From: a virus
Taxonomy: Duplodnaviria > Heunggongvirae > Uroviricota > Caudoviricetes
DNA: 31,998 nucleotides
Strand: one strand, 5' to 3'
IMG/VR virus record: IMGVR_UViG_2724679538_000010
Coordinates: 1 to 31,998 of that record
Shown: in pieces, positions 1 through 31,998 of the stretch
Layout: each line of letters begins with the position of its first letter
Position numbering within the stretch: the first letter of the stretch is position 1
The notes under the pieces: generated by a model
Databases searched by the model: none
Told to the model about the DNA's origin: nothing
Seen by the model: only the letters and a program-made list of their open reading frames with translations
Program-made: the position numbers and the translations under genes

Positions 1-267
1 TCACATCCACATAATTTGCTGCCCTGACGGCAACGGGTGCGGCCTCACGGCGTGGACTTCTCCCGGCTTCACGGCGTGGACTTCTCCCGGCTTCACGGCG
101 TGGACTTCTCCCGGCTTCACGATGTAACGCTGTACCGACTCATAAGTGATGAACGTGGCGCTGCAATTCACGTTCTGGCACTGGTGATAACGCTCTTTTG
201 TCGTGTCAGTGATATAGCGACTTGTACGCGCATGTGCGGCATGCTGGCATAAAGGACAATGAAACAT
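1..267 (-). CDS. ogr: Ogr late-gene transcription activator (zinc finger), carrying a C-terminal 3x8-aa repeat
   Basis: Translation from internal Met MFHCPLCQHAAHARTSRYITDTTKERYHQCQNVNCSATFITYESVQRYI...PLPSGQQIMWM matches P2 Ogr with Cys-rich zinc finger; stop at 1-3; start moved to 265-267 because the upstream 21 codons of the listed ORF are not part of Ogr. Confidence 0.85.
   Translation of the reverse strand: MFHCPLCQHAAHARTSRYITDTTKERYHQCQNVNCSATFITYESVQRYIVKPGEVHAVKPGEVHAVKPGEVHAVRPHPLPSGQQIMWM
47..118. repeat. Perfect 24-bp tandem repeat x3 (cacggcgtggacttctcccggctt) inside ogr, encoding VKPGEVHA x3
   Basis: Three identical 24-nt units at 47-70, 71-94 and 95-118, visible directly; in frame with ogr on the minus strand. 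Confidence 0.95.
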
Positions 268-348
268 CGCGAGCACCTCTTCCGGTTTTGTTGATGGTGC
301 TATTTTAGTTAATTTATCCTTATAAAACAAACAGATAAAATAAAAACA

Positions 349-1512
349 TCACTCATCATCTTCTGTTTCATACTCCACATCAGAAAGCCTGACCTCAAGC
401 TCTAAGGACGTCGTGAAGCCGCTATTATTCAGAAAATGTGTCACCTTAGTGATTGTCCAGTCCTGCTCGTCTATGACGCGCTTAAAGCCAGACACTTTGA
501 CCGGTGTTTCCGTGTAAATATCTGCCCGACCGGTAGCCAGGCTGATGGAGAACTCCGCAACGCCCCGTTGCAGTTTATCCCACTTCGCCTGAGCGGCGCG
601 CATGGCCTGCGCTTTCGTGGCATATACCGTGGTCAGGGCAAAAACGTTGTCAGCCTCACCGGCCATGTATTCACCTTCGCGCGCTTCCGGTACTTTTGGC
701 GCTTTCTTCTGCGTGACCGGTTTCGCTTTGGGGTGCTCCAGTGCGCGCAGGTGTTTCTCTTTCTTTTTGCGTTTCAGTTTTACCTTCTGCTTTTGCGGCT
801 TCGGGTCTTTGGTGTGTAACCACTTTGCCGTTACGCCGGTGTAGGCTCCACGGTCAGCAATCGCAAAATGATGACGGTCGCCGTCGCTGCGGGTTATGGT
901 AATCTGCGGGATTTTTTTGCCGCTGGCCGTCACCCCCTGCCCCGCTTTGAGAAACAACAGTTTTCCCATTTTTACCGACACCTCACCGCCGTTGCGTTCA
1001 GCAAGGCGGGTCAGGAATTTTGCATCAGACTCCTGCGACTGGTCGATGTGCGGGATTTTAATTCCGGCCAGTGACGGCGCGACACTGGCTTCCAGCCTGT
1101 TACGGGAGGCTATCACCTCAACAATCGCACCGAGCGTGGTGTCATGCCAGGAGCCTTCACGGCGGGAATTGAGCGTCCCGCGAAAATCTGCACTCCGGGC
1201 GCGGATGGTAACCACATCCGGCGCGCCCCGGTGTTCAACCTCATCAACGGTAAATTTCCCTTTGCATACCAGGGCAAAACCTTTCCAGCCGATATACACC
1301 GTCAGGACAGCGCCACGAACCGGCAGCCCGACCTGCCCGTCGGCATCGTTCAGTTCAATATCAAGCTGGTCAGCCTCAAAGCCCCGGTTATCCGTCAGGG
1401 TCATGCTCATCAGACGGTCGCTGATATTGCCGGTAATATCCCTGCTGTCGAGCATCAGCATGTAATCCGGCGTCAGCGTACTGCCTGCATCAAATGTCAG
1501 CGCATCCAGCAT
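349..1512 (-). CDS. D: Tail protein D (late control/tail gene D)
   Basis: 387-aa ORF, N-terminus MLDALTFDAGSTLTPDYMLMLDSRDITGN typical of P2 gpD family; position between U and ogr. Confidence 0.85.
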   Translation of the reverse strand: MLDALTFDAGSTLTPDYMLMLDSRDITGNISDRLMSMTLTDNRGFEADQLDIELNDADGQVGLPVRGAVLTVYIGWKGFALVCKGKFTVDEVEHRGAPDVVTIRARSADFRGTLNSRREGSWHDTTLGAIVEVIASRNRLEASVAPSLAGIKIPHIDQSQESDAKFLTRLAERNGGEVSVKMGKLLFLKAGQGVTASGKKIPQITITRSDGDRHHFAIADRGAYTGVTAKWLHTKDPKPQKQKVKLKRKKKEKHLRALEHPKAKPVTQKKAPKVPEAREGEYMAGEADNVFALTTVYATKAQAMRAAQAKWDKLQRGVAEFSISLATGRADIYTETPVKVSGFKRVIDEQDWTITKVTHFLNNSGFTTSLELEVRLSDVEYETEDDE

Positions 1513-1991
1513 TATCCCGCCCCCGTCATACCCGTGAATCTGGTCGCCATACTGCCAGCTTTACCGATGAGCGATTCCGCCTGTTTACCGATATCGCCAT
1601 AAAGCGCGGCCAGTGATTCATCAACGCGGGTGAGCGACAGCGTAAAATCAATTTTCCGGGGTGTGCCGTCTGCAAAGAAAATACTCCCTGTTTCACTCAC
1701 CCTGCTGATGACATACATGCCGTAAATCATGCCGGTGCCATCCAGCAACGGCCACGCCCGGCCTTCCTCTGCCATCAGCCTGAGCGTGGTCATCGTCAGC
1801 TTTCCGCCGGTCAGTTCGGGATAAAGCACACCGGCAAGCGTCATGTTTTCCTCGCCAACACCGAGAAACTGGTAGGCATCCCGTTTACCGATACGGGAAT
1901 TTGACGGCCAGCGATAATCAGATTCACGCTGCATGGTCTGGTGTGGCAGCGTCTGGCGCATAAAAACAAACATACCTAACGCGAGCATCAT
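1512..1991 (-). CDS. U: Tail protein U
   Basis: 159-aa ORF matching P2 gpU length and position; ATGA overlap with D start. Confidence 0.85.
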   Translation of the reverse strand: MMLALGMFVFMRQTLPHQTMQRESDYRWPSNSRIGKRDAYQFLGVGEENMTLAGVLYPELTGGKLTMTTLRLMAEEGRAWPLLDGTGMIYGMYVISRVSETGSIFFADGTPRKIDFTLSLTRVDESLAALYGDIGKQAESLIGKAGSMATRFTGMTGAG

Positions 1992-2005
1992 TTTTCGTCA
2001 CCTCC

Positions 2006-4453
2006 TTAACCGTCATGCATCATGCTGGCACGGGCGCGCGCACGTTTATCCCGCTCGTATTTTTCGAGCGCATCCTGTAACTGGCGGTCAAGCTGTGTCC
2101 CCGGCGCAGTACCACCCGTCAGGCTGATGTGATATTCGTTTTTACTCTGGTCCACATAAGAGCGGCCAGCCGGTGCCGTAACCGGCTGATAAGCCTGATA
2201 GCCTGCATAAGAGCTGGTCGCCGGAATATAACCACCGTTGCCATACGTGGCGGCTTGAGTTCTGGCGGCGGTCTGGTCAAGTGTGTCTGACTCTTTGTTG
2301 ATAACACCGAGTTTTTCCAGTACCCAGTCAATTCCGCTGCGCAGTTTGTTGAACGCATTAAGCGGCAGCATCAGCGCGTCAGCCAGTGCCTGCCCGAACA
2401 TGACACCAGTATCACGGCAACGGTTCAGGGTGTCCTGGGTGGCTTTGACCGGGGCAATCAGGTTTTTAAACCACTGCCACGCGGCCTGTAACTTTTCGCC
2501 CAGCCAGTCAAACACCGGCTTAAGTGGCGTGAACAGTTCCCCCACCGGCGCAAATGCCGCTTTCAGCCCTTCCATCACACCGCCAAAGAATGCGCTGACA
2601 GGCTCCCAGTATTTACGGATAAGCAACGCCCCGGCGACAATGGCGGCCACCACGGCCACAACCGGCCAGCTAATCGCCCCGATGGCGGTCATAACAGCAC
2701 TGCCAACCGTCGTGAAGATTGCCCCCATTGCGCCTGCTGCCGCGATGATGGCATTGATGCCGGTGATAACCGGCCAGGCTACAAGACCAATGGCACCGAT
2801 GATGCCAGTAAGCGCCAGCGCGCCACCGACAATGAGGCCAATGGTTGACGCCAGTGATTTGTTTTTCTGTATCCAGCCGTCGAGTTTTAACACATACTTT
2901 GTGGCCGTCTGCGTGAGCTTACGCAGTGCGCCTTCCTGCTGGTCAAACAGGTCAGTCCCCACCGCCTCATAAGCGGACTGAAACTCCTTAAAGTCACCGC
3001 CGAGATTGTCCTGCATGATATTTACCAGCTCTGCGGTCTTCCCGTCTGAGGCTTTAAACGCAGCGGTCAGTTTGTCCAGCTTTCCGGTTGAGGCGGCAGT
3101 CATCAGCACAGCGGCGGATGAGCTGGCCTCCTCCCCGAAAATGGTTTTCATGTATTCGGCCTGCTGGGCAGTACCGAGCCGGTTTTTCTCAAAACTGGCC
3201 TGCATTTCTTTCAGAATGGTAAATACTGGTCGGGTATTCCCCTTACTGTCTGAGGTTTTCACGCCAAGCTCTTTGAGTGCATCCCATGCTTTTCCCGTTG
3301 GTGCCTGCAGGCGACTTAACACGGCACGGCTTCCCGTCCCCGCCATTGAGCCTGTGATTTTTGCATCATGCAGTGCCCCGACCATTGCGGCGGTTTCTTC
3401 AATGCTGACACCGGCATTTTTTGCCACAGGTGCGGCATAGGTCAGCGCATCGCTCATGCCGTCAAAATCGGCGGCGGTTTTGTTCATCGTCATGGAGAGA
3501 ACATCCCCGATATGAGCGACCTTATCGTTTGAAAGCTGAAAGGCGGATTTCATCCCCATCAGCAGGGCGGCGTTTTCTTCCATCGTGCGGCGGTTCGCCA
3601 GCGCCATATTCAGCGTGACCGGCGTTGCCGCCTGAATGGCATCAACATCCCCACCCGCTTTCGCGATGATTATCTGTGCACCGGCCGCATCATCCGCTGA
3701 GGCGGCGGTATTGTCACCGAGCTGGCGCGCCTGCTTGCGTAGTGCAGCCATTTCGGCGGAGTCTTTTGCCACACCGAGCACAGCCTGCAATTCTGAGTTT
3801 TTCTGCGCAAACTCATAACCGGGCATCAGCAGCTTAACTCCGGCCATCGTTCCCGCAGCAGCAATCCCCACACCGGCAGCGCCCACTGAGGCCATATTTC
3901 CTGCCAGTTCTTTTCCGGCCTGATAACGCTGTTTGACTGCGTTAAGTTTTGCCTGTTGTGCACTGACACGTGCCAGTGCGTCGCGCTGACGGTTAAGCTG
4001 TGCGGTGGTTTCACTGATACGGTTTTTCAGTCCCTGCTCATCATGTGCAAGATTGCGGGTATTAATTCCCACAGCGGCCAGTTCCCGCTGCTGGCGTTTA
4101 ATGGAATCTGTCAGGCGGTTATATTTCGCCTGTAAGTCCTCCGCCGCACGCTTTGCGGATTCCAGCACTTTCGCCTGAGCACGGGTCGGACGTTCAGTGT
4201 TTTTAAACTGTGTGGCAAGGGCTTCGGCTTCCTGCCGTGCCTTTTCAAGTGCATGACCAGTCACGGCAAGCTGTGCGCTGGTCTTGCGAAATCCCTCAAT
4301 ACGGGATGCGTGACCGTTCAGCTCGCGCAGTGATTTTTGTGTTTCCCGGATATCCCCCGACAGCGACTTACTCGCTGTGCGGATGGATTTAAACGGGCGG
4401 GATGCCTGGTCAACAGCCCTGAGCAATACCTGTAATTTTACATTGTTACTCAT
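2006..4453 (-). CDS. T: Tail tape measure protein T
   Basis: 815-aa ORF, coiled-coil-rich N-terminal half and Gly/Ala-rich hydrophobic central region typical of tape measure proteins; follows E/E'. Confidence 0.9.
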   Translation of the reverse strand: MSNNVKLQVLLRAVDQASRPFKSIRTASKSLSGDIRETQKSLRELNGHASRIEGFRKTSAQLAVTGHALEKARQEAEALATQFKNTERPTRAQAKVLESAKRAAEDLQAKYNRLTDSIKRQQRELAAVGINTRNLAHDEQGLKNRISETTAQLNRQRDALARVSAQQAKLNAVKQRYQAGKELAGNMASVGAAGVGIAAAGTMAGVKLLMPGYEFAQKNSELQAVLGVAKDSAEMAALRKQARQLGDNTAASADDAAGAQIIIAKAGGDVDAIQAATPVTLNMALANRRTMEENAALLMGMKSAFQLSNDKVAHIGDVLSMTMNKTAADFDGMSDALTYAAPVAKNAGVSIEETAAMVGALHDAKITGSMAGTGSRAVLSRLQAPTGKAWDALKELGVKTSDSKGNTRPVFTILKEMQASFEKNRLGTAQQAEYMKTIFGEEASSSAAVLMTAASTGKLDKLTAAFKASDGKTAELVNIMQDNLGGDFKEFQSAYEAVGTDLFDQQEGALRKLTQTATKYVLKLDGWIQKNKSLASTIGLIVGGALALTGIIGAIGLVAWPVITGINAIIAAAGAMGAIFTTVGSAVMTAIGAISWPVVAVVAAIVAGALLIRKYWEPVSAFFGGVMEGLKAAFAPVGELFTPLKPVFDWLGEKLQAAWQWFKNLIAPVKATQDTLNRCRDTGVMFGQALADALMLPLNAFNKLRSGIDWVLEKLGVINKESDTLDQTAARTQAATYGNGGYIPATSSYAGYQAYQPVTAPAGRSYVDQSKNEYHISLTGGTAPGTQLDRQLQDALEKYERDKRARARASMMHDG

Positions 4454-4873
4454 TCGTGTTTCCGCTTCGCCGGAGCGCCTTTTCGCGCCATGTGATGAGT
4501 TCGGTCAGGCTCATGAGATACAGTTCTGATGGCGGCCAGTGAAATATCACTGCCACATCCGCCATCAGGTCATCGACCGACAGATTTTTCGGAAACGTCA
4601 CTGCACCGAGTTCGGCGACAAAAAACCGACCACCTTACCGGCCAGCGCCACAAGGTCAGGCAGTTCCAGCGCGGCGACTTCCTGCTCGGTCAGCATCGGT
4701 GCAGTCATGCGCGGCAGCACTTTAATCAGTGCATCGACTTCGGAGTTTGCGACCGCAGCCAGACTGACACCGCGCAGCGTCCCGGCACTGGGTTTCATCA
4801 GCGTGACCTGTTCGATAACCTGCTCACCACGCTTGACCGGATTGTCCAGGGTAATCACATTTTCTTTGTTCAT
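4446..4873 (-). CDS. E': Tail assembly chaperone E+E' made by -1 programmed ribosomal frameshift
   Basis: Manual translation of the -1 frame after the T TTT TTG site gives an open extension (VAELGAVTFPKNLSVDDLMADVAVIFHWPPSELYLMSLTELITWREKALRRSGNTNE) ending at a TAA at 4446-4448, overlapping the T start codon. Confidence 0.7.
4598..4873 (-). CDS. E: Tail assembly chaperone E
   Basis: 91-aa ORF ending ...VVGFLSPNSVQ; slippery heptamer T TTT TTG at its 3' end (plus-strand 4619-4625). Confidence 0.85.
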   Translation of the reverse strand: MNKENVITLDNPVKRGEQVIEQVTLMKPSAGTLRGVSLAAVANSEVDALIKVLPRMTAPMLTEQEVAALELPDLVALAGKVVGFLSPNSVQ

Positions 4874-4929
4874 GGTTTTCTCACTTATGAATCGGGGTTA
4901 ACCGGTCAGCCAGGCTGACCGGATGAAAA

Positions 4930-5448
4930 TCACAGGCCGATATTGCGGCGGTGTAGCTCCAGCCGGTCGACGCCGTTCACCTTCTCAATCATGTTGATGG
5001 TGTCAATTTCGACCAGCTCCTTACCGTCCATCGTCAGCCGGAAATAGGTACAGACCACGGAGATTTTCGACTCGGTGTCTTCTCCCTGTTTACCCTCGCC
5101 GGTGTCGATTTCTTTCTGACGACCACGCATGACCACTTCGACGGCCACCGTTTCGCCGGTATCGTCACGCTGGTAAGAGCCAGCAAAACGAATCGGCACG
5201 GCATCCACACCGGTTGCGGCGTAAAGCTCCCAGATAACCGAATCCGGGAAGCCCCCGAGCGACCACTCCATTGACAGCGCATCGTCATCAAGGCCGAGGT
5301 CTACCGGTGCGCTGCCGTTCATCCCCGCACCGCGATAGTTTTCGAGCTTACGGGTCAGTTTTGGCAGCGTGACGGACTTTGCAACGCCCTGATAGCTGTA
5401 GCCGTTCAGAAAGACGTTCATTAACTTGAGTTTGCGCGGCATTGCCAT
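4930..5448 (-). CDS. FII: Tail tube protein FII
   Basis: 172-aa ORF; length and position match P2 FII. Confidence 0.85.
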   Translation of the reverse strand: MAMPRKLKLMNVFLNGYSYQGVAKSVTLPKLTRKLENYRGAGMNGSAPVDLGLDDDALSMEWSLGGFPDSVIWELYAATGVDAVPIRFAGSYQRDDTGETVAVEVVMRGRQKEIDTGEGKQGEDTESKISVVCTYFRLTMDGKELVEIDTINMIEKVNGVDRLELHRRNIGL

Positions 5449-5460
5449 CGGTCAGGCTCC

Positions 5461-6651
5461 TTAATTGCTGTTAACCGAGGTGACCAGATTTGCCAGGTAT
5501 TTATCGGTAATACGCTGGCGCAGGGTCAGGTTTTCAAGAGGAGGCACCGGGGTATAGTCGTAGTCGATATACAGTTTTCCGGCCTTAAGGGTTTCCGCAT
5601 CGTTGGATTCTTCGCTGAACCAGCAGGTCGCATCCACGATATAGCCGTTTGTTTTCAGCTCACGGAATTTGGCATTGATGCCGTCAACGATGTCGCGAAT
5701 CAGCGTTGCGGTGATGGGCTTGTCCACCGCCCACATGTGCGCCTCAGCCATCGTGTCGGCCAGCACCTGCGCGGTGCGGGTGTAGTTTTCAAAGAGGAAC
5801 AGCGGGTCATCAGAGCAGGTACGGTTACCCCAGAATCGGAAACCGTCGCGTCGAATCAGCGTTGTGACGCCAGACTCGTTAAGCAGGTCAGCATCGGTAC
5901 CGGACTCCTGCAAATCCCAGAATACGGACGCGCTGATGCCGGTAACACCGTTTACCCCGACGTTGGACAGCGTTTTATGCCAGCCCTGCTCCTGGTCGAT
6001 TCTGGCACGCAGACCCAGCGCACGGGCGGTGGCATACGCGGTGGCGATGGTACTGGTGACCGTATCCCATGCGAGGAAATCCGGCCAGATGACCATCAGC
6101 TCACGCTGACTGAAATTCTGGCGGTAGGCTTTCACCTCGGAAATGGTTTTACAGCCCCATGCGCTGATATACCCGAAAGCGCGCAGCTTCTGGCAGACTG
6201 ATGCCAGTGCAACAGCCACCTCTTTGGTGTCCAGTCCCGGCACACCGAGAATACGCGGTTTAACACCGGTTACCGACTCTGCCGCCAGCAGGGCTTTCAG
6301 TCCGGTATACTGACCGTTTTCGTCAGTGGTGCCGATGATATTGGAAACGGTCTGCGCGAGTTTCGTTTCTTCGTCGTCGCCGGTGCCGTCTTCCACACGC
6401 ACGACAACGGTGACCGGTTTTGACTGGTCAGCGATGGCCTGCAGCGACGCCGCCAGCGTGCCTTTTTTACCGGCCTTTGCAATTGCGCTCTGCACATTGG
6501 TAATCAGCACCGGTTTATTGAGGGGGAAGGTTTCCGCATCTGCATCGCTGGCCGTACAGACCATGCCGACAATGGCAGTGGATACGGTGGAAATGACGCG
6601 GGTGCCGTCGTTAATCTCCAGCACCTGCACGCCGTGATGATAGTCACTCAT
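5461..6651 (-). CDS. FI: Contractile tail sheath protein FI
   Basis: 396-aa ORF; length and position match P2 FI sheath protein. Confidence 0.9.
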   Translation of the reverse strand: MSDYHHGVQVLEINDGTRVISTVSTAIVGMVCTASDADAETFPLNKPVLITNVQSAIAKAGKKGTLAASLQAIADQSKPVTVVVRVEDGTGDDEETKLAQTVSNIIGTTDENGQYTGLKALLAAESVTGVKPRILGVPGLDTKEVAVALASVCQKLRAFGYISAWGCKTISEVKAYRQNFSQRELMVIWPDFLAWDTVTSTIATAYATARALGLRARIDQEQGWHKTLSNVGVNGVTGISASVFWDLQESGTDADLLNESGVTTLIRRDGFRFWGNRTCSDDPLFLFENYTRTAQVLADTMAEAHMWAVDKPITATLIRDIVDGINAKFRELKTNGYIVDATCWFSEESNDAETLKAGKLYIDYDYTPVPPLENLTLRQRITDKYLANLVTSVNSN

Positions 6652-6754
6652 CCGTTTAACTCCGTGGTTAATGGGTGCAACTATTTTCTGTTGGGTAGTG
6701 CATGAGACGCTATTTGACCTGGCTGGTCAGTGGATGAAACAACAGATAAAGAAA

Positions 6755-6775
6755 AGGCGGGCAATCCGCCCGCCT
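6755..6775 (-). terminator. Intrinsic-terminator-like hairpin oriented for the minus strand (8-bp GC stem aggcgggc/gcccgcct, 5-nt loop, followed on the minus strand by TTTTCTTT)
   Basis: Inverted repeat read directly from the sequence; T-rich tract only on the minus-strand side. Confidence 0.45.
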
Positions 6776-7139
6776 GCCTTGATTTATACTCTCTCAGTTT
6801 CCAACTGACAAATTACGTAACCAAAATTCTGTCAAATCTGACCGCCTGTTTGAGCAAGAAGCGGATGTTTGCCCCTTTTCTCGTCGTTGATGAGGTTTTA
6901 ACGAACCAATATATCGGCCAAATGGCAGCTAATCAGGATGCAGAACGAGTGGGTATTGAATGCCTTCAGGTTAGGCCTGACAAAATCCCCAGGGGAAAAT
7001 ATCAACCTTTGGACTTTCTGATTACTTAATGAAAGATGGCTTTAGGCATCTTTTTTATGATAATTTCTGGCAAACTACTTTTTTTGTTTATATAAAAACT
7101 ATAATATTGGGTTTAACTCACCCAAAGGGAATATTTAAT

Positions 7140-8063
7140 ATGGCAATAAATCAAAAAGACATCAAATTGTTGTGGGGCCGTTCCGGAAATCGATGTGCAA
7201 TTTGTAGGAGAGAGTTGACACAGGATAAGAACTCCGTTAATTCCGCATTTACACTGGGGGAACAGGCACATATTATTGGAGAGAAGGAAGATGCGGCTCG
7301 AGGAAAATCGAATTTAACTCTGGATGAAAGAAATAGTTATCACAATCTTATTCTCCTTTGCCCAAACCATCATACGGAAATTGATAGAAATGTAGAAGAT
7401 TGGCCAGCCGAAAAACTCTATAACGTTAAGTCAGCACATGAGTTATGGGTTTCTGAAACTCTTAGTAGAGTTGAAGATAAATTTTTTCTAGCCAAGCAAG
7501 TTTCAGTAACTTCAATAATTGACTCCGCAGTAAAATATTGTCGTTTAGAAAATTGGCAGAATTGGACTAGCTTTGCATTATCATCAGATCCTAAGTGGCC
7601 TAAAAATTTACCCGATGATATATTTGAATTTCGGCAAAAAGTCATTTCCGCTATATGGCCTAATGAGTTTGATGAACTGCGAAGAGCCACTGAAACATTT
7701 TCCATAACCCTTAACATAGCCGCCCAAACTTTCATGGAACATTCTAAACTTTATGAAGACACTTATTATCCAGATAAATTTTATAAAACTGGTGGCTGGA
7801 ATGTTAATTATGAAGAAGACGTTGAAAAATATAAGCAATGGATTCAAGAATGTCATAATTGGTTAGTGGAAGCCACAAAATCAGCTAATTGGTTTGCTGA
7901 TGTTGTTCGTAGAGATATTAATCCCATGTTCTTTGCAGAGAAAGGGCGATTCTTAACCATGGAAGGTGATATTCTAGGTTTTAAGGCTAAATTACATGTT
8001 TATACCAAAGAACAAAGAGATTCACTGCCTGACTCACTTGATTTGACAATGAACCCTCATTAA
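7140..8063 (+). CDS. HNH-nuclease-domain protein with an uncharacterised C-terminal domain; cargo gene at the P2 Z/fun position
   Basis: N-terminus has C-x2-C (CAICRR), AHIIGE and NLILLCPNHH motifs consistent with an HNH zinc-finger nuclease fold; AT-rich codon usage unlike the flanking backbone; start chosen at the Met preceded by AAGGGA, an upstream in-frame ATG at 7029 is the alternative. Confidence 0.6.
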   Translation: MAINQKDIKLLWGRSGNRCAICRRELTQDKNSVNSAFTLGEQAHIIGEKEDAARGKSNLTLDERNSYHNLILLCPNHHTEIDRNVEDWPAEKLYNVKSAHELWVSETLSRVEDKFFLAKQVSVTSIIDSAVKYCRLENWQNWTSFALSSDPKWPKNLPDDIFEFRQKVISAIWPNEFDELRRATETFSITLNIAAQTFMEHSKLYEDTYYPDKFYKTGGWNVNYEEDVEKYKQWIQECHNWLVEATKSANWFADVVRRDINPMFFAEKGRFLTMEGDILGFKAKLHVYTKEQRDSLPDSLDLTMNPH

Positions 8064-8197
8064 GAACTAAGTGTAATGATTACTATTATATCATACAAAT
8101 TGCTCCAACAAGAATGGTGGCATTGAAGAGTTCAATGCGAGACTACTATAATGGCATAATCATGCTTTTAACATAAATTATTCATAATGTTATAAAC

Positions 8198-8221
8198 GTC
8201 CGCTCTTGGCACAGAGCGGAC
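8198..8221. terminator. Hairpin between convergent genes (9-bp stem gtccgctct/agagcggac, 6-nt loop), likely bidirectional terminator
   Basis: Perfect inverted repeat lying between the 3' ends of the HNH gene (+) and G (-). Confidence 0.5.
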
Positions 8222-8270
8222 TGTCAGATTAGGCTTTACTCTGTGCTATAGGTATGTAAGCTCATACAAC

Positions 8271-8798
8271 TTATTGCGGCATTTCCGGCCATTCAGGATT
8301 TGCAGGATCCACACGGCTGACCAGAACGCTGTAGCGTTCCCATGACTCCAGTCGTGCACGTTCCTCATCCGTCGCCATATTCAGCCTGACAGCGCGTTCC
8401 AGTGGCTGAATAACGCTTTCCGCTTCGGAAAGTAACGCGGCCTTTTGTGATTCTGCCTGTTGTTGCTGTTCATCTGCCGTATAAATCCGTTTAACCACAG
8501 CACCATCCTTAAACATCCATTTACCTGAGTCGTCAGCACGTCGATTGGAGGTAATATCAGGAACCTCAACAACGCTAAAACCTTCAGGATTAAGCGTTGA
8601 AGCATCTCTGGTGATGGCGACAATAATATTATTTTCATCGTAAACAATCTTTATTGTGTCTGGCTGAAAGTTCTTCACTTCCTCATACCAGTTTTTTCCG
8701 TCTTCGGACCATAACCAGATAACATCAAAATTCTTTGTTAGCTGATATTGTTCTTTTGTTTTTGGATTACCTGACTTAATGTTCTTTAAATGCTGCAT
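8271..8798 (-). CDS. G: Tail fibre assembly protein G
   Basis: 175-aa ORF immediately downstream of the tail fibre gene; length matches P2 G; AT-rich 5' half typical of tail fibre assembly genes. Confidence 0.8.
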
Positions 8799-8801
8799 AA
8801 C

Positions 8802-10811
8802 TTACACCTGCGCAACGTTATACCATGTGCCATTGATGTACTTTTGTATCGGCCTGAAGATGGCTTCATCATCGCCATCTACTTCACCAATGATTCTTAA
8901 TCCGGTAATCGTGTGTCCGGCTTTTTCATAACGACCACCTCGCGCCATCAATTGAACAACTCGCGTACCCAGGCGAACATCTTTCACATAGCGGGAATCA
9001 AAATTCCCCCAATTGCTGGGTTGCATCTGACCATTAACAGCAAATATTACCGAGTTATCTGTATTTCGCTGGCTATAGAAATGCCATCCGGACTCATCGC
9101 CTAACTCTGCAACCACTGGACGGTTGGAAGCACCCCATAAATTAAAGGTAATATTCTTCGTGGATGTGTTAGAGCTGGATAGCGAGAACTTTTTACTATC
9201 CCCTGCCTGAATATTTTTAAAAGCAATAGCCACTCCATTCTGAAAACGGAATACACGCTGACTGTTAGCATAAACATCAAGAATACCGTCTCCATTCTGT
9301 TTAAATCCGGTATCATTATCACCAAGGACAATAGAGCTACCACCTAGTGCATTCGTCGTACCAACTCCAAGACAGCCATTAATGACGGCATTAACAAGAA
9401 TATTTAGTGCATCCCATTTCAGCTTCATCAGGTCTTTTGTTGTGGTACTCTGGCGGCTTCTCCATTTGAAATATTCATTGCCGTTATCCCCCGTTTCAAA
9501 CCACATGTATGAATCAGCGTCACCATCGGCATCATTTTTAAATCCAATCTTCGCCCAGTCAGTATTTCGAATCCAGGCAAGGATTGAGTCGTTTTCAAAA
9601 GTAATCCCGCCGGACAAGATATCGCCATTCTTTTGCACCGCGTTCCTGGCCCTGTTTACCGTTTCCTGCAAACCGAGATATTCGATAACGGCGGCAACGG
9701 TCGATTTAGCCAGAATATCCCGCCCGACTTTTGTCAGGGTCGCCAGGCTGGCAACATCATTCCCCGTAAAATACGGAAACCTGTCTGCCGCAGTAGCAAG
9801 CCCCGCCAGCGCCGTCAAAGTGGCATCTTTCGGTTGCTTACTCGCAAGCGCATTAGTCATGGTGGTAGCAAAATTCGGGTCATTGCCCAGCGCCGCCGCC
9901 AGCTCGTTCAGCGTATTCAGTGCGTCAGGCGACGAGTCTACAAGGGCGGCAATCGCGGCCATAACGAAAGCCGTGTTTGCGATCTGAGTATTATTCGTTC
10001 CCTGTCGCGCAGTTGGCGTCGTTGGCGTTCCGGTCAGTGCAGGGCTGTTTAATGGCGCTTTCTTGTTCGTTTCATCCATTACCGTCTTAACGGCTTTTGG
10101 TGTTGCGGCGAGCGTTTCAGACGTGCTGTTAGTCGCACTACTGAGCTGAACAAGGCCTTTTCGCGCGGTGGTGGCGTCCTGTGCAGTATATTTCCCGTTA
10201 GCAAGGTCATAGGCGGTCTTTACCGCTTTCGGCGTTGCAGCCAGTGTTTCAGACGTGCTGTTGGTCGCACTGCTTAACTGAGTAAAACCTTTTGCGATCA
10301 GCGAGGCGTCAGGGTGACGTCGTGACTGTTCATGTTCTGCAATTTTGTCATCAACGTAATCCTGCGTCGCCATCACCGTTGTGGTGTCAATGGTCAGCTC
10401 CACTGAGGCCACACTGCTGACGATGATGACCATGCGGCAGGTCTGCGAACGCCCTGAGCCTTCGGCAAGAGCTGGCTTATAACTTTCGGCCATGTTCGCC
10501 ACGGCAATTAACGTTCCCGCATCATCGTACAGGCCAAGCTCACGCATCCAGAAACCGCCCACCTCCGGCGGAATAACCAGCTCTGCGATAATATAATTAC
10601 TGTTTCGTTTGTCCTGACTGATTTTGTTCAGCGCATGTCGCCAGACTTCGTGGATAAGCCCGGTCTGTCCGGCATCCGGGACAGGCAATTTACCACCGCC
10701 ATCCCCGACGGCCATCGTGGTAATGTTGACCTTCCGCCCTCCCGGTGCGGTTGCCGCTGCAAGCTTTGCTGCACCGGCAGTGGTGATAACGGTTTTGAAT
10801 TTTGTGCTCAT
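8802..10811 (-). CDS. H: Tail fibre protein H
   Basis: 669-aa ORF, conserved N-terminus MSTKFKTVITTAGAAKLAAATAPGGRKVNITTMAVGDGGG typical of P2-family tail fibres; internal tandem repeat. Confidence 0.9.
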   Translation of the reverse strand: MSTKFKTVITTAGAAKLAAATAPGGRKVNITTMAVGDGGGKLPVPDAGQTGLIHEVWRHALNKISQDKRNSNYIIAELVIPPEVGGFWMRELGLYDDAGTLIAVANMAESYKPALAEGSGRSQTCRMVIIVSSVASVELTIDTTTVMATQDYVDDKIAEHEQSRRHPDASLIAKGFTQLSSATNSTSETLAATPKAVKTAYDLANGKYTAQDATTARKGLVQLSSATNSTSETLAATPKAVKTVMDETNKKAPLNSPALTGTPTTPTARQGTNNTQIANTAFVMAAIAALVDSSPDALNTLNELAAALGNDPNFATTMTNALASKQPKDATLTALAGLATAADRFPYFTGNDVASLATLTKVGRDILAKSTVAAVIEYLGLQETVNRARNAVQKNGDILSGGITFENDSILAWIRNTDWAKIGFKNDADGDADSYMWFETGDNGNEYFKWRSRQSTTTKDLMKLKWDALNILVNAVINGCLGVGTTNALGGSSIVLGDNDTGFKQNGDGILDVYANSQRVFRFQNGVAIAFKNIQAGDSKKFSLSSSNTSTKNITFNLWGASNRPVVAELGDESGWHFYSQRNTDNSVIFAVNGQMQPSNWGNFDSRYVKDVRLGTRVVQLMARGGRYEKAGHTITGLRIIGEVDGDDEAIFRPIQKYINGTWYNVAQV
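10082..10292. repeat. Imperfect tandem duplication of about 130 bp inside H, encoding the repeated peptide QLSSATNSTSETLAATPKAVKT
   Basis: Two near-identical blocks (gtttcagacgtgctgtt(a/g)gtcgcact...) visible in the sequence and in the H translation. Confidence 0.7.
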
Positions 10812-10821
10812 TATTCCTCAC

Positions 10822-11352
10822 TTATCCGGGGTAAACCGTAATTACATCGCCGTCGTAAGCCACACCACCGGCGAACAGGTAGCCGGGAATGTCCCGGGTA
10901 ATGTTCAGGCCAATAAGGTGGCGGCTTGCAGGTTTGGCATCAGCAATCAGCCGTTCCATTTCCTGATACATTGCCTCTGTGATGCCACTTTCCAGTACAC
11001 CAATATCGAGCCGGAAGGTGCCGGGCGGGTCACTGTTTTCCCACCACTCCGTCACGTTGATGAGATAGCCGAGCGGCTCCACCACACGCCGGATTGCGCC
11101 GATAGTGCCTTTATGACAGTGGATGAAATAGGCATCGCGGATAACGGCGCGTTTTGTCGCTTCCGGCCACTTTTCATCCCACCTGTCGACCGAAAACGCC
11201 CACGCCAGCCACGGCAGCAGATTTGCCGGACAGGTATCCGGGTTCCACAGATCACGAATACTGACCGGCGTTTTTTCAATTTCCGCACAGGCTTTTGCGG
11301 CGGCGACTTCAAGCGGTGATGAGCCGGTCGGCAGCAGTCGCGAATCACTCAT
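10822..11352 (-). CDS. I: Baseplate protein I
   Basis: 176-aa ORF; length and position match P2 I. Confidence 0.85.
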   Translation of the reverse strand: MSDSRLLPTGSSPLEVAAAKACAEIEKTPVSIRDLWNPDTCPANLLPWLAWAFSVDRWDEKWPEATKRAVIRDAYFIHCHKGTIGAIRRVVEPLGYLINVTEWWENSDPPGTFRLDIGVLESGITEAMYQEMERLIADAKPASRHLIGLNITRDIPGYLFAGGVAYDGDVITVYPG

Positions 11353-12253
11353 CCGAGCCTCCGGTCACGACGCGGTATTCGGTACAGAAAGACGCCTGCG
11401 TGCTGTTAAGCACGATATCGGCCAGCGGTGCAGCCAGTTCGACACGCTGCACGCCTTCCACATGCAAAGCGGCATAAATGGCAGACAGACGGATGTCGCG
11501 CCCAAGCCGGTGCTGTGCCGTGATGTACGCTTCCAGTTTTTTCACAGCAGCAGCGCGGATGGGTTCGCTTTCGGGACCAGGGTAAAGGTAAAGCGTGGCG
11601 TTTATCTGGTATTCAACGATGGCAGCAGACTGCACGGTCACGCGGTCGGCCACCGGCCTGACGTCCTCGCCATTAAGGGCGTTACGCACCACGGCCAGCA
11701 GGTCTTCGGATGCGACGCCGTTATTTTCACGTGACAGCACGGAGATAGTGACGCAGGCCGGAGACGGACTGGTGACAGAGATATCCGCGACACGCCCGTC
11801 AGCACTGCGACCATGATACTGATAGGCTCCCACCGACCCGGCGACGCTTAAGCCCTCAAACGCCTGCTGAATACGCAGACGATAATCGGTGTCAGACTCC
11901 ATCACTGCCGGTGTCGGCGGGATAGTCGAATCATCTGCCGGGGTGATAATCAGGCGCGTGGTGTTGTAATTGGCACCAATCACATCAAGGTCATTACCGG
12001 CGGCACAGGCCAGCATTACCGCCCGTGCGGCCTCATTCACACGCTGACGCCAGATAAGCTCACGATAAGCATTTTCCTCCAGCAGTTTGACGAGAGGCTC
12101 GGATTCCAGCGTCAGGGTACGGGCAACCGCCTCCTGCTGGTCTTCCGGGTAAAGGGAAATCAGTGTCGCCTTGCGTTCGGCAAGAATGGTTTCAAAGTCC
12201 AGCTCCTCGACCACATCCGGTGCGGGTAGCTGGTTCAGGTCGATAATCGGCAT
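11345..12253 (-). CDS. J: Baseplate assembly protein J
   Basis: 302-aa ORF; length and position match P2 J. Confidence 0.85.
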   Translation of the reverse strand: MPIIDLNQLPAPDVVEELDFETILAERKATLISLYPEDQQEAVARTLTLESEPLVKLLEENAYRELIWRQRVNEAARAVMLACAAGNDLDVIGANYNTTRLIITPADDSTIPPTPAVMESDTDYRLRIQQAFEGLSVAGSVGAYQYHGRSADGRVADISVTSPSPACVTISVLSRENNGVASEDLLAVVRNALNGEDVRPVADRVTVQSAAIVEYQINATLYLYPGPESEPIRAAAVKKLEAYITAQHRLGRDIRLSAIYAALHVEGVQRVELAAPLADIVLNSTQASFCTEYRVVTGGSDE

Positions 12254-12257
12254 GGTT

Positions 12258-12605
12258 TCAACTCACAGGGATGGTTAACGAAAGTGGCTGGCCGGTGTCG
12301 TTGTGCTGACCGGTTAACGTGACCGTCATTCGCCCGTCAAAACTGCGCGCCGTGGTGACGGATGACAGGGTGACGCGGGGTTCCCATTTCAGCACGGCCA
12401 TGTAACAGGCGACCTTAATCTGCAACTCAAGCGCCGGGGTCTGCGGCTGGTCAATCATTGACGCCAGCAACGAGCCGTAATCACGACGCATCACCCGTGA
12501 GCCGACCGGTGTGCGCAGGATATCGCCGATACTCTGGCTGATATGCTCAAGGTCAGTGACAGTCAGGCCATCACTGCGATTCATTCCGAGATAACGCGCT
12601 GTCAT
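12258..12605 (-). CDS. W: Baseplate protein W
   Basis: 115-aa ORF; length and position match P2 W. Confidence 0.85.
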   Translation of the reverse strand: MTARYLGMNRSDGLTVTDLEHISQSIGDILRTPVGSRVMRRDYGSLLASMIDQPQTPALELQIKVACYMAVLKWEPRVTLSSVTTARSFDGRMTVTLTGQHNDTGQPLSLTIPVS

Positions 12606-13237
12606 AGAGGGCTCCCGGTTGTGCCGCCGCTGTCGCCGGGGTGTTTATGGGTATGCAGTACCTTACCGTTTGATGAGAGTTCACCGCCGGTGTGTTCAAT
12701 GTTGCCGCGCATCGTCCCGCCCTTCTGCACTTCCAGCGTGCCGGTAATCAGCCTGTTGGTGCAGACCACCTCCGGTGTGTCCAGGGTGACGCGGGTTGAT
12801 GCTTTCACCATGACCACCGGCACCGTGGCAGTAACAGAATCAGAAGCCGTCACGCTGGCCGTTTTAATTCCGCTTACCGTAAGTGCACTGGTTTCGGGTT
12901 CATACTCAATCACCGCCCCGTCAGGGAAACGGATATGCAGGGCATCCGCCGACGCAGACGGCGCGGGGTTATCGCCGGAATAAATCCCCGGCAGAACAAA
13001 CGCCGTGTCAAGTTCACCGCCCACGGCCAGAATCAGCACCTGCTCCCCCACGGAAGGTGCCCACCATGTGCGCGAACGCCCGGCACGACAGGTCAGCCAC
13101 TGAAGCCAGTCGGTGCACATGCCGCCGGTCTGCACACGGCAGCGACCGGCTTTAAGGTTGGTTTCGACGACAAGGCCGGTACGAATCATGTTGCGCAGTG
13201 CGCGCGCGAGTTCCTGGATATTTGCGAGAGTGTTCAT
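12602..13237 (-). CDS. V: Baseplate spike/assembly protein V
   Basis: 211-aa ORF; length and position match P2 V. Confidence 0.85.
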   Translation of the reverse strand: MNTLANIQELARALRNMIRTGLVVETNLKAGRCRVQTGGMCTDWLQWLTCRAGRSRTWWAPSVGEQVLILAVGGELDTAFVLPGIYSGDNPAPSASADALHIRFPDGAVIEYEPETSALTVSGIKTASVTASDSVTATVPVVMVKASTRVTLDTPEVVCTNRLITGTLEVQKGGTMRGNIEHTGGELSSNGKVLHTHKHPGDSGGTTGSPL

Positions 13238-13303
13238 AACGGGAAGGATGCCGCCGGGTCATACCGGCGGCAATGTAACGATGAGGTGTCGGGAATGGCA
13301 CAA

Positions 13304-13756
13304 CTAACGGTCGAGGTGAGCCAGGATAATCTCTTCAATCATCTGCACATCCTCACCGGTAAAGCCGAGCAGAGGACGCGCCGGATAATCAATTTTCTTA
13401 CCGTCTTTCCGGTTTTCTTCCGAAAGACCGAACTGATGCACACTGGCGATTTTCGGTGACTTCCCGCCGTAAAACTCCATTGATGCCTGTTCCGGGCTGG
13501 CGCGGATATGCAAAAAACGACTGGTGATAAGTTTCGCAAACATTTTTCGCTTAACACGGCCAGTCTTTTTTCTGGCGCTCTGCTGCTGGCGTGGCGCGTA
13601 GGGTATGCCGTCCGGAGCTTTCTGTGCCATCACCCGACGCTGCTGACTCTGCCGCAGGCGTTTCGCCAGTTCGGCACTCAGTCGCCGACGCCCTGACGGT
13701 GACAGCGATTCAGTCAGTCCGGTCAGCCGGTCTTCAAAACGCTTAAACTCATTCAT
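13304..13756 (-). CDS. S: Tail completion protein S
   Basis: 150-aa ORF; length and position match P2 S. Confidence 0.8.
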   Translation of the reverse strand: MNEFKRFEDRLTGLTESLSPSGRRRLSAELAKRLRQSQQRRVMAQKAPDGIPYAPRQQQSARKKTGRVKRKMFAKLITSRFLHIRASPEQASMEFYGGKSPKIASVHQFGLSEENRKDGKKIDYPARPLLGFTGEDVQMIEEIILAHLDR

Positions 13757-14216
13757 CCCACTTGCTCACCAGTTCGCCATTGATATAAAGCTCCATCGGG
13801 CGGGTGACCGGCTCCGGCGGCAGAGGTTCCGGGATATTCTTCACATGCAGCGCGCCGTCCACCTCACTGACCAGCGTGCGCTCGGTCAGCATCAGGCTGA
13901 TGCTGATATCAAAGCTGCTGTCATTGTTGATGTCTGCATAAAACGTGAAGCCCTTTTTCTGGCCTTCGTCGGTGGTCATGATGTCGGGCTGATTTTCCCG
14001 CAGCCACGCCAGCACCGGCACGATGAGCAGGTCAAAATCACCGGTAAAGTCGGTCACAATGACATTGAGCGTGTAACGCTTTTCGAATGACAGCGACGTC
14101 GCCAGTGTGGAGGCAATACTCCCGTTATCCACGAATATCCGCAGCATATCGGGGTTAGTTTTCAGCACCGTGACGGCATCAGTCAGCGCCCTGCGCAGGC
14201 TGTCGGGTTTGAGCAT
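13749..14216 (-). CDS. R: Tail completion protein R
   Basis: 155-aa ORF; length and position match P2 R. Confidence 0.8.
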   Translation of the reverse strand: MLKPDSLRRALTDAVTVLKTNPDMLRIFVDNGSIASTLATSLSFEKRYTLNVIVTDFTGDFDLLIVPVLAWLRENQPDIMTTDEGQKKGFTFYADINNDSSFDISISLMLTERTLVSEVDGALHVKNIPEPLPPEPVTRPMELYINGELVSKWDE

Positions 14217-14469
14217 CGTTTTCGTCCTGACAGTGTTTAATCATTTTTACCTGGCTGGCACAGCGTGCCAGCGCGTTCTCAAGCTGCCGGATATCGGCAC
14301 TTAAATCGCCGTTCGTCTGCGGGTCACTGTCCGGCATCGGGCAAAGGCTCACTTTCGGGCAGGCGTTGGCGACAATCACTGGCGTCAGTGCAGGCGGGGC
14401 GCTGGTGCAACCGGCGCACAGCATCAGGCAGGTCAGCACCGTACCAGCGGCGAAAATCTTCGTTTTCAT
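14179..14469 (-). CDS. lysC: LysC, outer-membrane lipoprotein spanin (Rz1-like), beginning inside lysB in another frame
   Basis: Internal Met followed by signal peptide and lipobox MKTKIFAAGTVLTCLMLCAGC then Pro-rich region; SD-like GAGGT upstream; overlaps the lysB 3' end. Confidence 0.7.
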   Translation of the reverse strand: MKTKIFAAGTVLTCLMLCAGCTSAPPALTPVIVANACPKVSLCPMPDSDPQTNGDLSADIRQLENALARCASQVKMIKHCQDENDAQTRQPAQGAD

Positions 14470-14749
14470 TAAGTAACCTCGTGATGGTTTTCTCGCGCTG
14501 TGCTTCACGCTTCGCGGCGTTCTCCAGTTCCTGACGCAGTGCCACCTGCGCCAGCTCGTTTTTGTCTGCCCTGGTGAGGGCAACATGGAGCTGATTTTTC
14601 AGCACGGTGATGGTCGTCTGCTGTTCACTGGCGACGTTATTCGCCCTGTCCAGCGAGGCGCGCAGGCTGGCATTTTTGTGTTTCACCAGAAACAGACCAG
14701 TCACCGCCAGCGATAACAACACGACCAGCACAATCATCAGCTTTGACAT
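14324..14749 (-). CDS. lysB: LysB, inner-membrane spanin (Rz-like)
   Basis: 141-aa ORF with N-terminal transmembrane helix and coiled-coil body; position after lysA. Confidence 0.8.
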   Translation of the reverse strand: MSKLMIVLVVLLSLAVTGLFLVKHKNASLRASLDRANNVASEQQTTITVLKNQLHVALTRADKNELAQVALRQELENAAKREAQREKTITRLLNENEDFRRWYGADLPDAVRRLHQRPACTDASDCRQRLPESEPLPDAGQ

Positions 14750-15162
14750 AGTTCCCGCCCCTCAAGACGCTGACGACAGGCTTTACGTATCAGCCGGAAA
14801 AACAGCGATGCCTCGAGATAAATCAGTGCGGTAAAAATCCACCCGGCAGCGACCAGCGAGATAAACGTCGCCACCATCACCACCAGACCCACCGCCCGTC
14901 TGCACCACGTCACCGGCTGCAAAAACAGCGACGTGACAATCTTCACGGCCAGCGATTCCGGCGGCAGCTCCCGCCCGTAGCGTTCCAGTACATACTCAGT
15001 GGCATACACACCGACACCACCGGCAACCACACAGATAACCGTCGCCAGAATCGCCCAGGTGGCGACAAAACTGACGGCCACGCTCTGCGGGTAAATCAGG
15101 GACAGTGCCAGCATCAGCGCCAGCGACACATTCAGCATCAGTGAAAGGGATAATTTCTTCAT
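14737..15162 (-). CDS. lysA: LysA lysis-timing membrane protein
   Basis: 141-aa ORF with multiple hydrophobic helices between the endolysin and spanin genes. Confidence 0.75.
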   Translation of the reverse strand: MKKLSLSLMLNVSLALMLALSLIYPQSVAVSFVATWAILATVICVVAGGVGVYATEYVLERYGRELPPESLAVKIVTSLFLQPVTWCRRAVGLVVMVATFISLVAAGWIFTALIYLEASLFFRLIRKACRQRLEGRELCQS

Positions 15163-15176
15163 GGTGTTTACTCCGT

Positions 15177-15674
15177 TTAAGCCGGTACACCGCCAGCGGT
15201 ACGCCAGACGGTGACCAGTTTTTCCAGTGAATGCTCACGCTGACCGTAACCGGCACCCGGCAGGGACGCCCAGATATTGCGACAGCGTGAAATGGCGCGC
15301 TCAATGCGCCCCGCCCGGATGTCATCCAGTGCACCGCGTTCGCGGATCAACTGAATGGCAAGTCTGTCCTGTGACAGCGGACTGAAATCCGGCAGGGCAA
15401 GCTGTTTGCGGTAATGCGGCCAGAACAGGTAAAGCTGCTGATAGCGACCGGAGGCCGTGGATTTTTCACCGCGACGGTTAAACACCTTCGCCGGTCGGCC
15501 ATGCGCGAACGGGTGGTCACTGTAATCAGTGAAAATTTCCGGCTTCCCGTCCAGTCCGGTGACTATCACGTCATAGCCCCGGTTTTTCGTCAGCGGATGA
15601 TTCGCCGTCCCTTCGGACACGGCCAGCATGTCGAGAAAGGCGGCGATATTCTGATGCGTGTTAATTACCGGCAT
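15177..15674 (-). CDS. K: Endolysin (lysozyme) K
   Basis: 165-aa ORF; length and position match P2 K. Confidence 0.85.
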   Translation of the reverse strand: MPVINTHQNIAAFLDMLAVSEGTANHPLTKNRGYDVIVTGLDGKPEIFTDYSDHPFAHGRPAKVFNRRGEKSTASGRYQQLYLFWPHYRKQLALPDFSPLSQDRLAIQLIRERGALDDIRAGRIERAISRCRNIWASLPGAGYGQREHSLEKLVTVWRTAGGVPA

Positions 15675-15955
15675 TACTGTTTCCCCCTGCCCTTAAAGCG
15701 GCGCTGAATGGCAATCTCAATCACCTGATAACCGGCGATACCCAGCATGGAGCCGATGCCGCACACCGCAGGCAGTGACAGGTCAGGGAACTGCACCAGA
15801 ACAACACCGGCAACCATCGAGACAAAACCACCGAGCAACATGCGCCCGATAAAAAGACGCGGGGTGATGGGTTCACCACCGGCAAGCACCTTGCCGACAA
15901 CAATCAGCACCCCAATCATGAAAAGCGACAGGACGCTTTTTTCTTCTGCTGTCAT
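15674..15955 (-). CDS. Y: Holin Y
   Basis: 93-aa ORF with hydrophobic helices and charged C-terminus (RRFKGRGKQ), directly upstream of the endolysin. Confidence 0.85.
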   Translation of the reverse strand: MTAEEKSVLSLFMIGVLIVVGKVLAGGEPITPRLFIGRMLLGGFVSMVAGVVLVQFPDLSLPAVCGIGSMLGIAGYQVIEIAIQRRFKGRGKQ

Positions 15956-15958
15956 GCG

Positions 15959-16162
15959 TTACTCCCACAGATTGACAGTTTCAGCCACGGGCGCGGTCTG
16001 AACGTCGGGCAGTTCGACGGCGGTGCCGTGCGGCAGCACCGCCCCCAGTTCAGCCAGTCCCGGATTTGCGGCGAGCACGGTCTCAACCACGCCCTCAGTG
16101 CGCCCGTAATACCGGACACAAATGGCGTCGAGCGTGTCGCCCTGTAGCGCAAAGGTCTTCAT
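15959..16162 (-). CDS. X: Tail protein X
   Basis: 67 aa from internal Met MKTFALQGDTLDAICVRYYG...; start codon overlaps the L stop (ATGA). Confidence 0.8.
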   Translation of the reverse strand: MKTFALQGDTLDAICVRYYGRTEGVVETVLAANPGLAELGAVLPHGTAVELPDVQTAPVAETVNLWE

Positions 16163-16671
16163 CAGATTTGACTCACGATGCAGCGCGGCTTGTCCTGGAT
16201 GCGCGCCACTGCCCAGCGCATATCCCGCCACAGCTCATCAATGGTGCTGTCAATGCTGTCGGCCTTCTTGTCTCCTTTCGCACTGGCATCCACGCCGCGG
16301 TAACGCTCATAAAGCGACGCGGTCGCCATCGCACACACGGCGCGCTCGTAGTAAAAAACTTTGATACTTTCACCGTCGATGTCGTCCGCCGGAACGTCCG
16401 CCAGACGCGTAAAACCGGCGGCAATTTTCTGTTCGCGGTACTCGTACAGCTCCGCATTCGTTTCAGCCATGCCTGACTTGATGGCCTCACGCAGACGGGC
16501 GGGGGCGACGGTCTGCTCAAGGCGCATACGTTCCCGGACGCGCTTCGGGTCGATATCGGGAAAAAAGAACGTGTTTTTAATCACCGGCTCGTCGCCTGCC
16601 GGTTGCGGGATAACCACCGTACCCTCACCGGACACGGGAGCCTCCTTTCGCGGAATAATCAGCGTCATCAT
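16162..16671 (-). CDS. L: Head completion/stabilisation protein L
   Basis: 169 aa from MMTLIIPRKEAPVSGEG...; SD GAGGT upstream; the listed ORF extends 20 codons further upstream without support. Confidence 0.8.
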   Translation of the reverse strand: MMTLIIPRKEAPVSGEGTVVIPQPAGDEPVIKNTFFFPDIDPKRVRERMRLEQTVAPARLREAIKSGMAETNAELYEYREQKIAAGFTRLADVPADDIDGESIKVFYYERAVCAMATASLYERYRGVDASAKGDKKADSIDSTIDELWRDMRWAVARIQDKPRCIVSQI

Positions 16672-16770
16672 GACTACCTCTGAAAAGTCGGGCGGTGGAC
16701 GCCGGTACAGTGTCAGGTGATTCACTCTCACTGACCGGCGTGCCGCCCTGGCGCGGGGCGCATTCGGTTG

Positions 16771-17514
16771 TTAACTGGCTTTCTTTTTCGGGCGTCCACG
16801 TTTTGCCGGTGTCACGCTCCGGGTCTTACGCGGGGTACGGGTGGCCGCTTTTGGCTGCGGCTCCGGCTTCGGTTTCAGCTCCCGCTCCAGTCGTTCAATC
16901 TCTTTTTTGACGCCTGCCTGACAGTCGAGCTGTGTCGCACGTTGCAGGTGCGCCAGCGCACCGGCGGCATCACCATCGTCACGCAGAAACAGACCGGTGA
17001 TTTTGTGCAGCTTTGCGCGCACTTCATCAGGCATGTCAGCCGTGGCGGTCAGTTCGAGGGTCTCCGTCAGCAGGCGGGTATCCACAGACTCACCGGCAGC
17101 GTGAGCGCGCATGGCCGCAAGCGCCACCTCCTCGGTGAACATGTACGGCGGGGTACGGCGGTGTTTACCCGGCATGGTCAGACCGTACTTCAGGGCATAA
17201 CGGGCAATCTCCAGCGCACCGGCAATATCGCCGGTATCCAGACGCCACAGCATGACCGTCATCAGAATGTCATCCTGTGCACCTTTGCCCTGCTCCAGCA
17301 CGCCGTTCACCCACGGCAACCAGAACGGCAGCAGTTCGCGTTTTTTCGCGGCCTTCAGCTCTTTTGAATAAATCGCTTTCAGTGTGCGCTGGTCTGCGGC
17401 GAGCTTAACCAGCATCTGCTCATAGACAGTTGCATGTCGCAGCGGGGCGGCTTCCCGCTGCGCGGTCATCGCTGCCGAGACCCGCATCATGTGGCGCTGT
17501 GCGGGACTCGTCAT
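16771..17514 (-). CDS. M: Terminase small (endonuclease) subunit M
   Basis: 247-aa ORF with basic C-terminal tail; length and position match P2 M. Confidence 0.85.
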   Translation of the reverse strand: MTSPAQRHMMRVSAAMTAQREAAPLRHATVYEQMLVKLAADQRTLKAIYSKELKAAKKRELLPFWLPWVNGVLEQGKGAQDDILMTVMLWRLDTGDIAGALEIARYALKYGLTMPGKHRRTPPYMFTEEVALAAMRAHAAGESVDTRLLTETLELTATADMPDEVRAKLHKITGLFLRDDGDAAGALAHLQRATQLDCQAGVKKEIERLERELKPKPEPQPKAATRTPRKTRSVTPAKRGRPKKKAS

Positions 17515-17517
17515 CGG

Positions 17518-18591
17518 TTACGCTCCCGGCTCTGCGGTCGCTTTAGCCGGTGTGGAGAAATCACCGACCTTAATTTTTTCCACCAGACAACCGGCGGCGT
17601 AGTCTTCCACCACGTAATCAATGTTCATTGACTCGTAGTTCTCCACGCGGTCGAGTTTCGGGTTTTCCTCAATCACGCGGCGATGGCTGTCATCCATGTA
17701 GTAGATGGACAGGTTTTCCAGCTTTGTGATGAGCATCGCATCCGCCGGGAAGTACGGGACGCGTACCGCCGGCAGGTTACCGATGCGTTTCTGGCTGATG
17801 ATGACGTCAGCGGCCAGCATTTCGCTGTTGTCCTGCTCCTTGTTGACGATGGGGAAATACTTGTCCGCCAGTAGCTGACGCCCCACAATCACCACAAGGT
17901 CAGGGTCTTCCTGATACCACGGTTCAATCAGGTTGTTGGTCGCATCCATCACCAGCGCATCAAGGCTGGCATAATCACCGCCCTTACCCACGCGGATAAC
18001 CTCAGAGGTGGTGTGACCTTCCTCGTCAGTGACCTTGCTCATCACGCGCGCCGGGGCTTCATTGCGGTATTTCTGCAGCCAGCCGACCGCCACATCCTGC
18101 AGCATCGGGTTACTGCTGCGGTCAGAGGTTTCGGCACGCTTCACGCCGTTAAAACCGGCCATGATGAAATCAAGGGACTGGCGTTTGATAATGGCGTTAC
18201 GGACACGGAGCTGGAAATCCTGATAACGCGCCCACAGGTCCAGCGTTTTGTAGCGGATATAAAAATCGAAGTTAATCTGGTCGCATTCGTACTTGTTTGA
18301 CGCCAGCTTCGAGAAGTCCTTCGGCTGACGCTCGGTGCCACCGGCGGTGTCGGTGGTGCTGGCGATGGAGCCGGTGACACCAATACCAATTTTTTCCCCT
18401 TTCATTTCGCTGACCGGCACAATGTTGATGCGGGTCAGAAAGTCAGAGGACTCCTGCATGGTGTTCATCAGGGTCTGGGTGACCGACGGTTCAACGGTGA
18501 ATTTTTTCGACACATCACCGGCGTCGATGCCGTTCAGTTCGGCAACACGGGACAGGTAGGCATTAAATTTAAAGCGGGTTTCCTGGCGCAT
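17518..18591 (-). CDS. N: Major capsid protein N
   Basis: 357-aa ORF; length and position match P2 N. Confidence 0.9.
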   Translation of the reverse strand: MRQETRFKFNAYLSRVAELNGIDAGDVSKKFTVEPSVTQTLMNTMQESSDFLTRINIVPVSEMKGEKIGIGVTGSIASTTDTAGGTERQPKDFSKLASNKYECDQINFDFYIRYKTLDLWARYQDFQLRVRNAIIKRQSLDFIMAGFNGVKRAETSDRSSNPMLQDVAVGWLQKYRNEAPARVMSKVTDEEGHTTSEVIRVGKGGDYASLDALVMDATNNLIEPWYQEDPDLVVIVGRQLLADKYFPIVNKEQDNSEMLAADVIISQKRIGNLPAVRVPYFPADAMLITKLENLSIYYMDDSHRRVIEENPKLDRVENYESMNIDYVVEDYAAGCLVEKIKVGDFSTPAKATAEPGA

Positions 18592-18649
18592 AGTTTTTCC
18601 TGAAATTAAGGGTTAATCGTGAAGGTTTTCCCGGACTGACTGACACCGG

Positions 18650-19504
18650 TCAGCAGTTCGTCATCAGGGCGTCACCGCCACCGCCGGTGGCTTTACTGCG
18701 GCGCTGCTGGGTCAGACTTTCGGTGTGGTCGAGACTGTTTTTCAGGCGGGTGAATGCCTGACTGGTTTCATCCGCCCTGTCAGTCACCTCCTGCTTAAGT
18801 GCGGAAAAGGCGGTTTCCATCTCAGCAAGGCGCTGCTCAGTGGCGCTCAGTTTTTCCTGCACATGCTCAGCGACAGCGGTCACCGCTTCATGCACGTCAT
18901 TCAGACGGGCGTCATCGCTGGCCTGTTTGCGGCCAAAAATGGATTTCACCTTTTCGGTCAGGGCGGTGAACACGGTTTCAGGCAGGTCTTCAAATTCCAG
19001 CTCAACAGGCGTTGCCACTGAAATCAGGTTTTCAGGGCTTAATTTGAAGCGGTTCAGGGGGTTGTGTTTTGCCGTGCGGCAGAATTCCAGGTATTCCGTA
19101 CCGAGGCTTGCCGGGTCATCGGTGACGGCCAGCCCCACCAGATAACATTTGCCGGTGTTGGCAAAGTTCGGCTGAATTTCCATTGAGGTGTAGACCTTCT
19201 GCGCGGCCTTGTTCATCGCGATAAGGTCATCGGTCGGGGTGATTTTCGCAAACAGCGCCCATTTGCCTTTCAGCGCCGAATCGTCATCAATCTTTTCGGC
19301 CTTCAGTTCGACCACATCGCCATAACGTTTAAAAATGCCGTCAGGCAGGATGCCGCGCAGATGTTCCAGGTTAATGCGGCAACCATAGACTCGCGGGTCA
19401 AAGGTTTCGGCCATTTCCTGAATATCCTGCGCACTGATGACACGCCCGTCACAGGTGTCACCCTCAACGCCGATACGAAAGAATTTTGAGACTTTTTTTG
19501 CCAT
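18650..19504 (-). CDS. O: Capsid scaffold/protease O
   Basis: 284 aa from MAKKVSKFFRIGVEGDTCDGRVIS...; start moved to the Met with an SD. Confidence 0.85.
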   Translation of the reverse strand: MAKKVSKFFRIGVEGDTCDGRVISAQDIQEMAETFDPRVYGCRINLEHLRGILPDGIFKRYGDVVELKAEKIDDDSALKGKWALFAKITPTDDLIAMNKAAQKVYTSMEIQPNFANTGKCYLVGLAVTDDPASLGTEYLEFCRTAKHNPLNRFKLSPENLISVATPVELEFEDLPETVFTALTEKVKSIFGRKQASDDARLNDVHEAVTAVAEHVQEKLSATEQRLAEMETAFSALKQEVTDRADETSQAFTRLKNSLDHTESLTQQRRSKATGGGGDALMTNC

Positions 19505-19677
19505 TGTCAGGAGTCCTGAATAGTGATTAGAGGAGTCACATGTCGGCATCAGTTTCCTGACGATGCGCATCCTCCGCCATCAGTCCCGGATGGCTTATCA
19601 CTGACACAACAGCACCTTAGCGAATCGCGGGGCGCGACTCAGTAGCCTTGCCGTGTATTCATCACGGCGAGGTATTC

Positions 19678-21450
19678 ATGACCATCACCACAGACACCAC
19701 TCTTTTACACGACCCGCGTCGTCAGGCGGCGCTGCTGTACTGGCAGGGATTTTCCGTGCCGCAGATTGCCGCCATGTTGCAGATGAAACGCCCGACGGTG
19801 CAGAGCTGGAAACAGCGCGACGGCTGGGACAGCGTTGCCCCCATCAGCCGTGTCGAAATGAGTCTGGAAGCGCGGCTGACCCAGCTCATCATCAAACCGC
19901 AGAAAACCGGCGGTGACTTCAAGGAAATTGACCTGCTCGGACGCCAGATTGAACGACTGGCACGGGTCAACCGTTACAGTCAGACCGGCAACGAGGCAGA
20001 CCTTAATCCGAACGTCGCTAACCGCAACAAAGGCGGGCGTCGCAAACCGAAAAAGAATTTTTTCAGTGACGAGGCCATCGAAAAGCTGGAGCAGATTTTC
20101 TTTGAGCAGTCTTTCGAATATCAGTTGCACTGGTATCGCGCCGGGCTTGAGCACCGCATCCGCGATATCCTGAAATCCCGCCAGATTGGCGCGACGTTTT
20201 ATTTTTCCCGCGAGGCGCTGCTGCGCGCCCTGAAAACCGGTCATAACCAGATTTTTCTGTCGGCCAGTAAAACGCAGGCGTATGTGTTCCGCGAATACAT
20301 CATCGCCTTTGCCCGGCTGGTTGACGTTGACCTGACCGGTGACCCGATTGTCCTGGGCAATAACGGCGCAAAACTAATTTTTCTCGGCACCAACTCCAAC
20401 ACCGCACAGAGCCATAACGGCGACCTGTACGTCGACGAGATTTTCTGGATCCCGAATTTTCAGGTACTGCGTAAGGTGGCATCAGGTATGGCCTCACAGA
20501 GTCACCTGCGTTCGACCTATTTCTCCACCCCGTCCACGCTGGCGCACGACGCCTACCCGTTCTGGTCGGGTGAACTGTTCAACCGGGGACGCGCCAGCGC
20601 CGCCGAACGCGTGGAAATCGACGTCAGTCATAACGCCCTTGCCGGTGGGCTTCTCTGTGCGGACGGCCAGTGGCGGCAGATTGTCACCATTGAGGACGCC
20701 CTGAAAGGTGGCTGCACGCTGTTCGACATTGAGCAGCTCAAACGTGAAAACAGCGCCGACGATTTTAAAAACCTGTTCATGTGTGAATTTGTTGACGACA
20801 AGGCGTCGGTGTTCCCGTTCGAGGAGCTGCAACGCTGCATGGTCGACACGCTGGAAGAATGGGAAGACTATGCGCCGTTTGCCGCGAATCCGTTCGGCTC
20901 CCGCCCGGTATGGATTGGTTACGACCCGTCACACCGTGGCGACAGCGCCGGATGCGTGGTGCTGGCACCGCCGGTGGTGGCCGGTGGCAAATTCAGAATA
21001 CTTGAGCGTCACCAGTGGAAAGGCATGGACTTTGCCACTCAGGCGGAATCCATCCGCAAACTCACCGAAAAATACAACGTCGAATACATCGGTATTGATG
21101 CCACCGGCCTCGGTGTCGGCGTGTTCCAGCTCGTGCGCTCGTTCTATCCCGCCGCGCGCGATATCCGCTACACGCCGGAAATGAAAACCGCAATGGTGCT
21201 CAAGGCAAAAGACGTTATCCGCCGTGGCTGTCTGGAATATGACGTCAGCGCCACCGACATCACCAGCTCGTTTATGGCTATCCGCAAGACCATGACCAGC
21301 AGCGGACGCAGCGCCACCTATGAGGCCAGCCGCAGCGAGGAAGCCAGCCACGCCGACCTCGCCTGGGCAACCATGCACGCCCTGTTAAATGAGCCACTCA
21401 CCGCCGGTATCAGCACTCCGCTGACATCCACCATTCTGGAGTTTTACTGA
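19678..21450 (+). CDS. P: Terminase large (ATPase) subunit P
   Basis: 590 aa from MTITTDTTLLHDPRRQAALLYWQGFSVPQIA...; divergent from O; SD GAGGT upstream. Confidence 0.9.
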   Translation: MTITTDTTLLHDPRRQAALLYWQGFSVPQIAAMLQMKRPTVQSWKQRDGWDSVAPISRVEMSLEARLTQLIIKPQKTGGDFKEIDLLGRQIERLARVNRYSQTGNEADLNPNVANRNKGGRRKPKKNFFSDEAIEKLEQIFFEQSFEYQLHWYRAGLEHRIRDILKSRQIGATFYFSREALLRALKTGHNQIFLSASKTQAYVFREYIIAFARLVDVDLTGDPIVLGNNGAKLIFLGTNSNTAQSHNGDLYVDEIFWIPNFQVLRKVASGMASQSHLRSTYFSTPSTLAHDAYPFWSGELFNRGRASAAERVEIDVSHNALAGGLLCADGQWRQIVTIEDALKGGCTLFDIEQLKRENSADDFKNLFMCEFVDDKASVFPFEELQRCMVDTLEEWEDYAPFAANPFGSRPVWIGYDPSHRGDSAGCVVLAPPVVAGGKFRILERHQWKGMDFATQAESIRKLTEKYNVEYIGIDATGLGVGVFQLVRSFYPAARDIRYTPEMKTAMVLKAKDVIRRGCLEYDVSATDITSSFMAIRKTMTSSGRSATYEASRSEEASHADLAWATMHALLNEPLTAGISTPLTSTILEFY

Positions 21451-22484
21451 TGAGCAAGAAAAAAGGGAAAACACCGCAACCTGAGGCAAAAAAAATGACC
21501 GCCAGCGCCCCGAAAATGGAGGCTTTCACCTTTGGTGAGCCGGTGCCGGTACTCGACCGCCGTGACATTCTGGATTACGTCGAGTGCATCAGTAACGGCA
21601 GATGGTATGAGCCGCCGGTCAGCTTTACCGGTCTGGCGAAAAGCCTGCGTGCTGCCGTGCATCACAGCTCACCGATTTACGTTAAACGCAATATTCTGGC
21701 CTCGACATTTATCCCGCATCCGTGGCTTTCGCAACAGGATTTCAGCCGCTTTGTGCTGGATTTTCTGGTGTTCGGTAATGCGTTTCTGGAAAAGCGTTAC
21801 AGCACCACCGGTAAGGTCATCAGACTGGAAACCTCACCGGCAAAATATACCCGCCGTGGCGTGGAGGAGGATGTTTACTGGTGGGTGCCGTCCTTCAACG
21901 AGCCGACAGCCTTCACGCCCGGCTCCGTGTTTCACCTGCTGGAGCCGGATATTAATCAGGAGTTGTACGGCCTGCCGGAATATCTCAGCGCCCTTAATTC
22001 TGCCTGGCTGAATGAGTCGGCCACGCTGTTCCGCCGAAAGTATTACGAAAATGGCGCTCATGCCGGATACATCATGTACGTCACCGATGCCGTGCAGGAT
22101 CGCAACGATATCGAAATGCTTCGCGAAAACATGGTCAAGTCGAAAGGCCGCAACAACTTTAAAAACCTGTTTCTCTATGCCCCACAGGGGAAAGCCGACG
22201 GCATTAAAATTATCCCCCTCAGTGAAGTGGCGACGAAGGACGATTTTTTTAATATCAAAAAAGCCAGCGCCGCTGACCTGCTGGACGCGCACCGCATCCC
22301 CTTTCAGTTGATGGGCGGCAAGCCGGAGAACGTCGGGTCACTGGGAGATATTGAGAAAGTGGCAAAGGTCTTTGTCCGCAATGAGCTTATCCCGCTACAG
22401 GACAGGATCCGCGAGATAAACGGCTGGCTCGGTCAGGAGGTCATCCGCTTTAAAAACTACTCACTGGACACTGACAACGGCTGA
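21450..22484 (+). CDS. Q: Portal protein Q
   Basis: 344-aa ORF; length and position match P2 Q. Confidence 0.9.
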   Translation: MSKKKGKTPQPEAKKMTASAPKMEAFTFGEPVPVLDRRDILDYVECISNGRWYEPPVSFTGLAKSLRAAVHHSSPIYVKRNILASTFIPHPWLSQQDFSRFVLDFLVFGNAFLEKRYSTTGKVIRLETSPAKYTRRGVEEDVYWWVPSFNEPTAFTPGSVFHLLEPDINQELYGLPEYLSALNSAWLNESATLFRRKYYENGAHAGYIMYVTDAVQDRNDIEMLRENMVKSKGRNNFKNLFLYAPQGKADGIKIIPLSEVATKDDFFNIKKASAADLLDAHRIPFQLMGGKPENVGSLGDIEKVAKVFVRNELIPLQDRIREINGWLGQEVIRFKNYSLDTDNG

Positions 22485-22488
22485 ACAT

Positions 22489-22512
22489 CGCCGCCTGCGG
22501 GCGGCTTTTTTA
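22489..22512 (+). terminator. Rho-independent terminator after Q (stem ccgcc/ggcgg, loop tgcg, then T6)
   Basis: GC hairpin followed by TTTTTT directly downstream of the Q stop codon. Confidence 0.6.
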
Positions 22513-22653
22513 CACCCCGTCATCACGCCCTCACACGCTCACCACCGTACAAAACACCCCGCAGACACACCAACGCCTCAACGGGCAGACTAAGCGCCGT
22601 CACGACGCGCTGAGACGCTGAAAAAATACAATCAGCACCACTGTCAGCGCGCA

Positions 22654-22672
22654 GTGCTTTCCCCGCCTCGCC
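22654..22672. other. cos: cos site: 19-nt cohesive-end sequence
   Basis: gtgctttccccgcctcgcc is the exact reverse complement of GGCGAGGCGGGGAAAGCAC, which I recall as the P2 cohesive end; position next to Q is as expected. Confidence 0.7.
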
Positions 22673-22909
22673 CGCCCGCTTCATAGGGCGGTTTTAATGC
22701 AGTTGCTTAGATACTATGGATCCGCACCAGCTCTGACCGCAAGCAGCCGGAACGGGCATCCCCGACGCATGCAAAAACATTCACTTGTTGCATGCACGGC
22801 TTATTTAATGACAAATCAACTTAAATTTACAAAATCCACAGGTATGGATACTTTGCGAACATGATAGGCTTACGAGAATTATCTAGCCTATTTTTGACCG
22901 GAGCAATGT

Positions 22910-23851
22910 ATGCAAGGTAAAGTTGACGAACAGCAATCCAATGATATTGAAGCTGAGTTTGGATACTATCCAGTAGAAGTTAACGTTGAAACTGATGATT
23001 TTTCTTTACTTACTTTACCCGGTCTAGCGGAAAAAACAAATCTTATAAACAATCACAGAAATGTTATTAACGGTTGGATATACCCAGGAAACCAAGAAGT
23101 ATATAACCTCAATGGAGGCATATCCACAATGCCTTTTAGCCAACGAGTATTTGGCTTACCCAAAACACACTCACTAAAATTAAAAAATACATCTTCACTA
23201 GAAACTCTCAATTTTGCTGTGTGGTGTCTGTCTTTTTTCAAAGGGATAAGATTAACAACTACTGATGCCGGTTTTTTAGACGCAACCCCAATAAAACCCA
23301 GCAAATTAACTGACTTTATTCTGGTCAAGTGCTCTGAAAAAGAGGTTATAGAATTAGCACTCAAATACATGTCTAGCGAGAAAAAAACCAAACACGCACC
23401 AATAAATATCGCAGCAATAGTGCATGCACTATTTTTATCCCAAAACCCACAATACCTTAGCTTCGAAAAATTCCAGTATCTTTATATGGCACTGGATAGT
23501 TGCTTTGCTTTAACATGGGCAGAAAAGAACAAGTGTACAGAAAAGACTCTAAATCACTCCAGGCGCTTGAAGTGGATCTGCAAAACTTATGGCATACCAC
23601 GACCATCATGGGTTACAGGCAAAAAAAACATTACAAACATCCGCAATGAAAACTTTCATGAAGCTATGTTTCATGGTCAACCACTTGGCTTTACCACTAT
23701 TAACAATTATCAATATGGAGATGACATATTACAACAAATGCAGGCTTTAATTTGCCGATTGCTCGTTGCGATTCTTGGTGTTAACGCCCCCGATTACATC
23801 ACATCGAACGTGAACTCTCGTGAATATCATTCACTAACATTAAAAATATAA
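22910..23851 (+). CDS. Hypothetical 313-aa protein, AT-rich cargo gene, no recognisable motif
   Basis: Long uninterrupted ORF with GGAG SD upstream; composition and codon usage unlike the prophage backbone. Confidence 0.55.
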   Translation: MQGKVDEQQSNDIEAEFGYYPVEVNVETDDFSLLTLPGLAEKTNLINNHRNVINGWIYPGNQEVYNLNGGISTMPFSQRVFGLPKTHSLKLKNTSSLETLNFAVWCLSFFKGIRLTTTDAGFLDATPIKPSKLTDFILVKCSEKEVIELALKYMSSEKKTKHAPINIAAIVHALFLSQNPQYLSFEKFQYLYMALDSCFALTWAEKNKCTEKTLNHSRRLKWICKTYGIPRPSWVTGKKNITNIRNENFHEAMFHGQPLGFTTINNYQYGDDILQQMQALICRLLVAILGVNAPDYITSNVNSREYHSLTLKI

Positions 23852-23866
23852 AACGACTAAAAATAC

Positions 23867-23892
23867 TCTCCAGTAACAATAAGTACTGGAGA
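23867..23892. terminator. Hairpin between convergent cargo genes (9-bp stem tctccagta/tactggaga, 8-nt loop); T-rich flank on the minus-strand side
   Basis: Perfect inverted repeat between the stop codons of the 313-aa gene and the membrane-protein gene. Confidence 0.5.
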
Positions 23893-23933
23893 TGTATTAT
23901 CACTAAAACCAATAAAAAATCACAACTAATGCT

Positions 23934-24533
23934 TTACTTAGATAGTTTGTCTTTAATTATATTCAGAACACCAATTATTAATTCACTGATTGGCGTGGCC
24001 AACTCAATAGTATTAGATGTCGACTTTGTTCTAAAGTCTTTATCTGTCGGGTGTTGAAATGCTGATTTAAGAAGAGTCAAAAGCAAAGTTAAACCCACAC
24101 CAAGGATGAATGCAACAATAGCTATTAGAGAACTGGCCGATAACCAATCGGTGGATAAACCAGAAATAGATTTTCTAACTTTATTAGTGTCTGAAGATGG
24201 TGTTATCCTCTCATCAGCCATCTTCGGATCCGCAGATAAAGCAGAACATTTTTCTGCTGAAACACAAGTTTGTGCATCTACTTTTTGTGTTATCGCTGTG
24301 GCAATACTGCTTTTCGCTTCCAGCAAGCCATTTCCAACAGCCAAAGCAAAGTTAAGCCCCTGCCATAGAAATGTACAAGCAAAACAAAGCACAACGGCAG
24401 AGAGCACTAATCGCATACTTCTACGCTCTATACCATCCCGTCTATCTCGCCTTATAAGGATATCAGGATCTAAATCGCCCTTAGGAGTGGTTCCTTGCTC
24501 TGGGGACTGTCCAGATAAATCAATATCAGCCAT
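23934..24533 (-). CDS. Predicted two-helix membrane protein (199 aa) with charged N-terminal region; putative effector
   Basis: Two hydrophobic segments (LVLSAVVLCFACTFLWQGLNFALAV and LIAIVAFILGVGLTLLLTLL); co-directional with and 66 bp downstream of the peptidase gene. Confidence 0.6.
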   Translation of the reverse strand: MADIDLSGQSPEQGTTPKGDLDPDILIRRDRRDGIERRSMRLVLSAVVLCFACTFLWQGLNFALAVGNGLLEAKSSIATAITQKVDAQTCVSAEKCSALSADPKMADERITPSSDTNKVRKSISGLSTDWLSASSLIAIVAFILGVGLTLLLTLLKSAFQHPTDKDFRTKSTSNTIELATPISELIIGVLNIIKDKLSK

Positions 24534-24538
24534 AAAAA

Positions 24539-24572
24539 AATCACCCTTACATATACAAACGTAAAGGTGATT
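24539..24572 (-). promoter_or_regulatory. Intergenic hairpin plus U7 tract between peptidase and membrane genes; intrinsic attenuator that also occludes the membrane gene SD
   Basis: Minus-strand RNA AAUCACCUUUA-(12 nt loop)-UAAGGGUGAUU-UUUUUUU-AUG: 11-bp stem with one G.U pair, 3' arm contains the SD-like AAGGGUGA. Confidence 0.5.
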
Positions 24573-24599
24573 TTAAACAGGTTAAAAGTTAAAGGCTAA

Positions 24600-25085
24600 T
24601 TAATAAGCCATTCCTAAGCTCTTTAAGCGCCAATGCATAGCGGCTTCTGATACATTAAAGATGCTTGCTAATCTCAAAGTGCTATCAATACCTTCTCTGG
24701 ATACCAATTGACGTATAGCAGACTCAGGCATTAACAACTCAGCAGCAAACTTGTTTGCTTCAACCTCACGGTAATCACGAGCACCTGTTGAATAATTCCC
24801 GACATTATCCCGATGGTACTCTCCGTCCTGGGTATGCCCCAGCACATGATGACCTAACTCGTGTGCAACAGTAAAACGTTGACGATTAGAATGTTCACTA
24901 GAATCAAAATAAATCCTATGGACACCCTTTTTGATGACAGCCAGACCGCTTAACCCATCGTTGTTATAAGCCGATTCCTCAAGTGCTTCAACACGAGCAC
25001 CCCACGCTTTAGCAAGCTTAAACGGATCGACAGGTAGTCGGCGATCCCAATAGCGGTCAAGCAGTTTTTTAGCTGCATAGCTCAT
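24600..25085 (-). CDS. ImmA/IrrE-family (COG2856-like) zinc metallopeptidase, 161 aa
   Basis: HEXXH motif in FTVAHELGHHVLGH followed by EANKFAAELLMPE, characteristic of ImmA/IrrE peptidases; strong SD AGGAGG 6 nt upstream of the ATG; no HTH domain in the protein. Confidence 0.75.
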   Translation of the reverse strand: MSYAAKKLLDRYWDRRLPVDPFKLAKAWGARVEALEESAYNNDGLSGLAVIKKGVHRIYFDSSEHSNRQRFTVAHELGHHVLGHTQDGEYHRDNVGNYSTGARDYREVEANKFAAELLMPESAIRQLVSREGIDSTLRLASIFNVSEAAMHWRLKSLGMAY

Positions 25086-25807
25086 GGTTGCCTCCTACGT
25101 TAAAAAAGTTAAGTATGCACAGCCATATCACAGTTGTTATTTTATGTCAAGGCTGTTTTTCAGCCATTACTATAACACTAATCCACGTTTTCCCATAACA
25201 TTTTCGACATCATATATGCATTCAGTTCTGCATATAGCGCTTATCTTTGCTGATAACACGAGATGAATACGCGCAATCAGCCCACGATTTATAAAAAACC
25301 TTATAAATCAGAACATTGAGTTAAAAAAAACACTAACTACTTGCGCAGCGAGTTGTTAAACCTCAGCGACACTAAAAGAAAATTTCAGAGTCACCGCAGC
25401 TTCCACAGAAAACGCAACATAATGATTTTATTGGAATTTATGGCGCTATTTTTAATTACTTGTTTAAATCCGCCATATTGAAACTGTGCATTTCTAGCCA
25501 CTCACAACTTTAAAAAATTTACATTGCTTTCAAGACCTTATCATCCGTAGTCTCTGCTTTTTACTTTGAGCTATATCAAAAAAAGCTCAAACATCCTTGA
25601 TGCAAAACCAGTATTACACAACATAAAATGCAACCAGAAACAACGACATACCATATATTGTGTTGTTCAGGTCCTCTGTTCGGTGATATGCCAGATCACT
25701 TTGCGTTTAAACAGAGCATTATTTCAGGGCAAGACTTCGCTCAATAGTCACTCCGCCTTAGAAGCGCATATATCGGCGGAAATTGCCCTCTGCTTACAGG
25801 AGGCGAT

Positions 25808-25921
25808 ATGAAGAAGTGCTATTACTGCATTCTCGTTCTGGCCCTCTTTGGCTATCCATATGGTAGTCCGAGTGGTTTGTCAGTAAACGTCAGTAATATC
25901 CATGTAAGTATTTTTCTTTAG
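25808..25921 (+). CDS. Possible small hydrophobic protein (37 aa, MKKCYYCILVLALFGYPYGSPSGLSVNVSNIHVSIFL)
   Basis: Consensus SD AGGAGG 7 nt upstream of the ATG; ORF ends just before a strong terminator; below the 60-aa cutoff of the ORF track; no homology evidence. Confidence 0.25.
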   Translation: MKKCYYCILVLALFGYPYGSPSGLSVNVSNIHVSIFL

Positions 25922-25933
25922 TATGCTTCAAAC

Positions 25934-25963
25934 AAAAAAACCACCTGCCAGGGTGGTTTTTTT
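25934..25963. terminator. Bidirectional rho-independent terminator (A7 - ccacc..ggtgg hairpin - T7)
   Basis: aaaaaaaccacctgccagggtggttttttt read directly; lies downstream of A on the minus strand and of the small ORF on the plus strand. Confidence 0.65.
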
Positions 25964-26223
25964 GCGCCCGTCATCAATCCGATGAAAGACTAGCAAGACT
26001 TCGCTCGAGATGAATTATGCTTCGACATAAAGTCACTCGCAATGGTTTTATTAACCGAAATAGATGCTCTTTTATGACTCGAATCAAATAGCTGCCTTCA
26101 ATTACATGCTAACGATTCAATACAATTTAGCCTTCTGATTCAACACGCTATTGCTCCTCATCTACCTTAGAGGTGCTTCGCATAATCCATTCAAAGACAT
26201 ATAAAATCACGCTGTATTTTTAC

Positions 26224-28542
26224 TCAAATGGGTAACAAAAATCCCGGCCAATCATCAGCGACCTGATAAGTGAAAGGTTTCCCGTCATAATTTACGGTCG
26301 CGCCACGCGCCAGCGCCTCAAGCTCCCATCGTTGCGGCCTGATACCGTTCTGAGCGAGATCAACGCGGATACGGGTAATTTGCAATCGTTCCGACCGGGT
26401 CAGCCTGGCCGACGGTGCTATTTCATGTGGTTTTAACGGGCTTCCGTTTCTTTGCTGACGATTTGGTGTTTTCAGGCCGTGCTTTAATGCACCCCTGAGC
26501 GTCCTCACGACCTCCGGGTCATTCCATTCGATAACACCGTCATCAACCAGATTAAGCACTGCTGCGGCGTGCTCAGAAGGCGAGGGAGCCGGTAACGAAG
26601 TATTACCGCCGGTGAGCTTTCCACAGTTATTGACAGGACTCCGAGGCGCGGCGATGCCGCTTTTTAAAGTCAAAGGCTCAACGACCGGAACTTTCGGCAC
26701 AATGCGCCAGTCCGTCGTTCTGGTGATATGAATATGACGCGCGCCGAGATGCGGCGCGTAAATGCCGACCACTCTCTCGACTTCTTCCTCGTATTCGTTA
26801 ACGTCATCCGACGGGCTACGAGCGACCCTGACAGTCTGACAATCGCGCGGGACATTTGCCCCGCCCTGCGCGCTGATATACAGCGCAAAATCGCCACTGT
26901 CTGCGGCGGCGCGTGCAGCCTCCACGCGTTCGTCAAATTCATCAGCAATGCTGACGCCGCGAGGCAATTTACGTAGCTCACGGTAAGCTCCCATTGTCGG
27001 CAGGCCAACCGTTTTAAATTGCGGGATGCGCCACGTTGACGCCCATGCGGTAACAGCCGCCGCAGTATCTTTCAGCGGTCTGCCGGTATCGTTATCGAGC
27101 TGACCATCCAGTGCATAGCCGTCGATATTTTTTGAAATGTATTTCGCGATATATCCCGCAGCACCGCCCCGGTTAAGGTGTTTTGCCTGAAAACGGTTTC
27201 GCGCGGCTCCTCTTTCGTCGCCATCCTCTTTGAGCGCATAGCGACGCATGATTTCGATAATCTGGTTACGCTGGCGTGGATTACAAAAAAGCATCATATG
27301 CCAGTGCGGCGTTCCGTCGTGGTGTGGCTCGACGACTCGCAAACCGTAGACCTGTAAATCATTATCCTTGAATGCCGTGCGCATCAGGCTCCAGATACGA
27401 CAGAGATAACGCTGCGCATCCTTTGGATTAAATGCCTCATCATTCCAGCCGTGATTAAGCTGGACGGTTTTATTTTCGCCTTTTCCAACCTGACGTGTCG
27501 GGTGATACTTTGACGGCGCGGTAAGCGTGATAAACATCCCCACATCACCCTCTGATGCGGCGTAACGCTCAATACCGGCAATGGTGTTCATCAGCTCCAT
27601 CCGGCGAATTTCAGGATTAGAAATACTGCCCATCACCTTACTGATAAGGTCGATGCGCTCGCCGGTTTCCCTGTTTTCAAGGTCACACGATTTAAGAAAT
27701 TCCAGATTTGCCTGGCGGCGCGCACGCACATCACGAATGGCATGTTTACTGGCATAAGGTGAACGGTCTTTATTGACCTCCCCGACAGCAATCAGTAACG
27801 CCTCATGCCAGCGCATACGCTGGCCTTTAAGCTGACTAATCCACCACTCATCGTTAAACAGGCGGGCAATGGCAGAATATGCCTGCCTCGTGGTCATCTG
27901 TCCTTTACGGTATTTTTTCCAGTAGAGAGGGGAAATATTGAAAGCACGTGCAGCGCCAGCAACATGACCATACAGGTGAGCCTGCGCCTCATCCGTAAAC
28001 AGCGATTCTTTTTCGCCATGCGCATCCACCCAGGCATCGCAGAGTTCCTCATACATCATGAAAAGCTGCGATGAGATACGGGCGGCAAACTTTTTCAGCT
28101 CCTTGTCATTCATTCCTGGCAGGCGCGCATAGTGGTCACGCTCTGCCAGAAACAGCAACGACGCGTCGGTGTTCATTTCATGGCGCTGATTCACACGCTC
28201 AATACGCGGCCATAAACGACGCTGAAAAGTGGATGTGAGGAAATAAAACCCGTGTACCGGACTTTTATTGCTCCGGATGTAGTCATAGCGTGAAGTAAAC
28301 AGCGAGCGCAAAAAGTAAGGCAGGCGGTTAATCGTGGATAAAACACCTTGCACCTGACGCATCTCGTCACGTGTAAGAGGTCTTTCTCGCCCGACGGCCT
28401 CGCGTGGCGCGTTCCATGCATAAGCACCGGTAAACGTCTCACCGGTGCCTGCGGCAAATGCTGACGGAGGGACAAAACGCCCGGAGGCTTTAACGGCCAT
28501 ATGAGCCAAAAGCCTCTGAACAACGCTTGCTGAGTTGCTCAA
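26224..28542 (-). CDS. A: Replication initiation endonuclease A (rolling-circle initiator)
   Basis: 772-aa ORF; conserved HUH-type region (PHHDGTPHWHMMLF) and paired Tyr region typical of P2 gpA family. Confidence 0.9.
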   Translation of the reverse strand: MSNSASVVQRLLAHMAVKASGRFVPPSAFAAGTGETFTGAYAWNAPREAVGRERPLTRDEMRQVQGVLSTINRLPYFLRSLFTSRYDYIRSNKSPVHGFYFLTSTFQRRLWPRIERVNQRHEMNTDASLLFLAERDHYARLPGMNDKELKKFAARISSQLFMMYEELCDAWVDAHGEKESLFTDEAQAHLYGHVAGAARAFNISPLYWKKYRKGQMTTRQAYSAIARLFNDEWWISQLKGQRMRWHEALLIAVGEVNKDRSPYASKHAIRDVRARRQANLEFLKSCDLENRETGERIDLISKVMGSISNPEIRRMELMNTIAGIERYAASEGDVGMFITLTAPSKYHPTRQVGKGENKTVQLNHGWNDEAFNPKDAQRYLCRIWSLMRTAFKDNDLQVYGLRVVEPHHDGTPHWHMMLFCNPRQRNQIIEIMRRYALKEDGDERGAARNRFQAKHLNRGGAAGYIAKYISKNIDGYALDGQLDNDTGRPLKDTAAAVTAWASTWRIPQFKTVGLPTMGAYRELRKLPRGVSIADEFDERVEAARAAADSGDFALYISAQGGANVPRDCQTVRVARSPSDDVNEYEEEVERVVGIYAPHLGARHIHITRTTDWRIVPKVPVVEPLTLKSGIAAPRSPVNNCGKLTGGNTSLPAPSPSEHAAAVLNLVDDGVIEWNDPEVVRTLRGALKHGLKTPNRQQRNGSPLKPHEIAPSARLTRSERLQITRIRVDLAQNGIRPQRWELEALARGATVNYDGKPFTYQVADDWPGFLLPI

Positions 28543-28765
28543 CCTGCGCGTTTAAATCAGCAAAAGACTTTGCGCTTCCGGTCAGAATATCGTGATGCAT
28601 CAGGCCGGAAACGAGCTGGCTTAATTTCGGGTAATAACCAACCACCGCCAGCCATTCCTGACCGACGTTTTTACCGCTTTCCGCTCTCTTTTTCTCGTGG
28701 AGAATAAACTGAAAGCTGTCACTGGTAACGACATAACGTTCGCCAATTTCAATACGAATACTCAT
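28490..28765 (-). CDS. Hypothetical protein (P2 orf83-like position)
   Basis: 91-aa ORF in the conserved small-gene cluster between B and A; overlaps the A start. Confidence 0.55.
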   Translation of the reverse strand: MSIRIEIGERYVVTSDSFQFILHEKKRAESGKNVGQEWLAVVGYYPKLSQLVSGLMHHDILTGSAKSFADLNAQVEQLSKRCSEAFGSYGR

Positions 28766-28986
28766 GCCGTTCTCCGGTAATGTTTGTTTTTTGCTTCAAA
28801 GACTGACTGGCAGGAAACACAACGCGTGGCTGACGGATAAGCCGCACGACGGGCAGCAGGTATTGGCGCGTCACACTCTTCGCAAACCAGCGCAGAAGCA
28901 CCGCAATGTTTTACCCTTGCCGCGTTAATCTGGCGCTCCAGTAATTCAGCCTGTTGTTCCTGAATAAAATCTACGTTGTCCGGCAT
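28762..28986 (-). CDS. TraR/DksA-type C4 zinc-finger protein (P2 orf82-like)
   Basis: 74 aa with C-x2-C...C-x2-C (CEECDAPI ... CVSCQ) arrangement typical of the TraR/DksA family. Confidence 0.65.
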   Translation of the reverse strand: MPDNVDFIQEQQAELLERQINAARVKHCGASALVCEECDAPIPAARRAAYPSATRCVSCQSVFEAKNKHYRRTA

Positions 28987-28988
28987 TA

Positions 28989-29291
28989 TCAGCTCCTTTT
29001 ATCGTTAAGTTGCCTGGATACATCAGCGCAATAACTGGCAAGTTCTGTCGTTAATTTTGTCAGTTCATCCACTGAGGAAATTTGCTTGTGGAATACAGCG
29101 CGTTTAACAAGTAAATTGACCACATCAGACAAGAGGTTTAATTCATTCTGATAAATCGCGATAACAGATTCAGTTATGTCGCGTTTTTCTTTATCAAGAC
29201 AAAGTTGAATAAGAGACAAATCGCCATTTTTCATAACGGCGATTTTTAAGGCGTTATTCAGTAATACAACTGAATGAGAACAGGACATCAA
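28989..29291 (-). CDS. Hypothetical protein (P2 orf81-like position)
   Basis: 100-aa ORF in operon context, overlapping neighbouring start/stop codons. Confidence 0.5.
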
Positions 29292-29512
29292 AGCACCTCC
29301 CCGCGAGACAATCCGATATTGTGAAATTTTTCCGACTCCTGACTGAGCAGCTCGACTATCTCCACGCGGGATAACTCCGCCTTTGTGATGTGGCGAATCA
29401 TGGCGTCAAGATGAGAAGAAAAGCGCGTCGCAGCGTCGGCATGTGCTTCGGTTCTGGCCTGTTGCAGCAGTAATGCGTATTTACCGCACTGATTTTCAGA
29501 AACTGTATGCAT
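29288..29512 (-). CDS. Hypothetical protein (P2 orf80-like position)
   Basis: 74-aa ORF in operon context. Confidence 0.5.
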
Positions 29513-29575
29513 GACTTTCTCCAGGCAAAAAGAAGCCCCGCACGATTAAGTGCGTTAAAAACTCTGGTTAATTAC

Positions 29576-30076
29576 TTAATGCAGATATTGCTCTGGTTTT
29601 ACCGACGTCAGAATTGTCGGCGCATACTCAAACAGACTGAATAATTCACGTAACGCACGGAATAAAGCATCACGCCAGTAACATGACTCTTCATTAATTC
29701 GCCAGTATGGCTGGTTGAATTCTTTTTCAGTCAATCCCGCATGCATAAATAAAGTACGGCGCTGACTGACAGTTAAAAAGCTAATATATGCATACTCACT
29801 TGCACCGACCTGACGGCGTTTTGAGAATGCCCCACGCAGTTCATCAATTGCACAAACCAGCCGTTCACGTTCGACGTCGTTCATTTCTTCAAAACGCATC
29901 GTTGCGTGACGCTGTTTTAACTGCGCATGGAAGCAAACCGTTAGCCGTTCGCGTTCCATCATCTGATTATAATAATCGCATGTCTCCTGCCAGCGAGGGA
30001 CGGCCAGATGCTTACCAATTATCCGGCGCATAGCTGCTGGCTGTTTTTCAACGAGATTGAGCGTCATCACTGTCAT
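29576..30076 (-). CDS. B: Replication protein B (helicase-loader-like)
   Basis: 166-aa ORF; length and position match P2 B. Confidence 0.8.
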   Translation of the reverse strand: MTVMTLNLVEKQPAAMRRIIGKHLAVPRWQETCDYYNQMMERERLTVCFHAQLKQRHATMRFEEMNDVERERLVCAIDELRGAFSKRRQVGASEYAYISFLTVSQRRTLFMHAGLTEKEFNQPYWRINEESCYWRDALFRALRELFSLFEYAPTILTSVKPEQYLH

Positions 30077-30243
30077 TTCCAGACCCTCCGGCTTTTCAGA
30101 AAGGTCAGAGCCTTTTTTAACGGACTCTGTTTTTTGGTGCGGATAATGATTCCCTTGCGACCCTTCCCGTGGGTGATGGTGAAGTCAATCGCCCTGGGGC
30201 TTTCGTTACGCAGTAACTGAGCAATACAACGCGGCTCATTCAT
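30073..30243 (-). CDS. Small hypothetical protein (P2 orf78-like position)
   Basis: Start placed at internal Met (MNEPRCIAQLL...) with SD-like GGATGGGG upstream; the listed ORF begins 9 codons earlier. Confidence 0.45.
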   Translation of the reverse strand: MNEPRCIAQLLRNESPRAIDFTITHGKGRKGIIIRTKKQSPLKKALTFLKSRRVWK

Positions 30244-30245
30244 AA

Positions 30246-30518
30246 TCACAACCCCATCCACAAAAGCCATGCATCACGCTGTTCAACCGGTCGGTTATAA
30301 AACGCCTCACGTACAGCGCGATTAAACTCAGGAATGAAAACCCATTTTTCACCGGCACGAGCCTTCGGTTTGCAAGGATCACGCAATTCAATAATTGGTA
30401 ATTTATTTGCCTTCACCATTTCACTGACGGCTGTCTTTGGCTTCCCTAATAAATCAGCAAATTTATCCACATGAACCGCATCAAGCGGATACTGAATCAC
30501 ATAATTTTCAGCGTCCAT
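30246..30518 (-). CDS. cox: Cox excisionase/early repressor
   Basis: About 90 aa, first gene of the early operon opposite C; resembles P2 Cox (…GKLPIIELRDP…GEKWVFIPEFN…); start placed at the second Met, which has SD GAGGG, alternative start at 30533. Confidence 0.7.
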   Translation of the reverse strand: MDAENYVIQYPLDAVHVDKFADLLGKPKTAVSEMVKANKLPIIELRDPCKPKARAGEKWVFIPEFNRAVREAFYNRPVEQRDAWLLWMGL

Positions 30519-30597
30519 ATATGGTACCCTCATAGGATCCAGCCCTTTCTAAACCACTCAAAACCGTTTAGACGCTGGTTTATTCTCAAATCAATGG

Positions 30598-30644
30598 AAC
30601 CTATATAGGTTCCAGTTTTGAGGGAATTTAGTCCCTATATAGGC
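30598..30644. promoter_or_regulatory. Candidate immunity operator: two copies of the palindromic decamer cctatatagg (first within the 18-bp perfect palindrome ggaacctatataggttcc), 34 bp centre to centre, in the cox-C switch region
   Basis: Repeats read directly; lie in the 121-bp region between divergently encoded cox and C where face-to-face early and repressor promoters are expected. Confidence 0.45.
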
Positions 30645-30654
30645 ACCATGTCAA

Positions 30655-30948
30655 ATGAAATTAAGCGAAAAGATTAAGGCCTTGCGTGAGGCTGAAGGGC
30701 TAAGCCAATCAAAATTCTGTGAAATCATAGAGTTACCGCTAAGCACACTTAAAAAATATGAAGGAGGAAACTTTGAACCCGGTGGCACAGCTTTGCTAAA
30801 AATCACTATGCATCCCACATTCCAAAAATATGCTCTATGGCTTATGACAGATAAAACCGCGCCGGACGCAGGACAAATCGCACCGGCTCTCGCGCACATT
30901 GGGCCAGAGTCAACAGAGTCCAACCACTCCGCAAAAAGGATTGGCTAA
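30655..30948 (+). CDS. C: Immunity repressor C
   Basis: 97 aa; C-terminal half ...APDAGQIAPALAHIGPES... closely resembles P2 C; position between cox and int. Confidence 0.85.
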   Translation: MKLSEKIKALREAEGLSQSKFCEIIELPLSTLKKYEGGNFEPGGTALLKITMHPTFQKYALWLMTDKTAPDAGQIAPALAHIGPESTESNHSAKRIG

Positions 30949-31017
30949 CTCTATATAAAGATTACATTTTCACCATTTGCTACCAAGATGGTGAATACAG
31001 CGCCGGAGGGCTTTCTT

Positions 31018-31998
31018 ATGGCAATTAAGAAGCTCGATGATGGTCGCTATGAAGTGGACATTAGACCTCGCGGTCGCGACGGAAAACGCATCCGCAGGAA
31101 ATTCGAAAGAAAAGCTGAAGCACTAGCATTTGAGCGATACACAATCGCCAATGCCAGTCAGAAAGAATGGGGAGGCCAGCGAGCAGACCGCCGGACTTTG
31201 AGTGAGTTGCTGGACATCTGGTGGAAATATCACGGGCAAAACCACGAGCATGGAACAAAAGAGTTTAATCATCTACTCAAAACCATCAGCGGCATAGGTG
31301 ATATACCAGTGAGCAGGATGAGCAAAAGGGCTTTGATGGATTATCGTTCCATGCGACTACGTGATGGTATCAGTGCCGCAACGATAAACCGTGACATGTA
31401 CCGATTATCCGGCATGTTCACAAAATTAATTCAATTGGATGAATTTTCTGGGCAACACCCAATTCACGGACTGCCGCCACTGGCGGAGGCCAACCCTGAA
31501 ATGACGTTCCTGGAAAAAGCAGAAATCGAAAAACTGTTAAATGTTTTGGCTGGTGATGACTTACTTGTCGCGCTTTTATGTCTGAGCACTGGAGGAAGAT
31601 GGACGGAAGTTGCCACGCTAAAACCAGCACAGATTACAAATTGCAGGGTTACCTTCCTGAAAACCAAAAACGGTAAAAAGCGAACCGTGCCGATTTCTGA
31701 GGAACTGGAGAAAAAAGTTAAAGAGGAGGCCAGCGCCAAATTATTCAAAGTTGATTATGAGAAATTTTGCGGGATTTTACGCAGAGTGAAACCTGATATA
31801 CCACCCAATCAGGCAACCCACATCCTGCGGCATACATTCGCAAGCCATTTCATGATGAATGGGGGCAATATAATCGCACTGCAACAGATTCTGGGACATG
31901 CGAGCATTCAGCAGACGATGGCCTATGCGCACCTTGCGCCTGACTATCTGCAAAATGCCGTCGCTCTGAATCCACTAAAAGGCGGAGTGACGTTATAA
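31018..31998 (+). CDS. int: Tyrosine integrase
   Basis: N-terminus MAIKKLDDGRYEVDIRPRGRDGKRIRRKF matches P2 Int; C-terminal catalytic motifs (HILRHTFASHF, LGHASIQQTMAYAHL) present; SD GGAGG upstream; stop codon is the last triplet of the window. Confidence 0.9.
   Translation: MAIKKLDDGRYEVDIRPRGRDGKRIRRKFERKAEALAFERYTIANASQKEWGGQRADRRTLSELLDIWWKYHGQNHEHGTKEFNHLLKTISGIGDIPVSRMSKRALMDYRSMRLRDGISAATINRDMYRLSGMFTKLIQLDEFSGQHPIHGLPPLAEANPEMTFLEKAEIEKLLNVLAGDDLLVALLCLSTGGRWTEVATLKPAQITNCRVTFLKTKNGKKRTVPISEELEKKVKEEASAKLFKVDYEKFCGILRRVKPDIPPNQATHILRHTFASHFMMNGGNIIALQQILGHASIQQTMAYAHLAPDYLQNAVALNPLKGGVTL

Follow-up and report, generated by a model that had tools for sequence, protein, structure and literature searches.

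The question raised by this locus is what a single foreign gene does between two tail genes of a P2-like prophage. The sequence analyzed here (the window) is a stretch of 31,998 nucleotides, and the gene lies at positions 7140 to 8063. Our answer, held with modest confidence, is that the gene works alone as a one-protein anti-phage system, in which an HNH nuclease of the Cap5/SPARHA type is gated by a new C-terminal sensor domain.

The cargo gene and its borders

The prophage carries one foreign gene on the + strand between FI and G, the slot occupied by fun(Z) in P2. The region contains the following features.

5461 to 6651, - strand: tail sheath gene (FI), backbone, left flank; an ORF of 396 aa, named from the STEC1588 annotation and collinear with P2 FI
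6755 to 6775, - strand: backbone hairpin, rich in GC and with a run of T behind it on the - strand; a terminator-like site with an 8-bp perfect inverted repeat
about 6871 to 8195, no strand: the cargo island itself, some 1.3 kb of foreign, AT-rich sequence (GC 0.358); similarity to P2 and Wphi stops near 6870 and restarts near 8196
7100 to 7105, + strand: TATAAT, a candidate -10 box for a promoter belonging to the cargo gene, picked out in the sequence; no good -35
7140 to 8063, + strand: gene for a predicted HNH nuclease with a novel C-terminal domain, 307 aa, stop included; supported by the ORF, homologues, and RefSeq WP_052728123.1
8198 to 8221, - strand: hairpin after G, a perfect inverted repeat with a 9-bp stem, kept in P2 and Wphi; backbone terminator of the V-W-J-I-H-G late operon
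8271 to 8798, - strand: tail fibre assembly gene (G), backbone, right flank; an ORF of 175 aa, annotated as tail fiber assembly protein and collinear with G of P2 and Wphi

The flanking genes are named after their RefSeq annotations in an E. coli prophage, STEC1588, of 99.8% identity. The list of ORFs places the late genes on either side on the - strand and the cargo gene on the + strand. In P2, fun(Z) is found between G and FI on the strand opposite to both, and thus the cargo gene matches P2 in its position and in the logic of its orientation. An earlier note on this DNA had described a cargo island at the Z/fun position with a single AT-rich gene at 7140 to 8063, opposite to the late genes, and both the island and the ORF are confirmed. 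The GC content is 0.345 to 0.383 across positions 6801 to 8000, compared to 0.53 to 0.58 on the FI side. The gene itself has a GC content of 0.366 and a GC3 of 0.279, while FI has 0.563. The cargo is present in nine of 5426 complete E. coli genomes, and the flanks are present in 1056.

The borders of the cargo lie within the limits first given for it. The earlier note had set these at 6652 and 8270; the cargo is inside them, but about 220 nt on the left and 75 nt on the right belong to the backbone. Similarly, the hairpins described on both sides of the gene do exist, but they are part of the phage backbone. The left hairpin is kept in Wphi and, in a degenerate form, in P2. Its position is just past the pF activator site, on the upstream side of the pF late promoter region. 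In P2 the annotation marks the counterpart of the right hairpin as a putative rho-independent terminator of the V operon, and in this prophage the hairpin may also stop the convergent cargo transcript. The hairpins are therefore ruled out as cargo borders or as regulatory parts of the gene, and the true cargo extends from about 6871 to 8195.

The correct start is the ATG at 7140, the point at which more than 100 homologues of 302 to 306 aa begin. The first homologue search gave 909 matches, mostly of this length and full length. The RefSeq version of 344 aa, starting at 7029, is too long by the same homologue lengths. An ORF of 99 aa at 6730 to 7029, called a hypothetical protein in RefSeq, is treated as spurious since its start falls in the conserved pF promoter backbone; it is conserved in no copy of the gene elsewhere. 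The candidate TATAAT lies 35 nt before the ATG. In a copy of the gene from Enterobacter a TATAAT is aligned at the same distance, though the remaining upstream DNA is unrelated. A consensus promoter scanner made no call at this site, and a comparison of the upstream regions of gene copies found no conserved upstream RNA or leader. Transcription from this putative promoter would run against the late genes, so we propose that the gene can be expressed in the lysogen.

The nuclease domain and the C-terminal domain

The protein consists of two domains, which correspond to the following parts of the gene.

7140 to 7472, + strand: HNH (His-Me finger) nuclease domain, residues 1 to 111, Cap5/SPARHA type
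7473 to 8060, + strand: undescribed C-terminal domain, residues 112 to 307; a predicted acidic up-down helical bundle with three beta-hairpins

Residues 1 to 111 are an intact HNH nuclease domain by their sequence, and nuclease activity is predicted. The motifs that had been claimed for the N-terminal part (C-x2-C, a histidine, and CPNHH) are all present as C19-x2-C22, H44, and C74-P-N-H77-H78, together with N69. Pfam HNH_2 (PF13391) matches residues 19 to 83 with 28.5 bits, above the curated cut-off of 21. The domain is made up of an N-terminal helix (residues 5 to 15), a CCCH zinc site (C19, C22, C74, and H77), and the catalytic residues H44, N69, and H78. Among 82 family members H44, N69, H78, C19, and C74 are 98 to 100% conserved, and C22 is 98% conserved. 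H44 is aligned with the histidine that differs between the Cap5 entries 8fm1 and 9dif. The beta-beta-alpha-metal fold is present; the earlier note had named the lack of a true HNH fold as a finding that would refute it. Comparison with HNH families gave, besides HNH_2, Cap5, the SPARHA HNH-APAZ protein, and DS-7 as the closest relatives. The N-terminal helix is strongly conserved (K9, L11, W12, G13, and R14), and in SPARHA and Cap5 the N-terminal helix mediates HNH dimerization (PMC12738770).

The C-terminal 196 residues match no family in Pfam or in other profile searches, in agreement with the earlier description of about 210 residues without known function behind the HNH part. No named Pfam or PADLOC family covers the protein beyond the nuclease. 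A Pfam run on this domain from 41 members gave nothing consistent, a sequence-profile search of the PDB gave chance matches alone (for example Cry78Aa and designed proteins), and a comparison with viral structures in BFVD found no relative. The AlphaFold2 model of the whole protein as a monomer has a mean pLDDT of 95, and in this model the C-terminal domain is a confidently predicted helical bundle with a new fold. Its conserved residues are W139, W142, Y215, N250, R257, P262, and G269. The domain is acidic across members, with a median pI of 5.2 and a net charge of -8, and 93% are below pI 6. Profile and structure comparisons found no SAVED match, no known modified-DNA reader, and no DNA-binding fold. 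From the architecture alone, the C-terminal domain is proposed to be a sensor or regulator.

These properties bear on one alternative, in which the protein is a restriction-like nuclease of type II or IV style. Such an enzyme would attack incoming DNA directly with no abortive step, and the C-terminal domain would give target selectivity, for modified bases or DNA structure, or merely stabilize the dimer. This is unlikely. The consistent acidity is unlike that of a DNA-reading domain, and the lack of a match to modified-DNA readers and DNA-binding folds speaks against the alternative as well. The HNH domain is also much nearer to the collateral, activation-dependent nucleases of Cap5 and SPARHA than to McrA. 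Finally, the same C-terminal domain is found on a protease and on a nucleosidase, two enzymes with no need to be targeted to DNA.

Family distribution, exchanged effectors, and predicted function

The family is widespread, and most of its members are found outside phages altogether. It has about 200 strong clusters at 50% identity in more than 12 phyla, and over this range the proteins are conserved in full length at 40 to 67% identity. P2-like prophages of two genera carry members: in a Morganella prophage a 68% identical homologue occupies the same slot between the sheath and tail fibre assembly genes. In Enterobacter a 76% identical homologue is the cargo that ends an integrase/D5-primase island, and 62% identical homologues are present on Shewanella plasmids. 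Neighborhoods were sampled at 60 loci, with a profile built from 20 closer sequences. No neighbor family is common to more than two of these loci, so no conserved partner gene was detected in the sample. In a broad sample most neighbors are ordinary genes, and defense genes are a minority. A tandem neighbor of 302 aa in Pseudoalteromonas was considered as a paralogue and ruled out.

Both domains occur in other combinations. Three clusters join the C-terminal domain to a caspase-like protease, on contigs of up to 479 kb, and the domain in one such fusion is 73% identical to that of an HNH member. In one further case, on a single contig of 3.4 kb, the fusion partner is a PNP/nucleosidase domain. 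The fusions came from a search of representative sequences and a search seeded with the caspase fusion; in a profile search with the C-terminal domain, the best 120 matches were all HNH proteins, with no further effector fusions among them. The same type of HNH domain is also joined to other C-termini, including that of the validated DS-7 protein. By these sequence comparisons the C-terminal domain behaves as a portable regulatory module.

One subclade is embedded in restriction-modification operons. Its members (P0123 and P0304, about 44% identical to the prophage protein) lie between hsdS and hsdM of type I systems. Sister genes with a caspase and the C-terminal domain occupy the same position, and genes of both kinds often overlap hsdS by 4 nt. 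Reverse transcriptase, SIR2, and MORC-like ATPase genes are among the neighbors of the embedded genes. Linkage of the whole family to type I systems is ruled out, because such genes are nearby in just two of the 60 sampled loci; the gene studied here has no restriction-modification neighbor.

The distribution of the family can be compared with that expected of a selfish or addiction element, either a homing-type HNH endonuclease spreading into the FI/G slot or a prophage-stabilizing toxin with the C-terminal domain as a built-in inhibitor. Phage genomes commonly encode HNH homing endonucleases, and PHROG HNH families match the protein weakly. The foreign composition and the occurrence in the same slot of two different P2-like phages would also fit. 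However, the contexts of the homologues are unrelated, and their flanks have no sequence in common that a homing enzyme could target. Other P2-like phages have different, unrelated cargo in the fun slot, which fits recombination at conserved backbone ends and not homing. There is no antitoxin-like partner at the 60 loci, and the best HNH matches are immune effectors and not homing enzymes. The conservation across phyla and the swapping of effectors point to a selected cellular function. A selfish element is thus very improbable.

The least probable alternative that we weighed is a gene of the prophage lytic cycle or another non-defense trait, such as breakdown of host DNA for nucleotides or interference with plasmids and conjugation. 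Not every P2 moron serves defense, and the other P2 hotspot also holds partition systems and toxins (PMC9122126). In addition, HNH systems of the SPARHA type act on plasmids as well as phages (PMC12738770). The orientation opposite to the late operons and the separate promoter region argue against lytic co-expression, and the predominance of members outside phages argues against a phage function. The embedding of the sister clade in restriction-modification operons is typical of immunity genes.

The preferred reading, a stand-alone anti-phage system, agrees with the earlier suggestion of a plausible anti-phage effector. Several independent lines support it: the hotspot, the Morganella homologue, the type of HNH domain, the restriction-modification subclade, and a published prediction. 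The fun locus is the second defense-enriched hotspot of P2-like phages, and three systems have been validated there (PMC9519451). WP_052728123.1 is listed as a "Predicted novel defense gene" in Table S10 of the DefensePredictor study (PMC13092281), with a mean log-odds of 7.16; the suggested cut-off, as quoted by the NAR 2026 paper, is 4. The protein is on the prediction list and not among the cloned constructs. A different HNH construct in that study, HNH1, was not defensive, showing that HNH proteins predicted to be defensive do not always validate.

We infer a defense mechanism in which the prophage carries the gene at the fun(Z) hotspot as a moron for lysogenic conversion. The N-terminal domain would be a non-specific DNase of the Cap5/SPARHA type, a type that is inactive as a monomer or dimer and active once HNH dimers come together. 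The C-terminal domain would hold the nuclease off in the lysogen and would detect a cue of infection, which may be a protein of the phage, or else a small molecule or a nucleic acid produced by the infection. Upon detection it would drive oligomerization and so activate the nuclease. Degradation of DNA in the infected cell would then block the cycle of the incoming phage, probably by abortive infection.

A broader proposal is possible but tentative: the C-terminal domain may be an immune sensor of a new, stand-alone class. This compact, acidic, helical module would recognize an infection cue directly and switch at least three unrelated effectors (the HNH DNase, the caspase-like protease, and the PNP-type nucleosidase), and would have spread horizontally over more than 12 phyla. 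In one clade it would be wired into type I restriction-modification operons, where it may act as a guard, similar to PrrC, that is set off by a block of restriction.

Single-protein sense-and-kill systems are the simplest bacterial immune receptors. In this protein a well-understood type of oligomerization-activated nuclease is paired with an undescribed domain of some 195 residues. Since this domain is modeled with confidence, is strongly conserved, and recurs with other effectors, it is a simple and compact case in which to look for a new sensing principle. The gene also gives the second hotspot of P2-like phages, which has been studied less, a defined cargo that can be tested, and the placement of either effector type between hsdS and hsdM is a specific lead on the coupling of effectors to restriction systems. 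A collateral DNase of 307 residues that depends on a trigger could also be useful in biotechnology, provided that it can be activated on demand.

Comparison with known systems

The gene resembles P2 fun(Z), the T5-exclusion gene, in its slot, in its orientation against the late genes, and in being non-essential lysogenic-conversion cargo. The earlier note could not tell whether the protein was a Fun homologue or something new. Homology to Fun(Z) (NP_046777) is ruled out: that protein has 528 aa compared to 307 aa here, and the best BLASTP E-value is 0.5.

The best PADLOC match is the candidate system PDC-M68 (protein A), with an E-value of 4.5e-31. However, the match covers profile positions 5 to 114 of 253, the HNH part only, and PDC-M68 has further PADLOC components while no partner gene is present here. 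No paper was found on PDC-M68 or on Cap5-like and HNH together, and HNH is not mentioned in Rousset 2022, Vassallo 2022 and supplements, or the NAR 2026 P2/P4 survey. In contrast to McrA-like type IV HNH enzymes, there is no DNA-modification reader domain joined to the nuclease. The position of the restriction-modification subclade recalls PrrC, a latent anticodon nuclease within the EcoprrI locus. The effector here is a predicted DNase, however, and not an anticodon nuclease, and the two have no sequence relation.

CBASS Cap5 (HNH-SAVED; PDB 7rwk, 7rwm, and 8fm1/8fmf) is among the closest relatives by its HNH domain. All matches to Cap5 end at about residues 113 to 126, and beyond them the prophage protein has a predicted helical bundle and not SAVED. 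Its gene is solitary between phage tail genes, with no CD-NTase or other conserved neighbor, so there is no evident source of a cyclic-nucleotide signal. The SPARHA HNH-APAZ protein (PDB 9om4) is the best sequence match to the HNH domain among solved structures, including the N-terminal dimerization helix (E-value 5.5e-43 for a profile of the family and 5.7e-18 for the protein sequence by itself). The SPARHA HNH is a collateral DNase that is activated by oligomerization (Nat Commun 2025, PMC12738770). The APAZ domain and the Argonaute partner are absent here, and only residues 1 to 125 match 9om4; a second aligned stretch is not significant, and the C-terminal domains are unrelated.

DS-7 ("SVIR", WP_225403053.1) is likewise a one-gene system, whose protein begins with a Cap5-like HNH domain and has a non-SAVED C-terminus. 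It comes from E. coli and was shown experimentally to be defensive in the DefensePredictor study (Science 2026, PMC13092281). The HNH domains are 33% identical over 111 residues (E-value 1e-11), with no similarity past residue 109. The C-terminus of DS-7 is a domain like that of a phage baseplate protein (gp34/DUF2634), whereas the prophage protein has its own, unrelated helical domain behind the same type of nuclease.

The fun(Z) slot and its cargo gene

The gene under study is found among the late genes of a P2-like prophage, in the interval where P2 carries fun(Z), which is likewise transcribed against the late genes. A stretch of E. coli STEC1588 is 99.8% identical, and its RefSeq annotation agrees with the assignment of FI, G, and H.

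Features of the interval between FI and G and its flanks
5461-6651, - strand, tail sheath FI (ORF; RefSeq annotation of STEC1588)
6755-6775, left hairpin, terminator-like on the - strand, within the conserved pF upstream region
7140-8063, + strand, window gene, single long ORF between FI and G, 307 aa
8198-8221, right hairpin, homologous to the P2 site annotated as the rho-independent terminator of the V operon
8271-8798, - strand, tail-fiber assembly G (ORF; RefSeq annotation of STEC1588)
8802-10811, - strand, tail fiber H (ORF; RefSeq annotation of STEC1588)

The GC content is 0.35-0.38 across 6801-8000, compared to 0.53-0.58 on the FI side. The window gene itself has a GC content of 0.366 and a GC3 of 0.279, while FI has 0.563. 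The earlier note had described an AT-rich gene with HNH motifs running opposite to its neighbors, and checks of the ORF, GC content, and motifs agree with its coordinates, orientation, composition, and motifs in full. The observation is real and its reading sound. When both edges are aligned with P2 and Wphi, backbone similarity on the FI side ends at about 6870 and returns at about 8196, which puts the cargo at about 6871-8195, a length of 1.3 kb. Hairpins are present on both sides as had been reported, but they belong to the phage backbone and not to the cargo, since the left one is inside the pF region and the right one corresponds to the P2 terminator. The slot is insulated by these hairpins, and very different cargos may be tolerated there for that reason. 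It holds orf44 in Wphi and a SMEK-domain gene or a "metal-binding" gene in other P2-like phages. The annotation "SMEK domain-containing protein" is found in the slot in the vB_EcoM-12474 series (records H26-H30), including vB_EcoM-12474III. A SMEK-domain protein has been validated as defense system DS-27 (PMC13092281), and the slot gene is linked to it by annotation name alone.

The RefSeq start of the window gene at 7029 (ATG, 344 aa) is unsupported, as homologs are 302-306 aa long and begin at the MAI... start (7140). The 99-aa ORF at 6730-7029, a RefSeq "hypothetical protein," is probably spurious because its start lies inside the conserved pF promoter backbone. Both look like annotation artifacts. 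A perfect TATAAT at 7100-7105, 35 nt ahead of the ATG, is a likely candidate for the -10 box; the Enterobacter copy has TATAAT at the same distance, its upstream DNA being otherwise unrelated. In a comparison of copies, no conserved counterpart was seen for the 269 nt of cargo that precede the gene (6871-7139). Just upstream of the candidate promoter there is a 10-bp inverted repeat (7032-7053), possibly an operator.

Elsewhere in the prophage, a second, larger AT-rich island (22800-26400, GC 0.34-0.44) lies between portal-side genes and a 772-aa replication gene, which is the classical tin/old hotspot. Its ORFs are at 22910-23851 (+), 23934-24533 (-), and 24600-25085 (-). The 161-aa ORF matches the PADLOC capP (E 1e-30) and RmrA models, of the ImmA/IrrE peptidase type, and PADLOC has no match for the 313-aa and 199-aa ORFs. 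Beyond the fun(Z) cargo the AT-rich zone extends through 8400-9600, and G and the distal (C-terminal) part of H have a GC content of 0.40-0.45 compared to about 0.55 in the remaining late region, which fits a separately exchanged host-range module. The STEC1588 prophage (L001), the nearest relative of the window, has an extra + strand gene for a 262-aa "hypothetical protein" at 12670-13455, between baseplate gene V and a virion morphogenesis gene. The window lacks it, V (12602-13237) being followed directly by 13304-13756. This site would add another variable slot to these prophages.

A nuclease domain joined to an acidic C-terminal domain

Residues 1-111 of the gene product are a predicted HNH nuclease. 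Pfam HNH_2 matches above threshold, and PADLOC matches, all confined to residues 1-113, include PDC-M68A (E 4.5e-31) and Cap5-type "SAVED_HNH/Effector" models (E 1e-15 to 2e-29). With a family profile, Cap5 structures are matched at 1e-16 to 1e-26 and PDB 9om4, the HNH-APAZ effector of SPARHA (a short-Argonaute system), at 5.5e-43. Among 82 diverse members, C19, H44, N69, C74, H78, D82, R54, and H100 are 98-100% conserved and C22 is 98% conserved. H44 aligns with the sole residue that differs between Cap5 structures 8fm1 (AHI) and 9dif (AAI). The CPNHH motif aligns with CPGCH of Cap5, implying a CCCH zinc site (C19, C22, C74, H77), with H78 as the metal ligand in catalysis. Conservation of the N-terminal helix (K9, L11, W12, G13, R14) equals that of the active site. 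The N-terminal helix of SPARHA and Cap5 forms the HNH dimer, and activity there requires a further dimer-of-dimers that creates a double active site and leads to collateral DNA degradation (PMC12738770).

Residues 112-307 have no match in Pfam, NCBIfam, PHROGs, or PADLOC, and neither a one-by-one Pfam scan of 41 members nor a profile search of PDB sequences was of help. This C-terminal domain is acidic across the family (median pI 5.2, net charge -8, 93% of members below pI 6). Conservation peaks at W139/W142, at an FYK loop (Y215), and at the "ANWFADVVRRDINP" end of a long helix (N250, invariant R257, P262, G269), and these positions are read as one functional patch.

The two domains also occur apart. 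The same HNH domain is found with other C-termini (P0193, P0206, P0212, P0256), and the C-terminal domain also follows a caspase-like Peptidase_C14 domain in P0190 and a nucleosidase/phosphorylase domain, PNP_UDP_1, in P0270. The caspase fusion is a genuine architecture: it is matched end to end at 67-68% identity by P0301 and P0302, on contigs of 74 kb and 479 kb, and its C-terminal domain and that of the HNH member P0123 share 73% identity over 217 residues. The PNP fusion is found on one 3.4-kb contig only. The C-terminal domain is undescribed, widespread, swappable between effectors, and experimentally tractable.

Distribution and genomic contexts of the family

When 1.84 billion cluster representatives were searched exhaustively, 4825 clusters reached E <= 1e-3, many having the HNH domain alone in common, and 198 reached <= 1e-30, mostly full-length proteins of 300-340 aa. 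In a scan that took one genome per species, loci at 40-67% identity came from Gamma-, Beta-, and Alphaproteobacteria, Campylobacterota, Desulfobacterota, Cyanobacteria, Bacteroidota, Verrucomicrobiota, Acidobacteriota, Deinococcota, Chloroflexota, Planctomycetota, Armatimonadota, Firmicutes, and a CPR lineage. The gene is rare in E. coli, and its copies there are nearly clonal: nine of 5426 complete genomes have it, always at 99.4% identity or higher and with P2 flanks on both sides. E. coli has no diverged paralog of it. None of the sequenced phages in the INPHARED set has it.

More distant copies are found in several kinds of location: the same sheath/tail-fiber-assembly slot of a Morganella P2-like prophage (68% identical), the terminal cargo position of an integrase and D5/Pox_D5-primase island in Enterobacter hormaechei (76%), a small chromosomal islet in Pseudoalteromonas (73%), and Shewanella plasmids (62%). 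In the Pseudoalteromonas locus (L005, 6970-9504) an unrelated gene of equal length (302 aa) precedes the homolog and a 174-aa gene comes after it, neither with a Pfam match; this could be a small multi-system islet. When ORFs were called in 60 loci and three neighbors per side were clustered, no neighbor family was common to more than two loci, so the gene is a self-contained module. Among 37 loci, with two neighbors per side, the neighbors are heterogeneous and mostly ordinary genes; the few defense genes are type III methyltransferases, AriA, AbiL, PD-T4-6, and MADS components.

One subclade, found on metagenomic contigs, is embedded in type I restriction-modification operons. The caspase fusions are flanked by hsdS and hsdM, with hsdR upstream (L095-L097). 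The HNH members nearest to them, P0123 and P0304 (325 aa, with about 44% identity to the window protein), occupy this same position, starting 4 nt ahead of the hsdS stop (L098-L102). They are followed by a MORC-like ATPase, or by a reverse transcriptase and a SIR2 gene, and then by hsdM. In some of L095-L102 the gene next to the insert encodes a HATPase_c_3 (MORC-like) domain or an RVT_1 reverse transcriptase, the latter with a SIR2_2 gene beyond hsdM. Examples are L098 5595-11074, L102 1247-7917, and L096 4509-9922. The insert amounts to an effector swap at a fixed genomic position and looks like a defense "islet" within an R-M operon. PrrC and other latent abortive-infection effectors occupy positions of this kind. 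In the broad sample, hsdM lies within 10 kb at only two of 60 loci, so this embedding is not general, and the window gene has no hsdM nearby.

Proposed mechanism and relation to known systems

A one-protein sensor-effector is the best-supported model. The HNH part would be a non-specific DNase that, like the HNH of Cap5 and SPARHA, works only once HNH dimers come together. The C-terminal domain, in place of SAVED or pAgo-APAZ, would sense infection and control assembly, either by release of auto-inhibition or by nucleating an oligomer. Its acidity, its lack of a DNA-binding fold, and its fusions to a protease and a nucleosidase suggest a regulatory rather than a DNA-targeting role. A restriction-like nuclease that acts directly is less consistent with the evidence, as are a selfish or addiction nuclease and a phage function outside defense.

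Vassallo et al. 2022 (PMC9519451) described the fun locus as a second defense-enriched site in P2-like phages, at which three systems have been validated. No HNH protein is mentioned in that paper or its supplements, nor in Rousset et al. 2022 or the 2026 NAR survey of P2/P4 hotspots. Table S10 of the DefensePredictor study (Science 2026, PMC13092281), with 1,041 predicted, uncharacterized defense clusters from the E. coli pangenome, includes WP_052728123.1, the accession of the window gene in STEC1588, as a "Predicted novel defense gene" (mean log-odds 7.16). The accession is not among the cloned constructs in the examined parts of Tables S6 and S11, which leaves its defense role as a published prediction and not a result. 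It is no surprise to meet a nuclease in a P2 hotspot, and this exact protein had already been flagged by a machine-learning study. Another HNH construct of that study, "HNH1," which was not defensive, is probably of a different family, as its nearest known relative is the HNH domain of Cas9. DS-7, a validated single-gene system, has a Cap5-like HNH domain and a baseplate-like C-terminus (PMC13092281); its HNH domain is 33% identical to that of the window protein, and the C-termini are unrelated.

The earlier note had left it undecided whether the protein was a Fun homolog or new. It is not a Fun homolog. It has a nuclease module in common with CBASS, SPARHA, DS-7, and PDC-M68, but it joins this to an undescribed domain and is a member of none of them. 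Overall the gene is rated as a predicted single-gene HNH sensor-effector type of defense.

Follow-up and report, generated by a model that had tools for sequence, protein, structure and literature searches.

We read the region between the cos site and gene A, positions 22673-26223 of the window (the whole 31,998-nt stretch of viral DNA analysed here), as hotspot 1 cargo of a P2-like prophage made up of three independent modules: a stand-alone predicted HEPN RNase (ORF313), a cassette of an M78 peptidase and a two-TM protein, and an A-proximal module (module 3) with an nrdDG-type promoter, a leader and a 37-aa gene. Together with the roles proposed below for the modules, this reading is given a probability of roughly 0.6. 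An anti-phage defence role is plausible for all three, and the novel part is that module 3 may be an oxygen-gated locus resembling type I toxin-antitoxin systems. The features are collected in Table 1.

Table 1. Features of the island and its edges (positions in the window).
Feature	Position	Strand	Description
cos cohesive-end 19-mer GTGCTTTCCCCGCCTCGCC	22655-22673		Left anchor of hotspot; identical to P2 cosR
cos-flank hairpin	22672-22691		
Retained old/tin-type promoter	22780-22809	+	-35 TTCACT, 18-nt spacer, -10 TTTAAT; reads into ORF313
Swapped insert proper	~22826-25387		ORF313 and peptidase/TM cassette, including cassette upstream region
ORF313	22910-23851	+	313 aa; N-terminal alpha/beta domain and C-terminal HEPN domain
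9-bp hairpin	23867-23892	both	Between convergent ORF313 and TM genes; terminator-like
Two-gene cassette	25085-23934	-	Peptidase first, then hairpin, then two-TM gene
Two-TM protein	23934-24533	-	199 aa; N-in/C-in; putative membrane effector
Hairpin and U-run abutting TM start codon	24537-24574	-	13 bp; SD in 3' arm
M78 (ImmA/IrrE-type) Zn-metallopeptidase	24600-25085	-	161 aa; motif HELGH; protease domain only
Cassette upstream region	25086-25387	-	Strong SD, ~75-nt leader
Extended -10 promoter TGtTATAGT	25169-25177	-	Predicted; upstream of cassette
Host nrdDG promoter-homologous segment	25510-25636	+	~130 bp
FNR site 2 TTGAGCTATATCAA	25566-25579	+	In nrdDG-homologous segment
FNR site 1 TTGATGCAAAACCA	25597-25610	+	In nrdDG-homologous segment
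-10 TAAAAT	25624-25629	+	Inferred start ~25637
Small-gene 5' leader	25637-25807	+	~170 nt
sRNA-matching 14-nt site	25729-25742	+	Inside leader
Anti-SD GCCCUCU	25785-25791	+	Opposite SD AGGAGG (25798-25803)
37-aa ORF MKKCYYCILVLALFGYPYGSPSGLSVNVSNIHVSIFL	25808-25921	+	Small membrane or secreted peptide
Predicted ~75-nt sRNA	25931-26007	-	5' GAGCGAAGUCUUGC complementary to leader 25729-25742
Bidirectional intrinsic terminator	25933-25964	both	13-bp perfect stem, A-run and T-run flanks
sRNA promoter-like site TTGCGA-17-CATAAT	26014-26042	-	Predicted
Gene A	26224-28542	-	Stop codon (26224) is right edge of island

The GC content of the region is 0.390 compared with 0.545 for the remainder of the window, of which it is the lowest-GC 3.55-kb stretch (minimum 0.387, start 22751), and GC3 is 0.29-0.36 in the three island ORFs compared with 0.54-0.71 in P, Q and A of the backbone. 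The sequence-only reading, which had claimed a composition and codon usage different from the backbone, is thus borne out. It had also claimed that the resident genes of P2 are missing; P2 carries orf91, tin and old at the cos-A position, all three are absent from the island, and a PADLOC search of the three island proteins gave no match to any Old or Tin model. That the position is a variable hotspot is supported as well, since the cos-proximal gpQ-gpA site is a described hotspot of P2-like phages (PMC9122126; PMC9519451). Of 5426 E. coli genomes, 2156 have its flanks and only 46 the full island, which excludes the same content in all P2-like phages.

The proposed extent stands only for the swapped insert proper. 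E24377A-type prophages have the cos flank fused directly to the sequence at window position ~25388, and the A-proximal ~840 bp (25388-26223) are a semi-conserved module common to other P2-like prophages. Terminators had been thought to bound the non-coding DNA; the hairpins and terminators (22672-22691, 23867-23892, 24537-24574 and 25933-25964) lie within the region instead. At the left edge, the old/tin-type promoter (predicted start ~22816-22823) aligns with the P2 sequence upstream of the mapped old-tin mRNA starts, and it is kept in E24377A-type and P2DC1-type prophages, up to ~22825. This alignment suggests that it is active here and that ORF313 would be read from it.

The 1138 bp at 25086-26223 bear no feature in the RefSeq annotation and had been taken for 1.1 kb of non-coding DNA, but they hold a 37-aa gene under purifying selection, a promoter homologous to that of nrdDG and a terminator. 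Module 3 is found beside other cargo in ~150 E. coli genomes and is absent from species-representative genomes. Its nrdDG-homologous segment matches the treC-nrdD intergenic region in 5426/5426 E. coli genomes and also in Salmonella, and the core is near-identical to a published 54-mer FNR-binding probe with sites centred at -64.5 and -33.5 (PMC10425943). FNR site 2 and the -10 hexamer are intact in all haplotypes, and the KO11FL-type haplotype has a degraded FNR site 1. Captured from the host nrdDG operon, such a promoter would be FNR-activated and on without oxygen, and it would drive a long structured leader and a 37-aa hydrophobic peptide.

Only 4-5 haplotypes of module 3 exist; the 8 nucleotide variants of the 37-aa ORF have 14 variable sites, eleven of them at codon position 3 (one of these within the stop codon) and the other three at position 1, with position 2 unchanged, as is expected of a coding gene under purifying selection, and the variable sites of the leader show no codon-position bias (11:7:8). 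The exact 37-aa sequence is present on ~970 contigs, annotated as hypothetical only. At ~13-15 residues, its N-terminal hydrophobic stretch is shorter than membrane helices usually are. The consensus fold of the leader has an SD-masking helix with one compensatory pair, and a UCCGCC/GGCGGA hairpin is also present; the folding energy of the leader is unremarkable (z = -0.6), a point against our reading.

Transcripts of the small gene and of the early (A) operon, which arrive from opposite sides, are predicted to end at the bidirectional terminator, and the 45 bp that include it (25922-25966) have one variable site in 31 sequences. On the minus strand, 7 nt separate a promoter-like site from the 14-nt match downstream; in all haplotypes the -10 hexamer of this site is invariant and its -35 keeps 5/6 bases (TTGCGA to TTGCGG), while the spacer varies. 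The predicted sRNA has a fold z of -5.0. Its match to the leader is a 14-nt exact repeat, and a direct repeat of at least that length is found in 0.5% of dinucleotide shuffles; the predicted duplex reaches -40 kcal/mol against -25.5 +/- 3.2 for shuffled leaders, with 0/500 as low. A search of Rfam gave no family match, the minus-strand hits being sub-threshold only. A convergent sRNA of this kind, ~75 nt long and located within the 3' end of the replication operon, could pair with the leader; peptide, leader and sRNA would then be arranged as in type I toxin-antitoxin loci.

Among the alternatives, the one to be taken most seriously is that the 37-aa gene encodes a harmless, anaerobically expressed membrane or secreted peptide, serving lysogenic conversion or exclusion, that there is no sRNA, and that the 14-nt repeat is a protein-binding site or a relic of duplication. 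The coding signature is solid, whereas toxicity is what we infer, and the peptide resembles a signal peptide plus β-strand more than a classic helical type I toxin. The sRNA is a prediction, and its seed shows no covariation with the leader target. On the other side, the conserved promoter-like site and the perfect terminator frame a transcript of ~75 nt, the repeat is longer and the duplex stronger than shuffled sequences lead one to expect, and the consensus fold masks the SD. On balance we hold the harmless peptide to be possible but somewhat unlikely.

The three ORFs proposed by the sequence-only reading are present, but they are not all unrelated, because the peptidase and TM genes form a conserved cassette that is also found outside P2. 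The peptidase matches Pfam PF06114 (E = 4e-21); in PADLOC it is matched best by capP (E = 1e-30, spanning positions 8-153 of the 242 in the profile), and among solved structures CapP 7t5t and IrrE are closest. The topology of the TM protein was derived from hydropathy and flanking charge. In an alignment of homologues the N-terminal tail is conserved and TM2 near-invariant; a CxxxxKC motif lies on the periplasmic side and an amphipathic helix at the C terminus. A low-confidence AF2 model places helices at 23-89, 116-159 and 181-198. The start codon at 24533 is supported because the N-terminal extension is conserved among homologues. The pair occurs without ORF313 in P2DC1/TA280, in a Serratia chromosome, on an Enterobacter contig beside Zeta-toxin, DprA-like and HNH genes, and in a Vibrio element between recombinase genes, always with a spacing of ~70 nt. 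The hairpin in this gap folds with z = -5.1; over 9 sequences 98% of cells are paired and 2 pairs carry compensatory changes, and the Vibrio cassette has a hairpin of different sequence in the same place. It is predicted to be a terminator or attenuator that masks the SD and limits TM expression. The cassette upstream region is conserved with the P2DC1/TA280 version, and its RBS block, AACGTAGGAGGCAACCATGA, recurs in the cassettes of Serratia and Enterobacter. The small ORFs of this region showed no HTH or other domain, and no HTH gene is encoded within the island.

In our view the TM protein acts, most likely, as a toxic membrane effector whose amount the attenuator holds low, and the peptidase most likely controls it through cleavage of one cytoplasmic tail. 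To our knowledge, all characterised M78 relatives (ImmA, IrrE, CapP) cleave an HTH repressor; since none is encoded here, cleavage of the TM protein is purely our proposal. The pair would act as an abortive-infection or toxin-antitoxin-like unit.

Could the pair instead be an addiction or stabilisation (toxin-antitoxin) module of mobile elements with no anti-phage role? The regulator comes first and the second gene lies behind an attenuator, an order typical of toxin-antitoxin operons, and the pair resides among toxin-type genes on the Enterobacter contig and between recombinase genes in Vibrio. A homologous pair from E. coli TA280 was cloned with its upstream spacer as 'Peptidase + TM' (plasmid pFR104) and tested against eight phages; the three P2 systems for which protection is reported do not include it (Rousset et al. 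2022, PMC9122126). As worded, the idea that all contents of the island are candidate defence determinants is not supported, although a defence role is plausible for each module. Against a pure addiction role, the homologue met only eight phages and the cassette sits in a hotspot; most unannotated P4-hotspot loci that were tested proved defensive, according to the Discussion of a 2026 preprint. We judge such a role unlikely.

A prophage switch is considerably less probable. Here the peptidase would cut an HTH repressor (P2-type C or that of a competitor) upon DNA damage, as in ImmA/ImmR, IrrE/DdrO and CapP/CapH, and the TM protein would be accessory or unrelated. The nearest profiles and structures are indeed CapP and IrrE, and repressor cleavage is the established activity of the family. 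However, the peptidase accompanies the TM gene at fixed spacing outside P2 (Serratia, Enterobacter, Vibrio), the C-terminal part of the capP model is missing, and the island has no HTH gene.

We disfavour, as quite improbable, the view that the 1.1 kb are a decaying non-functional spacer whose nrdDG similarity is a recombination scar. The DNA is AT-rich and unannotated, and a stop-codon polymorphism upstream of the 37-aa ORF gives rise to artefactual 88-97-aa database proteins. Nevertheless, 25510-26130 is ~97% identical between prophages whose adjoining peptidase gene is only ~80% identical, variation in the ORF is concentrated at third codon positions, and FNR site 2, the -10, the terminator and the sRNA promoter hexamers (the -35 as above) are kept in all haplotypes.

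ORF313 is a predicted stand-alone RNase effector. Its HEPN domain is a four-helix core with the motif R245-N246-x3-H250-E251, in which RNxxxH is invariant, and its N-terminal alpha/beta domain of ~135 residues is distinct from known HEPN RNases. No match was found in Pfam, PADLOC or NCBIfam models, and Foldseek gave nothing significant in PDB or BFVD. ORF313 has other partner genes in P2-EC67 and is alone in Aeromonas, Pseudomonas and Acinetobacter; the homologues of the latter two adjoin OLD-like and DUF4238 genes. It is most likely a latent RNase whose N-terminal domain would sense a phage cue, upon which the infection would be aborted. That ORF313, the TM protein and the peptidase make up one three-gene system is hardly credible: the genes lie side by side in 46-47 E. 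coli genomes and one Salmonella phage with at least 99% identity, but ORF313 and the pair are each found without the other in many contexts, and ORF313 is convergent to the pair with a hairpin between them.

The P2 old/tin locus, which Odegrip in 2006 reportedly described, provides the first comparison. It represents the defence hotspot that P2-like phages have near cos (Rousset et al. 2022, PMC9122126; Vassallo et al. 2022, PMC9519451). Both loci occupy the same cos/Q-A position, with the old-type promoter beside cos retained here, and both are AT-rich and swappable, their content differing between otherwise near-identical prophages. The island differs in having no homology to old, tin or orf91 and in being composite, 25388-26223 being no variable cargo. 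The pFR104/TA280 'Peptidase + TM' pair consists of homologues of the island M78 peptidase (in the matching P2DC1 prophage the gene has ~80% DNA identity) and TM protein, and the spacer upstream of it is the same, module 3 included; the island allele differs in that the central periplasmic segment diverges and the pair is joined with ORF313. The published TA280 TM protein (159 aa) is annotated ~48 codons too short.

CapP/CapH, ImmA/ImmR and IrrE/DdrO are stress-activated M78 protease-repressor pairs, with which the island peptidase shares the fold and HExxH. In contrast to them, it has neither an HTH substrate gene nor a C-terminal sensor domain, no CBASS or other regulated operon accompanies it, and its constant partner is a two-TM protein. 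The stand-alone HEPN abortive-infection RNases (AbiV, HEPN toxins of HepT/MntA, prophage HepS, Csm6-type effectors) have the four-helix core and R-N-x3-H of ORF313, and likewise reside in prophage or defence-island neighbourhoods; ORF313 differs in its distinct N-terminal domain and in lacking detectable family membership and a partner gene.

Among type I toxin-antitoxin systems, zorO-orzO, tisB-istR1 and ralR-ralA have long 5' UTRs and sRNAs that pair in trans (PMC3919570, PMC5397157, PMC4041452). Module 3 resembles these in its small hydrophobic peptide, in its leader of ~170 nt, which is predicted to mask the SD, and in a predicted, separately transcribed sRNA with 14-nt 5' complementarity to the leader. 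Unlike these, its predicted sRNA is convergent with a shared terminator rather than divergent or overlapping, its peptide departs from the classic form of one amphipathic helix, and its promoter is FNR-type, copied from nrdDG. Compared with the E. coli nrdDG promoter itself, both FNR boxes and the -10 hexamer lie in a near-identical core, the first NrdR box is lost in the phage copy, and the homology ends at the transcription start, from where the phage copy leads into an unrelated leader and the 37-aa gene.

The window represents a P2-like prophage, and its AT-rich island (22673-26223) is flanked by the portal gene/cos on one side and by replication gene A on the other, where hotspot 1 cargo is expected and where P2 carries orf91, tin and old. 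The GC content of the island is 0.390 as compared with 0.545 for the remainder of the window, which is the lowest value among all 3.55-kb stretches of the whole window, and the GC3 of the island ORFs is 0.29-0.36, against 0.54-0.71 in P, Q and A. Neither an Old ATPase-TOPRIM nor a Tin homologue was found among the island ORFs with the PADLOC and Pfam profiles, and no DNA similarity of the island to P2 was detected past the cos flank. The sequence-only reading, which had described an AT-rich island of differing composition in place of the resident old/tin genes, was therefore correct in both respects. Our searches covered complete E. coli genomes, IMG/VR and species-representative genomes. Of 5426 complete E. 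coli genomes, 2156 have the island flanks and 46 have the whole island, which also occurs in one Salmonella phage record. The cargo between the shared flanks differs among prophages, with alternative content in four of the compared loci (L001 and L004-L006), so that the proposed variable P2-like hotspot is confirmed in outline.

Features of the island and its flanks (window coordinates)
Feature	Position	Strand	Remark
Terminase gene P	19648-21450		
Portal gene Q	21450-22484		
cos 19-mer	22655-22673		identical to P2 cosR
ORF313	22910-23851	+	member of PHROG 5937, function unknown
199-aa TM protein	23934-24533	-	downstream of peptidase
Peptidase+TM cassette	25085-23934	-	161-aa peptidase, then 199-aa TM protein
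Cassette upstream region	25086-25387		RBS block shared with Serratia/Enterobacter versions, leader, predicted extended -10 promoter
37-codon ORF	25808-25921		behind AGGAGG (strong SD)
Bidirectional terminator	25933-25964		perfect 13-bp stem; one variable site in surrounding 45 bp
Promoter-like TTGCGA-17-CATAAT	26042-26014	-	would start ~75-nt RNA ending at the 25933-25964 terminator
Replication gene A	26224-28542	-	

The boundaries of the exchanged DNA were defined by comparison with related prophages. In the E24377A-type prophages the cos flank, old-type promoter included, continues immediately at window position ~25388, and in the KO11FL-type ones at ~25459; therefore, the swapped insert corresponds to ~22826-25387. 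The module at 25388-26223 is common to ~150 E. coli genomes with differing cargo, and the view of the whole stretch as variable cargo consequently fails for these right-hand 840 bp. ORF313 alone is found in 98 genomes, as two alleles, and the peptidase+TM pair in 50; on distribution, a single three-gene system made of ORF313, the peptidase and the TM protein is rejected. The contents are thus three independent modules: the cargo is distinct, as had been stated, but it does not amount to three unrelated ORFs, since the peptidase and TM genes form a recurrent pair. The old-type promoter (~22780-22809) aligns with the P2 sequence that precedes the mapped starts of the old-tin transcripts, and its retention predicts that the first cargo gene would be expressed as old is.

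Several further observations concern the surroundings of the island. In the E24377A-type (locus L004, ~4222-4330) and KO11FL-type (locus L005) prophages, homology breaks a few bases ahead of the cos 19-mer, an AAA ATPase and a small protein are carried as cargo on the Q side of cos, and the old-type promoter together with the 840-bp module is the sole content from cos to A; cargo is therefore possible on either side of cos. The cos flank at 22770-22800 contains the motif ATGCAA-N-CAT-CAC-TTG-ATGCA, kept from P2 through all the relatives compared, which is located upstream of and overlapping the old-type promoter and could serve as an operator or in packaging. In many complete E. coli genomes the island has the record coordinates 2201-6001, near the conventional assembly start, which suggests a preferred integration site of this prophage there. 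A second low-GC insert (6730-8063, in an AT-rich zone of ~6900-9600, core GC 0.35-0.36) occupies the second hotspot, of Z/fun type, with the tail sheath gene on one side and the tail-fibre assembly gene on the other. It contains an ORF of 99 aa and encodes a larger protein of 344 aa that has an HNH_2 domain and whose best PADLOC models are PDC-M68A and CBASS-type HNH effectors.

ORF313 has no match in Pfam, NCBIfam or PADLOC, and neither it nor the TM protein is hit by any PADLOC v2 profile, including those of the Rousset Rst and Vassallo PD systems, at E <= 1. It corresponds to the ORF named ORF313 in the P2-EC67 record (AM157369), where its neighbour genes are different. The family comprises 603 homologue clusters from Gammaproteobacteria, all of ~315 aa. 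Among 37 homologues with 44-79% identity, Arg245, Asn246, His250 and Glu251 are invariant, and the segment R245-N-E-N-F-H250 is the HEPN Rx4-6H motif, here as the common variant RNxxxH. In the AlphaFold model (pLDDT 83, pTM 0.84), an N-terminal α/β domain is followed by a C-terminal helical domain, with the four-helix fold of HEPN proteins. No Pfam HEPN family, HEPN_Apea and Abi HEPN included, was matched at E <= 0.1 by any of the 37 members, one homologue bears the UniRef name 'Apea-like HEPN', and a Foldseek search of the model against PDB and BFVD gave no significant match. A likeness to ribonucleotide reductase R2, seen when the family profile was compared with PDB sequences, consisted of weak and spurious matches and was discarded. 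The distant homologues are solitary genes: one, in an island of P. aeruginosa, adjoins a gene for an OLD-like ATPase, one in Acinetobacter adjoins a DUF4238 gene, and one in Aeromonas has housekeeping genes on both sides. DUF4238 is a validated P2-hotspot defence system. We infer that ORF313 is probably a HEPN RNase that stays latent and would act by abortive infection, with the N-terminal domain serving as the trigger sensor. An orphan in sequence records since the deposition of P2-EC67, ORF313 now has a predicted HEPN active site that is open to test.

The first protein of the cassette, of 161 aa, belongs to the M78 metallopeptidases (PF06114, E = 3.8e-21) and has HELGH, the HExxH zinc site, at residues 85-89. 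In PADLOC it matches only generic M78 components, such as capP (the best model, E = 1e-30), RmrA and PD-Lambda-2_B, and its nearest solved structures are CapP and IrrE. Since no ORF of at least 29 aa in the spacer or the cos flank was found to have an HTH domain, the idea that the spacer hides an HTH gene is rejected, and an HTH partner of the peptidase is encoded nowhere in the island. The neighbouring TM protein has two hydrophobic segments, residues ~41-66 and 131-157; positive charge flanks both of them N- and C-terminally, which therefore indicates an N-in/C-in topology. The TM family is small, with 51 clusters in Enterobacterales and in some Vibrio. Its members share the N-terminal motif MA-x-(I/V)DLSG, a linker rich in proline, the motif CxxxxKC on the periplasmic side, a TM2 that hardly varies (AFILGVGLTLLLTLLK) and, at the C-terminus, an amphipathic helix. 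The AF2 model of the TM protein (pLDDT 62) was too low in confidence for a fold search. An M78 peptidase of 161-164 aa always precedes the TM gene in Serratia, Enterobacter and Vibrio, with a gap of 70-74 nt. The Serratia pair is chromosomal, the pair on the Enterobacter contig adjoins Zeta-toxin, DprA-like and HNH genes, and the Vibrio pair belongs to an element flanked by recombinase genes.

The gap between the two genes contains a 13-bp hairpin with a U-run leading into the start codon, and the SD lies inside its 3' arm. The hairpin folds with a z of -5.1; over nine sequences, 98% of the cells are paired, two compensatory pairs occur and the loops vary freely, and the Vibrio cassette has a hairpin of different sequence at the same place. 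Like the terminators behind which lysis genes are placed, this hairpin can be read as a terminator/attenuator that would keep a dangerous membrane protein scarce. On the minus strand of 24525-24605, the MFE fold adds a 7-bp helix that encloses the attenuator hairpin, with the peptidase stop region (UUAGCCU) pairing with the TM start region (AUGGCUGA); this helix seems to be weakly conserved among the homologues. The TM ORF (326-949 in the compared locus L001) is annotated 40-48 codons short in some RefSeq records and in the P2DC1 phage record, and the published table of Rousset et al. 2022 (PMC9122126) likewise gives 159-160 aa, ~48 codons short. The longer ORF is regarded as real because its N-terminal MA-x-IDLSG extension is conserved. 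In the same study, the homologue from E. coli TA280 was cloned with the whole upstream spacer as 'Peptidase + TM' (pFR104); three of the eight additional P2 candidates protected, and Peptidase + TM was not among them. With this cassette architecture, native-promoter clones may express little effector. The strict pairing and the absence of an HTH substrate point to a mechanism in which the peptidase would control the TM effector by cutting one of its cytoplasmic tails and so act as a trigger or, alternatively, as a safeguard of antitoxin type.

In the right-hand module, the segment 25510-26130 is ~97% identical between prophages whose adjacent peptidase genes are only ~80% identical. Within it, 25510-25636 is homologous to the E. 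coli treC-nrdD intergenic region, with a match in 5426 of 5426 genomes, and also to that of Salmonella; a BLAST search for distant copies of the module in phages added nothing except nrdD promoter matches. Two FNR boxes (25566-25579 and 25597-25610), 31 bp apart, are located upstream of a -10 element, TAAAAT, at 25624-25629. The window sequence 25562-25615, TACTTTGAGCTATATCAAAAAAAGCTCAAACATCCTTGATGCAAAACCAGTATT, is homologous to the 54-mer shown to bind two FNR dimers at sites centred at -64.5 and -33.5, TACTTTGAGCTACATCAAAAAAAGCTCAAACATCCTTGATGCAAAGCACTATAT (PMC10425943). As the boxes, their spacing and the -10 element are all kept, transcription is predicted to start at ~25637 and to run rightwards. 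[quoted passage not shown] This site is intact in every haplotype, and site 1 is degraded in the KO11FL type. Since the homology does not extend past the start site, the capture was confined to the promoter, and the phage appears to have taken over a host oxygen-sensing promoter. Just downstream of the inferred start, the 16-mer at 25648-25663 (ATACCATATATTGTGT) agrees at 14 of 16 positions with the NrdR-box consensus (acaCwAtATaTwGtgt). The phage copy of the host nrdDG promoter lacks the first NrdR box, and residual NrdR control via 25648-25663 is possible.

The 37-codon ORF was compared over 31 distinct sequences, which contain eight nucleotide variants of it. Third codon positions account for 11 of its 14 variable sites, including one in the stop codon; the other three are first positions, and second positions do not vary. 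The 180 nt upstream, counted in the same frame, show no codon-position bias (11:7:8), and three of the four main haplotype groups have an in-frame stop there. Therefore, the 37-aa ORF is a true gene preceded by a leader; the absent codon bias and the in-frame stop likewise speak against reading the leader as part of a longer protein, as in the database entries of 88-97 aa, and this reading was rejected. The triplet 25745-25747 is TAG in most haplotypes and AAG or CAG in others, which fuses the leader ORF in frame with the 37-aa gene; the database 'proteins' of 88-149 aa look like annotation artefacts of this stop-codon polymorphism. The ~1.1 kb that had been taken as non-coding thus holds a gene with third-position bias, an nrdDG-type promoter and a terminator. 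The peptide starts with MKK, followed by a hydrophobic stretch of 13-15 residues and a β-strand-like tail. It is small (<60 aa), under selection and hydrophobic in its N-terminal half, in line with the small hydrophobic proteins of type I TA systems. It is annotated solely as hypothetical, its sequence was found in no paper by full-text literature search, and a degenerate pattern of its N-terminus had no match in species-representative genomes. Four matches to its C-terminal pattern (Vampirovibrionales, Pedobacter, Fonticella and Ignavibacteria), all in unrelated taxa, were read as chance. In the consensus fold of the leader, an upstream CCCUCU masks the SD and the start region is paired with leader sequence; one compensatory pair lies inside the UCCGCC/GGCGGA hairpin, and the overall folding energy is unremarkable (z = -0.6).

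A candidate antisense partner would be transcribed from the opposite strand. The -10 hexamer of its putative promoter is invariant and the -35 retains 5 of 6 bases. The predicted sRNA begins with 14 nt (GAGCGAAGUCUUGC) that are exactly complementary to 25729-25742 of the leader; a direct repeat of at least 14 nt occurs in 0.5% of dinucleotide shuffles, and none of 500 shuffled leaders gave a duplex as low in energy. The predicted sRNA itself has a fold z of -5.0. The sRNA/TA reading stays a prediction, because an Rfam scan of 22000-27000 at E <= 1 returned only sub-threshold RNAI, Phe_leader and P9 near the terminator, no seed-target covariation was seen in the 4-5 haplotypes, and the module is absent from species-representative genomes.

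Our most far-reaching interpretation, to which we give a probability of roughly one in four, is that the right-hand module may be an oxygen-gated type I TA-like switch and that, separately, the M78 peptidase may have a membrane effector as its partner. P2-like phages would have copied the host FNR-dependent nrdDG promoter such that a membrane-active 37-aa peptide is made only anaerobically, as in the gut, and an sRNA arising from the replication operon, at its 3' end, would restrain it. The module is located exactly where exclusion genes of the old/tin type are expressed. That some phages have nothing else between cos and A suggests a minimal environment-conditional exclusion or maintenance device. 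As to the earlier proposal that all contents are defence candidates, location and analogy make a defence role of the HEPN protein, the membrane effector and the small hydrophobic peptide plausible, but in the one published test the homologous Peptidase+TM cassette was not reported to be protective.

The hotspot itself is textbook knowledge; what is new is the ORF313 active site, the cassette architecture and the content of the right-hand module. 'Peptidase + TM' is now defined by a true ORF of 199-207 aa, a conserved attenuator and recurrence outside P2. The genuinely new lead is the apparent capture of an nrdDG promoter to drive a conserved small peptide, for which an sRNA is the candidate partner. 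Hotspot stretches annotated as empty can hold genuine small genes and regulatory RNAs. Should the promoter capture be confirmed, functions in lysogenic conversion or defence would depend on the anaerobic environment of the gut, and phage-panel assays performed aerobically would miss them.

The predicted sRNA and its target resemble zorO-orzO, tisB-istR and ralR-ralA (PMC3919570, PMC5397157, PMC4041452) in having a long leader and a short pairing in trans. Compared with CapP, whose solved chain has 291 aa, the 161-aa peptidase covers only positions 8-153 of the 242 in the capP profile, and the C-terminal part past the protease domain, the sensor domain of CapP, is missing. Different from CapH/CapP and ImmA-ImmR, it has no adjacent gene for an HTH repressor substrate and its neighbour is always the TM gene. 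If the proposed partnership is true, it would be the first ImmA/IrrE-type protease partnered with a membrane effector rather than with an HTH repressor.

Follow-up and report, generated by a model that had tools for sequence, protein, structure and literature searches.

Among the effectors of abortive infection, stand-alone HEPN nucleases are coming to be seen as a major class, and it is the sensing of infection that sets each of them apart. As defined by Anantharaman et al. (2013), HEPN domains are four-helix bundles that carry an Rx4-6H motif in which the arginine is followed by a polar residue (N, D or H), along with an acidic residue in helix 2, and they exhibit metal-independent RNase activity from a composite active site formed by a dimer. 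HepS, ApeA and DARNA are all HEPN anticodon nucleases that are switched on by a specific infection cue, i.e. a tail-tip protein in the case of HepS, deoxydinucleotides in the case of ApeA, and single-stranded DNA (ssDNA) presented by SSB in the case of DARNA. HepS, which is encoded by the Gifsy-1 prophage of Salmonella, is an anticodon nuclease that acts by abortive infection and stays auto-inhibited up to the binding of a phage protein (PMC13043305). ApeA cleaves tRNA anticodon loops, with its HEPN domain gated by a pocket between the N-terminal part and HEPN (bioRxiv 10.64898/2026.01.26.701840), whereas DARNA, also known as PD-T7-3, cuts tRNA through its HEPN domain once its non-HEPN domain senses ssDNA presented by the phage SSB (bioRxiv 10.64898/2026.02.22.705581). 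Within P2-like phages, the interval from gpQ through cos to gpA is a validated defence hotspot, and in phage P2 itself this slot is occupied by old and tin (Rousset et al. 2022, PMC9122126).

The DNA considered here, hereafter the window, is a whole stretch of 31,998 nucleotides representing a P2-like (Peduoviridae) prophage that runs opposite to the P2 map. At 22910-23851 on the plus strand, it contains an ORF with an ATG start, a TAA stop and a 313-aa product. Our reading, put forward with moderate confidence, is that this product belongs to a new family of stand-alone HEPN RNases and provides defence by abortive infection from a single, prophage-borne gene.

The gene and its place in the prophage

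Between gpQ and gpA lies an island with a GC content of 0.36-0.43, as compared with ~0.55 in the flanks. Its features are listed below together with the adjoining phage genes (gpO, gpP, gpQ and gpA), which were placed from the window annotation and identical E. coli loci.

18650-19570, minus strand: gpO scaffold
19648-21450, plus strand: gpP terminase
21450-22484, plus strand: gpQ portal
22490-22505, plus strand: terminator-like hairpin GCCGCC-TGCG-GGCGGC then TTTTTT, just after the gpQ portal gene (hairpin scan)
22654-22672, no strand: P2-type cos 19-mer (reverse complement of GGCGAGGCGGGGAAAGCAC), exact match, with the genome end ~240 bp upstream of the ORF
22672-22691, plus strand: second G+C-rich hairpin then TTTTAA, beside cos (hairpin scan)
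22707-22909, plus strand: non-coding leader travelling with the gene (allele alignment)
22767-22795, no strand: inverted repeat GCATGCAA-N13-TTGCATGC within the leader, kept in six of seven aligned alleles
22900-22903, plus strand: Shine-Dalgarno GGAG, 6 nt upstream of the ATG
22910-23851, plus strand: coding sequence (313 aa, 35.7 kDa, pI 8.4; member of PHROG 5937; homologue of ORF313 of P2-EC67)
23862-23898, no strand: intergenic hairpin with a 9-bp core TCTCCAGTA...TACTGGAGA and an extended stem (dG -17 kcal/mol, z -5.5)
23934-24533, minus strand: 199-aa protein with two hydrophobic segments, convergent with the 313-aa gene
24600-25085, minus strand: 161-aa Peptidase_M78 protein (Pfam match)
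26224-28542, minus strand: gpA replication endonuclease

The sequence-only reading had described the ORF as cos-proximal, long, cleanly open, AT-rich and preceded by a plausible Shine-Dalgarno sequence, and each of these points was borne out. The 19-mer at 22654-22672 is one that we take to be the P2 cos sequence, and linear phage records begin or finish at this position. The longest frame in the island has 316 codons, i.e. about twice the length of the longest (153 codons) obtained from 300 shuffles of the island sequence. The GC content of the ORF is 0.368, and 0.325 at third codon positions (GC3), compared with 0.515 for the whole window, and the GGAG is kept in all alleles. The length of the frame relative to the shuffles, a dN/dS of ~0.15 between the E. 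coli alleles and the 652 representative homologues noted below together mark the ORF as a real gene under purifying selection. Synonymous divergence between these alleles is saturated (dS >1), whereas the adjacent portal genes of the same carriers have a dS of only 0.13, a pattern indicating that the alleles are old, selected and set in near-identical phage backbones. Lying between the portal gene and cos on the one side and gpA on the other, in an interval whose content is variable among relatives, the gene belongs to the cargo of the gpQ-gpA hotspot, and the accession of the window protein (WP_001517496) occurs in an arrangement in Table S5 of Rousset et al. 2022 (PMC9122126). Accessions of the 313-aa protein are confined to that locus list and are absent from the table of tested systems in the same paper (PMC9122126).

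As for expression, the hairpin at 22490-22505 is also kept in other P2-like prophages and appears to insulate the island from late transcription. Since two terminator-like hairpins part it from gpQ, the 313-aa gene would need a promoter of its own, which is presumably held by the leader at 22707-22909. This leader is 93 % identical to that of five of six other alleles and 76 % identical to that of MS15052, even though the coding sequences of those alleles are only 73-76 % identical. Among P2-like phages that lack the gene, homology ends between ~22706 and 22801. The idea that the gene has its own promoter region is therefore plausible in so far as it rests on the hairpins and the conserved leader of ~200 nt; however, sigma-70-like matches within the island do not rise above chance (13 versus 9.4 +/- 2.8), and the site that most resembles a promoter, ATGACA-16-CAAAAT at 22808-22835, is weak. 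In MS15052 one arm of the inverted repeat at 22767-22795 has a mismatch; this repeat may serve as an operator or in packaging. A 55-aa ORF inside the leader does not have its frame maintained in other alleles.

On the 3' side, the hairpin at 23862-23898 sits inside the 82 nt that separate the two convergent stop codons, in keeping with the earlier description of a hairpin that is shared by the two transcription units, and none of 200 shuffles folds as well. It is probably a bidirectional terminator marking the 3' end of the module. Beyond the stop codon the sequence differs between alleles, and each allele carries its own hairpin at the same place. Judged by sequence, leader, gene and terminator form a self-contained, one-gene cargo module.

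The protein family and its predicted HEPN domain

Although the protein had at first been taken for an orphan, one database yielded 603 homologues at E<=1e-3 and a second one 652 representative clusters, the latter in a profile search of 1.84 billion representatives in which a cluster stands for a 50 %-identity representative. Among the 652, 195 fall below 1e-30, and nearly all are full-length, at ~300 aa. The exact window protein is found in E. coli and Salmonella, with serovars Infantis, Derby and Agona among its carriers, on 488 contigs in all, and is 74 % identical to ORF313 of P2-EC67. More broadly, the family is spread over Enterobacteriaceae, Aeromonas, Acinetobacter, Pseudomonas, Providencia, Stenotrophomonas and metagenomes. 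Nonetheless, neither the protein nor its 27 close, 10 distant and 9 longer homologues match any model in Pfam, NCBIfam or PADLOC, and the sole library matches are PHROG 5937 and PHROG 34836, both of unknown function. The searches did not reveal clear homology to any phage protein of established structural or regulatory function, which would have spoken against a defence protein. Sequence matches in the PDB, to a beta-glucan exohydrolase (E 2.1) and to the N-terminus of ribonucleotide reductase R2 (E ~0.02 over 41 residues), were rejected as spurious. Hence, these ~300-aa proteins appear to make up a family that is described by no curated library and, being absent from Pfam, NCBIfam and PADLOC, is missed by current annotation pipelines.

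The protein divides into two parts, with the following features.

22910-23329, plus strand: N-terminal alpha+beta domain, residues 1-140 (motifs FGYYP, LPKTH with invariant H87, and GFLDAT)
23330-23848, plus strand: C-terminal helical domain of predicted HEPN type, residues ~141-313 (invariant E186, R245, H250, G260 and R283)
23642-23659, plus strand: codons of the candidate Rx4H HEPN motif, R245-N-E-N-F-H250, then a near-invariant E251

The sequence-only reading recognized neither a catalytic motif nor a transmembrane segment in this protein. The first of these statements was mistaken, as residues 245-250 (RNENFH) constitute an Rx4H motif of the HEPN type, the sole Rx4-6H match in the 313 aa. 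The second was essentially right, in that the only hydrophobic stretch (residues 273-291, KD 1.76) corresponds to the last helix of the predicted bundle, where the invariant R283 is located. Across 28 aligned homologues with 44-80 % identity, R245, N246, H250 and E251 are all invariant. When 45 sequences with identities down to 26 % are considered, the only invariant residues are H87, G112, E186, R245, H250, G260 and R283, with N246 and E251 conserved in at least 90 %. The AlphaFold2 monomer model (pLDDT 81.7, pTM 0.83) has a beta-rich N-terminal part (~13-140) packed on a helical C-terminal part, the core of which is an all-alpha, four-helix up-down bundle as in the HEPN definition; confidence is low in the motif segment (pLDDT <50 at 246-249 and 256-261). 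The asparagine that follows R245 supplies the polar residue of the Rx4-6H motif. Plausibly, the conserved acidic residue of HEPN domains is E186, which is invariant and starts the long helix (184-206) preceding the motif, although the residues around it do not fit Ex3[KR]. A Foldseek comparison of the predicted model with the PDB gave no match at E<=0.001. The recommended check by remote homology and structure prediction yielded a HEPN-like fold with an Rx4H motif on the AlphaFold2 side and no match to the PDB, Pfam, NCBIfam or PADLOC on the other. Overall, membership in the HEPN superfamily is very probable, the call being made from predicted fold plus motif, without a sequence-profile link to a named HEPN family. 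The N-terminal alpha+beta domain is proposed to be a sensor or regulatory domain.

Genomic contexts and the proposed role

Homologues occur in varied surroundings. The one in P. aeruginosa is in an island with ParB_N and DUF932 genes, ~3 kb from Gabija, and an identical protein in two genomes of Providencia is found adjoining type I RM and GmrSD, and between DUF3800 and AbiH plus TIR (integrase island). In Acinetobacter seifertii, the homologue is directly 3' of a gene for DUF4238, a single-gene defence that was validated from P2 hotspots (Rousset et al. 2022, PMC9122126). Homologues in Pseudomonas spp. reside within integrase/resolvase islands, with a small XRE gene upstream at some loci, that of Stenotrophomonas is cargo of a Tn7/Mu-like transposon, and that of Acinetobacter guillouiae is a moron within the structural region of another prophage. 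In Aeromonas, the gene is a solitary chromosomal one among housekeeping genes, with no defence neighbours.

A computational flag was also at hand. Table S10 of DefensePredictor (Science 2026; PMC13092281) lists the cluster WP_001620979, a 313-aa allele, as 'Predicted novel defense gene' with a mean log-odds of 9.68 and with no HHblits link to known defence proteins; WP_001620979 is the allele of strain 2012C-4227, one of three E. coli contexts that were inspected. The family is not among the cloned units in two of the three parts of DefensePredictor Table S6, four of its accessions occur nowhere in that table, and its motifs are absent from the sequences of the validated DefensePredictor systems (PMC13092281). 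In the literature, searches on the family accessions, ORF313 or P2-EC67 found nothing relevant, and no phage-challenge, toxicity or RNA-cleavage data were found for any family member; a 2026 P2/P4 preprint tested P4 cargo and not the 313-aa gene. Given its own leader and terminator, the HEPN Rx4H motif, the P2 hotspot, defence neighbours elsewhere and the DefensePredictor score, the gene is a supported candidate for an independent single-gene defence protein, as had been suggested at the outset. A defence role as such is likely, and a single-gene anti-phage RNase is its most likely form, since a widespread, stand-alone gene within a P2 cargo hotspot encodes a predicted HEPN domain with an invariant motif. 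Because location, domain class and machine-learning score agree, such a reading is conceptually unsurprising. What was already known is the defence flag of others, and what is new is the HEPN annotation of the family.

A mechanism along the following lines can be envisaged. The gene would be expressed in the lysogen from its own leader, with the protein kept inactive before infection. When a competing phage infects, the N-terminal alpha+beta domain, packed on HEPN, would sense a cue and so let two HEPN domains build a composite R-x4-H active site. The activated enzyme would then cut RNA in a metal-free manner, the target being tRNA anticodon loops by analogy with HepS, ApeA and DARNA, or else mRNA; translation would stop and the infection abort. 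To this specific mechanism, trigger-gated cleavage of RNA or tRNA, we give an even chance. A more speculative thought, and one that we regard as doubtful, is that the N-terminal domain (H87 in LPKTH, FGYYP, GFLDAT and D135) and HEPN together create a new sensing pocket or a second active site, representing a new class of sensor with a cue unlike those of HepS, ApeA and DARNA. If that were so, then the saturated synonymous divergence would reflect old specificity variants that have been swapped between phages.

Four other explanations were weighed, each of them unlikely. The gene might encode an addiction (toxin-antitoxin-like) toxin that mainly stabilizes the prophage or island rather than excluding phages. 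HEPN domains are common as toxins (HEPN-MNT, RnlA), the family gene rides on mobile elements, and three loci in Pseudomonas have an XRE-type HTH gene of 73 aa ~120-300 bp upstream on the same strand. However, enterobacteria, Acinetobacter, Aeromonas and Providencia lack that XRE gene, the examined contexts share no conserved partner gene, and the frame of the 55-aa ORF in the leader is, as noted above, not conserved. Moreover, no MNT antitoxin gene of a HEPN-MNT type II/VII system adjoins the gene in the window or the other contexts (~19 distinct loci), and neither tandem repeats nor an Rfam match, as for a type III toxin-antitoxin or AbiF-like system, were found near it, nor a Pfam Abi_2 match. 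On this evidence, an addiction toxin is improbable. Addiction and abortive-infection roles can coexist.

Alternatively, the RNase might serve the phage, either as a counter-defence enzyme or, during the P2 lytic cycle, in RNA processing or host shut-off. Some HEPN/Csm6-type proteins degrade cyclic-oligonucleotide signals, but the 313-aa protein has no CARF or other ring-nuclease signal-binding domain. Many homologues are chromosomal, in defence islands with RM, Gabija, AbiH and TIR, rather than in phages, and the gene is accessory, being carried by 99 of 5426 complete E. coli genomes (47 at at least 99 % identity, 52 at 60-80 %) as against P2 backbone matches in ~2158. DefensePredictor, furthermore, scores the 313-aa allele as defensive (PMC13092281). 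A phage-serving enzyme is accordingly quite improbable.

Very improbable is a catalytically inert protein of HEPN fold with a ligand-binding or regulatory role, or else a moron without current function. Non-nuclease HEPN domains do exist, among them MtlR and those that bind substrate in nucleotidyltransferases (Anantharaman et al. 2013), and the AlphaFold2 model is uncertain around the motif. Yet, inert HEPN domains typically lose the Rx4-6H (Anantharaman et al. 2013), whereas here the arginine and histidine are invariant over the 45 sequences down to 26 % identity, with the conserved N and E beside them, and the dN/dS of ~0.15 speaks against a functionless gene.

Finally, there are the convergent neighbours, i.e. 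a membrane-type protein (199 aa) and a Peptidase_M78 protein (161 aa), both on the minus strand. The 313-aa gene had been considered a possible third component of their module, and a check of co-occurrence had been advised. On such a reading all three genes would act jointly, e.g. with the protease activating or inactivating the RNase. The window allele does travel with the pair in essentially every complete E. coli genome: the pair is present in 50 such genomes, 47 of them at at least 99 % identity, and among the 47 records with the gene and 47 with the pair at that level of identity, 46 span the whole 3.9 kb of gene plus pair. In addition, Table S5 of Rousset et al. lists gene and pair as a single arrangement (PMC9122126), and the two share the intergenic hairpin at 23862-23898. 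However, their convergent orientation means that gene and pair are not one operon, and the 52 of 99 E. coli carriers that have divergent alleles do not follow the pattern, the pair being in only 50 genomes. In these carriers, as in P2-like phages, the gene keeps the position and orientation that it has in the window and has other neighbours; the three contexts inspected have unrelated ones, i.e. DinI-like plus small ORFs, ORF226 plus DUF2158, and IS2 plus DUF3850. Yersinia phages carry the gene without the pair. Conversely, phage NC_070905 lacks the 313-aa gene but has the peptidase, at 88 % identity, and a homologue of the membrane protein, along with the same 1.1-kb spacer, and the pair without the gene is also listed in Table S5 of Rousset et al. 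2022 (PMC9122126). Outside the enterobacteria, the M78 peptidase adjoins none of the homologues examined. The 313-aa gene is genetically independent of its neighbours, and a third component of a peptidase/membrane system is the least probable of all the explanations considered.

If the abortive-infection RNase is validated, then the family would provide a compact (~0.95-kb) defence gene and a new trigger-sensing module, would account for one more arrangement of the P2 hotspot, and would bear on how susceptibility to phages is predicted for clinical and food-chain Enterobacteriaceae.

Comparison with described systems

Cargo of the P2 hotspot as catalogued by Rousset et al., i.e. Old, Tin, retrons, DUF4238, DprA-PRTase and other exclusion systems, takes up the same slot in other P2-like phages, adjacent to cos and convergent with gpA (PMC9122126); the 313-aa protein is unrelated to Old, Tin and the other cargo in sequence and domain content. 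The Rousset three-hypothetical-protein system, Rst_3HP, was rejected as an identity for the locus, given the absence of a PADLOC match and the separability of the gene from its neighbours. No Pfam or PADLOC model of AbiD/F, AbiJ, AbiU2, AbiV or the AbiA C-terminal domain matches the protein.

DefensePredictor itself offers parallels in DS-29, DS-38, DS-28 and DS-11, which are accessory HEPN genes of E. coli that lay outside classical annotation and were validated as one- or two-gene defences (PMC13092281). An hhalign comparison with the family profile gave a probability of <1 % for each of DS-29, DS-38 and DS-28B, all of which were set aside, as was DS-40, a 311-aa DefensePredictor hit that proved to be an unrelated membrane protein.

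DARNA resembles the 313-aa protein in being a stand-alone, two-domain HEPN defence from mobile elements of E. coli (bioRxiv 10.64898/2026.02.22.705581). Its domain order is reversed, however, with an N-terminal HEPN (R117-H122) and a C-terminal sensor, whereas the motif of the 313-aa protein begins at residue 245 of 313; with the motif in the C-terminal part and no PADLOC match to PD-T7-3, this identity was discarded. ApeA is likewise a single protein, in which non-HEPN parts at the N-terminus precede a C-terminal HEPN (Gao et al. 2020; bioRxiv 10.64898/2026.01.26.701840). Nevertheless, at ~580 aa it is mainly helical and consists of N-terminal, Mid and split HEPN_ApeA domains, in contrast to the beta-rich N-terminal domain predicted here. 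Pfam HEPN_Apea and ApeA_NTD1 and PADLOC ApeA match 0 of 38 family members and, along with the difference in architecture, this led to the rejection of ApeA.

The closest parallel is with HepS. Identity was rejected on the grounds of length (313 aa with a conserved 140-aa N-terminal domain) and because no PDB chain, HepS entries included, gave a sequence match. HepS is a minimal protein, with homologues of >250 aa having been excluded, with its motif at R100-H105 and with no N-terminal alpha+beta domain (PMC13043305), and it is found on a lambdoid prophage, whereas the 313-aa gene is on a P2-like one. The 313-aa family, for its part, pairs the usual Rx4H nuclease motif with an N-terminal domain matching nothing known. 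Yet, HepS, too, is a HEPN protein that a prophage encodes in a single gene among accessory genes, and its Rx4-6H is canonical (PMC13043305); by analogy, it offers the best functional model for the 313-aa protein.

Divergence at the start codon and features of the leader

The non-coding leader of the 313-aa gene (22707-22909) was compared with those of six other alleles, which are divergent versions of the gene in other P2-like prophages; it is 93 % identical to five of these leaders and 76 % identical to the remaining one, that of MS15052. Over the coding sequence (22910-23851), by contrast, identity to the other alleles is only 73-76 %, with synonymous sites saturated, whereas dS in the flanking portal gene (gpQ) is only 0.13; divergence therefore sets in at, or very close to, the start codon, a pattern that suggests either a leader-anchored recombination that swaps alleles or a leader that is under strong constraint. 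Directly 5' of the best promoter-like site, the leader also contains a palindromic element:

22767-22795, inverted repeat with 8-bp arms, GCATGCAA-N13-TTGCATGC

Among seven alleles in the alignment, only MS15052 departs from the repeat, by one arm mismatch; the element may represent an operator or else belong to the cos-flanking packaging region. Within the coding sequence, the family profile gave one weak match, to the N-terminal end of ribonucleotide reductase R2 from E. coli:

23642-23720, residues ~244-284, ribonucleotide reductase R2 match

This match (E ~0.02) spans 41 residues and was judged to be chance.

Homologues in Providencia and Pseudomonas

Two Providencia loci encode an identical homologue in different islands:

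L029, 8001-8951, homologue of 316 aa
L030, 8001-8951, homologue of 316 aa

One island flanks the gene with DUF3800 and AbiH plus TIR, and in the other it follows type I RM and GmrSD. The presence of the same protein in two such settings shows that this single gene moved recently between defence islands in Providencia. In three Pseudomonas loci, the homologue is preceded by a small gene, ~120-300 bp upstream and on the same strand:

L024, 7478-7699, homologue's strand, XRE-family HTH gene, 73 aa
L025, 3848-4069, homologue's strand, XRE-family HTH gene, 73 aa
L028, 1621-1842, homologue's strand, XRE-family HTH gene, 73 aa

No XRE-family HTH gene occurs in the enterobacterial, Acinetobacter, Aeromonas or Providencia homologue loci, and the protein may act in this lineage alone, as a regulator or as an antitoxin.

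Other candidate cargo of the prophage

Elsewhere in the prophage, a second low-GC island (~6500-9500; GC 0.35-0.42 versus ~0.56) presumably marks a further site of cargo insertion in this P2-like genome. Beside the 313-aa gene lies a further module:

23934-26223, M78 peptidase, membrane protein and 1.1-kb stretch without annotated gene
25566-25811, +, 81-aa ORF with TTG start

Within the 1.1-kb stretch, sub-threshold Rfam matches fall on both strands at 25855-26021, namely RNAI (27.8 bits versus a gathering score of 47), P9 and Phe_leader; they are probably due to chance but do point to a structured region at this site. The entire module is also found in phage NC_070905, there without the 313-aa gene, with 87 % nucleotide identity across the 1.1-kb spacer and the 81-aa ORF kept in both copies; it looks like a self-standing unit. 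Its membrane protein has two hydrophobic segments, and its ImmA/IrrE M78 peptidase (161 aa) has capP as top PADLOC match (1e-30). The module may form a separate candidate for defence.

Follow-up and report, generated by a model that had tools for sequence, protein, structure and literature searches.

Peptidases of the ImmA/IrrE (M78) family are, to our knowledge, understood solely as enzymes that cleave helix-turn-helix (HTH) repressors. The phage DNA analysed here (31,998 nt in all, hereafter the window) encodes a peptidase of this family beside a membrane protein, which raises the question of what the two proteins may do together when no HTH partner accompanies them.

The peptidase and its membrane-protein neighbour

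The two genes lie in a low-GC island (0.36-0.41 versus ~0.56) flanked by the portal gene Q (21450-22484) and by the replication gene A (26224-28542). As originally predicted, this is the tin/old cargo slot of P2, that is, the gpA-gpQ hotspot. We found no HTH domain in either protein of the pair, in the convergent 313-aa ORF313 or in the six small ORFs of the 1.1-kb gap upstream, and no HTH partner adjoins the pair in any of 16 related locus types, in agreement with the claim that the peptidase has no such partner.

The first gene of the pair (24600-25085, minus strand) encodes a single-domain ImmA/IrrE zinc metallopeptidase of 161 aa (WP_000119270), as had been proposed; it matches PF06114, Peptidase_M78, with E = 3.8e-21 (75.6 bits, for a Pfam cut-off of 22). 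The HELGH motif occupies residues 75-79, and E107 supplies the third zinc ligand. Residues H75, E76, H79, H84, R92, E107 and N111 are unchanged across 39 homologues, and HExxH and E107 are unchanged in all 13 aligned pair loci. The spacing to the downstream Glu ligand is 28 residues, comparable to the 27 residues between H101 and E128 of CapP (PMC13228613). An AF2 model of the protein (pLDDT 85) has CapP (7T5T) and IrrE (3DTI) as its top PDB matches. With dN/dS values of 0.03-0.055 the gene is under purifying selection and, based on the conserved residues and this low ratio, we propose that the peptidase is a catalytically active enzyme. It contains no cysteine, no GAF domain, no HTH and no other recognisable sensor.

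The second gene (23934-24533, minus strand) encodes a protein of 199 aa (WP_000763339, phrog_8096) with an N-in/C-in topology. Both predicted transmembrane (TM) helices are present, as hydrophobic segments at residues ~41-65 (TM1) and ~131-156 (TM2, AFILGVGLTLLLTLLK) with basic juxtamembrane flanks, and the same protein is the constant partner of the peptidase in the related loci. From its N-terminus, it consists of a disordered Pro-rich tail, a basic juxtamembrane segment, TM1, a periplasmic loop, TM2, a linker and a C-terminal helix. The N-terminus had been described as charged and cytoplasmic; it is cytoplasmic but charged only in part, since the proline-rich tail has a net charge of about -2 and is basic only in its final 16 residues. 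TM2 is the most conserved block of the family (95% column identity). After it come Phe159, which hardly varies, a linker that is disordered and an amphipathic C-terminal helix (residues 180-197), which is conserved. The periplasmic loop (~65 aa, variable, with a CxxxxxC motif) is the least conserved part; in the family it is often of low complexity and it is nearly missing in Pseudomonas aeruginosa. The membrane gene is also under purifying selection, as its dN/dS is 0.07-0.18.

This family is small, with only 56 clusters among 1.84 billion representatives. The protein belongs to no family in Pfam, NCBIfam or PADLOC, and a search of BFVD with its model, which is moderately confident (pLDDT 63), returned no fold with an E-value below 0.9. 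We also looked for fusions of the two proteins as "Rosetta stone" evidence, which was rejected given that the longest member of the membrane family has at most 273 aa.

Expression signals and the intergenic hairpin

Upstream of the peptidase gene we infer a sigma-70 promoter (25122-25150, minus strand) from a TTGACA hexamer (25150-25145), a 17-nt spacer and an extended -10 element, TGnTATGGC. The elements TTGACA and TGnTA(T/A)GGC are kept in seven of the nine aligned loci. The promoter is preceded by a conserved region (25151-25205, minus strand) with two GTTAT(G/A)G direct repeats, possibly a UP element or an operator. Divergent pair loci have in common only the last ~120 nt before the peptidase ATG (72-82% identity), which led us to reject the 1.1-kb upstream gap as a part of the module. 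In the alignment of nine loci, the peptidase has a perfect Shine-Dalgarno sequence, AGGAGG (25091-25096, minus strand); all nine have GTAGGAGGC with CCATG 3-4 nt further on, even where the promoter region is a different one.

The region between the two genes forms a 16-bp hairpin (24537-24574, minus strand), whose 3' arm enters a U7 run ending 1 nt before the ATG of the membrane gene. Its fold (dG -19.2 kcal/mol, z = -5.4) was equalled by none of 200 shuffles. The GGGUGAU of the 3' arm is the ribosome-binding site (RBS) of the membrane gene, so that the hairpin is terminator-like and RBS-burying at once. A hairpin abutting the membrane-gene ATG occurs in 14 of the 16 locus types with sequences that differ between them, the stems being for example AUCACC/GGUGAU, GCCACC/GGUGGC or GCCCUCA/UGAGGGC. 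Paired cells amount to 93%, versus at most 63% in slid controls, and three pairs have changed on both sides. The start codon of the membrane gene is supported by this hairpin/RBS geometry together with the conserved N-terminus MA-D-IDLSG.

The two genes were originally taken to be co-transcribed. However, the strong terminator-like hairpin that separates them means that co-transcription requires read-through. Since the peptidase RBS is invariant and perfect and the RBS of the membrane gene is occluded by a conserved hairpin, the expression design would be one of much peptidase and little membrane protein, a dosage asymmetry such as would be expected of a dangerous downstream product. A throttling hairpin may also be an indirect hint at an adjacent toxin, a criterion used for RosmerTA. 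Combining a terminator with RBS occlusion, this hairpin provides a clean and testable example of intra-operon dosage control.

On the other side of the membrane gene, a bidirectional terminator-like hairpin (23867-23892), shared with the convergent ORF313, closes the cassette; it consists of TCTCCAGTA...TACTGGAGA (9 bp) followed by a T-rich stretch on the minus strand. A scan of positions 22400-26400 against Rfam gave only sub-threshold, terminator-driven matches (RNAI-like, 27.8 bits for a threshold of 47), which were rejected.

Distribution of the pair and its relation to described systems

Whether the two genes occur together in other genomes had been named as a check on the idea of a module. 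Co-occurrence is strict: both genes were present, in constant order and with an intergenic gap of 13-74 nt, in all 16 distinct locus types examined, and divergence in one protein tracks divergence in the other (Mantel r = 0.96, p = 2e-4). The carriers are P2-like, Mu-like, lambdoid and siphovirus-like prophages, Enterobacter and Vibrio plasmids, a recombinase-flanked Vibrio element and a Serratia island, in which the pair adjoins an HTH-M78 Rosmer-like pair. In P. aeruginosa the pair is found directly downstream of a cI-like repressor, the position that rexAB has in lambda, and in Aeromonas Mu-like prophages it is immediately upstream of the endolysin gene. Such a two-gene neighbourhood of small proteins, conserved across diverse contexts, is what NetFlax treats as TA-like. 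We propose that the pair is a "moron", a cargo cassette that is complete in itself and moves horizontally, and it represents a conserved M78 lineage in which a membrane protein is the one constant partner.

The pair was found in ~1% of complete E. coli genomes, and a search of the contigs of GTDB species representatives with a membrane-protein profile gave no confirmed locus; the cassette is a rare, strain-level cargo. A three-gene system including ORF313 was considered and rejected: each travels alone, ORF313 in P2-EC67 and in Yersinia phages that lack the pair, and the pair in loci that lack ORF313. In addition, the 304-aa gene that comes next to the pair in the Enterobacter plasmid, on its downstream side, has no relationship with ORF313. 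The HNH_2 genes present in the other hotspot of the window and near the plasmid copy were likewise set aside, being unrelated.

The pair had been put forward as undescribed, which does not hold. Rousset et al. catalogued the same cassette in 2022 (Cell Host Microbe) as "Peptidase + TM", pFR104, from the P2 hotspot of E. coli TA280 (PMC9122126, Tables S2B and S5A); there, a P2-like prophage has the same two protein families between its gpA and gpQ genes. The exact peptidase of the window, WP_000119270, appears at least 23 times among the entries of Table S5A (PMC9122126). The allele cloned as pFR104 (pSC101 vector, native promoter, K-12 host; PMC9122126, Table S2B) is a sister allele, with 88% identity to the window in the peptidase, 58% in the membrane protein and 87% in the 1.1-kb upstream region. 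Its peptidase is identical to that of another locus of our set, L003, and its membrane protein differs from that of L003 only in the annotated start and in the length of a TQ repeat. In the annotation of Rousset et al., the membrane protein starts at an internal Met and has 165 aa and "1 TM"; the cassette was given neither a name nor a mechanism (PMC9122126). They filed pFR104 under "additional tested systems", with no activity reported against a panel of eight coliphages (PMC9122126).

In our literature searches, by accession, for Peptidase_M78 in defence and for ImmA with a membrane protein, we found no characterisation of the pair. A CRISPRi survey of essentiality in E. coli is restricted to conserved genes and has no entry for this one. 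It also corresponds, as a pair, to no named system in PADLOC: the peptidase domain alone matches capP and RmrA, and the membrane protein matches nothing. What was already known is that the cassette had been catalogued and cloned once in 2022; it is absent from PADLOC and unnamed. New here are the strict co-inheritance, the invariant catalytic residues, the purifying selection, the conserved hairpin with its asymmetric RBS signals and the many mobile-element carriers. They add to the P2 defence hotspot a kind of cargo that had not been characterised, and sharpen the hypotheses on toxicity, cleavage site and hairpin, the single published test being negative.

The closest sequence and structure match of the peptidase domain is CapP of the CapP/CapH system, which has the same zinc site (PDB 7T5T; PMC13228613); the E-values are 1e-30 with the PADLOC capP model and 2.7e-6 by Foldseek. 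However, CapP measures ~290 aa, includes HTH and GAF domains as well as a groove for ssDNA and a loop that forms a cysteine switch, and cleaves the adjacent HTH protein CapH (PMC13228613), whereas the window enzyme spans only positions 8-153 of the 242 of the capP profile and has no Cys. Many members of the CapP family also carry the cysteine switch, and the window peptidase lacks this multi-domain architecture; indeed, its PDB relatives have 240-330 aa compared to 161 aa here. CapH or a regulated immune operon is absent: the peptidase has no neighbours besides the membrane gene and ORF313, neither of which has a PADLOC match. ImmA/ImmR of ICEBs1 and IrrE (PprI)/DdrO of Deinococcus share the M78 fold and the catalytic motif, but both act on an HTH repressor, unlike the window pair and its related loci, which have no HTH partner.

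The pair also resembles RosmerTA, in which mobile elements combine an ImmA/M78 peptidase domain with a small partner that varies. The window peptidase matches 15 RmrA models of PADLOC, with E-values down to 6e-17, but RmrA is an HTH-peptidase fusion of ~360-400 aa, and the match is confined to its peptidase part (positions ~146-292 of 357-400). Moreover, in the window the peptidase comes first, and the membrane protein is unrelated to the known RmrT families (no PADLOC match). In RosmerTA the ImmA domain is a hub antitoxin, and the RmrT of Gordonia phage Kita is a membrane-depolarising toxin with a very narrow defence (PMC10440598).

Possible functions of the pair

Abortive infection, superinfection exclusion and a toxin-antitoxin (TA) pair had been suggested originally. 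Each of these is a reasonable reading. Our own reading, held tentatively and at somewhat less than an even chance, is that the pair is a RosmerTA-like TA or abortive-infection module without HTH, in which the peptidase would control a membrane effector via the cytosolic tail of the latter. Toxicity, cleavage by the peptidase, the direction of control and a role in defence are what we infer under this reading.

On this TA-like reading, the constitutive promoter and the perfect RBS would lead to an abundant, soluble and active M78 peptidase, and the hairpin, being terminator-like and RBS-burying, would let through a mere trickle of the two-helix inner-membrane protein. The latter would be a growth-arresting effector that acts via its conserved glycine-containing TM2, probably by oligomerising and disturbing the membrane. 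The peptidase would be the cytosolic controller, docking on one of the cytosolic tails of the effector and cleaving it, thereby keeping the effector harmless. The likeliest cut site would be in the linker, past the conserved Phe at the end of TM2 and ahead of the C-terminal amphipathic helix. CapP, IrrE and ImmA cut their HTH substrates in a matching geometry; the cleavage sites of ImmR and DdrO fit a cut after Phe/Leu ahead of a C-terminal helix. The cut made by M78 peptidases follows a Phe or Leu and lies shortly before a C-terminal helix, which itself docks on the peptidase domain (PMC13228613). A phage or a stress that removed or occupied the peptidase, or that forced read-through and translation of the membrane gene, would cause uncleaved effector to accumulate, with arrest of the cell or exclusion of the infection as the outcome. 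If this is true, the M78 family would control an effector directly, and the pair would offer a simple HTH-free model for the "ImmA hub antitoxin" of the RosmerTA type. A narrower version is unlikely: that the peptidase is a proteolytic antitoxin clipping the cytosolic C-terminal tail of a pore-forming toxin at a specific site, with the hairpin as a second lock, which phage antitermination or loss of the peptidase could open to give abortive infection. The pair would then stand for a class of TA systems whose antidote is a protease dedicated to the toxin.

Several observations count against the TA-like reading. For the sister allele pFR104, no defence was reported with the panel of eight coliphages; a cut that cannot be undone is ill suited to holding a toxin in reserve; and neither fold nor family links the membrane protein to a known effector. 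In addition, in a Salmonella Infantis genome the peptidase gene is frameshifted just past HExxH while the membrane gene is intact. The frameshift is a 1-nt deletion within a G4 run and may be an assembly error; if it is genuine, the peptidase cannot be an antidote on which the cell depends.

The viability of a Salmonella strain whose peptidase is broken but whose membrane gene is intact would be explained if control ran in the opposite sense, the membrane protein being an inactive pro-effector from which the peptidase, on sensing infection, cuts an inhibitory cytosolic tail to give a pore. The anatomy, the co-inheritance and the conserved catalytic residues suit this as well as they suit the TA-like reading; either the disordered N-tail or the C-terminal helix might serve as a removable inhibitor, and CapP and IrrE are signal-activated enzymes. 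However, the peptidase is a bare 161-aa domain with no GAF, HTH, cysteine or recognisable sensor, and its expression appears strong and constitutive, so that an unregulated activator would always fire; tight throttling of the membrane gene suits a product that is dangerous as made. We consider such a trigger rather unlikely. Superinfection exclusion without self-toxicity also appears unlikely; here the two-helix protein would tether or position the peptidase at the inner membrane, or sense envelope events like a split BlaR1, and the peptidase would act like Lit, on a host factor or on a protein of the incoming phage. Lit (peptidase U49, prophage e14) and BlaR1/BlaI are prophage- or membrane-linked HEXXH proteases that cut a cytosolic target on cue and serve here only as conceptual models, as no relation to either was found by sequence or fold (BlaR1 at a non-significant Foldseek E of ~0.6). 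The pair is lysogen-expressed cargo in slots of exclusion genes, the conserved cytosolic segments of the membrane protein are possible docking sites, the catalytic residues are conserved and the cloned pair was well tolerated, all of which suits exclusion. Nevertheless, an anchor or sensor needs no throttling of transcription and translation, and the conserved hairpin argues for a harmful product; the periplasmic loop, poorly conserved, often of low complexity and almost gone in P. aeruginosa, would make a poor sensor, and no exclusion was seen against the eight phages.

The least probable option, to which we give very little weight, is a classical ImmA-type anti-repressor that controls induction by cutting an HTH repressor from a distant gene (P2 C, Cox or that of another resident element), with the membrane protein as an accessory regulator or unrelated. 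The characterised M78 relatives (ImmA, IrrE/PprI and CapP) all cleave HTH repressors, and ImmA, a short stand-alone peptidase of 169 aa, is similar in size. However, the same partner is kept across P2, Mu-like and lambdoid prophages, plasmids and islands despite their differing repressors, which makes the membrane protein the only constant candidate substrate; in addition, the two proteins co-diverge and no HTH gene is an adjacent partner in any locus. A life-cycle function is improbable too, albeit less so; here the peptidase would tune a two-helix, holin-like protein and with it the timing of lysis, or the pair would be a pure addiction module that keeps its element stable and has no anti-phage role. 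Class II holins have two TM helices, an N-in/C-in topology and a charged C-terminus, which the membrane protein resembles, and the place of the pair before the endolysin gene in Aeromonas, its occurrence on plasmids and the negative defence test would fit. Nevertheless, such holins are small (< ~110 aa) and lie in a lysis cassette beside an endolysin, and the protein here has 199 aa and lies in a cargo slot away from the lysis genes; the Aeromonas Mu-like prophages are the only case with an endolysin gene next to it. P2-like phages carry a complete lysis cassette elsewhere, and the pair, equipped with a promoter and a terminator of its own, is found in a non-phage chromosomal island as well as on plasmids. 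Its presence in only ~1% of E. coli genomes also indicates that it is not a core phage function.

The cassette and its two products

The window is a P2-like (Peduovirus) prophage, in which a cargo island of low GC content (0.36-0.41 vs about 0.56 in the backbone) is bordered by the portal gene Q (21450-22484, + strand; Phage_portal) and the replication gene A (26224-28542, - strand; Phage_GPA, E = 1.6e-123). P2 has tin and old at this position, the cos-proximal gpA-gpQ hotspot (PMC9122126). The island contains three ORFs: the gene of a 161-aa M78 peptidase (24600-25085, - strand), that of a 199-aa membrane protein (23934-24533, - strand) and, convergent with this pair, ORF313 (22910-23851, + strand; phrog_5937).

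The 161-aa product is a true M78 peptidase: it matches Pfam PF06114 with 75.6 bits (cut-off 22), it carries HELGH at residues 75-79 with E107 as third zinc ligand, and its AF2 model (pLDDT 85) has CapP 7T5T, IrrE 3DTI and PprI 8SLN as top PDB matches. The enzyme is a bare peptidase domain, devoid of cysteine and of any sensor domain. Purifying selection acts on both genes, with dN/dS at 0.03-0.055 in the peptidase and at 0.07-0.18 in the membrane protein. The original prediction of a peptidase without HTH partner, accompanied by a two-helix membrane protein, was confirmed, since a domain search found no HTH in either protein, in ORF313 or in the six small ORFs of the 1.1-kb upstream gap.

In the 199-aa protein, hydrophobic helices span residues 41-65 and 131-156 approximately, with basic flanks on the cytosolic side. 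It has no family in Pfam, NCBIfam or PADLOC, and its sole family is phrog_8096, without functional annotation. Among 1.84 billion representatives we counted 56 clusters (50% identity), all of whose members have at most 273 aa and are therefore not fusions. The proteins downstream of distant peptidases are not linked by phmmer and were joined to the family through their common architecture. In it, a disordered N-tail rich in proline leads through a basic juxtamembrane segment to TM1; a variable loop then connects to TM2, which has a GLTL motif, and an amphipathic helix follows at the C-terminus. A CxxxxxC motif of the periplasmic loop (residues 90-96, window 24246-24266), which may form a disulphide, is conserved in the enterobacterial subfamily and missing in the Vibrio, Aeromonas, Klebsiella and Pseudomonas variants.

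Co-inheritance, spread and earlier description

We traced loci from membrane-protein homologues and, independently, from distant peptidase homologues (45-51% identity). In every locus we observed both genes in the same order, separated by 13-74 nt. A second allele occurs in E. coli P2 prophages, and the pair is also found in a Serratia chromosomal island adjoining an HTH-M78 Rosmer-like pair, in a Vibrio harveyi element between serine recombinases, on Enterobacter plasmids, 3' of ssb in a siphovirus-like prophage, at a Pectobacterium prophage end, in the mor to endolysin gene interval of Aeromonas Mu-like prophages, directly 3' of a cI-like S24 repressor in P. aeruginosa lambdoid prophages, in Klebsiella P2/HP1-like prophages and in IMG/VR contigs. 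Pairwise identities of the two proteins are strongly correlated (r = 0.96, Mantel p = 2e-4; 15 loci). The pair is present in about 50 of 5,426 complete E. coli genomes and in only three phage and three plasmid records. It is a genuine, widely mobile and co-inherited two-gene module.

In the Serratia loci (L006/L007), a RosmerTA-like arrangement (7463-9246) lies 1.8 kb from the pair and consists of a 223-aa gene and, after it, a 371-aa HTH_3 + Peptidase_M78 fusion; two kinds of M78 module are therefore present in one variable island, the phn-nrdD interval.

The cassette had been thought undescribed, which did not stand. Rousset et al. surveyed the gpA-gpQ hotspot in 2022, and entries of their Table S5A place the window's peptidase (WP_000119270) in 'hypothetical + Peptidase_M78' arrangements, one of them including ORF313 (WP_001517496) (PMC9122126). 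Their Table S2B ('additional tested systems') lists pFR104, a 'Peptidase + TM' clone from E. coli TA280 whose insert is the entire gpA to gpQ interval (PMC9122126). The pFR104 peptidase is identical, and the membrane protein nearly identical, to those of the comparison locus L003; they share 88% and 58% identity, respectively, with the window proteins. The clone was assayed in K-12 on a pSC101 vector against eight coliphages, and only the systems of Table S2A were reported active (PMC9122126), so that the cassette is catalogued as an unnamed system with one negative defence test. Our search found no other literature on it.

Putative promoter, intergenic hairpin and predicted dosage

Between gene A and the cassette lies an AT-rich stretch of 1.1 kb (25086-26223), with no ORF above 81 aa and only sub-threshold, terminator-driven matches in an Rfam scan. 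As a whole it is common only to TA280-type P2 prophages (87% identity); the cassette's own share, common to divergent loci, is the last 120 nt or so before the peptidase gene. These contain TTGACA, a 17-nt spacer and TGnTA(T/A)GGC, then an invariant GTAGGAGGC with CCATG 3-4 nt beyond it, and therefore a strong ribosome-binding site for the peptidase. Just 5' of the -35 element, two direct repeats of GTTAT(G/A)G, about 24 nt from each other, lie in a conserved block (25151-25205, - strand) that may serve the putative cassette promoter as operator or as UP element.

A 16-bp hairpin with a U7 run (dG -19.2 kcal/mol, z = -5.4) occupies the intergenic region and ends 1 nt ahead of the membrane gene ATG. 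A hairpin is found at this position in 14 of the 16 locus types with differing arm sequences: AUCACC/GGUGAU in enterics, GCCACC/GGUGGC in Aeromonas and Klebsiella, GCCCUCA/UGAGGGC in Vibrio. When 13 sequences were aligned, 93% of cells were paired vs at most 63% in slid controls, and three pairs have changes on both sides. The 3' arm is the sole Shine-Dalgarno-like element of the membrane gene, and the 5' arm AUCACC is a mimic of the 16S rRNA 3' end. From this geometry, the hairpin should end most transcripts and, in the read-through ones, cover the ribosome-binding site. The predicted output would be much peptidase and very little membrane protein, a ratio expected if the downstream product were harmful.

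Relation to known systems, possible role and other cargo

PADLOC, searched for an already catalogued system, recognised the peptidase domain alone, through capP (E = 1e-30, only over profile positions 8-153 of 242) and through 15 RmrA models in their peptidase part, and gave no match for the membrane protein. CapP, of about 290 aa, combines HTH and GAF domains with an ssDNA groove and a cysteine-switch loop; its substrate is the neighbouring HTH protein CapH, which it cuts between F82 and R83 (PMC13228613). IrrE/PprI is also multi-domain and RmrA is an HTH-peptidase fusion, whereas the window enzyme consists of the peptidase domain only. It shares the catalytic core of CapP/CapH, ImmA/ImmR and RosmerTA but stands outside all three, because it has neither cysteine nor sensor and lacks their defining features. 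RosmerTA is the nearest functional precedent: its ImmA domain is a hub antitoxin, paired in Gordonia phage Kita with a membrane-depolarising toxin whose protection extends to two BASEL phages only (PMC10440598).

The pair is best described as an HTH-less form of the ImmA-peptidase toxin-antitoxin or defence kind, its role being proposed; the original interpretation was partly supported, its candidate status as undescribed being dropped. The reading that we favour, as quite possible, is a module of the toxin-antitoxin-like or abortive-infection type: the membrane protein, predicted to be scarce, would be its effector, and the peptidase, predicted to be abundant and catalytically competent, would control it through a cytosolic tail. 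Known M78 substrates are cut after Phe or Leu, at a point just before the C-terminal helix by which they dock on the peptidase (PMC13228613). The membrane protein would fit such substrates, since a nearly invariant Phe (F159) at the cytosolic end of TM2, a disordered linker and a conserved amphipathic C-terminal helix are present. What this analysis adds is how broad the family is, that its two genes are strictly inherited together, that a hairpin predicted to terminate and to mask is conserved, and this putative cleavage geometry.

Against such a module stand the negative eight-phage test of pFR104 (PMC9122126), the awkwardness of irreversible cleavage as a way of holding a toxin in reserve, and one Salmonella Infantis genome (CP148870, locus L038). 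There, a near-identical cassette (3001-4151) has lost 1 nt of a G4 run at peptidase nt 246, which shifts the frame just past HExxH, and has an intact membrane gene; either the strain is naturally peptidase-null or the change is an assembly error in a homopolymer. That the peptidase is rather a signal-activated trigger protease is unlikely, as it has no sensor domain. A membrane-tethered exclusion protease is a little more doubtful, given the throttling hairpin ahead of the membrane gene and the poorly conserved periplasmic loop. We consider a lysis-timing or pure addiction role improbable. A classical anti-repressor acting on a distant HTH substrate is highly improbable, the membrane partner being constant across unrelated elements.

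As for the other cargo, ORF313 has no match in Pfam, NCBIfam or PADLOC and is the same gene as ORF313 of P2-EC67 (AM157369). It is a separate module of the hotspot that moves independently of the pair, because P2-EC67 and Yersinia phages carry it but lack the pair, and other loci have the pair alone. Within the 1.1-kb stretch, a hydrophobic ORF of 37 aa (25808-25921, + strand; MKKCYYCILVLALFGYPYGSPSGLSVNVSNIHVSIFL) is preceded by a perfect AGGAGG ribosome-binding site, and a strong bidirectional terminator lies on its 3' side (about 25935-25968). It is kept in the TA280-type P2 prophage with one amino acid change and three synonymous ones in a region otherwise 87% identical, lies inside the fragment cloned as pFR104, and could be a small membrane peptide or type I toxin-like gene. 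A second low-GC island (6730-8063, + strand; GC about 0.35), between the tail sheath and tail-fibre assembly genes, corresponds to the P2 Z/fun hotspot. An ORF of 99 aa lies in it together with an HNH_2 nuclease of 344 aa, whose N-terminus matches the PADLOC candidate PDC-M68A (E = 4e-31) and CBASS HNH effectors.

Follow-up and report, generated by a model that had tools for sequence, protein, structure and literature searches.

A terminator-type hairpin, followed by seven uridines and the start codon of a membrane-protein gene, lies between this gene and an upstream M78 peptidase gene in a P2-like (Peduovirus) prophage. It probably acts as a constitutive attenuator and as a lock on the Shine-Dalgarno (SD) sequence, which would hold the membrane protein well below the peptidase. 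The window, which is the whole stretch of 31,998 nucleotides analysed here, corresponds to this prophage, and the gene pair is read from its minus strand. In the original prediction, the membrane protein was limited both by termination and by SD occlusion; this is the most economical reading, because the design persists across unrelated stem sequences and through compensatory changes. As judged from the sequences compared, this RNA hairpin is genuine and conserved, and as a cis-regulatory feature it belongs to a known general kind.

The peptidase gene ends with a TAA stop codon at 24602-24600 on the minus strand, followed by an A/U-rich spacer of 25 nt (24575-24599) between the stop codon and the stem. 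The spacer is largely unpaired in the minimum-free-energy (MFE) fold, and it contains a further UUAACUUU box (24592-24585) as well as another in-frame stop codon. In the MFE fold, the hairpin occupies 24537-24574 with 16 bp, where the 5' arm extends over 24574-24559, the loop over 24558-24553 and the 3' arm over 24552-24537; the arm sequences are AAAAUCACCUUUAC at 24574-24561 and GUAAGGGUGAUUUU at 24550-24537. The U7 tract at 24534-24540 is both the terminator tail and the spacer between the SD and the AUG, and the ATG of the membrane gene (24533-24531) stands directly after it. The predicted combination of a hairpin and U7 between the two genes is thus confirmed by the minus-strand sequence and the fold. 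The stem had been described as 11 bp with one G.U pair and a 12-nt loop (24572-24539), which is a valid sub-structure; in the MFE fold, however, the upstream AAAA is paired to the first four U, which gives 16 bp and a loop of 6 nt (24574-24537). The seven uridines do run into the AUG at 24540-24534, although two of them had also been counted in the 11-bp stem.

The SD-like sequence AAGGGUGA of the membrane gene (24541-24548, minus strand) is fully paired inside the 3' arm, where it had been predicted to lie. The GGUGAU within it is the complement of the 16S rRNA 3' end (5'-GAUCACC), which the AUCACCU of the 5' arm mimics as an anti-SD look-alike. The aligned spacing from GGUGAU to the AUG is approximately 10 nt. 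The SD is accordingly base-paired in a stable local helix and suitably spaced for initiation at the AUG, as in an SD-sequestering helix. The context energy of the hairpin is −18.9 kcal/mol. For the 91-nt region, the MFE is −27.3 kcal/mol, compared with −12.1 ± 2.5 kcal/mol in 200 dinucleotide shuffles (z = −6), where 0 of the 200 shuffles folded as well. The structure is stable by this folding-energy calculation, which had been proposed as a check of the original prediction.

As a terminator, the core stem has 12 bp and an energy of −14.9 kcal/mol, and its d'Aubenton-Carafa-type score is 22, compared with 20 for the strong terminator AAAAAAACCACCCUGGCAGGUGGUUUUUUU downstream of gpA (25933-25963, minus strand). 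A stable stem is followed by U7, 25 nt past the peptidase TAA, as in an intrinsic terminator. From these features we infer that transcription would terminate intrinsically in the U7 tract and that the stem would block translation of the membrane gene. The termination may be partial because the base of the stem is A/U-rich and the loop has 6-10 nt. The automated terminator scan of the window did not list the hairpin, probably because four U are taken up when the stem is extended to its maximum, so that the tail window contains too few T. When ORFs of at least 90 aa were ranked by the cost of freeing the ribosome-binding site, the membrane gene was 7th of 79, a rank distorted by spurious ORFs and by first starts that were wrong. 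In place of this ranking, both strands were scanned for a stem, a U-run and a start codon of an ORF of at least 50 aa, and the hairpin is the only case at a real gene in the window.

Two minor features of the fold were also observed. A mini-ORF of AUG-UAA (24546-24551, minus strand) lies at the top of the 3' arm of the window's stem in the MFE pairing; it is absent in relatives and is probably incidental. MFE folds often add a clamp of 3-4 bp around the main stem, in which the spacer (GCC/CCA) pairs with the start region (AUGG/GGC). This clamp is formed by 24529-24533 and 24593-24596 in the window and is also found in relatives, and it is too short to evaluate.

The genes on both sides had been called correctly. 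The upstream gene (24600-25085, minus strand) encodes a stand-alone ImmA/IrrE peptidase of 161 aa with the HELGH motif, whose single Pfam domain is PF06114 (Peptidase_M78, 3.8e-21). It matches the PADLOC capP model (1.1e-30, model positions 8-153 of 242) and, in the peptidase part only, the RmrA models (6e-17; for example, positions 146-267 of 363), and its nearest solved structure is that of CapP (PDB 7t5t). The gene has a strong SD, GGAGG, at 25091-25095 on the minus strand. Upstream of it, a putative σ70 promoter at 25122-25150 on the same strand consists of TTGACA (25150-25145), a 17-nt spacer and TGaTATGGC (−10 hexamer at 25127-25122). This promoter was read from the sequence and is under the scan threshold, and its layout of TTGACA-N17-TAAGGC/TATGGC is conserved in enteric relatives. 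Approximately 40 nt upstream of the −35 (GGGATTAGTGTTATATTAATGGCTGAAAAA) are also conserved among the enteric relatives.

The downstream gene (23934-24533, minus strand) encodes a protein of 199 aa that belongs to phrog_8096, a family of unknown function. Two transmembrane (TM) helices are predicted at approximately 42-64 and 126-154, forming an N-in/C-in helical hairpin with both termini in the cytoplasm. Ahead of the first helix there is an Arg-rich segment, the loop contains two conserved Cys residues, and an amphipathic helix lies at the C-terminus. The motif AFILGVGLTLxLTLLK is invariant. The AlphaFold model shows a helical hairpin only, with a pLDDT of 64. No match was found in Pfam, PADLOC (including RmrT) or NCBIfam. 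Homologues form a small family of 51 clusters, mostly from Enterobacterales, with Vibrio in addition, and a profile search of genome contigs gave nothing confirmable. The start of the membrane gene is often mis-annotated, either at an internal ATG, which gives 159-160 aa, or at an AUG within the 3' arm of the hairpin. In the latter case, the spurious N-terminus MVIFF or MMVIFF is really the stem and the U-tract. Such cases include the locus L002 at 326-805 (OU784750), the locus L153 and the proteins P0004, P0021 and P0022.

The gene pair sits between gpQ and gpA, which is the cos-proximal cargo hotspot of these phages, with the portal gene at 21450-22484 on the plus strand and the replication gene A at 26224-28542 on the minus strand. 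P2 itself carries old and tin in this hotspot (Rousset et al. 2022, PMC9122126). In minus-strand order, the gpA terminator is followed by approximately 0.8 kb without long ORFs, the putative promoter, the GGAGG ribosome-binding site, the peptidase gene, the 66-nt intergenic region, the membrane gene and an inverted repeat. The gpA-distal terminator (25963-25933) would insulate the module from the early operon of the phage. The inverted repeat (23867-23892, strand unassigned) lies at the junction of the membrane gene and a convergent gene of 313 aa; its minus-strand U-tail is weak, and it is likely the end of the module transcript. In the region of approximately 1.1 kb between gpA and the peptidase gene (25086-26223), which contains the terminator at 25963-25933, no ORF exceeds 81 aa. 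A search of Rfam with permissive thresholds gave an RNAI-like match at 25855-25965 (E = 0.029), whose 27.8 bits are below the gathering score of 47.

Salmonella phage MET_P1_103_31 is 99% identical to the window over this stretch, and the segment 23900-25300, which covers the gene pair and its upstream region, was found in 47 of the 5,426 complete E. coli genomes. A two-gene system named 'Peptidase + TM' was cloned from the P2 hotspot of E. coli TA280 in the construct pFR104 (Rousset et al. 2022, PMC9122126). The window carries the same kind of cargo, namely an M78 peptidase and a TM protein encoded in a two-gene module flanked by gpA and the portal gene, and the window is matched at 26243-26214 by the beginning of the pFR104 insert and at 25963-25933 by its terminator. 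The cloned module included its native upstream region. Eight extra systems of the P2 hotspot were cloned and challenged with eight phages only, and the peptidase + TM module was not among the three reported to be active (Rousset et al. 2022, PMC9122126).

The conservation of the hairpin was analysed at relative loci taken from IMG/VR, metagenomes and assemblies. At every enteric locus, the peptidase gene is followed by an intergenic region of 66-71 nt with the same hairpin design. Across the hairpin-bearing relatives, the intergenic regions have 57-74 nt, a spacer between the stop codon and the stem is present in all, and the U-run has 5-8 U (6-8 in the enteric loci) and always abuts the AUG. 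The outer stem of the enteric class, AAAUCACC/GGUGAUUU, is invariant, whereas the inner stem varies with compensatory changes (AUUAU/AUAAU and AUCAU/AUGAU, with UUUAC/GUAAG in the window), and the loop varies freely in sequence and length. The GGUGA(U) core of the SD-like sequence is invariant in the 11 distinct enteric sequences. In these 11 intergenic sequences, 96.4% of the cells are paired, compared with 33-72% when the partner is slid. Four stem pairs are changed on both sides, where the covariation is limited to the inner four pairs and the sequences compared are related. RNAalifold independently predicted the same helix, with agreeing pair counts. The number of G.U cells on the gene strand is 7, against a single C-A, which would read as G.U on the opposite strand; this indicates that the hairpin belongs to the mRNA.

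The same layout recurs with at least four unrelated stem sequences. The unrelated stems include CCCUCUG-acug-CAGAGGG followed by U6 and AUG (L016) and, in Vibrio, GCCCUCA-aaaa-UGAGGGC followed by U5A and AUG (L026). The layout is also seen as GCCACCU..AGGUGGC followed by U7 or U6 and AUG in Aeromonas Mu-like phage (L148/L149), as GCCACC..GGUGGC with U7 and AUG in Klebsiella (L152), and as GCCAC..GUGGC with UUAUU and AUG (L172). In every stem class, the purine- or G-rich SD-like arm is the 3' arm. The downstream proteins of L148 and L152 are confirmed members of the membrane-protein family. In the distant relatives, the stem-loops have energies between −9 and −15 kcal/mol. All nine hairpin versions tested have a positive terminator score (5 to 27), in the range of the gpA-distal terminator with its 20. 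Because the design, consisting of a terminator-type stem, the SD in its 3' arm and the U-tract as the spacer, is kept with unrelated stem sequences and compensatory changes, it is, on this comparative evidence, under selection.

The module itself is much more widely distributed, and most of its relatives are without the hairpin. With the peptidase profile, the pair of an M78 peptidase and a two-TM-helix protein was confirmed in at least 518 stretches in IMG/VR. In the best 80 of these relatives, with an identity of 35-50%, the peptidase gene is as a rule followed by a gene for a protein of 125-230 aa with two predicted helices, whose start overlaps or abuts the stop codon at an offset of mostly −4 (ATGA), ranging from −14 to +13. 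Overlapping or abutting gene pairs were also found in the genomes of Cupriavidus, Alcaligenes and Maridesulfovibrio. The overlapping or abutting arrangement implies translational coupling. Hairpin-free members of the family include L027, which has an A/T-rich gap of 30 nt and no SD, and the P. aeruginosa pair L150/L151, which has a gap of 13 nt. The start and stop codons of the hairpin-free relatives overlap or are separated by up to 30 nt, and their SDs are weak or absent; the membrane gene would therefore be subordinated to the peptidase by another route. The peptidase gene is first in all cases. The order of peptidase first and membrane gene second would so be that of an ancient module with translational coupling as its usual link, and the terminator/SD hairpin would replace the coupling in one part of the family, in Enterobacterales, Aeromonas and Vibrio. 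The downstream proteins of Pseudomonas, Cupriavidus, Alcaligenes and Maridesulfovibrio share the two-helix architecture with no detectable homology to the protein of the window, and they are analogous to the family instead of belonging to it.

In the reading that we prefer, the module would be transcribed from its own promoter at approximately 25150, and the stem and U7 would form an intrinsic terminator, at which most transcripts would end just before the AUG of the membrane gene and encode the peptidase only. In the transcripts that read through, the SD (GGUGA) would stay paired with the anti-SD-like 5' arm (AUCACC), and ribosomes terminating at the peptidase stop would be unable to open the stem because this stop lies 25 nt upstream. 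No promoter passing the scan was found between the stem and the AUG, where there is no room for one, and the membrane gene is therefore read through the stem. Its initiation would take place only at a low rate, perhaps through standby of the 30S subunit on the unpaired A/U-rich spacer, and the net outcome would be a fixed, large excess of the peptidase over the membrane protein. Of the two proteins, the one in the membrane would be potentially harmful and the peptidase would control it, either as an antitoxin-like neutraliser or as a processing enzyme; we infer this direction of the relationship. The toxicity is argued by analogy with the ImmA-type protease antitoxins of RosmerTA, together with the peptidase-first gene order.

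Several other forms of control were considered for the stem and rejected. Control by CsrA does not agree with the sequence, which has no GGA in the loop or the SD. Stop-codon read-through, or unwinding by the ribosome, does not agree with the second in-frame stop 6 codons on, the TAATAG tandem stops of relatives and the distance of at least 25 nt from the stop to the stem. A leader peptide was rejected because the AUG-UAA in the loop occurs only in this window, and transcriptional slippage was rejected because the length of the U-run, 6 to 8, follows no frame logic.

With the SD covered by a helix of approximately −19 kcal/mol, next to no translation is expected; the membrane ORF is nevertheless well conserved and has to be expressed, which leaves room for an unlocking step. 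This tension would be explained by a weak internal promoter with fold-back inhibition as in IS10, which we consider unlikely. Transcription would start inside the 5' arm, and the transcripts without this arm would neither terminate nor hide the SD and would serve as the actual mRNA of the membrane gene, so that the hairpin would silence only the read-through from the peptidase promoter. A −10-like TAAAAT at 24577-24572 overlaps the A-tract just 5' of the stem, and hexamers with A at position 2 and T at position 6 (TAAAAT, TAGAAT, TACATT, TATCCT, TAGCAT and TAGAAT) place the predicted start 3-7 nt into the core of the 5' arm in 7 of 8 loci of different stem classes, although L017 and L025 (TATAAA) have no T at position 6. 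The conserved CCCTTTAACTTTT box would supply a −35, which is poor (TTTAAC, with a 16-nt spacer). However, the candidates agree with the consensus at no more than 7-8 of 12 positions, including 3-4 of the 6 in the −35, and are under the scan threshold. A/T-rich tracts upstream of terminators readily yield −10-like hexamers, and the hexamer search was post hoc and had no proper control set. The strength of the lock against the conserved ORF also suggests a conditional switch, in which the stem is opened or bypassed only by a trigger such as anti-terminated RNA polymerase of an infecting or induced phage, cleavage by RNase III or RNase E, or a helicase, and the membrane protein is made on demand. 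The location in a prophage defence and cargo hotspot is suggestive, and the 16-bp duplex is long enough to count as an RNase III substrate. Changes in the T1 stem of ColE7 affect the stability of the downstream cel mRNA (PMC2896534). On the other hand, no antiterminator pairing was found, and the 100 nt upstream contain no copy of GGUGAU or AUCACC and no complement to either arm. No conserved leader ORF or small ORF is present, the AUG-UAA in the loop of the window is not kept in relatives, and the AUG within AUGGUGA changes its frame with respect to the real start as the U-run varies in length. The stem is too stable for an RNA thermometer, and nothing points to a particular trigger. Rfam gave no match at E ≤ 1 within 24500-24700, and the only matches, near 25360-26020, are sub-threshold. 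The conditional switch is consequently rather doubtful, and of the earlier term 'attenuator-like', the terminator-type stem stands, whereas the regulated switch does not, as there is no antiterminator pairing, leader ORF or ligand-type structure. The hairpin could in particular be a gate, where the membrane protein is essentially unmade in the healthy lysogen and is made only when the stem is bypassed by a termination-resistant polymerase of an incoming or induced phage, by nuclease cleavage or from a stress-activated promoter inside the 5' arm; we give this form little credence. If it were true, the RNA structure would be the infection or induction sensor of a module present in hundreds of phage genomes.

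The hairpin could also be an ordinary gene-end terminator or an mRNA-stabilising 3' hairpin of the peptidase gene, perhaps bidirectional, for which the overlap with the SD is incidental. AAAUCACC-N-GGUGAUUUUUU is a common generic terminator shape, with at least 120 unrelated matches, mostly in Firmicutes, in the collection scan, and among the matches listed for the pattern AAATCACC-N(10-30)-GGTGATTTTTT in genome contigs there are only generic terminators of unrelated bacteria. The A-tract/U-tract symmetry of the enteric class is typical of bidirectional terminators. The non-enteric stem classes are, however, not bidirectional because the A-tract is absent, and a separate inverted repeat, 650 nt away, belongs to the convergent plus-strand gene. 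In all stem classes, the U-tract is directly followed by the AUG, and the 3' arm is the G-rich, SD-like one. The membrane gene has no alternative SD, and the G.U count of 7 to 1 is in favour of the gene-strand RNA. An incidental overlap is very unlikely in view of these points. The same G.U pairs would be mismatches in DNA, which bears on whether the inverted repeat is an operator or a recombination site bound by a protein. The 14-bp inverted repeat with its invariant outer half and the repeated CCCTTTAACTT box flanking the peptidase gene are consistent with such an element at the DNA level. In contrast, different lineages have unrelated stems but retain the U-tract at its place next to the AUG, and the module encodes no DNA-binding protein, which makes this explanation extremely improbable.

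Among the known systems, the closest analogues of the attenuator and SD lock that we favour are the T1 terminator of ColE7 and the terminator of ToxIN, both of which are precedents, with experimental support, for a terminator ahead of a harmful gene. In ColE7, the intrinsic terminator T1 lies between cei and cel, before the lethal cel gene, and is partially read through (PMC2896534). The two systems are alike in having an intrinsic terminator stem-loop within the operon, directly upstream of a gene for an envelope-directed protein, which is lethal when over-expressed in ColE7 and may be harmful here; a second, translational layer acts at the downstream SD in ColE7 and would do so here. They differ in that CsrA binds GGA motifs in the T1 loop and the SD, whereas the hairpin here has no GGA and its stem itself pairs the SD. 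The ColE7 promoter is SOS-controlled, whereas that of the module is apparently of the constitutive σ70 type, and there is no sequence similarity. In ToxIN, a type III toxin-antitoxin and abortive-infection system related to phage defence, a Rho-independent terminator between toxI and toxN terminates approximately 90% of transcription, which gives an excess of approximately 10:1 of the protective first component and is a conserved hallmark of the family (PMC4147584). The likeness would consist in a terminator between a protective first component and a toxic second gene; in ToxIN, however, the upstream component is a repetitive antitoxin RNA instead of a protein gene, and SD occlusion is absent from the description.

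The peptidase is related to RosmerTA, CapH/CapP and ImmR/ImmA by the same ImmA/IrrE (M78) domain family. In RosmerTA, the antitoxin role falls to the ImmA-type protease protein, which has diverse toxins as partners (PMC10440598). RmrA of RosmerTA consists of an ImmA-type peptidase with an N-terminal helix-turn-helix, whereas the peptidase here is the domain alone, with no fused or neighbouring helix-turn-helix partner and no helix-turn-helix ORF nearby in the window, and it does not belong to RosmerTA. The assignment to CapH/CapP fails likewise, as the CapP-like peptidase has no adjacent CapH helix-turn-helix repressor and no CBASS operon, and no CBASS genes occur anywhere in the window. Ribosome standby at stable structures of ribosome-binding sites is documented (PMC5934652, PMC6690012). 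The standby systems of the MS2 coat gene and tisB resemble the hairpin in having an SD in a stable helix with a single-stranded A/U-rich region upstream, and tisB also encodes a toxic membrane peptide. The hairpin can further be compared with IS10 and IS50, where read-through transcripts are subject to fold-back inhibition. In contrast to the present case, no helix in MS2 coat, tisB or IS10/IS50 is known to serve at the same time as an intrinsic terminator next to the start codon. At the hairpin described here, standby or internal initiation is hypothetical.

The terminator/SD lock in the enterobacterial, Aeromonas and Vibrio versions, the coupling elsewhere and the position of the peptidase as the first gene together indicate that the membrane protein is probably dosage-sensitive. 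If so, native clones are expected to express the membrane protein very poorly, and opening the 5' arm would be a simple way to unmask a phenotype. The hairpin sits in an uncharacterised yet common phage module, of which one cloned example gave no reported defence phenotype, and no description of the hairpin or of the function of the module was found in the literature. One short hairpin would do two jobs, namely to stop transcription and to occlude the ribosome-binding site, and it would have been re-created with unrelated sequences. It could aid tools for predicting terminators and ribosome-binding sites as well as designs in synthetic biology, and no general principle is changed by it.

Some further observations concern the surroundings of the module. 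The convergent gene of 313 aa (22910-23851, plus strand) belongs to phrog_5937, of unknown function, and occupies the 'old' position of the hotspot; its protein has no match in Pfam, PADLOC or NCBIfam, and, irrespective of the peptidase pair, the gene is present in P2-EC67, Yersinia and other Peduovirus genomes. The module is found between mor and lysis genes in Mu-like phages (L149) and beside integrase or lysis genes elsewhere (L156), and the loci showing it as a common phage module are L165-L236 (IMG/VR), L150 and L154-L156.

A repeated short box is also found in the module. A UUAACUUU box in the 5'UTR of the peptidase gene (25105-25112, minus strand), approximately 10 nt upstream of GGAGG, matches 8 of the 9 positions of the 'epsilon' enhancer of T7 gene 10, UUAACUUUA, as quoted in PMC9590205, and in the P2-associated versions the spacer before the stem carries a box of the same resemblance. 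A function of this epsilon-like box in the module is only a suggestion. A reading of the CCCTTTAAC box as a Cox box was rejected, since the match is only partial. TTAACTTT, which covers 8 of the 9 epsilon positions, has 5 copies in the window, all on the minus strand, compared with 0.95 expected. The copies lie at 25105-25112, 24585-24592, 24348-24355, 24085-24092 and 31714-31721, and 4 of the 5 are inside the 1.1-kb module. The two copies within the membrane ORF arise from Leu/Asn/Phe/Thr codons and are not conserved, and those in the 5'UTR of the peptidase gene and just past its stop are conserved as CCCTT(T)AACTT in the P2-associated relatives.
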